Below, in pieces: positions 1-64,000 of a stretch of 64,000 nt of DNA. A model generated the notes under the pieces. It did not search any database. It saw only the letters and a list, made by a program, of their open reading frames with translations, and was not told the origin of the DNA. Both the position numbers and the translations under genes were made by a program. Numbering within the stretch: the stretch's first letter is position 1; the number at the start of each line of letters is the position of its first letter. The DNA is from Verrucomicrobiota bacterium (GTDB lineage Bacteria; Chlamydiota; Chlamydiia; Chlamydiales; SM23-39): positions 323 to 64,322 of the forward strand of contig JAGWZL010000005.1 of NCBI GenBank assembly GCA_018968815.1, written 5' to 3'.

Positions 1-1041
1 GTCGTGATACAAGAGATGCTCGTTGGCGAATTGGCGCGCTTGCTCGGCTATGCGCATGCACGTCTCATCGTGATCTTGGGCCCATTTGATTTTTTCAATC
101 AAATCGCTTAGATCGCTTTTCACCGGCACATAGTGGACATGCGGTTGGAGCGCGAGAGTAAACCACTGGATCTCCTCCGAATCGGGTTTGAAGGTCAATG
201 AGCCGGAAAGAAGACGCCATTGCAAAGCTGGCGCCGCGCACATCACCCCATCCACATAAGGAAGGTATTTGCAGGATAAAAACTCTTGCCAGGATGCCCG
301 ACCGCCCAAAACCCCTTCGTCATGTAACGGCTTCCACGATTCATGGTCTTCAGGCATGGCATTGATACGGGCGTCTAAAAGATCGGGATATTGCAAAGAG
401 AGTTTGCAAAGAGTATGACGCACAGGCTTTGTTAAACCGCCTCGCCAAAGCGCAAAAGGACGTTTTTTCTCCCACGGCGTCCATGCCTTTTTGATCGCTT
501 TAATATCGGACATCCACCAATGGCCAATCGAGCGCCAATCGGGAATCAAGATCCCATTGGGAACATTCTTGAGCTTTGCAGAGACCAGAATCGGCGCCTT
601 TAACTCACTGGGAGCGGGACAAAAAGGAAACCCATCGAAATAGGAGAGCAGAAAATCCATATTCGGCAATTTCGCACGTTGCAGAATCGTCTTGAGCGCC
701 CTTTCGGTGTTGTTGTCATTGAGTGAAATGTTCTCCCCTTGAGGGAAATACCGATACAATTCGTTGTCCACCACGCGATAGCGCACTAACAGGGGGGAAT
801 GATCGCTTAAAAGGGCATAGGTCTCATCGATGGCCGATTGGGGAATTGCTTTCACCCCCGCAAAATCTCTGTCCAATTGCTCCAGCATCCAGGGAGCTGC
901 CGCCTTGGTTAAAAAGGGCTTGCCCTTCACATGGCGCAGCATCGTTTCCGCTTTGAGATAAGCATGTCTCTCCTGGCCCATGCGATGCACGAAAAAGCCT
1001 ACGCTGAGCAGCAAAGCAATGAACAGAATTCTTTTTGCCAT
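1..1041 (-). CDS. Glycosyltransferase family 90 (CAP10 / LPS-modifying domain) protein, C-terminus cut by window edge; paralog of 1131..2429
   Basis: It is not in the ORF track because it runs off the window. The reverse-strand ATG is at 1041..1039 and the frame is open to position 1 (347 codons). My own translation is MAKRILFIALLLSVGFFVH... (TM anchor) ...IPDWRSIGHWWMSDIKAIKKAWTPWEKKRPFALWRGG...CKYLPYVDGVMCAAPALQWRLLSGSLTFKPDSEEIQWFTLALQPHVHYVPVKSDLSDLIEKIKWAQDHD. It is colinear with the neighbouring 432-aa ORF. Confidence 0.8.
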   Translation of the reverse strand, partial: MAKRILFIALLLSVGFFVHRMGQERHAYLKAETMLRHVKGKPFLTKAAAPWMLEQLDRDFAGVKAIPQSAIDETYALLSDHSPLLVRYRVVDNELYRYFPQGENISLNDNNTERALKTILQRAKLPNMDFLLSYFDGFPFCPAPSELKAPILVSAKLKNVPNGILIPDWRSIGHWWMSDIKAIKKAWTPWEKKRPFALWRGGLTKPVRHTLCKLSLQYPDLLDARINAMPEDHESWKPLHDEGVLGGRASWQEFLSCKYLPYVDGVMCAAPALQWRLLSGSLTFKPDSEEIQWFTLALQPHVHYVPVKSDLSDLIEKIKWAQDHDETCMRIAEQARQFANEHLLYHD

Positions 1042-1130
1042 GGATGCAGCAAATGTTAGCCGTTATTCACAATTTGTTTCAACTTTCCCCGCCAAATGCC
1101 CTGTGGCATCATTTGTATATATGAAAATCT

Positions 1131-2429
1131 GTGAAAATGGTAATTTTTTCCCCAATGAAGTTTTGGTTGCTTGGCATTGCATCGCTTGCGCTCATCGGTT
1201 TCGGATGGTATCGGACCTATCAGTCGAAAAAAATGTATCTGAAACAGGAAACCTACGTCAAACACCTCGACAAAAATCTCTTCTTCTCCAAGCTCGGGCG
1301 CTCATTGCCCCCATGGATGGAAGAGCAGTTGCAAGAAAATTTCCAGGACTTTGCCGCCATCACAAAAGAACAGGTCGATGCCACTTTTGCGCAAATCCAA
1401 AAAGTGTTGCCAACCCCGTACATTGTCCGTTACCGCATTTTGGATGGCCAGCTGTATCGCTATTTCCGGAGCGGCGAACCGGTAACCTTAGAAGACAACA
1501 GCACAGAACGGGCGATCAAAACCCTCATGCAGTGGGTCTCACTGCCCAATCTCGACTGCATCATCTCCTTTTACGATGGCATTCGCCCCAATCATGTGTT
1601 CTTTCACACAACAGCGCAGGCCCCCTTGCTCATCTCTGCAAAAATCAAAAGCACTCCCTATATCGTTTTGATCCCCGATTGGCGCTCTTTGGGCGAATGG
1701 TGGGCCTCCGATATTAAAGCGATCAAAAAGGCATGGACACCCTGGGAACAAAAAAAAGCATTCGCCATTTGGCGAGGCACCTGCAACCGAGAAGAGAGAA
1801 AAACACTGTGCCGTTTCTCTCTTGCGCACCCAGAGATTGTAGACGCCAAATTCAATTTGCCCCTCAATGATCCAGCTCTTACCCAAGAGGGACTCATGGG
1901 AAAAAATGTGCCCTGGGAAGAATTGTTGGCCTGCAAATATCAGCCCTACGTAGATGGATACATGACCGCATCCCCAGCTTTGCAATGGCGCCTCCTTTCA
2001 AATTGCGTCACTTTCAAGCCGGAAACCAATGAAATACAATGGTTTACGATGGCCATCAAACCGTATGTCCATTATGTGCCTCTTAAGAGCGATCTCAGTG
2101 ATTTATTGGAAAAAATCGATTGGGCCAAGGGCCATGATGCGGAATGTAGGCAAATGGCAGAAAATGCAATGCAGTTTGCTTTACAGAATTTGATGGTCGA
2201 AGATGTGATGCTCTACTTCCATGCTGTGTTGTGTCGCTACGGCGCTTTGTGCAAAATGGATCCCAAAGTGATGAAACAAGACATTGCATCAGATCCACAC
2301 TGGGTCAATATTCAGCGCCGCCAAGCTCTTCGCAAAAAAGCAAACGGAGCGCAGATGCAAGGTTACTGCCCCGACTCTTCCCCAGGCGGCGGCATCATCA
2401 GTTTCTCGGAAACTTCTCCTGTGCCATAA
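1131..2429 (+). CDS. Glycosyltransferase family 90 (CAP10 / KDELC-like) protein with N-terminal membrane anchor
   Basis: 432-aa ORF with an N-terminal TM segment (FWLLGIASLALIGFGWY). GT90-type blocks are present: ...KKAFAIWRGT..., ...CKYQPYVDGYMTASPALQWRLLSNCVTFKPETNEIQWFTMAIKPYVHYVPLKSDLSDLLEKIDWAKGHD... Confidence 0.8.
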   Translation: MKMVIFSPMKFWLLGIASLALIGFGWYRTYQSKKMYLKQETYVKHLDKNLFFSKLGRSLPPWMEEQLQENFQDFAAITKEQVDATFAQIQKVLPTPYIVRYRILDGQLYRYFRSGEPVTLEDNSTERAIKTLMQWVSLPNLDCIISFYDGIRPNHVFFHTTAQAPLLISAKIKSTPYIVLIPDWRSLGEWWASDIKAIKKAWTPWEQKKAFAIWRGTCNREERKTLCRFSLAHPEIVDAKFNLPLNDPALTQEGLMGKNVPWEELLACKYQPYVDGYMTASPALQWRLLSNCVTFKPETNEIQWFTMAIKPYVHYVPLKSDLSDLLEKIDWAKGHDAECRQMAENAMQFALQNLMVEDVMLYFHAVLCRYGALCKMDPKVMKQDIASDPHWVNIQRRQALRKKANGAQMQGYCPDSSPGGGIISFSETSPVP

Positions 2430-3484
2430 TGCAATTTCGAGAGAAAATTTTCGACAAAGAAGTCGTTGGTAAAAACTTTTGCCTTCTCGCTATGGATGAA
2501 TGCATCTGCTGCGTCCAAGTAGGTTTGGTACTCTTCTGGGCTCATCTTTTTCATGAACTGATAGAGCTCCTCGTAGCTCGCAAATTGTCTGCGGTCAATG
2601 AAGCATTCTGCGGGAATATAATCGGTCACATTGCTGGCGCCTAAATAGATGGGGACAACTCCAGTTGCAAAACAATCGAAGATTTTCTCCGAAATATATC
2701 CTTTCACATCCTTGGTATTTTCGTAACAGATGGAAAATTTATACCCTTTCAACGTTTCCCATTTGTCTGGAACAGACCCGCGGTAATTTTTGTATTTCTT
2801 TTTCCACCCATATCCGTACAGATCAAATTCCCCTGCAGGTTTTCCTTCAAAAAATTGGATCGCTCTCTTCCTCTCTGAATAGAGTTCTTTGGGATGTTTG
2901 CTGGTGAGCCGTCTACAGATCATGGTGCAAAATTTCTTCTCTTCAAATGGAGGGAGGTTTGCGATTCTTGGGTTCAGCGCCGGATAGTGCAGTTTGAAAA
3001 ACTTTTGGTTGTCCACCAAATCGTCATCCCAAGTGAAAATTGTGTCAAACAGAGCGTGTGTTTTCGGATCATACAGCTCCGGTTGCACAGCCGGAGGCTC
3101 CCACATCACCAGAACCAATTTTTCTTTCGGGACTTTGGCTAAATTGCAGTCCTGCATCAAGGGACCTAAATTCCAAAATACCCAGTATCGAGTATCGGGC
3201 GCCACGATTTCGCCTTTAGGCAGGCCAATCCCCAACCAGTGCTTGAAATCTTGCCAAGTTTTCACGCCATGCCAGTTCAATAACAACGGTCTGTATTGAT
3301 CGATCTCCCAACTGCGAATATCATCGCCTCGCGAAACGAGCTGCCGGCGGATCAAAGTAGGCAAAGCGGGATGTTCGCCCTCGAGAGGGAACATGTTTTG
3401 CCCTTTCGCATCACAGGCATAATCACAATACAATTCGATCTCAGAGGCATGAAGAAAACCGAATAACAGCAGAAGAAAAAGCAT
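2363..3484 (-). CDS. Glycosyltransferase family 10 (alpha-1,3/4-fucosyltransferase-like), N-terminal membrane anchor
   Basis: ...KFSICYENTKDVKGYISEKIFDCFATGVVPIYLGA... matches the FxxxFENSxxxxYVTEK...IPIYWG signature of bacterial and eukaryotic FucTs. I chose the start at the internal Met (MLFLLLLFGFLH, 3484). The ORF opens at 3559, which would overlap the dnaE start. Confidence 0.75.
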   Translation of the reverse strand: MLFLLLLFGFLHASEIELYCDYACDAKGQNMFPLEGEHPALPTLIRRQLVSRGDDIRSWEIDQYRPLLLNWHGVKTWQDFKHWLGIGLPKGEIVAPDTRYWVFWNLGPLMQDCNLAKVPKEKLVLVMWEPPAVQPELYDPKTHALFDTIFTWDDDLVDNQKFFKLHYPALNPRIANLPPFEEKKFCTMICRRLTSKHPKELYSERKRAIQFFEGKPAGEFDLYGYGWKKKYKNYRGSVPDKWETLKGYKFSICYENTKDVKGYISEKIFDCFATGVVPIYLGASNVTDYIPAECFIDRRQFASYEELYQFMKKMSPEEYQTYLDAADAFIHSEKAKVFTNDFFVENFLSKLHYGTGEVSEKLMMPPPGEESGQ

Positions 3485-3546
3485 GATAAAAGGGTATTGC
3501 AAATTGGGCTTAACGTCAATTCCCAACGCTTGTATACTTCCAAAAT

Positions 3547-6500
3547 ATGATGATCCCACTCAACGTTCACTCTCAATATTCGATTCTCAATTCGACAGCC
3601 TCTGTAGCGATGCTTGCAAACAAAGCCAAAGAATATGGCCTTCCCGCGCTGGCTCTCACCGATGAGGGGAACTTGTATGGAGCCATTGACTTCTATAAAG
3701 CGTGTAAAGCGGTCGGCGTCAAACCCATTTTGGGCTGCGAAATCTGGATGGCGCCGCAATCGAGACTCGATAAAAAAAGAACGCCCGGATTGCCCAACGG
3801 TTTGCCGCTCATTCTCCTCGCGAAAAACGGGACAGGCTATCAAAATCTTTGTAAACTCTCTTCGATCGGATTTTTAGAAGGATTTTATTATCAGCCGCGC
3901 ATCGATAAAGAGGTATTATGCCAGCATAAAGAGGGACTCATTTGCCTCTCCAGAGATGTTCAAGAGGCCCGATATTACCAAGAGCTCTTTGGCGAAGATT
4001 TTTATTTAGAAATCCAGCGCCACCCACTCCTCGATGAAGAGATTCAAGAGAGCTGGCTTTTGCAAAAGTTTCGCGACTGTGCAGCCGAGCAAGCGAAAAA
4101 AAATGAAGAGATCATCGCCCTATCCAAACAACTAGGAGTGGCTCTCGTTGCCACCAACGATATCCATTACATCGACAAAGAAGATTGGCGCGCGCATGAG
4201 GTTTTGCTCAACATTCAGTCGGGCGAAGTGTGCGAGATTTGGGAGCGCGACTCGGCCGGCAACCCCAAAAATAAGGCGCCCAATCCAAGACGCGAAACGG
4301 CCTCTACGCGAGAGCTCTATTTCAAATCGCCTCAGGCGATGCAGGCGCTCTTCGCCGATTTGCCCGAAGCCTTGGAAAATACGCTGAAAATCGGCGAAAA
4401 ATGCAAGTGCGAACTCGATTTCAAAACCAGGCACTATCCGGTTTTTATTCCCCCCCATTTACACGGAAAAAAAGTGTCGAAAACAGAGCGGCTGAAAGAA
4501 GCGGAGCAGTTCCTTTACGACCTTTGCCAAAAAGGGATTGAAACGCGCTATACGCCGGACAGATTGGCCCATATTCCGGGAGATCAGCCGCTTGAAATGG
4601 TCAAAAAACGGTTTGCCTATGAATTTGAGATCCTCACCTCGAAAGGGATGGTCGACTACATGCTCATCGTATACGATTTCATCGACTGGGCGAAGCGGCG
4701 CAATATTCCCATGGGTCCTGGGAGGGGTTCTGCGGCCGGGTCGATTATTTCCTATTTGATTGGCATCACCGACATTGAGCCGCTGCGGTTCCATTTGTTC
4801 TTTGAGCGGTTCATCAATCCCGAAAGGATCTCCTATCCAGATATCGACGTCGACATTTGCATGGATCGCCGGCAAGAGGTGATCGATTATGTGGTGGAAA
4901 AGTATGGCAAAGATCGGGTCGCGCAGATCATCACCTTCGGCACGATGAAAGCCAAAATGGCGATTCGAGATGTGGGCAGAGTGCTCAATGTGCCCCTGTC
5001 TAAAGTGAATGAGATCGCCGCTTTAGTGCCGGAAGATCCGACCATGACGCTAGACAAGGCGTTTCAGATCGATCCAGAGTTGAAACGGCTCATGGAGACC
5101 GATGAAGAGGCGCGCGCTGTCCTCGAGATGGCGCAAAAGGCGGAAGGGTCGATCCGCAACACGAGCACCCATGCGGCAGGCTTGATTATTTCCGCTAGTC
5201 CCATTACAGATCATATTCCTGTTTGTACAGCGAAAGATTCGGAGATGTGGGTCACGCAATTTGCGATGAAGCCAGTGGAGAGCGTGGGGATGCTCAAAAT
5301 CGACTTTTTGGGGCTTAAAACTCTCACCTCGATCCAAAAATGTATCGATGCGATTGCGCGCAATACGGGACGCAAAATCGACTGGATCAATTTACCGCTC
5401 GATGATCAAAAGACGTTTGATTTGCTCAACCAAGGCAAGACGCTAGGCGTATTCCAGCTCGAGTCTGGAGGGATGCAGGACTTGGCGCAGCAGCTGCACA
5501 TCGATACTTTTGAAGAGATCATCGCGGTGGGCGCTCTCTACCGCCCAGGTCCGATGGATATGATCCCTTCTTTCATCAACCGGAAGCATGGACGGGAAGC
5601 GATCGAGATCGATCACCCGCAGATGCTAGATATTTTGTCAGAGACTTATGGCGTGATGGTCTATCAAGAGCAGGTCATGCAGATCGCAAGCGCGCTGGCT
5701 GGCTATTCGCTGGGCGAAGGCGATGTGCTCAGACGGGCGATGGGGAAAAAAGATAAAGAAGAAATGACTCGCCAGAGAGAAAAATTTGTGGATGGGTGCT
5801 CTGTCAAAGGGATCGATCGCGATACGGCCATCAAGATTTTTGACAAAATCGAAAAATTTGCGTCTTACGGATTCAATAAATCGCACGCGGCAGCCTATGC
5901 CTACCTCTCCTACACCACAGCCTACTTGAAAGCGAACTATCCTAAAGAATGGATGGCCGCTCTCATGACTTGCGACCAACACGACATCACCAAGTTGGCG
6001 AAATTCATTGGCGAAGCGAAATCGCTGCATATCGATGTGCTCCCTCCCGATATCAACCAGGCGTCCGGTGAATTTAGCGCCTCCCAAGAGGGGATCCGTT
6101 TTGCCATGGCAGGCATTAAAGGCGTGGGCGGTGGAGTGGTCGAAGCGATTCTCGAGGAGAGGACGCGGCAAGGGCCGTTTTCCAGTTTGTACGATTTTGT
6201 GCAAAGAGTCGACAAAACGAGGGTCGGCAAAAAGCAAATCGAATTGCTCATCGAAGCGGGGGCGTTTGATTTTACCTCTTGGTCGCGCGATGCGATGCGG
6301 GAGAGCGTGGAGGAGATGTACGAGAATGCATCTCGCGATCAGAAAGAGGCGTCCCTCGGCGTGCTCAACCTCTTTTCTCTCATTGAAGAGCCCGAAAAAC
6401 CGTTTGCCAAGCCGCCGCCCGTGATCCACGCATCATCGAAAATGCACGTATACCAGAGAGAAAAGGAGCTGCTCGGCTTTTACCTGACGGGCCATCCGAT

Positions 6501-7182
6501 GGATGGATATAAAAAGATTTTGGGCCGTCTCTCTTGCATGCCTCTCAGCGAAGTGAGCGCTCTGCCTGACGCCAGCCTGTTCCGTTCAGCCTTTGTGGTG
6601 GAGACGGTGCAAGTGAAAGTGTCGAGTAAGAACCAGAAGAAATTCGCGATTCTCATGATTTCTGATGGGATGGAGCGGTTTGAAATGCCCATCTGGTCGG
6701 AAATGTACGAGGAAAAAGGGGCGCTTCTTCGCGAAAATCAGCTGCTTTATGGGATTTTGCAGCTCGAGCGCAAAGAGGGGGGTGTGCAGCTTTCCTGCCG
6801 CTATCTCGATGATTTGGCTCACGTGGACGAAATGCGCATCAAGGCTTGCGATGAGGCTTATGATCGGTTGAAAGCAGCGAGCCGCAAAACCCCGGAGCCG
6901 AAATGGAAAACGAAAGAAAAGGGGCCAGCCAAAGTGGAAAAAGAGGAACCGAAAAAAGTGACCATACAACTCGATGCGGATCGAGTGAGGCTCAGTGAAA
7001 TTTTGGCGATGAAAAATCTCTTTCGCTCTCATCCAGGTAAATCGACGCTGGAGATCCACTTTTCCACAGCAAAACGGCGTGTCGGAACCGTTTTGATCGA
7101 TGCGCCATGGGGTGTTCAAGCCGATCGAGAGTTCCAAGAAAAATTGAGAGCGCTAATCGGAGATCAGTTTCATGTTTCATAG
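3547..7182 (+). CDS. dnaE: DNA polymerase III alpha subunit
   Basis: 1211-aa ORF with an N-terminal PHP domain (MMIPLNVHSQYSIL). Core motifs present: ...YPDIDVDICMDRR..., ...MLKIDFLGLKTLTS..., ...FNKSHAAAYAYLSYTTAYLKANYP... Confidence 0.97.
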   Translation: MMIPLNVHSQYSILNSTASVAMLANKAKEYGLPALALTDEGNLYGAIDFYKACKAVGVKPILGCEIWMAPQSRLDKKRTPGLPNGLPLILLAKNGTGYQNLCKLSSIGFLEGFYYQPRIDKEVLCQHKEGLICLSRDVQEARYYQELFGEDFYLEIQRHPLLDEEIQESWLLQKFRDCAAEQAKKNEEIIALSKQLGVALVATNDIHYIDKEDWRAHEVLLNIQSGEVCEIWERDSAGNPKNKAPNPRRETASTRELYFKSPQAMQALFADLPEALENTLKIGEKCKCELDFKTRHYPVFIPPHLHGKKVSKTERLKEAEQFLYDLCQKGIETRYTPDRLAHIPGDQPLEMVKKRFAYEFEILTSKGMVDYMLIVYDFIDWAKRRNIPMGPGRGSAAGSIISYLIGITDIEPLRFHLFFERFINPERISYPDIDVDICMDRRQEVIDYVVEKYGKDRVAQIITFGTMKAKMAIRDVGRVLNVPLSKVNEIAALVPEDPTMTLDKAFQIDPELKRLMETDEEARAVLEMAQKAEGSIRNTSTHAAGLIISASPITDHIPVCTAKDSEMWVTQFAMKPVESVGMLKIDFLGLKTLTSIQKCIDAIARNTGRKIDWINLPLDDQKTFDLLNQGKTLGVFQLESGGMQDLAQQLHIDTFEEIIAVGALYRPGPMDMIPSFINRKHGREAIEIDHPQMLDILSETYGVMVYQEQVMQIASALAGYSLGEGDVLRRAMGKKDKEEMTRQREKFVDGCSVKGIDRDTAIKIFDKIEKFASYGFNKSHAAAYAYLSYTTAYLKANYPKEWMAALMTCDQHDITKLAKFIGEAKSLHIDVLPPDINQASGEFSASQEGIRFAMAGIKGVGGGVVEAILEERTRQGPFSSLYDFVQRVDKTRVGKKQIELLIEAGAFDFTSWSRDAMRESVEEMYENASRDQKEASLGVLNLFSLIEEPEKPFAKPPPVIHASSKMHVYQREKELLGFYLTGHPMDGYKKILGRLSCMPLSEVSALPDASLFRSAFVVETVQVKVSSKNQKKFAILMISDGMERFEMPIWSEMYEEKGALLRENQLLYGILQLERKEGGVQLSCRYLDDLAHVDEMRIKACDEAYDRLKAASRKTPEPKWKTKEKGPAKVEKEEPKKVTIQLDADRVRLSEILAMKNLFRSHPGKSTLEIHFSTAKRRVGTVLIDAPWGVQADREFQEKLRALIGDQFHVS

Positions 7183-8035
7183 CCCAGCAACCCAAGAATT
7201 CATATGCGACTCCGTTCCTCCCTTCAGTGAGATGATCATTTCTTGGAATGGACCCAGACCTCAAACAGGGCAAGGGGGGATTTATGTAAGGGTGTTGATC
7301 GACGAGTGGACCCTCTGGATCGAGTACATGACTTGGGGGGCGGACGAGCAATCGTCTCACAAGACACAAGCGGGGCCTGTCAGAGTCTATCAAGATCTCT
7401 TAGAGGTTCTAAACGGCCAAGAGGCGCGGGGTTTTCAGGTGAAAGCCGATCAGCCTTTGCGCTTTCACGTGTTCACGAATGGGGACAACAAAGACAGCCC
7501 AGACCCACTCCCCACAGAGCCTGTGTATGTGCCCGTTGCAGGGTTGTCGCAAATGGCTTTACAGCATCCGCGGCATAGAGATCTCTGTTCGCCCACCTCC
7601 ACGTCTGCGGTGGTCCGTTTCCTCACGCAAAAGGCGATCGACCCTGTCCAGTTTGCCGAAAAGGTGCGCGACCACGGGTTTGATATTTATGGCAACTGGG
7701 TCTTCAATCTCGCCGAAAGTTCCCAGTACCTCGGCCCCTCCTGGAATACCTGGGTCGAACGGCTGCAGGGGTTTGCCGAGATTCACCGGCGGCTTCTCTT
7801 AGGAACCCCCGTGATCGTCAGCGTGCGGGGTCCGCTGCCAGGGAGCGCCCAGCCCTATGCCCACGGACATCTCCTCGTGGTGAGCGGTTTTGATCCCAAA
7901 ACGGGGGAGGTCCACTGCATGGACCCCGCCTTTCCCTCGGATGAGCAAACCCATGTGCGCTACCGCCTGGACGATTTCGTCACAGCCTGGGAGCGGCGCG
8001 GCCGTGTAGCCTATATCTTTGAAAAAATGGATTGA
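7172..8035 (+). CDS. Conserved hypothetical, papain-fold C39-like peptidase domain
   Basis: 287-aa ORF overlapping the dnaE stop by 11 nt. ...DLCSPTSTSAVVRFL... (catalytic-Cys context C-x-P-T-S) and ...HGHLLVVSGFD... resemble C39-like peptidase domains. This is a motif-memory call only. Confidence 0.5.
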   Translation: MFHSPATQEFICDSVPPFSEMIISWNGPRPQTGQGGIYVRVLIDEWTLWIEYMTWGADEQSSHKTQAGPVRVYQDLLEVLNGQEARGFQVKADQPLRFHVFTNGDNKDSPDPLPTEPVYVPVAGLSQMALQHPRHRDLCSPTSTSAVVRFLTQKAIDPVQFAEKVRDHGFDIYGNWVFNLAESSQYLGPSWNTWVERLQGFAEIHRRLLLGTPVIVSVRGPLPGSAQPYAHGHLLVVSGFDPKTGEVHCMDPAFPSDEQTHVRYRLDDFVTAWERRGRVAYIFEKMD

Positions 8036-8109
8036 AATCGCACAATATGGTGTTGCGCGATTCTGGTATCGCGCAATATAATGGGCGTGATTCTCAAGAC
8101 CTTGGTATT

Positions 8110-9036
8110 ATGAAAAAACTGTGTTTTGTCCTTCTGACCGCCTTCTCTGCTCTCTGTGCCCTCGAAGAGGAAGATCTGATCTGGAAAGAGGGGCCCTCTG
8201 TTCAGGAATACAATAGCGCGTTGCACCAGGCCATCGCAATAGGCGATTGGTGGAAGGTGATCGACTTTGCCAGCATCATCTCTTATAACTTTCCGACGAG
8301 CCCTTTTGCCCAAGAAATTTCTTACATCATGGGAGAAGCCTACTACAAGCTGGATCAACTCGAATACGCGAATGAGGCTTTTACAGAGTACCTGAACCAC
8401 TCTTCAGCTCCCAAACATTTTGAAGAGGCCATCGAATATAAATTCAACATTGCGGAAAGACTCGCATCGGGAGAAAAAAAACGGTTGTTCGGCTCGCCAA
8501 AAATGCCCGCATGGGTTCCCGCACGGGCAGATTCCATTGAGATTTTCGACGAGGTCATCGCAGCACTGCCCCATTCAGAGCTCGCGATTCGCTCTTTGCT
8601 GAGCAAAGCCCGCGTCCAATCGCTGGAAGAAGACTACAAGCCGAGTTTGGAGACCCTCGATCTTTTGATTCGGAGATTCCCCAAGCATGAATTGGCGGCG
8701 GCAGCCTATTTAGAAAAAGAAAAAGTCTACCTGATGCAATGCCAAGCCAAAAATCTCGATCCCGATGTGCTCGATATGGCAGAGGTCAATTTGCGGAAAT
8801 TCCACTTGGCATTTCCTAGAGAAGCTCGACTTGCTGAAGGGGACAAAATCTATTCAGAAATGCAAGAAATTTTTGCCCAAAATCTGCTCGAAACAGGCGC
8901 TTTTTTCGAAAAAACGAAAAAAGTTCCCGCCGCCTTGATCTATTACAACAAGGTGATCGCCAAATATCCAAAGACAAAAGCAGCGGCCGCTTCCCTTGAA
9001 AAACTTTCTGTTCTTCAACCTTCTTCTTCTCGCTAG
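8110..9036 (+). CDS. TPR-repeat outer-membrane assembly factor, BamD/YfiO-like
   Basis: Signal peptide MKKLCFVLLTAFSALCA followed by TPR-like helical repeats (EAYYKLDQLEYANEAFTEYL; IYYNKVIAKYPKTKAA). I chose ATG 8110 inside the ORF that opens at 8032. Confidence 0.55.
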   Translation: MKKLCFVLLTAFSALCALEEEDLIWKEGPSVQEYNSALHQAIAIGDWWKVIDFASIISYNFPTSPFAQEISYIMGEAYYKLDQLEYANEAFTEYLNHSSAPKHFEEAIEYKFNIAERLASGEKKRLFGSPKMPAWVPARADSIEIFDEVIAALPHSELAIRSLLSKARVQSLEEDYKPSLETLDLLIRRFPKHELAAAAYLEKEKVYLMQCQAKNLDPDVLDMAEVNLRKFHLAFPREARLAEGDKIYSEMQEIFAQNLLETGAFFEKTKKVPAALIYYNKVIAKYPKTKAAAASLEKLSVLQPSSSR

Positions 9037-9577
9037 CTGCGGCTATCGGTGGCAACCCGGCTTCCCCGATGGCATGCGCCCCACCCTGTCCATTCCCTTT
9101 GTGCAAGGCGATGAAGATGGCGCGCTCACAGCAGAGATCACCGAAGCGATCAGTGCATCCGGTCTTGCCGATGTGCGCTCTTATGAAGGAGAATATACGC
9201 TCGAAGTCTCGATCGTGGGAGAAGAGACGAGCAATATCGGATTTCGCGTCGACCCACAAAAAGTATATGGCAAAGTGAGAAAAAACCTGCTCGCCATCGA
9301 GGGGCGAAGGTCCATGACGATCGAGGCTCTCTTATGCTCAGGAGGAGAGGCCATTCGAGGTCCTTATCGCCTCACCGCAGATGCCGATTACGACTACGTC
9401 GATGGCGACTCCGCTCAAGATTTGACCTTCGTCGATGCCGCAGGCGCGCGGCTCACCGTGCTCCCTTTTTCTCTTGGACAATTGGAGTCCTCTGAATCGG
9501 CCGCGCTCGCCTCCACGCGCCCTTTGTACAGAAGACTTGCGCAAAAAGTGGTCGATGCGATTTCCTCAGAATGGTGA
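8996..9577 (+). CDS. Lipoprotein (possibly LptE-like)
   Basis: MKNFLFFNLLLLAS|CGYRW has a lipobox. The protein is small and of mixed alpha/beta character. It is adjacent to the BamD-like gene and overlaps it by 41 nt. The LptE assignment is tentative. Confidence 0.45.
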   Translation: MKNFLFFNLLLLASCGYRWQPGFPDGMRPTLSIPFVQGDEDGALTAEITEAISASGLADVRSYEGEYTLEVSIVGEETSNIGFRVDPQKVYGKVRKNLLAIEGRRSMTIEALLCSGGEAIRGPYRLTADADYDYVDGDSAQDLTFVDAAGARLTVLPFSLGQLESSESAALASTRPLYRRLAQKVVDAISSEW

Positions 9578-9984
9578 ACATGCAATTCATAGCCCGTGTC
9601 GAGCAGCTGCACGACATTCTACAATGGATCCAAGAGCAGCTCAAACCCATGGGGTTGAGCCGAGAGACACTCCGCCATGTCGAACTGGCTGCAGAAGAGG
9701 TCTTTGTCAATATCGTGCGCCACGCCTATCAAGGACGCCCAGAGAAAATGGAGATCGAAGTGCGCCTGTTTCCAGCCTATGCAGAAGTGGCCTTTTTCGA
9801 TCATGGCCCCCCATTCAACCCGCTCAATGTGGAGAGGGTCGATCCCACTCTGCCTCTAGAAAAACGGGAGGTGGGCGGCCTTGGCATCCATTTGATCCGC
9901 AAATGCGTCAGCGACTTGCGATATGAACGCCTGGGCAAACAGAATGTGCTCACTCTGATTATTCGTTCTTCTCAAAAGAGGTGA
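9571..9984 (+). CDS. rsbW: Anti-sigma regulatory factor serine kinase (partner-switching)
   Basis: HATPase-type kinase blocks are present: ...AAEEVFVNIVRHAY... and ...VGGLGIHLIRKCV... The length is about 135 aa. An alternative start is ATG 9580, just after the upstream stop. Confidence 0.8.
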   Translation: MVNMQFIARVEQLHDILQWIQEQLKPMGLSRETLRHVELAAEEVFVNIVRHAYQGRPEKMEIEVRLFPAYAEVAFFDHGPPFNPLNVERVDPTLPLEKREVGGLGIHLIRKCVSDLRYERLGKQNVLTLIIRSSQKR

Positions 9985-30477: not shown

Positions 30478-31848
30478 ATGATTGAGGCGATCCGTCGCAT
30501 CTTTAGCATCCCTGAACTCAAGGGTAAGATCATCTATACGTTGCTCTTACTCGCAGTTTGCCGAATTGGAGCCTATATTTCCGTTCCAGGTGTCAATGCA
30601 GAAGCGGCGATCAGCCTCTTTAAGTTTGCAAGCGGAGGAGGGCAAAACCTCTTTCAGCTCGTCGACATTTTTTCTGGAGGCGCTTTTGCAAAAATGACCG
30701 TGCTGGCCCTGGGTGTCATGCCCTATATCACAGCCTCGATCATCATGCAGCTGCTCATCGCCCTGGTTCCCTCTTTACAAAGAGAGATCCGGGAGAGCCC
30801 AGATCAAGGACGGCGCAAGCTATCCAAGTGGACCCGACTCGCCACACTCGTGATTTCGCTCTTCCAATCAGCGTTATTTGCAAAATATGTCATGCGGGTC
30901 AACTTGTCGAGCCCAGGCATTATCGTTCCTGAAATGTTGGATGTGCAGATCTTTGGCGTTTCTTTTCTCTTTTACCTGACTGTGATGATCACGATGACCG
31001 CAGGCACTTTGCTGCTCATGTGGATCGGAGAGCAGATCAGCGAAAAAGGGGTGGGCAACGGGATCAGTTTGATCATCGCGCTGGGCATTTTAGCCTCGTT
31101 CCCAAGCACAATTGGATCGATTATCACGCAGCTTAACTTAGAATCGCAAGAGGCGGGCCAACTCACATTCCCGATGCTCATTGTCCTGTGCGCTCTCTTT
31201 GTGTTAATCACCATTGGAACCATCCTCGTCATCCAAGGACAACGGAGAATTCCTCTGCAATACGCCCGCCGCATCGTCGGCCGGCATGAAGTGCAAGGCG
31301 GCAATTCCCATATTCCGCTCAAGATCAACTATGCAGGCGTGATCCCGGTCATTTTTGCCTCATCGCTCCTGATGTTTCCTGCGACGCTCGGCCAATTTTT
31401 AGGGGGCAAAACCTGGTTTGGCCAGATCGCCGCGTACCTCTATCCAGGCACGTGGGTCTATGTGATTTTTTATGTGGCTCTCATTCTATTTTTTACTTAC
31501 TTTTGGACAGCCACGCAGTTCAAACCCGAACAGATCGCATCGGATATGAAGAAAAACGGAGCCTTTATTCCAGGCATTCGGCAAGGGAAGCCGACCCAGG
31601 ATTATTTGGAGTCGACCATGAGCCGCATTACGCTGGCCGGAGCCATTTTCCTCGCCATCATTGCGATTTTGCCCATGATGGTGGGCCGTTTAATGGGCGT
31701 CGATGCGAATATTAGCCAGTTTTTTGGGGGAACATCCCTCTTGATCTTAGTAGGAGTTATTTTAGACACGACGAAGCAGATTGAGTCTCATCTACTTATG
31801 AAAAGGTATGAGGGATTTATGACGAAGGGGCGTCTGCGAGGGCGATAA
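30478..31848 (+). CDS. secY: Preprotein translocase subunit SecY
   Basis: 456 aa with 10 TM segments; ...[17 protein letters not shown]..., ...[13 protein letters not shown]... Confidence 0.97.
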
Positions 31849-31908
31849 CCCTTTCCCCTGTTGTATTTTAAGAAGGTACCATGTTATTTTATTTGGAAGG
31901 AAAAAGAT

Positions 31909-32277
31909 ATGCCTAGAGTGATTGGAATCGACATTCCAGACAATAAGCGCTTAGAAGTGGCTCTGACCTATATTTATGGGGTTGGGCGGAAGCTGTCGAA
32001 CCAGATTATTGAGAAGCTGGGACTGAGCAAGGATATGAGGGCGCGGGAATTGAAGGAAGACGACGTAGCGCGTCTGAATGCGATCTTGCAGTCGGAGTAT
32101 GTGGTTGAGGGGGATTTGCGTCGTCAAATCCAGAACAACATCAAGCGATTGGTTGGGATTCATTGTTATCGGGGGATTCGGCACCGCAGCGGGCTGCCTG
32201 TCCGAGGTCAAAGAACACGCACGAATGCGCGCACGAGAAAGGGTAAGCGCAAGACAGTAGCGAACAAGAAAATTTAA
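31909..32277 (+). CDS. rpsM: 30S ribosomal protein S13
   Basis: I chose the start at [26 protein letters not shown] (ATG 31909); the ORF opens at 31861. Confidence 0.95.
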
Positions 32278-32293
32278 TATTTAGGAGAGAACC

Positions 32294-32710
32294 TTGGCAA
32301 AACAAGAACAGAAAGCGCCTCCGAAGAAAGCGGGAGTCCGGGTTAAGAAGAAGATTACGCGCACAGTGCCTTCTGGGATTGCGCATGTGAGAGCGACCTT
32401 CAACAATACGATTGTTTCGATCACCGATTTAGCGGGCAATGTGATTGCCTGGTCTTCTGCGGGGAAGGCGAATTTTGCTGGATCCAGAAAGTCGTCGGCG
32501 TTTGCTGCGACGGTGGCTGCGCAGAATGCGGCTCGTGACGCGATTGGGATTGGGATGAAAGAGTGTGAAGTGAATTTGAGTGGGCCAGGAGCGGGCCGCG
32601 AATCGGCGGTGCGTGGTTTGATGAGCGCGGGGCTTGCGATTAGCATTATCCGTGACAAGACGCCAGTTCCCCACAATGGGTGCAGAGCCCGTAAACGTAG
32701 ACGTGTATAA
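32294..32710 (+). CDS. rpsK: 30S ribosomal protein S11
   Basis: The start codon is TTG. ...[19 protein letters not shown]... is present. Confidence 0.95.
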
Positions 32711-32724
32711 GAGGAGAGACTAAC

Positions 32725-33825
32725 ATGCCTGTAAAGTATGGCAAATTTGAAATGCCAGAAAAAATCAAAATAGACGAAGCCACCCAATCATCGACGTTTG
32801 CTCGATTCGTGGTTGAGCCTTTTGAGCGTTCCTTTGGCCATACAGTTGGCAACGCTTTGAGAAGGATGATGTTAGCCTCGCTTGAGGCGCCAGCGATCCT
32901 GTCTGTACGGATTGAGGGAGTGCCGCATGAGTATATGGCGGTTGAGGGCGTGATTGAAGACATGACGCACATTGTCTTGAATCTGAAAGGAGCTTTGCTG
33001 CGCATGTTGACGACAGGCGAAGAGAGTCATCCGAGGGAGATTCATCTGATTTCCAAGACGCTTGAGATCACCGATGAAATGATTGAGAAGGGTCACGGGA
33101 ACTATCGAGTGACGCTGAAAGATCTTTTTGAGGACTCAGATTATGAGATTGTGAATCCGGATCACATGGTTTTCACGGCGACGAAGCCGATGACGAAGAG
33201 GATTGATTTACGGATTTCTTCGGGTCGTGGGTATGTGCCTTCCGAGCGGCATGCGAATTTTGATCGGGTCGTGGATGAGATCGTGATCGATTCAGCCTTT
33301 TCTCCTGTGCGGCTTGTCAATTACTACGTAGAGAACACGCGAGTGGGGCAAGATACAGACTATGACCGGTTGATTTTGGAAGTGACCACAGACGGGCGTA
33401 TTACGCCGATTGAGGCGCTGACCTTTGCTGCGCAGATTGGGATCATGCATTTTGAGGTGTTTGGAGCGATTAAGCAGCATACCATTGTTTTGGAGAAGGG
33501 AGAAATTCAAACCAATCGCGACCGCGATGAGGTGCTTTCAAAGCTTTCTTTGAAGATCAATGAGATTGAGCTGTCGGTCCGTTCGACCAATTGTTTAGCG
33601 AATGCGAACATTGACACGATTGGGGAGCTGGTGGTGATGCCGGAGTCTGAGATGTTGCGGTTCCGCAATTTCGGGAAGAAGTCGCTGACGGAGATCAAGC
33701 AGAAGCTGGATGAGCTGGGGCTTGCGTTGGGCATGGATTTGAGCCGTTACGGGATCAATCGGGACAATATCAAGCAAGTGATTCAAAACTATCTATCTGA
33801 GAAGGCGGGAGAGACGATTGTATGA
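32725..33825 (+). CDS. rpoA: DNA-directed RNA polymerase alpha subunit
   Basis: ...[20 protein letters not shown]... is present. The alpha-CTD is ...[20 protein letters not shown]... Confidence 0.97.
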
Positions 33826-34250
33826 GACATGGAAAGCGAACATTTAAGGTCGGCCGGACGGGATCTCATCGTCGGGCGATGCTAGCGAATATGATGAAGT
33901 CGCTTATTGAGAATGAGCGCATTGAGACGACGCTTGTGAAGGCGAAGGAGCTTCGCCGTCATGCGGAGAAGATGATCACGAAGGCGAAGAAGAATACATT
34001 AGCTTCGAAGCGCGATGCGATTGCGACGTTGCAAGTGGCTTTTAATCCATTGACGACGAAAGAGGCGCGTGCTGTCAAAGCTGGGGGAGATAAAGCTCCC
34101 TATTCGCGGGATCGTTTAGTGATCAATAAGCTATTTGGAGAGTTGCGTGAGCGGTATGCGGCGCGCAATGGCGGCTATACTCGGATCATTCGCAAGGGGA
34201 TCCGCATTGGAGACAACGCTCCTACCTGTTACATCGAGTATTTGAAATAA
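33822..34250 (+). CDS. rplQ: 50S ribosomal protein L17
   Basis: [24 protein letters not shown]... Confidence 0.96.
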
Positions 34251-34277
34251 TTTTTCCTTCTGGAAGGATCAAGCTGG

Positions 34278-34327
34278 AAAGACCAAGAGAGGTGAGAAAA
34301 AATTTATTCTCTCTTGGTCTTTTTTTA
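34278..34327 (+). terminator. Rho-independent terminator of the r-protein/rpoA operon
   Basis: aaagaccaagagag ... ctctcttggtcttt (14-bp stem) is followed by a run of six T (seven with the last stem base). Confidence 0.7.
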
Positions 34328-34349
34328 TCCTTTACATCCCAATCCCTGA

Positions 34350-35396
<1,047 letters not shown>

Positions 35397-35608
35397 CATG
35401 AAGGGGTTGTCTAGAAATAAAGGGAAGCATTTCACTGCGTTCAATCCGCCTAAAACCGACGACTGGAAACGGGGTTGTATTGCCATGCATACAGTTCTTT
35501 TTTTGGGTGTTGAAGTGGGGCGATTTTGCGCAGGGGAGAGGGTTTGTTTTATGTCTGGGCAGTTTCTGAACTCCACACGCAAAAACCTTTTAACAATCGG
35601 AAATATCA

Positions 35609-36448
35609 GTGAATTTTACGAGAGAACCTATTATCGAGACTGTGATTACCCCTCGCGAAGGATGCAAATTAGTTGTCCGAAGCAGCAAGGGGGTTAGTCA
35701 AGAAGATTATTTTGTTGATGCTGTAGAAGTTGTATCATTTGGACACTCCTTTTTTTTCCGTTCGCAAGAGAGGCCGAAGTCATTTTTAGTGCCTGTGAGC
35801 GATTATGAGATTCTCGAATTGAAAGAGACGCGGATGGTGTTGAAGAATGTATCGACGGACCGATCGATCAAGATTGGGGGTGGGCGAGAGCCTGTTCGAG
35901 CGCGCGAGGAGGAGCCGCAGGATGTGTTAGCGGAATCTCGGCCGGCGCCGCAGGTGGATCCGCAGCAGCGTGGGGAGCGGAAGCGTGACAAGCGTCGTCG
36001 TGGGCGTCGTGGGCGAGACCGCGATCGTCAAGACATGCCGCGGGATCATGATCGTCAAGACCGCGACCAAGACATGTCACGCGACCAGGATCGTCAAGGT
36101 ATGGGGCGTGAGCACGATCGTCAAGACATGCCGCGCGACCAGGATCGTCAAGGGATGGGGCGTGAGCAGGAGCATCCTCGTGAGATGCGTGCTCGTCGGG
36201 ACGCGCGCTCTTCGGAGGAGCTTCCCTCTGAGCAGTCTCAAGCTGGGGGACCGACCGAAGAGAAGGCTCCTTCATTTATTTCTAAGCTTTTTCCGCCGCC
36301 TCCGACGCTCATCAAGGAGTCGTTGAGTCGTTATAAGCCAGCAGAGGGTGGATCTGAGGAGATCAAGGAGACGTCGAATTTTGAGGAGACGATTTTTGAG
36401 CATCCGAACCCATCTGAGGGTGAAATAGATGACGAGAACGAAGAGTAA
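35609..36448 (+). CDS. Hypothetical protein: compact N-terminal domain plus Arg/Asp/Gln-rich repeat region and acidic tail
   Basis: 279-aa ORF with a GTG start. The N-terminal ~95 aa are of ordinary composition. They are followed by KRDKRRRGRRGRDRDRQDMPRDHDRQDRDQDMSRDQDRQGMGREHDRQDMPRDQDRQGMGRE... and an acidic C-terminus. Confidence 0.6.
   Translation: MNFTREPIIETVITPREGCKLVVRSSKGVSQEDYFVDAVEVVSFGHSFFFRSQERPKSFLVPVSDYEILELKETRMVLKNVSTDRSIKIGGGREPVRAREEEPQDVLAESRPAPQVDPQQRGERKRDKRRRGRRGRDRDRQDMPRDHDRQDRDQDMSRDQDRQGMGREHDRQDMPRDQDRQGMGREQEHPREMRARRDARSSEELPSEQSQAGGPTEEKAPSFISKLFPPPPTLIKESLSRYKPAEGGSEEIKETSNFEETIFEHPNPSEGEIDDENEE
36020..36170 (+). repeat. Imperfect in-frame DNA repeats encoding DRQDMPRD / DQDRQGMGRE units
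   Basis: cgcgaccaggatcgtcaagg(t/g)atggggcgtgagca occurs at 36080..36114 and 36134..36168 (54-nt period). gatcgtcaagacatgccgcg occurs at 36023 and 36116. Confidence 0.7.
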
Positions 36449-36454
36449 ACGACG

Positions 36455-36480
36455 AGCCCGCGACCTGCGGGCTTGCTTCT
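36455..36480 (+). terminator. Weak rho-independent terminator candidate
   Basis: agcccgc-gacct-gcgggct followed by tgcttct. Confidence 0.4.
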
Positions 36481-36516
36481 AAAACGAACTTACGCCTAAA
36501 ATTGTACTTCTCTTTT

Positions 36517-36600
<84 letters not shown>

Positions 36601-36905
36601 AATTTTGCCTCGCAAAATTTGCGAGGAGTCGAAAAGCCAACTGCTTGGCTTTTCGAGACGGGACGAGAATTTTTTTCGGTTGCTCCCGAAAAAAATCGCC
36701 GCCCCGGTAGGACAGGCCGCATCGGCCTGCCGAGAGGGGGTCCCGCGGCCTGAGCAAATTTTGCGAGAAAGGAAGCCACCTTGAGTGACTTCCGTGCGTG
36801 GGCTCGAATCGAGGGCGATGTTTTTTCGCCTCGAAAAAACCGACCGAGATCGCCGGCCCGGCAGGACGAGCGAAGCTCGCCGAGAGGGCGTCCCGCTCCG
36901 AGAAT
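36601..36905 (+). repeat. Two degenerate ~150-bp tandem units, each starting aattttgc and ending in a pseudo-copy of the tRNA-Leu 3' end
   Basis: Unit A (36601..36755) ends ...gagagggggtcccgcggcctgagca. Unit B (36756..~36905) ends ...gagagggcgtcccgctccgaga. Both share ...cgaaaaaa..cg..c.cccgg.aggac... The first unit also carries hairpins at 36608..36626 and 36629..36656. Confidence 0.6.
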
Positions 36906-37096
36906 GTTAAAAATCAAGGATATGGAACGATCGGGCCAACGACCTTCTTCACTGTTAGAACTCTCATGGGGGAATGGTGGGGGAGTGCATAGGCCGCAAA
37001 TCACAGGAAATGATGAAGAGACTTTGGTTTATTTTGAACGCCTCCTTCTGCGTAGCCTTTATGCCTGAGGGAATTTTTTGTTTCGAAGGAGATGTA

Positions 37097-37942
37097 ATGA
37101 ATTCTAAGAAATACTTCTTTGATGAGAATCACGTGCGTTACGAATTGTGTCAGGTCAATGGAGGCAAGCCTTACAATTGGCTTTTCTTGCCTGGTGGCCC
37201 TGGAATGGATTCGAGTTATTTACGCGATGTGGCAAGTAGTCTCGAGTTGCCAGGAAATGTGTGGCTGATCGATTTACCTGGGAATGGCACGAACGAAGAT
37301 AGTTTGCGCAATTTTGACACTTGGTTTGAAATTTTCCCTTCGGTCATTCAAAAATTTGATAATCCTATTTTAGTGGGTCATTCATTCGGAGGAATGTTTC
37401 CTCTCTTTTTCCCCGAACTGGAGCATCAACTAAAGGGTTTTGTGATTCTTAACTCAGCTCCCTGTTTATGGCTAGAAGAGGCTGTCTCTTATTCCAAACA
37501 ATTCGATCTTCCCGATCTCAGTCAAGAGATGCAGGATTTTACCCGCCAACCGAACCGAGAGACCTTCGATGCCGCATTGAAGGCATGCATGCCCTACTAC
37601 TTTTCCCCATCTGCACTCAGTCGAGGCAGTGCATTGGTCTTGACCGTCCCGCTCAACTATTTGGCAGCCGTTTGGTGGCAACAGAAAGTGTTAGAAACCC
37701 ATTACTCTGCCAAATGGGTACCGCAGCAAGTGCCTACCCTCATCATCGGAGCCAAATTTGATGCGATCACTCCCTTCTCTCTGTTTGAGAAAGACACAAG
37801 ATTTGCAAGGGATAATATTACCATGCGATTCATTGAAGATGCTGGCCACTTCCCATGGATTGAAAACCCAACTGCTGTTCGAGAGGCTCTGACTGAGTTT
37901 ATCTCTCAGATTCAAAGCTCGATGGACGAGCAAAGTGAATGA
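37097..37942 (+). CDS. Alpha/beta hydrolase (proline-iminopeptidase-like, S33-type)
   Basis: ...FLPGGPGMDSS... oxyanion-type motif and the nucleophile elbow ...VGHSFGG... are present. An aggag RBS lies upstream of ATG 37097; the ORF opens at 36974. Confidence 0.75.
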   Translation: MNSKKYFFDENHVRYELCQVNGGKPYNWLFLPGGPGMDSSYLRDVASSLELPGNVWLIDLPGNGTNEDSLRNFDTWFEIFPSVIQKFDNPILVGHSFGGMFPLFFPELEHQLKGFVILNSAPCLWLEEAVSYSKQFDLPDLSQEMQDFTRQPNRETFDAALKACMPYYFSPSALSRGSALVLTVPLNYLAAVWWQQKVLETHYSAKWVPQQVPTLIIGAKFDAITPFSLFEKDTRFARDNITMRFIEDAGHFPWIENPTAVREALTEFISQIQSSMDEQSE

Positions 37943-38130
37943 TGGAGCGCGACGATTCAGTGAGGAATGGACTAAAAATTGATTGTCCAAGATTTTGCTA
38001 TCGTTGACACAATGCAAGTGTTGAGCTCTCGCCTTGTTTCGTTGGCACGCGGATCTTGAAGAACGTGTCTATGCGATCCATCTGTGATCAAATTTCTTGT
38101 AAAAAAATATTTCCAATTTAGGATGGCGCC

Positions 38131-38544
38131 ATGACAGATGCTTCCAAGGAAAAGCAAGGGATATTGCCACAGGATAAACTTGTCGTTTTTGAAGACAAAA
38201 AAATCCGCAGAAGTTTTCACAAGGGTGAGTGGTATTTTTCGATTATTGACATTGTAGAGGTGTTGACCGAAAGTGCTAACGCGCGAAGATATTGGTCAGA
38301 TCTAAAAATACAACTGTCTGAAAAAGAAGGGTTTATTCAGTTGTACGGAAAAATCGTACAACTGAAACTAGCGTCGAATGATGGGAAAAAATACCTCACC
38401 GACACAGCCAATACAGAAACTGTTTTCCGCATCATTCAGTCTATCCCTTCGCCTAAGGCAGAGCCCTTTAAAAGATGACTGGCTCAAGTGTGGGCATCAG
38501 CTCAAACGTCTCTTGATCAAATAGTTGAATGTAGGATATTGTAG
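38131..38544 (+). pseudogene. Bro-N domain (phage antirepressor / DinD-like annotated family) gene remnant
   Basis: ...KKIRRSFHKGEWYFSIIDIVEVLTES...RIIQSIPSPKAEPFKR then TGA at 38476, where homologs as I recall read ...PFKLWLA... The frame continues LAQVW... to a second stop at 38542. The usual C-terminal half is missing. Confidence 0.6.
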
Positions 38545-38562
38545 TTGAAGATGAATTTGGGC

Positions 38563-38577
38563 GTCCCGCTCCGAGCA
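38563..38577 (+). repeat. Direct repeat of tRNA-Leu 3' end (att-like)
   Basis: gtcccgctccgagca is identical to 36586..36600. Confidence 0.85.
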
Positions 38578-38624
38578 TATTGATTTTAACAGAAGGCAAT
38601 GATTCATTGTATAGGTCCATAAAT

Positions 38625-39197
38625 ATGAAATTTTCAATTCCATGTATGATTTCCGCGATTTGCTTGACATTCGTTGGATTGCTGATGCCCTCTCTGTCCG
38701 CAGAAGAAATACATGCTAACGAGGAGCCACTCATGCAAAATTTTATAAAGGTCCACAAACCCCGCATGATGGTGATTGGCATTGAATGTCGCACTTCAAA
38801 TGACAGTAATGCAGGCCCAAAGGATATTCCTCTACTTTGGCAAAAATTTTACGCGGAAAACATTCAGAGCAAAATTCCAAACAAAGCGTCCGATGAAGTC
38901 ATCGCTCTCTACTGTGACTATGAAGGAGATTATACCCAACCTTATTCCTGCGTGATTGGGTGCATTGTGAATTCTTTAGAGCAAATTCCTGAAGGAATGG
39001 TTGGCAAAGTAGTCCCCGAATCCACTTTTGCTCTTTATCATACTGAAGGTGATTTTCCAAAAAATTTAATCGATACCTGGGGTCATATTTGGCATTCAGA
39101 TTTAAAGCGCACCTATGCAGGTGACTATGAGGTTTACGGACATAAGTTTTCCGGACCCTCAAAAGAAGTAGACGTATTGGTAGCGATTGAAAAATGA
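38625..39197 (+). CDS. Secreted GyrI-like / AraC-effector-binding-domain-like small-molecule binding protein
   Basis: Signal peptide MKFSIPCMISAICLTFVGLLMPSLSA. ...GIECRTSNDSNAGPKDIPLLWQKFY..., ...IALYCDYEGDY..., ...YEVYG... are typical of the GyrI-like fold. Confidence 0.55.
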   Translation: MKFSIPCMISAICLTFVGLLMPSLSAEEIHANEEPLMQNFIKVHKPRMMVIGIECRTSNDSNAGPKDIPLLWQKFYAENIQSKIPNKASDEVIALYCDYEGDYTQPYSCVIGCIVNSLEQIPEGMVGKVVPESTFALYHTEGDFPKNLIDTWGHIWHSDLKRTYAGDYEVYGHKFSGPSKEVDVLVAIEK

Positions 39198-39225
39198 AAA
39201 AAGCGGCTGACAAGCGATATATTGA

Positions 39226-40080
39226 TCAACCTTTGGGAAAAATACGAAATTTGGACGCTAACTTGTCGGGTTGATAAGAAAGTTTTGATTGCCTCAACCC
39301 CTCTATACCGAGATCTTGTGCCCAGTTCAGACAGCTAATTCCTGCGCCCGCAAGACGATGCGCTAACTCTTGAAAAAGAAAAGGGTAAATCCCCTTATAT
39401 TGCGTCAAACCTTTGGCAAAATGGATCACAAAAAGATGCGACGGAAATACTTCACCCAAAATAAACGCCGCAGGCTGCTCGTCAATATAAACAATGTACC
39501 CCAAAAGGTTCAGTTCTTTCGCCAGTTTCAGGCTCTCCTCACAAGCCAGAAAATCTGTCGTCTTCTCATCGATGGAGCTTTGCCACTCATTCAGGATCCG
39601 TAACCCATCCTTCTCATGCTCTTGGGTATACGGAACCACTTTTGCCTGATACGCCTCAAGAAACTGCTTCACTAAATTGCGCTTCGCACTGAGGTTCCTC
39701 CCCGGATAATCGGCGATTTTTTCCCTTTTAAATAAATAATCAGAGTCGTTCCGATTACACTCCATTCGAAAATACTCAGAACTGAACGAAGAGGTCCAAG
39801 CCTCCGGAATGGGATAAAAACAATCTGCCCATTTCAGCGTTTCCAAAAGTCTTTGCATGGGAATTTTTCGCATATCCTCCGTAGGCATCAAATACCTGAC
39901 TCCATCCGGGGTCCGCCCACGCAACCAGATCATAGGCTCATCCAATAATACGTGAAAGTCGTGTGCTCTTCGAAAAAGATACCTGCTTGTAAAACTGTAT
40001 TCCGAAAGACAGAGAGCCAGCGACTCCAATTTAGGCTGAAGAATCGTCCGATGATCTAAGGAGAGAGGCGCTGTTTTCAT
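39226..40080 (-). CDS. DUF2156-like protein (MprF C-terminal, aminoacyl-lipid synthase-like acyltransferase fold)
   Basis: 284 aa; ...CLSEYSFTSRYLFR..., ...DYLFKREKIADYPGRNLSAKRNLVKQF..., ...FAKGLTQYKGIYPFLFQEL... resemble the family. This is a motif-memory call. Confidence 0.5.
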   Translation of the reverse strand: MKTAPLSLDHRTILQPKLESLALCLSEYSFTSRYLFRRAHDFHVLLDEPMIWLRGRTPDGVRYLMPTEDMRKIPMQRLLETLKWADCFYPIPEAWTSSFSSEYFRMECNRNDSDYLFKREKIADYPGRNLSAKRNLVKQFLEAYQAKVVPYTQEHEKDGLRILNEWQSSIDEKTTDFLACEESLKLAKELNLLGYIVYIDEQPAAFILGEVFPSHLFVIHFAKGLTQYKGIYPFLFQELAHRLAGAGISCLNWAQDLGIEGLRQSKLSYQPDKLASKFRIFPKG

Positions 40081-40122
40081 CCGCTCAGGAGTAAACCAGA
40101 TCGCTCAGAATTCGGCAATAGC

Positions 40123-40213
40123 ATTAACCCACTAGTCAAATAAGAGACACCTCTGCGCCAGCGAGGCAAAGCCGCAGCCAGCAGATTGTCTCTTATTTGA
40201 CTAGTGGGTTAAT
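40123..40213. repeat. Perfect 27-bp inverted repeat with 37-nt spacer in a divergent intergenic region
   Basis: attaacccactagtcaaataagagaca (40123..40149) pairs with tgtctcttatttgactagtgggttaat (40187..40213). I checked it base by base. Confidence 0.9.
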
Positions 40214-40239
40214 AACCATAAAAAAATAAATAGTGCGAT

Positions 40240-41250
40240 TTGTCCTCAAAGTGTAATCTATTTACCTCTCGTCTTGGACCCAATGTCAAGGATTGCCGCA
40301 AAACACTGAACAAAGGACGCCTCATGGCTGCTGTGACCAGTGATACCCACTCTTATGAAAAGGCATTGCTAGCTGCTTCTGGAGCAGCTGAACAAGCCTA
40401 TCGAGAAGCATGGGATGGTTTGGACATATACGTCCAAGCACATACGGCCGCAGGCCGTTCCAGGGAATGGAGACCCATATACCCGCAGGCTATCAAAACA
40501 CAAGAAGCGTTTCAGGAACGATATGGCATTTTCCAAGCATGTATTCGTCAGGCTTTCGAATGCTTGCGGCGCAATCCTAACGCTGCACAAGAAGTGTTTC
40601 GGATATTGCAAATCGGTGAATTTTATAACATTTCATTGCACAATCCTGTAGCTAGTATACCGCCGTCTGATCAGATAGACTGCTTTGAGGACGCGCTGCA
40701 ACAGGCTGTGCGCGCGGTGCCTAAAATTTCTGAATACGCAAGGGCTCAGCTGGTCGCCGTGAGCACTGACCATTCGCCCTATGTCGAGAGATTGCTAGCC
40801 GCTTCTTCTGCAGCTGAAGAAAGTTACAAAGCAGCCTCCACGGTTTTGCGCGAATACCCGAGAACTCCCTATTCCCTAACTGTCGTATCGGGTGTATCTG
40901 GCTTTTGCTCTGGTTCATCCATCGAGCTCGCTCATGAAGAACGAGCACGCTTGAAGAAGCGATATGCGGTTTTCCAAGAATGTATTCGCCAAGTTCTGCA
41001 ATACCGCGATCCCACTGCTCAGGATCAAGAGCGCGCGTGGCAGTTATTGAAAATACGTGAATGGTATAGGATTTCGTTGGAAAAGCCTATCCCACAATTT
41101 AGACTGCCAGCTGCTCCAACAGATGGACGCAACTTCGAAGAAGCTCAGCAAGTAGTTCCAGAAATTTCTGAATACGAAAGGACGCAGCTAACGGCGATTG
41201 GCATGATGCAAGCCACTCCCCCACTCCGCTTGGAAAGCAATATCCAATAG
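40240..41250 (+). CDS. Hypothetical protein made of two ~150-aa tandem internal repeats
   Basis: The two halves align: SYEKALLAASGAAEQAY...QERYGIFQACIRQAFECL...FRILQIGEFYNISLHNPV...PKISEYARAQLVAV versus PYVERLLAASSAAEESY...KKRYAVFQECIRQVLQY...WQLLKIREWYRISLEKPI...PEISEYERTQLTAI. The start may be Met at 40324. Confidence 0.55.
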   Translation: MSSKCNLFTSRLGPNVKDCRKTLNKGRLMAAVTSDTHSYEKALLAASGAAEQAYREAWDGLDIYVQAHTAAGRSREWRPIYPQAIKTQEAFQERYGIFQACIRQAFECLRRNPNAAQEVFRILQIGEFYNISLHNPVASIPPSDQIDCFEDALQQAVRAVPKISEYARAQLVAVSTDHSPYVERLLAASSAAEESYKAASTVLREYPRTPYSLTVVSGVSGFCSGSSIELAHEERARLKKRYAVFQECIRQVLQYRDPTAQDQERAWQLLKIREWYRISLEKPIPQFRLPAAPTDGRNFEEAQQVVPEISEYERTQLTAIGMMQATPPLRLESNIQ

Positions 41251-41304
41251 CCACCTTTGGGCGGGCGTGCTAACATCATGCCCAACGTCAACCAGTAAAA
41301 AAAT

Positions 41305-42336
41305 ATGCACTCCACATTCGCAAGCGATAATTTTGCTCCCGTCCACCCAGAAGTCATGGCCGCCATTCAAAAAGCCAATCTAGGCCATGCGATCGCTTAT
41401 GGCGCCGATCCTTGGACAGAGCAATTCAACCAGGTCATCAAAAAAGTCTTTGGCCCTTCAGCAGAAGGGTTTGTCGTGTTCAATGGCACCGCCGCCAACG
41501 TATGTTCCATTCAACAGACGCTCTCTTCTTGGCAAGCCGTGATTTGCTCGACCGCTGCTCATATTGGAACCGATGAATGCGGAGCCCCACAGGCAGCCAC
41601 CGGATGCACATTGCTCACAGCTCCGACAGTGAACGGTAAAATCACCCCAGAAGCATGCTCGGCTTTTTTGCACGGAAACGGCAATCAGCATCATGTGCAG
41701 CCCGGGCTGATCTCCATCACCCAATCTACAGAACTCGGAACGGTTTACACCATCGACGAAATGAAAAAATTAGTCCACTTTGCCCATCAACATCACATGC
41801 TCCTCCACGTCGATGGCGCCCGCTTGTGCAACGCCGCCGCAAGCCTTGGCGTATCCCTTCAAGCGCTGACCAGTGACATTGGAGTCGACATCCTCTCTTT
41901 AGGAGGCACCAAGATGGGATTGATGGGCGCAGAAGCCGTTGTGTTTCTCCAAGCAGGCCTTGCCAAAGATTTCCAATTCGTCCGAAAACAACAGATGCAG
42001 CTCGCCTCCAAAATGCGCTTCTTGTCCGCACAAATGGTGGCTCTCCTGGACGGGGACTTGTGGCTGAGAAACGCCTCCCACGCAAATGCCATGGCAAAAC
42101 TTTTGGAAACAAAATTGCGCACCCACTGCCCCCAATTGCCCATCCTCTATCCCGTCGAAGCCAATGCCCTGTTTGTCCAGCTGCCCTCCATGGACATCTT
42201 GCAACGCCTGCAAAAGAAAAGCTTCTTTTGGATTTGGGACTACGAAAAAGCGGTTGCTCGATGGATGACCTCATGGGACACTGACCCCGCTTTTGTCGAC
42301 ACCTTCATCGCGGAACTCAAATGTCTGATCCGTTGA
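41305..42336 (+). CDS. Threonine aldolase-family PLP enzyme
   Basis: MHSTFASDNFAPVHPEVMAAI... and ...LSLGGTKMG... are present. The size is 343 aa. Confidence 0.75.
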   Translation: MHSTFASDNFAPVHPEVMAAIQKANLGHAIAYGADPWTEQFNQVIKKVFGPSAEGFVVFNGTAANVCSIQQTLSSWQAVICSTAAHIGTDECGAPQAATGCTLLTAPTVNGKITPEACSAFLHGNGNQHHVQPGLISITQSTELGTVYTIDEMKKLVHFAHQHHMLLHVDGARLCNAAASLGVSLQALTSDIGVDILSLGGTKMGLMGAEAVVFLQAGLAKDFQFVRKQQMQLASKMRFLSAQMVALLDGDLWLRNASHANAMAKLLETKLRTHCPQLPILYPVEANALFVQLPSMDILQRLQKKSFFWIWDYEKAVARWMTSWDTDPAFVDTFIAELKCLIR

Positions 42337-42391
42337 TCGCGTTCAAGCAGCGCTTCTCGGTTGTTTCGGTATAATACATACTGCATAGGTG

Positions 42392-43327
42392 TTAATATCC
42401 CGATTGCCTGTCAACCCGATTCAGAAGAGGCTCTCCGACATAAAACCTCCGCAAGTTTTCAACGAAGAGGGGCTCCCATTGCCAAGAAGAGCGTTCGAGG
42501 GAGCGGGCTACATGCGGAGTGATGAGAATGCGTTCCTCTTGCCAAAAGGGGTGGCTCTCCGGAAGGGGTTCTTCTCCAAAAACATCGAGAGCAGCTCCTT
42601 GCAATTGATGGGAGCGGATCTGTTCCAAAAGCGCCTGTTCATCGACAGTTTCTCCTCTACCCACATTGACGAAGTAGGCATGTGGAGGCAGTTTTTGCAA
42701 AATGGGACGAGAGACGATGTGGCGGGTTGCAGCAGTCAGCGGTAGAGCAGCGATGAGTAGATCCATTTTAGGAAGAATAGCGCTCCAAGTCTCTGGCCCA
42801 TACAGAAAGACCCCAGGGGATGCTCTAGGAGTACGCACTGCGGCGTGCACAATCGCTCCTAAGGCCGACAGTTTCCCCCCTATCGCCCGGCCAATGCCTC
42901 CCCATCCAAGGATCAGTACGTGGCTTTGCGCAAGTTTAGGAAGCAAGCAGCGGTGCCAGGTCTTTCGTTGTTGATCATCTCGAAAAAGATGGAGCTGTCT
43001 AAAAAGCGCAAAAATCAGCGCCAGGGTATGTTCTGCGATTTCTTCGTCGTAGACGCCCTTTGCAGAGGTGATTTGCAGCGAGGGGGGAATCTGACCAGAT
43101 TTTAGAATGAGATCGACTCCTGACGATCCCGATTGCATCCATTGCAGCTTTTCGGCAAAGGCAATGGATTGAAGGAAGTATCGATTGCCTAATACGACAT
43201 CCGCTCGTCGAATGTGCGCGCGGGCCATTGCTTCATTGGTCGCGTAAACGATCTCCGCTTGAGGCGCTGCCGCCTGTAGCGCCGCTCGGTGAGCCTCGCT
43301 TGGCTCATACATCAAAAGGATGCGCAT
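42392..43327 (-). CDS. D-isomer-specific 2-hydroxyacid dehydrogenase (NAD-binding)
   Basis: ...ILGWGGIGRAIG..., ...NVGRGETVDEQAL..., ...LDVFGEEPLP..., ...ITPHVA... The start codon abuts the upstream stop. Confidence 0.85.
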   Translation of the reverse strand: MRILLMYEPSEAHRAALQAAAPQAEIVYATNEAMARAHIRRADVVLGNRYFLQSIAFAEKLQWMQSGSSGVDLILKSGQIPPSLQITSAKGVYDEEIAEHTLALIFALFRQLHLFRDDQQRKTWHRCLLPKLAQSHVLILGWGGIGRAIGGKLSALGAIVHAAVRTPRASPGVFLYGPETWSAILPKMDLLIAALPLTAATRHIVSRPILQKLPPHAYFVNVGRGETVDEQALLEQIRSHQLQGAALDVFGEEPLPESHPFWQEERILITPHVARSLERSSWQWEPLFVENLRRFYVGEPLLNRVDRQSGY

Positions 43328-44032
43328 TTACCCCTTCTTGGCCATGAAGATTTGGAATGGAAGACACTTACACCACAGAGCGATTTTCTCCAGGTATTTT
43401 TCGACCGCGAGCGCCCCCTTCAGATCGGTAATAAAAGGGGGAAAAAATCCCGCTCTTTGGAGTTTGCAATCGATCAGTCCCGCTTTTTTCATCGCTGGGA
43501 AAAGAATTGTTGAGCGCATATTGACCATTCCTTTCTCTCCTTGCCAGGTCATTTTCGGAGTGAAAAGGATCTGCAGATAGTAGAGGATGTTGTAGGGATT
43601 GGGTTCAAGAAACAGCAGTCGCCCCCCCTTTTTTAAAAGCCTCGCCGCTCCTTGGAGACTTTTTTCAAGATCAAACATGTGATGCAACGCGAAAAATCCG
43701 ATGGCTGCATCGAATTGTCCGTAGAGAGCAGTGGGCGGGGTGGAAATATCTGCGCAATACACGGGGATGGGCGCGTATGTTTGCAATTGATCCAGCAAAC
43801 CGGACGCGATGTCGAGCCCCTCCACGCGGTATCCTCTTTGGAAGAGGTTGATCGTGTATTTCCCAATCCCGCAGCCAATATCGATAATCCGATCGGTTTT
43901 TGTCAGATGGCCTGCTGCAATCACCCGATCGACTTGCCGACTGATATAGACAGAGGCGCGCGGCTGCATCGTTTTCTTATGGTTCTTTTCAAAGTACTCT
44001 TTTTGATGAACGACATGTTGTTCCGATTGCAT
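43328..44032 (-). CDS. Class I SAM-dependent methyltransferase
   Basis: Motif I is ...IIDIGCGIGKYT...; post-I is ...VEGLDI...; ...LKKGGRLLFLE... is also present. Confidence 0.8.
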   Translation of the reverse strand: MQSEQHVVHQKEYFEKNHKKTMQPRASVYISRQVDRVIAAGHLTKTDRIIDIGCGIGKYTINLFQRGYRVEGLDIASGLLDQLQTYAPIPVYCADISTPPTALYGQFDAAIGFFALHHMFDLEKSLQGAARLLKKGGRLLFLEPNPYNILYYLQILFTPKMTWQGEKGMVNMRSTILFPAMKKAGLIDCKLQRAGFFPPFITDLKGALAVEKYLEKIALWCKCLPFQIFMAKKG

Positions 44033-44034
44033 CG

Positions 44035-45543
44035 CTATCTCTTTGTAAAAATTTGGAAAATTGTATCGAATCCAGGGACACCATCTGTTTTTTGCACCAT
44101 TTGCGATTCGATAAAGGCCTCTAGCTCATAGGGCCTTCTGGTTGTATTCATTTGCCACCAATTCGACCAATAGGGATGATCGCGGATGACTCGCAGCTCT
44201 TGCTCTTGCAAAGCGAGGATCAATTGTTTTTCTCCTCCGCATCCGAGCGCGGGGTGAATGGGTATATCGAAAGGGGTCGGATTCGAAAGGTTGAATAGCA
44301 AATAATAAAAACCTGCGTGCGTACTTAAGAAGAATACCCGTTCGCCGGGCGGCTCAAATTCTCGCCTCATTCTCTGCCAATGGCGATGACACAAACGGTC
44401 CATGACAATGCCCCGAAAATGAGGCACAGAAGAGAGGCGCGTTTTCCCTTGCTGCCATTGCCAAATCGGTTGCGCAAGAAAGAAACCGATGTGCAGTAAA
44501 ACAAACAAGAACGCTCCCGTTGCCAAACGCGCCGGACTCCTCCATTCCAGTTTCGAGTAGCAATACAGAAGAGCGATCACCACAAAAGGGATGGTTACGA
44601 TTTTTTGCGTATGATCCGGTTTGGGATACAGAACGGCAACGGCTCCAATGAGAAAAACAAACAGGGCGTTTCTTTGCATAGGATGTTCCTCTTGGCATCG
44701 GAGGGCGTAGACCCAGCCAAAGACAAGAAGAAAGGGCGCTGCATAGATGAACAGAGAATAGGGATCAAAACGGGGGAAATCTAGGAAATAGGTGTGGTGT
44801 GTGAGAGCAAGGTAGCGCGGTTTATTCCAGATCGCATAGTCCAGAAAACAGTTCCATCCTCCCTGCAAGAAGGTGGGGGCAAAAAGAAGGCCAAGCACCA
44901 GTAGAGAAACCACTATACCGAAACAACCTGAAGAGTCGGGAATTTGGTGAGGAGGCGCATTTTGAGGCAAACTCGACGATGCCAAACCCTTAAAACTTCT
45001 TCGCACCCAACAAACGTGCACCCATAGGCAACATGCGGCAATAGCGCCCACATTTTGTTTCGCGCCCAAGCAAAGAGCTGCGCAAATACTGGCTCCCATC
45101 AGCCATTTTCTTTGAAAACGAACGCTCCATTTCAAAGCCATCCAAAAAACGGCCAGAAAAAGCACTTTGGCCAAGGGATTGTAAGGGGAAAAGCCCCAGT
45201 TTGCCTGCGGATGGGCCAACACAATCAACGCGCCGATCAGCAAGGGCGTTGCATAGCGATCTAATTTTAATTCTTTGAGAATGAGTAAGATTAGAACCGT
45301 TCCTAAAGTGAAATAAAGGGCCAAAACGGCCCGCGCTACCCATAACTCGACTCCCAAAAAAAAACAAAAGAAGGCTGTGACATAGACGGAAAGAGGAGTG
45401 AGTCCACAGTAGATGTCTCGATACAGGACTTCACCGGATACGACTCTCTGCACGACCTGCAGAAACCAAGTTTCATCATCGGTATTGATCTCTTGAAAAA
45501 ACGCATAGAGCCAAGCGATGGAAAAGACAAAAACAGCAACCAT
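44035..45543 (-). CDS. GT-C fold polytopic membrane glycosyltransferase (ArnT/PMT GT39/GT83-like)
   Basis: About 11-12 hydrophobic helices. An acidic motif lies in the first loop right after TM1 (...FFQEINTDDETWF...). A soluble C-terminal domain follows. I chose the start at MVAVFVFSIAWLY; the ORF opens at 45654. Confidence 0.55.
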   Translation of the reverse strand: MVAVFVFSIAWLYAFFQEINTDDETWFLQVVQRVVSGEVLYRDIYCGLTPLSVYVTAFFCFFLGVELWVARAVLALYFTLGTVLILLILKELKLDRYATPLLIGALIVLAHPQANWGFSPYNPLAKVLFLAVFWMALKWSVRFQRKWLMGASICAALCLGAKQNVGAIAACCLWVHVCWVRRSFKGLASSSLPQNAPPHQIPDSSGCFGIVVSLLVLGLLFAPTFLQGGWNCFLDYAIWNKPRYLALTHHTYFLDFPRFDPYSLFIYAAPFLLVFGWVYALRCQEEHPMQRNALFVFLIGAVAVLYPKPDHTQKIVTIPFVVIALLYCYSKLEWRSPARLATGAFLFVLLHIGFFLAQPIWQWQQGKTRLSSVPHFRGIVMDRLCHRHWQRMRREFEPPGERVFFLSTHAGFYYLLFNLSNPTPFDIPIHPALGCGGEKQLILALQEQELRVIRDHPYWSNWWQMNTTRRPYELEAFIESQMVQKTDGVPGFDTIFQIFTKR

Positions 45544-45553
45544 GAACAGTCTC

Positions 45554-46348
45554 TTACGGTTGAACAATGGCTCTCCTCTCAACGCATTGTTGAAGCTCCC
45601 TGTGAGAGGCCAGAAGCTGCTGGAAGCTCTTCTCACGCGAACAGTGGATTGCATGTCGGATTTGACTGACAGCAGAGCCCATATTTTTGCCTGCGGTATC
45701 TTTTAAAAAGGCCCTCCGGAGAAAGCTAAAATGACAATCGAGGCGAACCATTGCATCGACTAACAGTTGACACGGGATCGGATGACCGAGATGGGGAAGG
45801 GTCAGGCCGCCGAATCCAAAAGGGCGGGCAATTTTTGGCCGCAGCGCATCTAACTGGCCGTTGACGAGGGGGGTAAAGATGTGCGGGCTTCGATTCTCTA
45901 CGCATAAGTCGTTCATCCCTAAATACATACGAGATAATGGCAAAGAAGACATCTCCATCGCGCAGTTCACAGCTGCGTTGGTTTCGATCAAAATGCCCAC
46001 TTTGGCCCTGTCTTGGGTCCAATCAAGCGCTTGTTCCACTTCTCTCTTAGTTCTGACCATGGGGATCAGCAGTTCTGCAGCTCCGTGGCTGAGGGCCGCT
46101 TCGATTTCTTGTTTTGTGTCTGCGCTGATTGCATTGATACGGCAAATAATGGGGATGGTTGCGATTTTTGCCACAGCTTTTAAGTCATCTAGAGTGTGGT
46201 GGTTGATTTGAGTATCAAAATTCTTCTGTCTCTCTTCTTTGCCTCGCCATTCCCAATCGACGATGATGGCGTCTATGCCGCAGGAATTGGCTTGGCGGAC
46301 CAAATCGCAATCTACTGTAAACAAACACAATTCAAAGTGAGGGATCAT
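45554..46348 (-). CDS. HpcH/HpaI aldolase / citrate-lyase-beta family protein
   Basis: ...GIDAIIVDWEW..., ...ICRINAIS...EIEAALSHGAAELLIPMVRTKREVEQAL..., ...VGILIETNAAV..., ...YLGMNDLCVE... The start MIPHFEL forms an ATGA overlap with the upstream stop (46345..46348). Confidence 0.65.
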   Translation of the reverse strand: MIPHFELCLFTVDCDLVRQANSCGIDAIIVDWEWRGKEERQKNFDTQINHHTLDDLKAVAKIATIPIICRINAISADTKQEIEAALSHGAAELLIPMVRTKREVEQALDWTQDRAKVGILIETNAAVNCAMEMSSLPLSRMYLGMNDLCVENRSPHIFTPLVNGQLDALRPKIARPFGFGGLTLPHLGHPIPCQLLVDAMVRLDCHFSFLRRAFLKDTAGKNMGSAVSQIRHAIHCSREKSFQQLLASHRELQQCVERRAIVQP

Positions 46349-47154
46349 CGTTTTTTTATCATTGCTAAGAGTGAACTGCCCCAAGGCCATCGGATCCATT
46401 GTCCCAGCCACACTTCGAATCGATTGATCTGCCAAAAGAGTTGATTGAGAAAGCGGGGCACGTTGACTTCTTTGCGGGGGGATATTTTGAACAAACGAGA
46501 GATCACAACCAACGGAAAGAGAAAGAATTGGTAAAATCCAAGATAGACCATTTCGCCTCCAAGCCCATGAGCCAGGATGCGGAGGTCTTTGGGGAGATAT
46601 CTGCGCAGGTGTCCTGCATCGGTGTCTCTTTGGCTCCATAGCTTAGGGAACGCGGGGACAGCGATGAGCAAAACGCCTCCTGGTGCAAGGACGCGAAAGG
46701 CCTCTTGCAGGGGGCGTCTTTCTTCCATATGTTCTAATACGTCCGCGAGGATGACAGCATCGAATTGTCCATCTGGGAAGGGAAGGGCCGCTGCGCTGGC
46801 TCGCAGGAGATGCAGAGAGGGTTTTTGGAGCCACCCCTCTGTTTGCAAATCGATCCCAACAGCCCTGTAGCCGCTGTTGACAAGTTGCTGTACGAGATGC
46901 CCTGTTCCGCAGCCCACATCGAGAACGCGATGATTTTTGTGGGACGCAATAAAGCGGCTTAATCGCTGGAGAATCCATCGGCTTCTGGCTCGACTCCAAA
47001 AATGGAACTGTTCCATGGCGCCTAGTTGTTGGCTCTGTTTTGGACAAAAAGTAGAAGACTCTGCTTCACAAACTGTTGTATGTTTAGCCCCGCAACGACA
47101 AATCACGAAGGGTTGTTTGCACTGCATGCATTTGTCATAGAACGGGTGATTCAT
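46345..47154 (-). CDS. Class I SAM-dependent methyltransferase with N-terminal Cys-rich (Zn-ribbon-like) segment
   Basis: ...CMQCKQPFVICRCG..., motif I ...VLDVGCGTGHLV..., ...FDAVILADVLEHM..., ...LAPGGVLLI... I chose the start at MNHPFYDKC; the ORF opens at 47271. Confidence 0.7.
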   Translation of the reverse strand: MNHPFYDKCMQCKQPFVICRCGAKHTTVCEAESSTFCPKQSQQLGAMEQFHFWSRARSRWILQRLSRFIASHKNHRVLDVGCGTGHLVQQLVNSGYRAVGIDLQTEGWLQKPSLHLLRASAAALPFPDGQFDAVILADVLEHMEERRPLQEAFRVLAPGGVLLIAVPAFPKLWSQRDTDAGHLRRYLPKDLRILAHGLGGEMVYLGFYQFFLFPLVVISRLFKISPRKEVNVPRFLNQLFWQINRFEVWLGQWIRWPWGSSLLAMIKKR

Positions 47155-47157
47155 GCC

Positions 47158-47865
47158 ATGAACGATAATTCTAGAAAAGATTTTCAGCAAGCCGGTTTTG
47201 TCAGTATAGTGATTCCCGTCTACAACAATGCTGAGACGCTTCTGGAGCTTTACGCTGCGCTGACCCATCATTTATGTGGGCATCTTTTTGAAGTTCTGTT
47301 TGTCGATGACGCGTCGCCTGATGATTCGTTCTTGATTCTGCAAGATCTAGCCAGTCGGGACAGCCGAGTGCGGTTCATTCATTTGGTAAAAAACGTGGGG
47401 CAGAATCGGGCGATTTGGCAAGGTTTTGCTGCTTGCAAAGGGGACAAGATTGTGGTCATGGATGCAGATTTGCAAGATCCTCCTGCGGCTGTTTTAGGGT
47501 TGCTGGCAGAATTAGATCGGGGGTGGGATGTGGTTTTTGCGGGGAGAAGAGGAAACTATGAATCTGGTTTTCGTCTTTTCACTTCTAGAGTGTTTAAGTG
47601 GTTGATTCATAAGACGGCAGCAGTTCCACAAGATGCGGGTCTTTTTATGGCCTTGCGTCGCAACGTGCTGAAAAGCATCCCCCGTTCTTCTTATCTTGTG
47701 GGGATGATTGGATTTTCTCATGCGCGCATGTGTTCGATTCCTGTAATCCGCAATCGGCGAGAACGGGGGGTGTCTGCCTATTCTTTTTGGAAGAGATTAC
47801 GTTTAGGTTTGCGTGCGGTGGGGGCAATTTTATGGATCCGCGCCCGAAAAATAAAGCTTGATTGA
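47158..47865 (+). CDS. GT2 polyprenyl-phosphate glycosyltransferase (ArnC/GtrB/DPM1-like)
   Basis: ...VSIVIPVYNNAETL..., ...FVDDASPDDS..., ...VVMDADLQDPP... I chose the start at MNDNSRKDF; the ORF opens at 47026. Confidence 0.8.
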   Translation: MNDNSRKDFQQAGFVSIVIPVYNNAETLLELYAALTHHLCGHLFEVLFVDDASPDDSFLILQDLASRDSRVRFIHLVKNVGQNRAIWQGFAACKGDKIVVMDADLQDPPAAVLGLLAELDRGWDVVFAGRRGNYESGFRLFTSRVFKWLIHKTAAVPQDAGLFMALRRNVLKSIPRSSYLVGMIGFSHARMCSIPVIRNRRERGVSAYSFWKRLRLGLRAVGAILWIRARKIKLD

Positions 47866-47899
47866 TTCATTTTTCTTCACATAAGATCACTGCGTACAT

Positions 47900-49072
47900 A
47901 TGAGCCGTTATTTGCTGAAAGCAGCTATTTTGCTGCAGCTGACTTTAGCGATTTATTTGATTTGTGAAGTACGGGGCCTGAGAAAGAGGTTGTACGCGTT
48001 TCAGAGAAAGACCTTATCGTTTCTCAGACAGCACGAACTTTTAGCTTATGAATTTCAAGCCTTTCTCGAGCAGCGCTTTAAAGTTTTAGAATTTCCCCGA
48101 TCGCTCAAACATCTTCCTCTTGCAGAGGAGCAGGGGATTCTTTTGGCCAGTCGAAAGATTGATATTCCTGGGGTGATCGCTCCTTACAACGCCTCTTTGA
48201 TTGAAGAAGCAGATCATTATCTCCTTTTTTTCCGTTATGATATTCCGGCAATTGGGGATGACGAGGTGCCTTACCATTCTTATATTGGTTGTGTTGAGCT
48301 GAATTCTGATTTTTTGCCGCTATCTCCCTTTACAACGCTGGATACGAAAAGCGCTTTTTCGGAAGATCCGCGTGTGATGAAAGTGGATGGGCAGTATTTC
48401 ATTACTTACAATGAGCTGATGGCTGGCAAACGGACGCGCAGAGAAGTGCGGATGGCAACTGTCGATTCACTGACAAAGCGGATTGAATCCATCACGCGAT
48501 TTGACCGGAGGAAAATGTCTGTGGAAAAAAACTGGATGCCTTTTGTTCCAGATGGGAAAACTCTTCACTTCATCTATACGATTAGGCCGCACGAAGTTTT
48601 GAAGCTGGCATCGCCCCAACACAATGCCCTATTGCAGGTGGGGGTGTGTGATCCAAAATGTGCTCTTTCTTCCTTGGATTGGCCGAAGCAATGGGGGATT
48701 CCCCGAGGGGGCACTCCGCCGCGGCTCGTGGATGGGGAATACCTTTCTTTTTTTCACAGTTCCCTAATTGATGATCGGGGAATTACTTGGTATGTGATGG
48801 GTGCGTATGCCTTTGAGGCTGCAGCGCCCTATCGGATCACCAAAATTTCTCCCCATCCGATCTTGTTTCACGAGATCTATCGAACAGCGCATCAGAATAC
48901 AGCAAACCCCAAGGTGCGTTGTATTTATCCGGCGGGTTTTGTCCTGGAGAGGAGGGAGGGAAAGGATCTCATTCAACTCTCCTGCGGAGAGAATGATTCT
49001 GCTGTGAAGGTTTTGACCATCGATAAAGAGGCGTTGCTCCGCTCTTTAAAGCCTGTCTCATCGGGGATGTGA
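47900..49072 (+). CDS. Type-II-anchored hypothetical protein, beta-rich (possible glycan-processing enzyme)
   Basis: 390 aa with an N-terminal anchor (LLKAAILLQLTLAIYLICEV). ...EDPRVMKVDGQYFITYN..., ...EKNWMPF..., ...PRGGTPP... suggest a beta-propeller/sandwich glycan enzyme. The family is not assigned. Confidence 0.45.
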   Translation: MSRYLLKAAILLQLTLAIYLICEVRGLRKRLYAFQRKTLSFLRQHELLAYEFQAFLEQRFKVLEFPRSLKHLPLAEEQGILLASRKIDIPGVIAPYNASLIEEADHYLLFFRYDIPAIGDDEVPYHSYIGCVELNSDFLPLSPFTTLDTKSAFSEDPRVMKVDGQYFITYNELMAGKRTRREVRMATVDSLTKRIESITRFDRRKMSVEKNWMPFVPDGKTLHFIYTIRPHEVLKLASPQHNALLQVGVCDPKCALSSLDWPKQWGIPRGGTPPRLVDGEYLSFFHSSLIDDRGITWYVMGAYAFEAAAPYRITKISPHPILFHEIYRTAHQNTANPKVRCIYPAGFVLERREGKDLIQLSCGENDSAVKVLTIDKEALLRSLKPVSSGM

Positions 49073-49111
49073 ACTCTATTATTAACCCGCGCCCCAAACA
49101 GGTGATACCCT

Positions 49112-49175
49112 TTATCCGCTAGACGCGACAACACTCGGCCGTTCACGGCCGAGTGTTGTCGCGTCTAGCGGATAA
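49112..49175. repeat. Perfect 30-bp-stem / 4-nt-loop palindrome (terminator/insulator-like, no U-tract)
   Basis: ttatccgctagacgcgacaacactcggccg-ttca-cggccgagtgttgtcgcgtctagcggataa. I checked it base by base. Confidence 0.9.
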
Positions 49176-49246
49176 AATCGGGAAAATAAACTTCCCGACT
49201 GCTTTCCTCTTGTCAATTTGGCTGAGGCCGTGTATTTACCCCATTT

Positions 49247-50359
49247 ATGGGCCCAATCAAAATCGCTTTTCTCTGCTGTCTGCTCTGTGTCGCGTGCAGC
49301 CAGAAAAAACCGGCAGAGCAGCCCCCTGTGCCGGTCACCGCAATCCGGGTCAGCCCACAGACCCTGCCCGCCAACTTCCAATACGTAGGCGTCGGCAAAA
49401 GCTCCCACATCGTGCAAATGAGAGCCCGCGTTGAGGGGTATTTGGAATCAATCGACTACGTGGAAGGCGCCCTCGTCCACACGGGCGAGTTGATGTTCAT
49501 CCTCGATCAGAGGCCGTTCGTCGCCGTTCTGGAAGAAGCCCAAGGCGAACTCTTGCGACAACAAGCCATCCTGTGGAATGCGGAACAAACTAAAAACCGA
49601 ATGGTCCCGCTCTATAAAGAAAACGCAGTGAGCCAAAAAGACATGGATGACGCCCTGGCCAGCGAGTGGGCGGCCCAAGCAGCGGTCGCCATCGCCAAGG
49701 CCAATGTCGAAAAAGCCGAAGTCAATTTGAGCTACACCACCATCCAGGCCCCCGTGACCGGCATGGCCAGCAACGCAAAATTTAGAGAGGGCGCGCTCAT
49801 CTCCCCAGGCCCCGATAATTTGCTCACAGAAATCTATGTGATCGACCCCATCTGGGTCTATTTCAGCGTCTCCAGCGGCGATATCTTAAAGGCGCGCGGC
49901 GAAGCGGCCCAAGGACTCGTCCAATTGCCCCCAGATAACCGCTTCGACATCGAGGTCGAATTCGCAGATGGATCGGTCTTGCCCGCAGAAGGAAAAATCG
50001 ACTTCACCTCGCCCTCCTTGCAACAAAGCACAGGCACCATGTTGGTGCGCACCGTATTGCCCAATCCAAAAGGCTATCTCAAACCAGGCGAATTCGTGAG
50101 CGTGATTGTGAAAGGCGCCGTCAGGCCCAATGCCATCGCTGTCCCACAACAGGCCGTCATGCAAGGCATGAACGGCACCTTCGTCTGGGTCATCAACGAA
50201 AAAAGCGAAGCCCAAATGCGCCCCGTTGTAGCGGGCGATTGGTACAAAGATGATTGGATCATCAACTCCGGTTTGAAACCAGGCGATATCGTCATCACCC
50301 AAGGAGTTAATAAAGTCCAAAATAACACCCCCGTTACGGTTAAAAACTGGGTCCCATGA
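49247..50359 (+). CDS. RND efflux periplasmic adaptor (membrane fusion protein, AcrA/MexA-like) lipoprotein
   Basis: The lipobox is ...CLLCVA|CSQ. Coiled-coil and beta-barrel adaptor blocks are present. It overlaps the pump gene by 4 nt. Confidence 0.9.
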
Positions 50360-53300
50360 TCTCAAGATTTTTTATCGACCACCCTATTTTCGCAGCCGTG
50401 TTATCCATCGTGATCACCTTCGCCGGCGTCACCGCCATCAAAAATCTCCCCGTGGAACAATACCCCAACATCACCCCCCCACTCATTCAGGTGACCGCCA
50501 CCTATAACGGAGCCAACGCCGACACAATGGCTAACGACGTCGCATCGCCCCTGGAACAGCAAATCCTCGGCGTCGAAAACATGATCTACATGTACTCCCA
50601 AAACTCCTCCACCGGCAATATGACCCTCGACGTCTATTTCAACATCGGCAGCGACGCCAACATGGACCAGGTCAACGTACTCAATTTGGTCAACCAAGCC
50701 ATGGCCGAACTCCCCAGCGAAGTCCAAGAAGAGGGAGTCACCATCCAAAAACAAACCCCCAACATCTTGATGATCGTCGCTTTGCAATCCCCACAAGGCA
50801 TTTATGACTCCATTTTCACAAGCAACTACGCCAGCATCAACGTCGTCAACGAACTCGATCTGCTGCCAGGCATCAGCACCATCTCAATCATCGGACAGCG
50901 CGACTACTCCATGCGCATCTGGCTCAGGCCCGACATGATGGCTGAATTGGGCATCACCACCAATGACATCGTCAAGGCCGTCCAACAGCAAAATGCCGAC
51001 TTCGGCATCGGACAAATGGGCCAGGCCCCCAATGCAAGGCCCGTTGCGTTGACCATTCCCATGAGCACACAGGGCCGGTTGAGCACACCCGAACAGTTCG
51101 AAAACATTATCTTGAGAGCCGATCTGAACGGCCAAATGGTCCTCTTAAAAGACGTCGCTAAAGTCGATCTCGGCGCCCAAGATTATACAGTCGATGGCGA
51201 ACTCGACGCTGTTCCCACCACACTGCTTGCCATTTACCAAGAATATGGAGCCAACGCACTGCAGGTCGCTGGAGCGGTGCGCAAAACCATGGAGCGCATC
51301 TCAAAAAATTTCCCCGGAGGACTCACTTATACCATCCCCTATGACACCACTTTGTTCATCAAAGGCTCCATTAAAGAGGTCTTTCTCACCCTCCTGGAAG
51401 CGGCAGGCCTCGTCGTGCTGGTCGTGTTCCTCTTCTTGCAAACGTTCCGCGCCACCCTCATTCCTGTGCTCGCGATGATCGTCTCCATCGTCGGCGCTTT
51501 TGCAGGGTTATATATACTCGGCTTCTCCATCAATACATTGACTTTGTTTGGCATGGTGCTCGCCATCGGCATCGTGGTCGATGACGCCATCGTCGTCGTC
51601 GAAAACGTCGAACGCAATTTGCGCACGTTTAAACTCTCGCCCAAAGACGCCGCCCGCAAAGCCATGGACGAAGTCACCAACCCCGTGATCGCAATCGTCT
51701 TCGTCCTCTGCTCAGTCTTCATCCCCGTCGCCTTCCTTGGCGGCATCGCAGGCCAGCTCTATAAACAATTCGCCATCACCATCGCCGTCTCCGTGTTCAT
51801 CTCCGGCTTCGTCGCCCTCACCCTCAGCCCCTCCATCGCAGCGCTCGTGCTCAAACCCCAAGAAAAAGAGTCTAAGTGGGCCATGTGGTTCAATCAGGGT
51901 CTCGCAAAAGTGACCGATGGGTATAGCAAAATCGCCTCTTGGCTGATCCATCGCACGGTGCTCGGCCTCGCCATTTTTGCAGCCATCTTGGCCGCGCTGT
52001 TTTTCTTCTTTAAAATGACGCCGACGAGCTTTGTCCCCAATGAGGACCAGGGCTATCTGATTGTCTTTGCCAACATGCCCGACGCGGCGAGCCTCGACCG
52101 GACAAAAAGGGCCGACGATCAGATCGAAGCCATCGCCATAAAACACCCAGGCGTAGAGCATGTCGTCTCTTTGACCGGATTTAGCATCGTAGAGAGTCTG
52201 AACCGGACAACGATTGGCACGAATTTTATCATTCTGAAAGATTGGAAAGAGCGAAAAGCCAAAAACTTGCACGCTGCGGCGATTTTGCAAGATCTGCAAA
52301 AAGAGTTCTTTGAAATCCAAGATGCACACGTCATTGTGACCAATCCCCCAGCGATTCAGGGGCTAGGCACGGTGGGCGGATTCGAGTTCTGGATTGAAAA
52401 CCGAGGCGATGGAGGCATGCCCGCCCTCGAACAAGCGGTCGCACATTTTCTCAGCAATGCCAAAAAGCGGCCCGAACTCTCCAATCTGTACACAACGGCC
52501 CAATTCAATAACATGCAGTTCTACGTCAATCTCGATCGGTATAAGGCGATGGCGCTCGGCGTATCGATTTCCGATGTGTTCCAAGCGCTGCAAACGCTTC
52601 TCGGCTCCGTCTATGTCAACAATTTCAACAAATTCGGCAGAGTCTATCAGGTGATTGTGCAGGCGCAGCCAGAATATCGGGAACGGCTCGACAATCTCGG
52701 CGACATGTATGTCCGCTCCTCTTTCAATGAAATGGTGCCGCTCAAATCGCTCATCTCCATTTCAACGACCAAAGGACCCAATTTGGTGAGCCGCTTCAAC
52801 GATTTCCCAGCCGCAGAAATCATCGGCTCTCCAGCTCCCGGATACTCGTCAGGCCAAGCGATCCAAGCCATGGAGGAGCTCGCCCAAAATCTCGGCCCCA
52901 ATATGAATTACGGTTGGAGCGGCGAAGTCTATCAAGAGATTGCCACCGGCGGCACCTCGTTCGTCGTGCTCCTCGCGGGACTGTTCATGGTGTTTCTCAT
53001 CCTCTCCGCACTCTATGAGCGCTGGTCGCTGCCGCTTGCCATCATCATGGCGGTGCCTTTCGGCGCGCTCGGCGCCTTTATCGCCATTTGGCTGCGCCAT
53101 ATGCCCAATGACGTCTACTTCCAAATCGGACTGGTCACCCTGATCGCCCTCTCTGCAAAAAACGCGATTTTAATCGTCGAATTCGCGCTGATGCAGAAAA
53201 AACAGGGGCTCTCCAATGTCGATGCCGCCATCGCCGCCGCTAAATTGCGCTTTCGCGCCATCATCATGACCTCGCTCACCTTCATTTTGGGAGTGACCCC

Positions 53301-53451
53301 GCTTGTGACTAGCCAAGGAGCCGGAGCCGCCAGCCGCCACTCTGTAGGAACCGGCGTCATGGGAGGCATGATCGCGGCCACCTTTTTGGCGATTTTCTTC
53401 GTCCCTCTTTTCTTCAAACTCTTAGCAGGGAAGAAGGATGAGACACCTTAA
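50356..53451 (+). CDS. RND multidrug efflux transporter (AcrB/MexB-type, HAE1)
   Basis: 1031 aa starting [20 protein letters not shown]..., with a 12-TM architecture and two large periplasmic loops. ...[17 protein letters not shown]... is present. Confidence 0.95.
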
Positions 53452-54850
53452 TGTGATTCTCCTGTTTCTCGTTTCTTGCACGCTCTATCCAAAATATGTT
53501 CGCGAAGTGGAATTTGCAATGCCCTCCGACTGGCGCATCGAGTTCTGCGAGATGAACGAGCTCGGCAATGTCAATTGGTGGCGCAATTTGGGCGATCCAG
53601 TCCTCGATGGATACATTCAAGAGGCGCTGGGAGCGAATCAAGATCTGCAAGTGGCCATCGCCACAGTCGACGCCTTCGCCGCCCAATTAGGCGTGGTCCG
53701 CTCGCAGCTTTTTCCTCAAATCAGCGGCTCAGGAAGCGCGGGAAGAGCCAAAGTGTCACAGACAACGGAACAATTGCTCCCCGGCGAGCCCGCCATCAAC
53801 AACGCCTATGATCTGGTGCTCAATGCCTCGTTCCAACTCGATATTTGGGGACAAATCCGGAGCGCTGTCGATGCGGCCAAAGCGCAATTATATGCCTCCA
53901 TCGAGACGCGTAGAACCGTTGTATTGACCCTCATCAGTTCGGTCGCATCCACATATGTGTTGATGCGGCAATTCGATGAGCAGCTCCGCATTGCCAAAGA
54001 GACCAAAGCCGCCAGAGACGAATCGTACCGGTTGGCCGTGATCCGCTTCGAATTGGGACTCACCTCCATGCTGCCCGTCGATCAGGCCAAATCGGAAGTC
54101 GAAGACGCGCAAACGACGATCGATCAAATCGCCATCCAAGTAGCCCTCACAGAAGACCTCCTCTGCTTTTTAATGGGCAAAGCCCCTATGACCCCCGAGC
54201 GAGGCAAATTGCTCGGAGAAATCTATATGCCCCCCTGCGTGCCCGCCTACTTGCCCTCCGAGCTCCTGAATCAGCGCCCCGATATCTTGGCCGCTGAACA
54301 ACAGCTCATCGCAGCCAACGCGCAAATCGGAGTGGCAAGAGCCGCCTTCTTCCCCAACTTTTCACTCACCGGACAATATGGAGCCGAAGGAACAACATGG
54401 CACAATCTGTTCACAAAGCCATCGAGCATTTGGGAATATGGAATCAACCTTTTACAGGAAATTTTCACGGGCGGTGAACTCACCAACCAGCTGAGATTCA
54501 CCGAAGCGCAGCAGCGAGAAGCTCTCCATCAGTATCAATCGACCATCCTGAATGCGTTCAAAGAGGTGAACGATAGTTTGATTTCACACAGAATCTCACT
54601 CGATTTGGAAAGAGATCAAAAAATTAAAGTCGATACACTCAAAGACTATTTGCGCCTCTCCTGGCTACGCTATCAAAATGGACTCGTCGATTATTTGACA
54701 TTTCTCGATGCGGAAAGACAATTTTTTAGGGCAGAGCTCGCTTACACGGAAGCGCAGGCGCAAAGCTTCACCACACTCATCGATCTCTATAAAGCGCTCG
54801 GAGGCGGCTGGGTCGTCGCCGCCGATTGCTCTTTGGAGCTACCTGAATAA
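53438..54850 (+). CDS. Outer-membrane efflux factor lipoprotein (NodT/OprM family)
   Basis: The lipobox is ...LFLVS|CTLYP. ...[12 protein letters not shown]..., ...[11 protein letters not shown]... and a C-terminal ...LYKALGGGW are present. Confidence 0.9.
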
Positions 54851-54875
54851 ACTTTTGATCTGATACAAGTAGACT

Positions 54876-55940
54876 ATGAAAATCTTTTTTCTTCTCTTCT
54901 TTGCTGCCGCGTTTGCATGCACCGACTTTGTCGTGCAGGCCAAAGATGGCGCTCTGATCAATGGACGCTCTCTTGAATTCGGCAAAGATCTACAATCGAT
55001 CATCCGCCTCTTTCCAAGAGGACAAAAGACAATCAGTCAGGCCCCCGGACAAACACCCGGCCTCGGTTGGATCTCTAAATATGGATATCTCGGCGTCACC
55101 TGCCTCGGACTTTCTCTCTCCTTCGATGGCATCAATGAAACAGGCCTCTCCTTCGGCTATTTGTGGCTGCCCGGCGTCACCGAATACCCAACTGTGCAAG
55201 ACTCTAAAAAAGCCCTCGACTTCACAGACTTCTGCGCTTGGGTTCTCGGTAATTTCGCCACCGTCGCTGAAGTCAAAGAGGCCCTTCAAAATGTCTCGAT
55301 TTGGGGCCACGCCGTTCCTTCCCTCGGAATTCCCCCCGTACACGCCGCTATCCACGATGCCAAAGGCAATCACCTCGTCGTCGAATTCGTCCAAGGCAAA
55401 ATGCAAGTGTACGACAACCCCATCAGCATCTTGACCAATTCCCCACCCTTTGATTGGCAAATCACCAATTTGCAAAATACACTCAACTTCAGCCCCTATA
55501 ACCCCAATTCCGTGGCGTTTCGAGGAGTCTCCCTGTCCCCGCCCGGACAAGGAGGGGGCCTTTGGGGCTTGCCAGGCGATTTTAGCCCACCCTCCCGCTT
55601 TGTCAAAATAGCCACCCTCTTGCGCCTCGCTTTGCAACCCAATCACCACTCCGATGCAGTCAATTTGGCTGAACACCTCCTCAATAGCGTCGATATCCCA
55701 TTGGGGACTGTGCGAGACCCAGGCCAAGATACAGGCGACTTCACGCAATGGGTCATCATTAAAGACTTAACCAATCGAGCGCTCTACTTCCGCTCTTACG
55801 GAGATTTAACCCTGAAAAAAATCGATCTGAAAAAATTGAACTTCACAAAAGAAAATAAAAATAGCCTCCCCCTAGACCTAAGAAGAGGCTTTGTCGATGT
55901 CACAGACTCATTGTCAATCAAGAACCGACAAATCGATTGA
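54876..55940 (+). CDS. Ntn-hydrolase, choloylglycine hydrolase / penicillin V acylase family (linear amide C-N hydrolase)
   Basis: The signal peptide ends ...FAAAFA|CTDFVV, exposing the nucleophile Cys. ...NGRSLEF... is present. The size is about 335 aa. Confidence 0.8.
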   Translation: MKIFFLLFFAAAFACTDFVVQAKDGALINGRSLEFGKDLQSIIRLFPRGQKTISQAPGQTPGLGWISKYGYLGVTCLGLSLSFDGINETGLSFGYLWLPGVTEYPTVQDSKKALDFTDFCAWVLGNFATVAEVKEALQNVSIWGHAVPSLGIPPVHAAIHDAKGNHLVVEFVQGKMQVYDNPISILTNSPPFDWQITNLQNTLNFSPYNPNSVAFRGVSLSPPGQGGGLWGLPGDFSPPSRFVKIATLLRLALQPNHHSDAVNLAEHLLNSVDIPLGTVRDPGQDTGDFTQWVIIKDLTNRALYFRSYGDLTLKKIDLKKLNFTKENKNSLPLDLRRGFVDVTDSLSIKNRQID

Positions 55941-55978
55941 AACTTTTTACTTGGATAGGTTCAAAGAGTCGATGACTG

Positions 55979-56332
55979 TTATGCATTAATTTCGGATTCT
56001 GCAACCACAACCGGTTTCGGCAATCTCATGCGCGTCGCCGGAAATTTCAACTCGCTCGCCAACATCGAAAGCTCTTGTAATTTGGAAAGAACCTGATCTA
56101 AAAAACCATCCTGTTTCCAAATCTTATACCATCGATGCGATGCCGATTTCGAAGCAAACTCCCCACTCTTCGGCAGCGCTTCCCACTTCGACTTCGTACA
56201 AAGAATATATAAAATCGAATTCAATACCTTTCGCCACGGCGTATGCGGCTTCCCTCGCCCTCGTTTCATCGGCTTCGGGAAAAGCGGCTCTAATACCTGC
56301 CATTGTAAGTCTGTTAATTCTTTGTAACTCAT
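55979..56332 (-). mobile_element. IS5-family (IS427/IS1031-type) transposase N-terminal ORF only; remnant
   Basis: ...LTDLQWQVLEPLFPKP..GRGKPHTPWRKVLNSILYILCTKSKWEALP...HRWYKIWKQDGFLDQV... matches the DUF4096-type orfA. No DDE-domain ORF follows, and only 38 nt separate it from the neighbouring gene. Confidence 0.6.
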
Positions 56333-56350
56333 GTGCTCTCTCTTTTGTTA

Positions 56351-56644
56351 TTATGATTCATTATTAAATGATTCTTGGATTTCATCGATGATCGCCTGCT
56401 GCGCTTTCGTAGGCTCAAATTCTGTGGACGTTGTCCACCGGTCCGCTTGAGTCTCTAAAAATCGCTGCACCTCTTGAATCGAAACAAGCGCCTCTTTTCT
56501 CTTTTTCTGATCCTCAGATGCAAGCTGCACTCGCAATGCGCGAAAATATTGACGCGATTCATACAGGATTTTCCGAATCTGTTCCACATCCATCGTCGCA
56601 TCAGACGTGTTCTCTTTTAAGAAGTTTAAAAAGCTATTTTTCAT
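56351..56644 (-). CDS. Small helical hypothetical protein
   Basis: 97-aa ORF, charged and helical, with no signal peptide. An AT-rich 106-nt region lies upstream. Confidence 0.4.
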   Translation of the reverse strand: MKNSFLNFLKENTSDATMDVEQIRKILYESRQYFRALRVQLASEDQKKRKEALVSIQEVQRFLETQADRWTTSTEFEPTKAQQAIIDEIQESFNNES

Positions 56645-56750
56645 ATTAATAGTATATGTTCTTATACGTTAATTATATCCCATTTTGATTTAAATGTAAA
56701 TACAATTTTTTAGTAATACATTAGAGTGTAAGTGATTGATTTTCAGTATG

Positions 56751-57680
56751 TTAGTAGTTCTTTTGCCAGCAACAACGGAGCTGGAGGGGGATGATTTCAA
56801 AGCGTTCGATGGGTTGGTAGATTTGCCAGTTTCTGAGGCGGCAAGGGGGGTCTCGAGTGCGATGGGAGAGTTGATAGAGGGGGAAGGTGAGAGAAAGCGC
56901 TGCTTGTAACACGACTCCGAAGAGATCGTCGTAGCGGTAGCTCAAATCGAGGGCTAAATAATCCCGAAATTGGGGTTTGATTCTCGCTTCGAAGCCAAAG
57001 GTATTGCAGCAGCATCTGGACAGGAAATAGGGGCCGCAAGCGGCGTAGAGAGAAAACTGAGGGGCGTTGATGAGGAAGTAGCCCCCTTCTGCATTCATGC
57101 TATAAGAGACCGATTCGATATTTTTGCGCAGGAGAAAGTAGTTGTTGGTATAGCTGTTAAAGAGGCATGTACGAATATGTTGGGTTTGACCCCAAGGGAG
57201 ATAAGCGTTGGCTCGAAAATCCCATTTCGAACCCAACAGTTCAAACCCGATGCCAAACTGACGATAATGTCCGATGCATCCTTCGCGGGTATCATAGAAT
57301 GCATTCACACCGATCATTTGGCAAAAACTGGCTTTGGCATCGGGGACGTATCGGCCTCCAATGCCCACGTTAGCGGCATAGAGATCTTGAATGAATCGGT
57401 GGCCGATGAGATCGAGGAAAGGAAACATGCGGCCTGGGCGATAATCGGGAGAAACGAACAGTTCTACGGTTGTGTAGTTGGTGATGGGGGCCAGGCACTT
57501 TTCATCTTGATGACCCCAAGCATGGCGAATGGCGATTCGCTTGGTCCATAGGTGGGATGGCGGCTGTGGGGCTATTGCCGCGGGAGCAGGCTTTTGAACC
57601 TGAGTTTTGGCTTCAGCTGTTGCGCACATCAAATAGAGGGCCAAAACAGCGCATAGATACGTTTTGCTTCGATCTTGCAT
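56751..57680 (-). CDS. Cysteine-rich outer-membrane beta-barrel candidate (inverse-autotransporter-barrel-like, no passenger)
   Basis: The signal peptide is ...LMCATAEA|K. Alternating beta-strand pattern; 13 Cys in total including 2 in the signal peptide, with CCC and CC runs. ...ANVGIGGRYVP...IGVNAFYD...FGIGFELLGSKWDFRANAYLPWG... recalls the intimin/invasin beta-domain. Confidence 0.45.
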   Translation of the reverse strand: MQDRSKTYLCAVLALYLMCATAEAKTQVQKPAPAAIAPQPPSHLWTKRIAIRHAWGHQDEKCLAPITNYTTVELFVSPDYRPGRMFPFLDLIGHRFIQDLYAANVGIGGRYVPDAKASFCQMIGVNAFYDTREGCIGHYRQFGIGFELLGSKWDFRANAYLPWGQTQHIRTCLFNSYTNNYFLLRKNIESVSYSMNAEGGYFLINAPQFSLYAACGPYFLSRCCCNTFGFEARIKPQFRDYLALDLSYRYDDLFGVVLQAALSLTFPLYQLSHRTRDPPCRLRNWQIYQPIERFEIIPLQLRCCWQKNY

Positions 57681-57722
57681 ATCGCCATTAAAACAAAATC
57701 TTCAAGGAGATGGCTAGTTTTT

Positions 57723-58706
57723 TTATTTGAGCCTAAAAGCGGTGAGATATACCCACGGGTCCGTTCCGTTGCTTGCATATGATGTGGAGCCGCTGGCCGC
57801 TTCTTGATACACACTGATTGTATCCATCGCGTTCAAAGTAACGAGCGTTGTGAAGCTATACATCATTTTTGATGTGCTTGCACCGGAAGGATTGTAAAAA
57901 GTATAAAGAGTGGCTGAAACAGCGCCAGCAGCGCCATTGATGCGAAGACTAAACAGAGTATTTAGACCTGATCCTGATATGGAGGCTCCAAACGTCACTT
58001 GATAAGTGCCGGCATGGGTCACTTGCAGCCCCGAAGTGGAAGCTGAGACAGAACCGCTGCTCGCCGGATTTAAAGTGACGGTATTGCCACCGCCGAGATT
58101 AAAGAGATTGGTCGCCCCGACCGCGGTACCCCCAGGTCCAACGACATAAGCCATTCCAAAATCGCCGATGGTTCCCGCAGGCCCCGTCGCCCCTGTAGCG
58201 CCCGTTGGCCCCGTCGGACCTGTTGGCCCGGTCGCCCCTGTAGGGCCTGTTGGCCCGGTCGCACCTGCAGGGCCCGTTGGCCCGGTCGCACCTGCAGGGC
58301 CCGTTGGCCCGGTCGCACCTGCGGGGCCTGTTGGTCCGGTCGCACCTGCGGGGCCTGTTGGTCCCGTTGCACCTGCAGGGCCGGTTGGACCGGTCGCACC
58401 TGCAGGGCCTGTTGGACCCGTCGCACCTGCAGGGCCCGTTGGACCCGTCGCACCTGCGGGGCCTGTTGGTCCGGTCGGACCTCCTACTGGGCCGGTGGAA
58501 CCGGTCGGACCTGTTGGACCTGTGTTGCCTGAGCTTGCTGGGCCTGTTGGGCCTGTGGGACCCTCAGGACCGGGAGGGCCTTGCGCAGGAGTTTTGCCGC
58601 ATCCGCCGCAACCTCCTTTGGCTAACAGGAAAGATTTGGGCACAGAGAGAAAAGAAACGGAGGCTAGGAAGAGAAGGCAGAAAAGCAGTCGGTGATGCAT
58701 TTTCAC
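57723..58706 (-). CDS. Collagen-like (Gly-X-Y) repeat protein with BclA/C1q-like C-terminal globular domain
   Basis: It has a signal peptide and a GGCGGCG motif, followed by ~150 aa of GPT/GPAGAT triplets. The C-terminal ~140 aa are ...[18 protein letters not shown]...SLRINGAAG...[13 protein letters not shown]...VYLTAFRLK. The RBS taggagga lies upstream. Confidence 0.85.
58230..58472 (-). repeat. 27-bp tandem repeat x9 (encodes GPAGATGPT nonapeptides)
   Basis: Consecutive units of ggtcgcacctgcagggcccgttggccc and close variants begin at 58230, 58257, 58284, 58311, 58338, 58365, 58392, 58419 and 58446. Confidence 0.95.
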
Positions 58707-58715
58707 TTTTTCCTC

Positions 58716-60281
58716 CTACGGAAACGACGCAGTGGCACTGGCGCTTTGCATGAGATTGAAATCGAAAGCTGTCACTGTATAGGTGACGGAGCCATTTTGC
58801 ACCGTATTATGCTCAACATACGTCAATGTGCTTGCAGCGACGGTTCCAATGAGTTCGTCATTTCGGAAAATGGCGTATCCGATCACACTGGCATCAGAGC
58901 TTGCGCTCCAAGTGAGGGTATTATAATAATCGGTGAAGACCCCATAACTGGTCGAGGTTTGCTGGACTGAGAGGCTTGTGGGAGGAGCAAGAGTTGAGCG
59001 GGAACCCACAGAGGCTTGCAAGACATTGTATCCAGAATTCGAATCGATCCAAGAACACGCAGCATAGAGGTGATTGGTCGCGTAGGTGGAGGCGATGCGC
59101 GGCGCGGTGTTATTCGAGCTGGAGGAAATCGTCGTTGCTTGCGTCCAAAACAGATTGGGCAGGATCCCGTTGATCGTGGCTTCCGCGCCTTGGATCAGAA
59201 CATGGGTTCCATCGAACTGCATATAGGCAACCACTGCATCGTTTAAACTATTGAGAGAAGCGTCTACCCCAAAGCTATAATTCGATTGTGTGAGGGAGAT
59301 TCCAGGAGTGGTCCAATTTTGCCCTAAACTTTTGAACGCAGTCTCGACAACAAAGCTCGAATCGTCGTAGCTGATGCTCCAAATGGCAAGGGCATTCCCA
59401 AAAGAATCGTGAACGACGCGCGCTGTGAAATTGGCGGGATTGCCGATGCCGACATCGGACAGATAGGTGGGAGTAGTAGACCAAGCGGTCGCACCGTTTG
59501 GCAGCGAAGAGGAGTTAATGACAACAGCAATATCATCACTCCCATTCACTTGATAGCGATACCAAATGGCCTCTGCATTTCCATTGAGATCGACTGAAAC
59601 GCTGGGATAATTGTGCACATAGGCAGGAGAAGCGCTCACAAGAGACACCGCTGTATTCCAAGAACCGCTGACTGTCGCTGTAGTCGCCATGATCACATCG
59701 CCCGATCCGCCGCTCGTATGCCAAATGGCGCATACAGTTCCATTCGCGCCTATAGCGACTGCCGGATGATCTGAGCTGCTTGCGGAAAGAGTGTTGACAG
59801 ATCCCCACGAGTCCCCGCTGAGTTTTGTAGCCGATTCAACCACTCCATTTCTCACCCAAACAGCGACCATATCGCCATTGGAGCGTACTGCAATGCTCGG
59901 ACTTTGAATGGTGCCTGATGAAGAAAGCGTGGTTGCGCCGCTCCAGCTGCCCCCTGAATAAGTGCTCGCTTGCACCACACTCCCTGTGGACCAGACGGCG
60001 GTGACTTTGCCGCTCGAATCGACGCCTGCAGAGGGACCCGATGCTCCCGAGCCAGACAAGGTTGTGGCGCCGCTCCAGCTCCCATTCAACGGGCACACTT
60101 GCGCTTTGACCACACCTGCTTCCACATATACAACGGTCGCGTTGCCGCTGGAGTCCATGACGATTCTATGATCGGTGACATTCGCAGAGGCTGAAGAGAG
60201 TGTCGTTGGAGTATTCCAGCTGATTGTAGCATGCAACTGCATCAGAATGAAAAGAGAGAAAATCAGCTGCTTCATATCCAC
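58716..60281 (-). CDS. Secreted protein with eight ~45-aa beta-rich repeats and FN3-like C-terminal domain
   Basis: Signal peptide followed by repeats of the pattern (S/N)W(s/n)xxxxLS...(v/i)A.d..Gna.a(v/i)W. The C-terminus ...PPTSLSVQQ...YNTLTWSAS...GYAIFRNDELIGTV...YTVTAFD is FN3-like. Confidence 0.65.
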   Translation of the reverse strand: MDMKQLIFSLFILMQLHATISWNTPTTLSSASANVTDHRIVMDSSGNATVVYVEAGVVKAQVCPLNGSWSGATTLSGSGASGPSAGVDSSGKVTAVWSTGSVVQASTYSGGSWSGATTLSSSGTIQSPSIAVRSNGDMVAVWVRNGVVESATKLSGDSWGSVNTLSASSSDHPAVAIGANGTVCAIWHTSGGSGDVIMATTATVSGSWNTAVSLVSASPAYVHNYPSVSVDLNGNAEAIWYRYQVNGSDDIAVVINSSSLPNGATAWSTTPTYLSDVGIGNPANFTARVVHDSFGNALAIWSISYDDSSFVVETAFKSLGQNWTTPGISLTQSNYSFGVDASLNSLNDAVVAYMQFDGTHVLIQGAEATINGILPNLFWTQATTISSSSNNTAPRIASTYATNHLYAACSWIDSNSGYNVLQASVGSRSTLAPPTSLSVQQTSTSYGVFTDYYNTLTWSASSDASVIGYAIFRNDELIGTVAASTLTYVEHNTVQNGSVTYTVTAFDFNLMQSASATASFP

Positions 60282-60352
60282 CTTCCTTGGCTTATAAGGA
60301 TAAGGGGGAAATCTTAAAGAAGTCCGATTTTTGTGTAAATCTTTTTTATAAC

Positions 60353-61756
60353 CTAGGTTGAAATGGTGTTTTGCCGAGCGTCTCTGATGAGATCGCGCAG
60401 CTCTGCCTGGAATGTGGGCGATGGAGTTTGCAGGCCGAACGAGTAGAGATCGTCGACGTAATTTGGATCGTTGCGGTATTTCCAGTTGTTCACCACAAAT
60501 TCTTCCATCGAGGCTTTCGACATTCTCTTGGTGCCAGAACTCTTGCAGCGATTGAGATATTCCAGATCGCTATGGAAATAGAGCGAACCGGTTTGATCCG
60601 CTTGTGATTTGAGGTCATTCGCGTCAGGCACTGGTTGGAGCCAGTTCAGGCTCGGAGTTTTCCACTTCTCATCGCTAATATTGCGCGTCTTTTTGAAAAT
60701 GCTCATGCGCGCGTTGGTGACTGCTTGCGCTTTTTCGCTTAAGAGCTGATCGGTGATCTGATCTGTATCTTCCCAGAACGCAACGGCGGTGTAGGTGGCC
60801 AGAAGATCCATCTCCGCCAACTGTTTTTTGATTTTTTCTAAGACTTCGATTTCTTTTTTCCAATCTTGGGTGGAGTCGCTCTGTTTCTCTGCAATTTTTG
60901 CCTCGATTTTTTCTTTCATTGCCTGAACGAAGCTGCTCGTTTTGCGGATCTTGCCTTCGGCCTCCCCTCGAAGTTCAGGGGGGAGCTCTTCGGTGAGATC
61001 TTTGAAATGATTGGTGCGCATCAGACTGTCGTTGAAAAATTCCTCATCCGTTTTCGGGATATACCGTTCCCAGTGATCATTTTTCAGTTTAAAAGGAACC
61101 TCTCCGTGGATGGGGCGGTTGGAATCAAAATCAAGACGAGTATGCCAGCTCTGCAGACCGAGGAGCTCCATCGCTTTGTCGTGCGTCTGATCCCAAACAT
61201 GTAAAAACTCCAAAATCTCTTTGACCTCTTCAGGGAGATTGTCTTTCAGGATCGCCTCCGTTTTCCCGTTTTCCAAAAAGCGGAGTGTGTCGTCAGAAAA
61301 ATCCATCTGGAAGTGCGAGGCATTCGGATGCTGTTTTTTGATAATCTCTTCAATCTTCTTCTTGAAATCATCATGCCCGAATTTCGGGATGTGATTGACG
61401 GAAATCACTTGGTTGCCAATTCCTACCTCAATGTCCTTCGCTTTGACGGTCCGGTCCCATTTGCGAATGATCTTGAGTCCAAGCTCCCAAACTTTCTTGG
61501 TCGCTTCTTGCCACTCCTGGTCTTTCTGTCCAACACGCGACTTGATGCGTCTCCCGTTCACTGTCGCATATACCTGCAGCGAATTGGGGAGCTCTTTATC
61601 CTCGTCAGCGGTCAATACGGCGTGAGGCACGATGGTGCGCCTCAGTTCGGCCCACGTCTGACCTTGACTCGGAGTCGCCTGAATCGCGACACAATTGTCC
61701 TGGATCCGGGCAGGGGTTGCTGCCAAGGCAAGCTCTGCTGGTTGTCTAATCGTCAT
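60353..61756 (-). CDS. Hypothetical 467-aa protein, no signal peptide, central coiled coil
   Basis: The ORF is long, well supported, and has ordinary composition. ...KIRKTSSFVQAMKEKIEAKIAEKQSDSTQDWKKEIEVLEKIKKQLAEMDL... is present. I recognised no catalytic motif. Confidence 0.6.
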   Translation of the reverse strand: MTIRQPAELALAATPARIQDNCVAIQATPSQGQTWAELRRTIVPHAVLTADEDKELPNSLQVYATVNGRRIKSRVGQKDQEWQEATKKVWELGLKIIRKWDRTVKAKDIEVGIGNQVISVNHIPKFGHDDFKKKIEEIIKKQHPNASHFQMDFSDDTLRFLENGKTEAILKDNLPEEVKEILEFLHVWDQTHDKAMELLGLQSWHTRLDFDSNRPIHGEVPFKLKNDHWERYIPKTDEEFFNDSLMRTNHFKDLTEELPPELRGEAEGKIRKTSSFVQAMKEKIEAKIAEKQSDSTQDWKKEIEVLEKIKKQLAEMDLLATYTAVAFWEDTDQITDQLLSEKAQAVTNARMSIFKKTRNISDEKWKTPSLNWLQPVPDANDLKSQADQTGSLYFHSDLEYLNRCKSSGTKRMSKASMEEFVVNNWKYRNDPNYVDDLYSFGLQTPSPTFQAELRDLIRDARQNTIST

Positions 61757-61916
61757 AAATGATTTCCAATTTATATCTAATTATACCATTTTCCTGGACC
61801 TTTTTCAATAAAACACTATTAATAGGATATATTTAAAAAGTATAAACAATTACTTTAATCTCAATTAATTTATACATGTTAAAGTAGATGAAAAGGTGAA
61901 ATAGGGTACTTACAAG
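61757..61916. promoter_or_regulatory. AT-rich divergent intergenic (shared promoter region candidate)
   Basis: A 160-nt stretch much more AT-rich than its surroundings lies between divergent ORF starts at 61756 and 61917. I did not assign a specific -35/-10. Confidence 0.3.
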
Positions 61917-62255
61917 ATGAATATCAGAGAAATCATTCGCAAAGCCAGGCAGATCGCCAAGACGCCCGACGAGGTCTTGTTATCTGAGCGGTTTGAAGAG
62001 TATTTGGATCTTTTGGACATGCGTACCCAAGTCACTCAGTCAGAACAGGATGAGTTAAACTTAAGAATCGAGAGGTCGTTACAGGCCTTGAGAGAGGTGT
62101 CTCGGAGAGTGGCTCAATTGCATGGCATGGATCCGTCCGTATTTACGCAGTTTGCAGATGTCCCGAATATTGGGATGGGGACTGGATCGAATCCCGCTCA
62201 CGGTCCAATGCCGATGAAAACAAAGAAACAGAAAAAAGAAAGGGTAAGGGTATAA
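61917..62255 (+). CDS. Small hypothetical protein, helical N-terminus, basic C-terminal tail
   Basis: 112 aa ending ...KTKKQKKERVRV. It is the first gene of a coupled operon. Confidence 0.5.
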   Translation: MNIREIIRKARQIAKTPDEVLLSERFEEYLDLLDMRTQVTQSEQDELNLRIERSLQALREVSRRVAQLHGMDPSVFTQFADVPNIGMGTGSNPAHGPMPMKTKKQKKERVRV

Positions 62256-62259
62256 GCTT

Positions 62260-63102
62260 ATGAGTACTAGTTTCCAGCAAATGTATGAAAAGTGGGTTGA
62301 AGATAATGCGGCCTTTTTAGCGCAAGCCCAGGAAGTGCAAAATGGCGTTGCGCAGATCTATGGCAACGGCTCTCCGAGCAACCCGGGGGATTTGGCGGCT
62401 TTCAAGGCCAAATTGGATAAGATGGATGTCAGCGCAAGTTATGCGTTGATGCTTCTCTTTTATATTTTGGGAGCATCGAGTCAAAATTCCACCCTTTTGG
62501 GATATTATACGGATAAGAGTGGACTGACAGGCGAGCGACTGAAATTAAACGGCCTTTTGACCAAGGTGGACAACGATCTCAATAATATGGCGCAGTCCAA
62601 TAGCTCACACTCATCTGACATGGTGCTGTTCTGTCAGGCTACGGACACTGTTTTAAACGAGTTGAACGGCGGCGATCCGAACTTGAATCCGAATGCAGCC
62701 TATCCTTCGATGGACCCGGAGGCGCAATTATCCGTGTACAACCAACTGCTTCAAATCCGACAATTGTTCTATTTGGGTAATGACGCCCCGTACGATCCAA
62801 CTGGAGACTCCTATTATTTTGCGCCCAATGGAACAGGGACGAAGCATATCAATACATTTCAGGAGTTCGAAGAACTTTTGAAACAGCAGGGGGACCCACA
62901 AGGCGCGAGCTCTGCGGCGAAGGCCTTAACCGACGATTTTGGCATCAACACGCAGACCACGCAAACAGCGAGTGCGGTGTTGAATAACGACCAAAAGACC
63001 TATACCAGTATGGAGCAGGCGACTCAGTCCTTCATTGCTGCGATTGCGCAGTGGTGGAATACGCTGGCAAAACAAGCAAACAGCCATATGACGAGCTCGT
63101 AA
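62260..63102 (+). CDS. Hypothetical Ala/Gln/Asn/Ser/Thr-rich protein with one hydrophobic segment
   Basis: 280 aa starting 4 nt after the upstream stop. The hydrophobic segment is ASYALMLLFYILGASS. Confidence 0.55.
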   Translation: MSTSFQQMYEKWVEDNAAFLAQAQEVQNGVAQIYGNGSPSNPGDLAAFKAKLDKMDVSASYALMLLFYILGASSQNSTLLGYYTDKSGLTGERLKLNGLLTKVDNDLNNMAQSNSSHSSDMVLFCQATDTVLNELNGGDPNLNPNAAYPSMDPEAQLSVYNQLLQIRQLFYLGNDAPYDPTGDSYYFAPNGTGTKHINTFQEFEELLKQQGDPQGASSAAKALTDDFGINTQTTQTASAVLNNDQKTYTSMEQATQSFIAAIAQWWNTLAKQANSHMTSS

Positions 63103-63104
63103 CC

Positions 63105-63521
63105 ATGGGAATTTGTTTAGCGTCTGTATATGAAGGGATTGCGGAGCAGGTCGATGCAAATAATAGCGTGACGATCTCGCTGGCCTATTTTGCGATCAAC
63201 TATGTGCCGATTTATTTGGCCAAGAGAACGGCTGGATTGAATGCCATTGAGTACGACGTGCAGCAATATTTGTTGGCTGCGCTGGATTATCAGGATCCAC
63301 ACGCGTCGGCTGAAGAGGCTGAATGGAACGAGCAAAAGAACATTGATACGAGCAAAATGGATACCGGGACAAGCGCCATCAATGCTTTGATTGAAAACGT
63401 GAAGAGCGAAGCTCAGGCCAATGAGGTGGATTTGCAAAATGCGATCGCCTCACAAGATCCGATTAACAATTTATTAAAAAGTGTTTTGCATTTGCTTGCA
63501 AAAATAGGTGGTGGGTCATGA
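63105..63521 (+). CDS. Hypothetical protein with one hydrophobic segment
   Basis: I chose the start at MGICLASVYEGIAEQV, 2 nt after the upstream stop; the ORF opens at 63051. The hydrophobic segment is ISLAYFAINYVPIYLA. Confidence 0.5.
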   Translation: MGICLASVYEGIAEQVDANNSVTISLAYFAINYVPIYLAKRTAGLNAIEYDVQQYLLAALDYQDPHASAEEAEWNEQKNIDTSKMDTGTSAINALIENVKSEAQANEVDLQNAIASQDPINNLLKSVLHLLAKIGGGS

Positions 63522-64000
63522 CGTTAGGTGGAATGTTTGAAATTATGCGCGATGTAGATAGCTGTTTATTGGGCAGTATCTATCAAGTCGTGACGGATGC
63601 TGGATGGACCAACATTTGGGCTCAGAGTGTCGCGGACAAAACGAACCTGTGGCTCAACGTGGTCAATACAAATATTCCTTTTTCTGCGCTCAGCGGGGAT
63701 ACTCATGCGTCGCAGTATGCGAGTTGGATCGCTCAATATGCGACATCGGGCTCCATTAATCTATGGTCGACGGCTGCGGTGCTCAAATTACAAGGGATGA
63801 TCGCGAGTCACTACAATAGTCAGAATTGGGGAGCGGTTCTTGCTGCAGCGGGATCGTTAGCGGGTTTAGTTTCTGCCGCAATGAATCAAGATACAACGAC
63901 GGGATCGACCGAATCGAAAAACATGTCGAGCCAGTTGTCAACGGACAATTCGGCTTTGCAGCCGATTTCCGACTTTGGTTCGGCATTTACGCAAATGTTA
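63518..64000 (+). CDS. Hypothetical protein, 3'-truncated by window edge
   Basis: It is not in the ORF track. The ATG at 63518 forms an ATGA overlap with the upstream stop, and the frame is open for 161 codons to the window end (MTLGGMFEIMRDVDS...NWGAVLAAAGSLAGLVSAAM...). Confidence 0.55.
   Translation, partial: MTLGGMFEIMRDVDSCLLGSIYQVVTDAGWTNIWAQSVADKTNLWLNVVNTNIPFSALSGDTHASQYASWIAQYATSGSINLWSTAAVLKLQGMIASHYNSQNWGAVLAAAGSLAGLVSAAMNQDTTTGSTESKNMSSQLSTDNSALQPISDFGSAFTQML

Follow-up and report, generated by a model that had tools for sequence, protein, structure and literature searches.

A candidate gene module for a collagen surface fibre of BclA type in an environmental chlamydia

Introduction

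In Bacillus, the collagen-like protein BclA carries O-glycans on its stalk, and a Cys-rich connector at the N-terminus of L-BclA, likewise collagen-like, couples that protein to its fibre (PMC12357932). Among the inverse autotransporters (type Ve), ZirT consists of a barrel with a short extension and exports proteins that are co-encoded with it (PMC4943183). In 2016, Heinz et al. reported inverse autotransporters from Chlamydiae as well as a clade whose extensions are very short; both passenger-less and chlamydial inverse autotransporters are already on record (PMC4943183).

Here we analyze three genes (60281-56751, minus strand) in a 64,000-nucleotide stretch of chlamydial DNA, referred to as the window (assembly GCA_018968815.1, contig JAGWZL010000005.1). 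With moderate confidence, we propose that they constitute a module with which an environmental chlamydia builds a collagen surface fibre that is BclA-like and probably glycosylated. No description of this module was found in the literature, and the presence of the same trio in other uncultured chlamydiae points to an undescribed type of surface fibre.

Results

Organization of the locus

The ORF list agrees with the first-pass annotation of this DNA in placing four ORFs on one strand: gene 1 (521 aa, 58716..60281), gene 2 (327 aa, a BclA-like collagen protein, 57723..58706), gene 3 (309 aa, a barrel-only inverse autotransporter of type Ve with an IAT_beta match, 56751..57680) and a fourth ORF of 97 aa (56351..56644), all on the (-) strand, as are the features described below. 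The junctions of 9 nt (gene 1/gene 2) and 42 nt (gene 2/gene 3) were likewise borne out; no terminator-like site was found in either, and TAGGAGGA, located ahead of gene 2, overlaps the stop codon of gene 1. The probable real start of gene 1 is the ATG at 60275, and gene 2 possibly starts at the ATG at 58700. A weak sigma-70-like promoter candidate (60311..60339, 9/12 match) lies 5' of gene 1, and the 106-nt AT-rich gap 5' of the 97-aa ORF holds the region's best promoter-like match (11/12, 56700-56672); overall the promoter scan was not above shuffled expectation, and the 60311..60339 site is a candidate only. The 97-aa ORF, proposed earlier as the last member of the operon, has to be removed from the module; it is part of a backbone common to relatives (CBAH, DUF4096, p97 and p467), in which a kinase gene occupies the position taken here by the trio.

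The collagen-like protein

The 327-aa product of gene 2 matches the Pfam family Collagen (PF01391, E 2.7e-17). A signal peptide and a conserved pre-collagen Cys motif followed by GPPG (58581..58706) precede a collagen-like region (aa 43-181, 58164..58580) of about 45 GXY triplets, which is rich in GPT and GPAGAT and contains 32 Thr residues. Both the GGCGGCG cysteine motif and the Gly-X-Y region of GPT/GPAGAT claimed at first pass are present, but the latter measures ~137 residues instead of ~150 aa. The Cys motif is of a class common to relatives, LLAK..(D)CGK[PT]P[KA]Q-GPPG, found in P0109 and nine other full-length chlamydial collagen-head proteins. It was considered as a lipobox and rejected, since the residue preceding the Cys is D, H or G and the neighbours are charged. 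At the DNA level the collagen region contains a tandem repeat with a period of 27 nt (9.8 copies, 58219-58482). If triple-helical, the stalk is ~39 nm long, using the rise per residue derived from 701 residues spanning 196 nm (PMC12357932). NCBIfam collagen-adhesin matches are confined to the collagen region, and membership in the Lcl and Scl families was rejected, with scores far under the cut-offs (77 vs 325; 60 vs 500).

The C-terminal head domain (aa 182-327, 57726..58163) is predicted by AF2, Foldseek and profiles to be a BclA_C/C1q/TNF-like jelly-roll, as the first-pass annotation had suggested. The AF2 model is of moderate confidence (pLDDT 69, pTM 0.71), and its Foldseek matches in the PDB are BxpB (TM 0.68) and BclA (TM 0.64/0.70), followed by TNF and C1q domains. 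A profile of the 19-member head family matches F-BclA-CTD (9H38, E 2.2e-9) and BclA (E 7e-6), and nine of the 19 members match Pfam BclA_C (best 1.5e-7). Judged from these sequence profiles, the head is homologous to BclA heads at the family level. The window's own head scores 20 bits against BclA_C, below the gathering cut-off; this score and the moderate quality of the model count against a fibre module.

The head model also resembles the heads of collagen-like proteins from Terrestrivirus, Hokovirus, Sylvanvirus and Marseillevirus as well as phage tail fibres (TM 0.6-0.73), which would fit a collagen-head gene that was acquired horizontally from a prophage or giant virus, where it encoded a tail fibre or fibril, with incidental neighbours. 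We disfavour such a viral remnant as very improbable indeed: the likeness is at the C1q/TNF superfamily level only, no PHROG match was obtained for the three proteins or their neighbours, IMG/VR contigs contain no sequence relative, and a search for flanking repeats and phage genes found none. Moreover, the proteins begin with a Sec signal peptide, their N-terminal motif is specific to the family, and many Chlamydiota share the chromosomal context.

The 521-aa repeat protein

Gene 1 encodes a protein with a signal peptide, eight repeats and an FN3-like C-terminal domain. It is the founding member here of a Chlamydiota family of ~520-aa proteins without a Pfam model; 59 homologues were collected, about 50 of them ~520 aa long, with identities of 34-51%, and none contains a Pfam domain. 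Eight tandem repeats of the form W-x5-LS...D-x2-GN-x2-A-x-W (aa 22-426, 59004..60218) were delimited with an iterated family repeat HMM (each i-E-value 1e-8 to 1e-17), which also detects eight repeats in 27 of 33 family members. The repeat number proposed earlier thus stands, but the proposed length of ~45 aa applies to the first four repeats and not to the last four (~50-56 aa). Weak matches to Sec13/WD40, SBBP and BNR_4 were obtained, and the repeats probably form an eight-bladed beta-propeller. The FN3/Ig-like nature of the C-terminal domain (aa ~432-521, 58719..58988) is in line with the earlier claim through weak matches only (Ig_RIMBP2, E 0.02; FN3-type domains of YesW, ZmpA and NagJ, 0.02-0.3); the RGI_lyase N-terminal beta-sheet domain is matched by 12 of the 33 family members. 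The family alignment contains no conserved Cys, a feature that counts against a fibre module, and the family is therefore ruled out as a conserved disulfide partner.

The inverse-autotransporter barrel

The 309-aa product of gene 3 comprises a signal peptide (ending …ATAEA, followed by K), a short Pro-rich linker and a beta-barrel, with no passenger. It scores 37.4 bits against Pfam IAT_beta (gathering cut-off 22.3), the barrel family profile matches invasin 4E1T (E 5e-8), and the AF2 model (pLDDT 89.4) retrieves the invasin and intimin beta-domains in Foldseek with TM(target) of 0.69-0.70. In agreement with the passenger-less barrel postulated at first pass, the protein is confidently predicted to be an intimin/invasin-type outer-membrane barrel of the 12-strand class; the count of 13 Cys, two of them inside the signal peptide, is also correct. 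Family alignment defines a conserved C-terminal linker and tail (aa 268-309, 56754..56879), the tail being ~40 residues with the consensus PCGLTDRQIYQPIERFEVMPLGxRxCWxxNF and conserved Cys at 280 and 304. Across the family, C120 is conserved in 86%, C172 in 83%, C223 in 57%, C280 in 86% and C304 in 90%. By analogy with intimin and invasin, this segment would be expected to traverse the pore and finish on the outer side.

The barrel fold, confirmed by AF2 and Foldseek, would also suit a ZirTSU-like two-partner secretion, in which the barrel exports the FN3-bearing 521-aa protein and possibly the collagen protein for release into the medium, inclusion lumen or host, and no cell-attached fibre is made. 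ZirT, ZirS and ZirU follow this pattern, which has also been suggested for further inverse autotransporters of the short kind (PMC4943183). We consider it clearly improbable here. The ZirTSU substrates are encoded downstream and share IgSF domains with the ZirT extension, whereas in the window the partners are encoded upstream of a barrel that lacks an Ig domain; in addition, the known BclA-type collagen proteins form attached fibres, and the conserved pre-helix Cys suggests tethering (PMC12357932).

Recurrence in other Chlamydiota

At least ten other Chlamydiota MAGs show co-localisation of the three families, with a gene order that varies; all relatives are MAGs, which counts against a fibre module. 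The usual arrangement is a collagen-head gene, GT92, one to three 521-family genes and GT2-TPR, with the barrel gene nearby. All three families lie less than 10 kb apart in L002, L004/L027, L005, L032, L048 and L049, and L036, L037, L046 and L047 combine barrel, 521-family and collagen-like ORFs. Short contigs carry a 521-family gene followed by a collagen gene (L009, 15-nt gap), the reverse order (L010 and L049), collagen followed by barrel (L054), or collagen, GT92 and 521-family genes in that order (L094). None of these genes is carried by the 23 non-chlamydial inverse-autotransporter loci. GT92 directly follows the collagen-head gene in 13 of 27 cases, and barrels in relatives are surrounded by an island of GT25, methyltransferase, GT2-TPR, GT11 and GT90 genes. 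Of all hints from gene context, the GT92, GT2-TPR, GT25 and methyltransferase genes found with the module in other genomes are the strongest. No GT92 or other glycosyltransferase gene adjoins the module in the window, which counts against a fibre module.

The three genes might instead be neighbours only by sharing a variable envelope/glycosylation island, without forming a complex. The collagen protein would then be a secreted or surface adhesin using another route, of which type II secretion, used by Legionella Lcl, is an example. The Cys-rich barrel would be an outer-membrane protein in its own right, either porin-like or part of the disulfide-linked outer-membrane complex, and the 521-aa protein would be an unrelated secreted protein. 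We regard this as rather unlikely. A collagen-head gene is absent within 10 kb of 46 of the 56 barrel-family loci, and around the collagen-head genes of L092 and L093 the available flanks contain neither a 521-family nor a barrel gene; hence the barrel is not obligatory as a partner. Barrel paralogues adjoin pyrimidine-synthesis genes or CBAH, and relatives with the same backbone have the barrel on the opposite side of CBAH. The frequent absence of the collagen-head gene near barrels and the unfixed gene order also count against a fibre module. However, 521-family and collagen genes are very tightly linked: a collagen-like ORF is present in 8/8 barrel-seeded loci having a strong 521-family gene and the link holds in 3/3 521-family-seeded loci, the gaps between the two are 9-30 nt, and L046 has an in-frame fusion of a 521-family protein with 45 GXY triplets. 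Collagen-to-barrel adjacency recurs in L054 and L004/L027, and conserved Cys occur in both the barrel tail and the pre-helix collagen segment. Recurrent co-localisation in Chlamydiota and the in-frame fusion support the functional link among the three genes that the first-pass annotation had proposed.

Discussion

For the proposed fibre module, we infer the physical assembly, export route and disulfide linkage as follows. The collagen protein would trimerise via its head and stalk to give a fibre of ~40 nm. The pre-helix Cys motif could staple the trimer and/or attach it by a covalent bond to an envelope partner rich in Cys, the obvious candidate being the exposed tail of the barrel. The Thr-rich stalk may be O-glycosylated, as in BclA, by GT92, GT2-TPR and GT25 enzymes, which are encoded beside the module in relatives and, in this genome, may be encoded elsewhere or absent. 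The barrel could serve as outer-membrane anchor and/or ZirT-like export pore, and the 521-aa propeller/FN3 protein as a dedicated extracytoplasmic partner such as an assembly factor, base plate or lectin. Neither a folded trimer nor a folded propeller can pass through a 12-strand barrel, which counts against the module.

Several known systems share parts of this architecture. Giant-virus and phage collagen-like fibrils and tail fibres also bear a C1q/TNF-like head on a collagen stalk (Foldseek TM 0.6-0.73), and in giant viruses glycosylation genes are associated with fibrils; the gene analyzed here, by contrast, is chromosomal, encodes a signal peptide and has no sequence-level relative in viral collections. 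Legionella Lcl and Streptococcus Scl1/Scl2, likewise secreted or displayed on the surface, have a GXY stalk in which the number of repeats varies, but domain order and terminal domains differ: in Scl the head is N-terminal and the anchor is of the LPXTG type. As a Cys-rich outer-membrane protein of a chlamydia, the barrel is comparable to MOMP, OmcA and OmcB, and therefore a disulfide-cross-linked envelope, as established in the Chlamydiaceae, is a plausible setting. Its fold is that of an inverse-autotransporter barrel, however, and no Chlam_OMP-type Pfam match or sequence relationship to MOMP, OmcA or OmcB was found.

With intimin, invasin and ZirT the barrel shares the IAT_beta domain at the Pfam, profile and fold levels, and a short C-terminal extension replaces the long passenger. 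As with ZirT, signal-peptide proteins are co-encoded with it, one of them FN3-like. Unlike these proteins, it lacks LysM and a Big/Ig passenger and has a family-specific tail with two conserved Cys, five conserved Cys positions in all; its partners are upstream collagen-like and propeller proteins, whereas those of ZirT are downstream Ig-domain paralogues.

The comparison with BclA, F-BclA and L-BclA of Bacillus exosporium and endospore appendages (PDB 1WCK, 9H38) involves differences in host, targeting and neighbours. The chlamydial host is diderm and of an obligate intracellular lineage; in the collagen protein a Sec signal peptide replaces the exosporium-targeting leader of BclA, and the N-terminal motif, (D)CGKPPKQ-GPPG, is its own; and the neighbours are an inverse-autotransporter barrel, the eight-repeat propeller/FN3 family and, in relatives, GT92. 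Common to both are a GPT-rich stalk of variable length followed by a C-terminal TNF/C1q-like BclA_C head, profile homology (E 2e-9 and 7e-6) and similar fold of that head, and, in the chlamydial relatives, glycosyltransferase genes beside the collagen-head gene.

Gene organization and chromosomal setting

All four ORFs named by the first-pass annotation were found in place on the minus strand: the 521-aa ORF (58716-60281 (-)), which is the first gene of the trio, the genes for the 327-aa collagen protein (57723-58706 (-)) and the 309-aa barrel protein (56751-57680 (-)), and last a 97-aa ORF (56351-56644 (-)). The two tight junctions were confirmed as well, one of 9 nt between the 521-aa and collagen genes, where TAGGAGGA overlies the stop codon of the former, and one of 42 nt between the collagen and barrel genes; none of the junctions of the four ORFs holds a terminator-like site. 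A 106-nt AT-rich gap upstream of the 97-aa ORF contains the region's highest-scoring promoter-like match (TTTACA-17-TATAAT, 11/12), from a scan that overall did not rise above shuffled expectation, and this ORF probably has its own promoter.

The 97-aa ORF had been counted into the operon, an assignment that the related loci contradict. L013 and L014, two chlamydial loci holding the closest barrel relatives (54-55% identity), encode homologues of the 97-aa, 117-aa DUF4096, CBAH, 467-aa and 280-aa proteins in the same order, with the barrel on the other side of CBAH and the trio absent; its slot (L013 12768-14264 (-), L014 12871-14298 (-)) is taken by a gene for a Ser/Thr protein kinase with a fused PP2C/SpoIIE phosphatase domain. 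The small ORF after the barrel gene of L008, the closest homologue, has no similarity to the 97-aa ORF, which is therefore assigned to the chromosomal backbone and rejected as a module member. Neither direct nor inverted repeats flank the trio to mark an insertion.

The neighbouring 117-aa ORF (55979-56332 (-)) covers just the DUF4096 portion at the N-terminus of an IS5-type transposase. The ORF is conserved in place beside the 97-aa homologue and CBAH in L013 and L014 (185-216 bits), and from this position it looks like a retained or domesticated fragment, not a recent IS scar. The CBAH gene itself (choloylglycine hydrolase/penicillin V acylase; 54876-55940 (+), E 4e-59) encodes a signal-like N-terminus, and its orthologue directly follows a barrel-only inverse-autotransporter gene in L008 (68% identity), L013, L014, L017 and L024; CBAH is a second conserved neighbour of the barrel family. 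On the other side of the trio, four ORFs at 60353-63521 (467 aa (-); 112, 280 and 156 aa (+)) gave no Pfam, NCBIfam or PHROG match, and the 467-aa and 280-aa proteins, whose homologues are ordered alike in L013 and L014, belong to a conserved chlamydial set flanking the module. Beyond CBAH lies an RND efflux operon (49247-54850 (+)) with genes for a membrane-fusion protein, an AcrB-like pump of 1031 aa and an outer-membrane factor of 470 aa; the last of these genes begins before the pump gene ends. With DnaE, SecY, RpoA, GAPDH and this pump encoded, the window is an ordinary bacterial chromosome.

The collagen protein

The 327-aa protein starts with a hydrophobic signal peptide followed by a Cys motif of its own. 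All complete members of a set of 19 chlamydial collagen-like proteins (see below) begin likewise, with a signal peptide and a LLAK..(D)CGK[PT]P[KA]Q-GPPG-type motif whose conserved Cys sits five residues ahead of the collagen helix; the window protein has two Cys there. A lipoprotein reading of its GGCGGCG motif was rejected because relatives have D, H or K ahead of the conserved Cys, which does not match a lipobox.

A GPT-rich Gly-X-Y stalk had been put at about 150 aa. The stalk is indeed present (Pfam Collagen PF01391, E 2.7e-17) and is somewhat shorter, spanning aa 43-181 (~137 residues, ~45 triplets; 46 Gly, 32 Pro, 32 Thr), over a 27-nt DNA repeat of 9.8 copies. At a collagen rise of 0.28-0.29 nm per residue, from 701 residues measuring 196 nm (PMC12357932), it would by analogy extend ~39 nm. 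Stalk length among relatives runs from 8 triplets (protein P0109; locus L009) to more than 180-260 (L036; L018 9012-16238 (+)). This spread (8 to >260 triplets) points to fibres of a few nm in some members and of over 200 nm in others, and to rapid adaptive change in fibre length.

The head domain returned no relatives in a word-indexed homology search, and exhaustive phmmer found 7 proteins among 1.84 billion representatives. Among them, P0109 carries the same signal peptide and N-terminal motif, just 8 triplets and a head 47% identical to that of the window protein, and P0112 and P0114 are the head parts of long collagen genes rich in GPT. Six-frame scans of chlamydial loci revealed a larger, divergent head family of 19 distinct collagen-like proteins, with the consensus DFAxxYLPG…GFYQVTFG…AAYVTIVKLQ. 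The family is visible only by such scanning of neighbouring loci, partly because N-runs break the collagen-repeat genes of metagenome-assembled genomes (MAGs; L002, L005, L032, L047 and L048); gene callers also split these genes or take the wrong frame (also L012). The family is therefore under-represented in protein databases.

A profile of the 19 heads matched the crystal structure 9H38 (E 2.2e-9) and, at ~7e-6, several BclA entries; 9H38 shows the C-terminal head of F-BclA, which forms the tip fibrillum on F-type endospore appendages of Bacillus thuringiensis (PMC12357932). Pfam BclA_C (PF18573) was matched by 9 of the 19 heads (best 1.5e-7), and the window head alone scored 20-22 bits, under the gathering cut-off of 38. 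Its AF2 model is of moderate confidence (pLDDT 69, pTM 0.71). Searched with Foldseek against the PDB, it returned BxpB (TM 0.68) and BclA (TM 0.64/0.70) together with TNF-family ligands and C1q domains. Taking the C1q/TNF class as a ten-strand jelly-roll of about 130-150 aa after a collagen stalk, the model pairs with EDA, 4-1BBL, Eiger, C1QL1, C1QTNF5 and C1qA (prob 1.00, TM 0.54-0.69). From these profile, Pfam and fold matches, the BclA/C1q-like head proposed in the first-pass annotation is right at the superfamily level. In a viral structure library the same model matches heads of giant-virus collagen-like proteins and phage tail fibres. A viral remnant as the source of the collagen-head gene is nonetheless highly improbable, as the search for a viral origin gave no PHROG match and no IMG/VR relative, and no phage genes lie nearby.

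The barrel protein

The 309-aa protein is a beta-barrel, as had been proposed. It matches PF11924 (IAT_beta) at 37.4 bits, over a cut-off of 22.3, and the domain is present in 47 of 48 homologues. The family profile finds invasin 4E1T (E 5e-8), the AF2 model is confident (pLDDT 89.4), and Foldseek places the invasin/intimin beta-domains 4E1T and 4E1S on top (E 7e-9 and 1e-8, TM(target) 0.69-0.70), identifying a type Ve barrel in the sense of a 12-strand beta-barrel homologous to the beta-domains of intimin and invasin. No C-terminal passenger of Big/Ig repeats or lectin domain follows: ~42 residues come after the barrel (aa 268-309), and its relatives all stop at one conserved tail (PCGLTDRQIYQPIERFEVMPLGxRxCWxxNF). 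There is also no LysM or other periplasmic domain at the N-terminus, where ~20 Pro-rich residues without a Pfam match separate signal peptide and barrel in a region that varies among relatives. The family conserves Cys at five positions (C120, C172, C223, C280 and C304); because of these and the conserved short tail, the description 'passenger-less and Cys-rich' is correct.

Inverse autotransporters whose C-terminal extension is very short are already known as a clade, and the same work noted Chlamydiae members among inverse autotransporters (Heinz et al. 2016, PMC4943183). The window barrel belongs in this short-extension group, and a passenger-less Cys-rich barrel in Chlamydiae is in itself no novelty.

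The 521-aa protein

About 50 homologues of ~520 aa were found at 34-51% identity, one of them labelled Rhabdochlamydiaceae, and none contains a Pfam domain. An iterated repeat profile bore out the eight repeats seen in the first reading, locating exactly eight at aa 22-426 (i-E 1e-8 to 1e-17); the same number is present in 27 of the 33 family members. The FN3-like end, claimed together with the repeats, is represented by weak matches (YesW N-domain/RGI_lyase, ZmpA, NagJ), and those to beta-propellers (Sec13, SBBP, BNR_4) are all weak too. Judged from its sequence, the protein is likely an eight-bladed propeller followed by FN3. No Cys is conserved in the family.

A 657-aa ORF in L046 (1948-3921 (-)) joins a complete 521-family protein in frame to 45 headless GXY triplets, and lies just downstream of a GT92 gene; either the fusion is natural or a deletion has joined two adjacent genes.

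Recurrence of the trio in other Chlamydiota

Genomic context was sampled with three independent seed types: the 521-family, the head and the barrel profile. Loci seeded with the 521-family hold tandem paralogues beside glycosyltransferases (GT90, GT92, GT11 and GT2-TPR), with a collagen-like gene no more than 4 kb away in all three. Among head-seeded loci, L009 repeats the window order, a 521-family 3' end lying 15 nt upstream of the collagen gene; in L010 the collagen gene precedes the 521-family gene, and in L094 the order is collagen, GT92, 521. Neither 521-family nor barrel genes were found in the short flanks of L092 and L093, and a look-up of the context of protein P0113 found nothing.

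Scanning with the barrel profile, one genome per species, gave 56 chlamydial loci (labelled Parachlamydiales, Rhabdochlamydiaceae, Simkaniaceae or Chlamydiales, some MAGs being mislabelled 'Verrucomicrobia') and 23 from other phyla. Within 10 kb of the barrel, a collagen-head gene occurs in 10 of the 56, a strong 521-family gene in 8, GT92 in 9 and at least one island glycosyl- or methyltransferase in 29, against 0/23 in other phyla for each. As for the gene triad, which the first-pass annotation had suggested looking for, collagen-head and strong 521-family genes occur together within this distance in 6/56 chlamydial loci, versus 0/23. A collagen-like ORF is present in all eight barrel-seeded loci with a strong 521-family gene. 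The commonest order is collagen-head, GT92, one to three 521-family genes and GT2-TPR, with the barrel adjoining (L004/L027, L005, L002, L032, L036, L037, L048 and L049); in L054 the collagen gene is followed by the barrel, as in the window.

The locus counts, the repeated orders and the L046 fusion thus indicate that the association of the three families is recurrent and real; it is not obligate for the barrel, and gene order is fluid. A loose envelope island, in which the products share a location without physical coupling, is a rather unlikely account of this pattern.

No glycosyltransferase adjoins the window module, which is a minimal version in this respect; the window has only distant GT90-like ORFs within 1-2426. 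These two ORFs (1-1062 (-) and 1125-2426 (+); E 5e-16 and 6e-19) lie 55 kb from the module and resemble the GT90 genes flanking the 521-family in L001. The GT92 proteins encoded next to collagen genes elsewhere (L046 3934-4824 (-); also L004, L003 and L094) have a hydrophobic, signal-peptide- or anchor-like N-terminus, e.g. MVPMELDFFKIRRVFFLFFFSMCFSCFA, unusual for a bacterial nucleotide-sugar transferase, which raises the question of where glycosylation takes place.

Proposed role and significance

Domain identities, signal peptides, conserved motifs and gene linkage are direct observations, and at the level of sequence and synteny the module is solidly supported, known so far from uncultured lineages only. 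On balance we lean slightly towards a module for a collagen surface fibre. Head and stalk would trimerise into a fibre of ~40 nm, and the pre-helix Cys may staple the chains and/or tether the fibre to a Cys-rich envelope protein. The obvious candidate partner is the conserved tail of the barrel, which by analogy with intimin and invasin would cross the pore and end outside. L-BclA offers a precedent for Cys-mediated tethering, being coupled to endospore appendages by a Cys-rich connector at its N-terminus (PMC12357932). The Thr-rich stalk may be O-glycosylated by neighbouring transferases, as BclA is; the barrel would serve as anchor and/or ZirT-like exporter, and the propeller/FN3 protein as a dedicated partner outside the cytoplasm.

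A bolder version, which we think unlikely, is that environmental chlamydiae assemble a glycosylated collagen fibre on a Gram-negative outer membrane by a new route, in which the barrel would first carry the fibre out and afterwards keep it covalently attached, its exposed Cys tail forming a disulfide with the Cys motif at the collagen base. The propeller/FN3 protein and the signal- or anchor-bearing glycosyltransferases would then act as assembly factors outside the cytoplasm. If true, Chlamydiota would have their first collagen-type surface appendage, assembled by a new type V-linked system.

Accounts of the chlamydial surface usually feature MOMP, Omc and Pmp proteins and type III needles. 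A collagen fibre of the BclA type, with probable glycosylation, would be a new surface class for host attachment or environmental persistence, concerning a large, mostly uncultured environmental branch of the phylum, and passenger-less inverse autotransporters would gain a concrete candidate cargo or partner. Two uncharacterised families, the 521-aa eight-repeat and the chlamydial collagen-head proteins, are defined with a testable shared context. A full-text literature search of incomplete coverage, hence amounting to absence of evidence, found no collagen- or BclA-like protein described in Chlamydiae, Rhabdochlamydiaceae or Parachlamydia. The components are of known kinds, namely BclA/C1q-type collagen fibres and short inverse autotransporters; apparently undescribed are the eight-repeat family, the family-specific N-terminal Cys motif, the GT92-centred gene set and the joining of these components in an intracellular phylum of diderms.

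Comparison with known systems

Membership in the Lcl (Legionella) or Scl (Streptococcus) families was rejected: NF046116 and NF038329 score 60 bits versus a curated cut-off of 500 and 77 versus one of 325, over the collagen region only.

ZirT, a barrel with a short extension, exports ZirS and ZirU, which are encoded together with it (PMC4943183). The trio has a barrel and co-encoded signal-peptide proteins, one of which, the 521-aa protein, has a weak FN3-like end. In contrast to ZirTSU, whose substrates share IgSF domains with its barrel, the window barrel has no Ig domain and its partners are encoded upstream. Secretion of this kind, with the partners released from the cell, is given a low probability beside the surface fibre that we prefer.

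With the BclA family the collagen protein shares a GPT-rich central GXY region and, at the superfamily level, the BclA_C (TNF/C1q-like jelly-roll) head. Indirect evidence on O-glycosylation of the stalk comes from GT92, which lies directly downstream of 13 of 27 collagen-head genes in other loci, though not beside the window gene; no ExsF-like gene was found near the collagen gene. The two differ at the N-terminus: BclA lacks a Sec signal peptide and has an exosporium-targeting leader that binds ExsFA/BxpB, whereas in the window protein a Sec signal peptide and its own N-terminal motif take the place of that leader, so that it is not a BclA member in the narrow sense.
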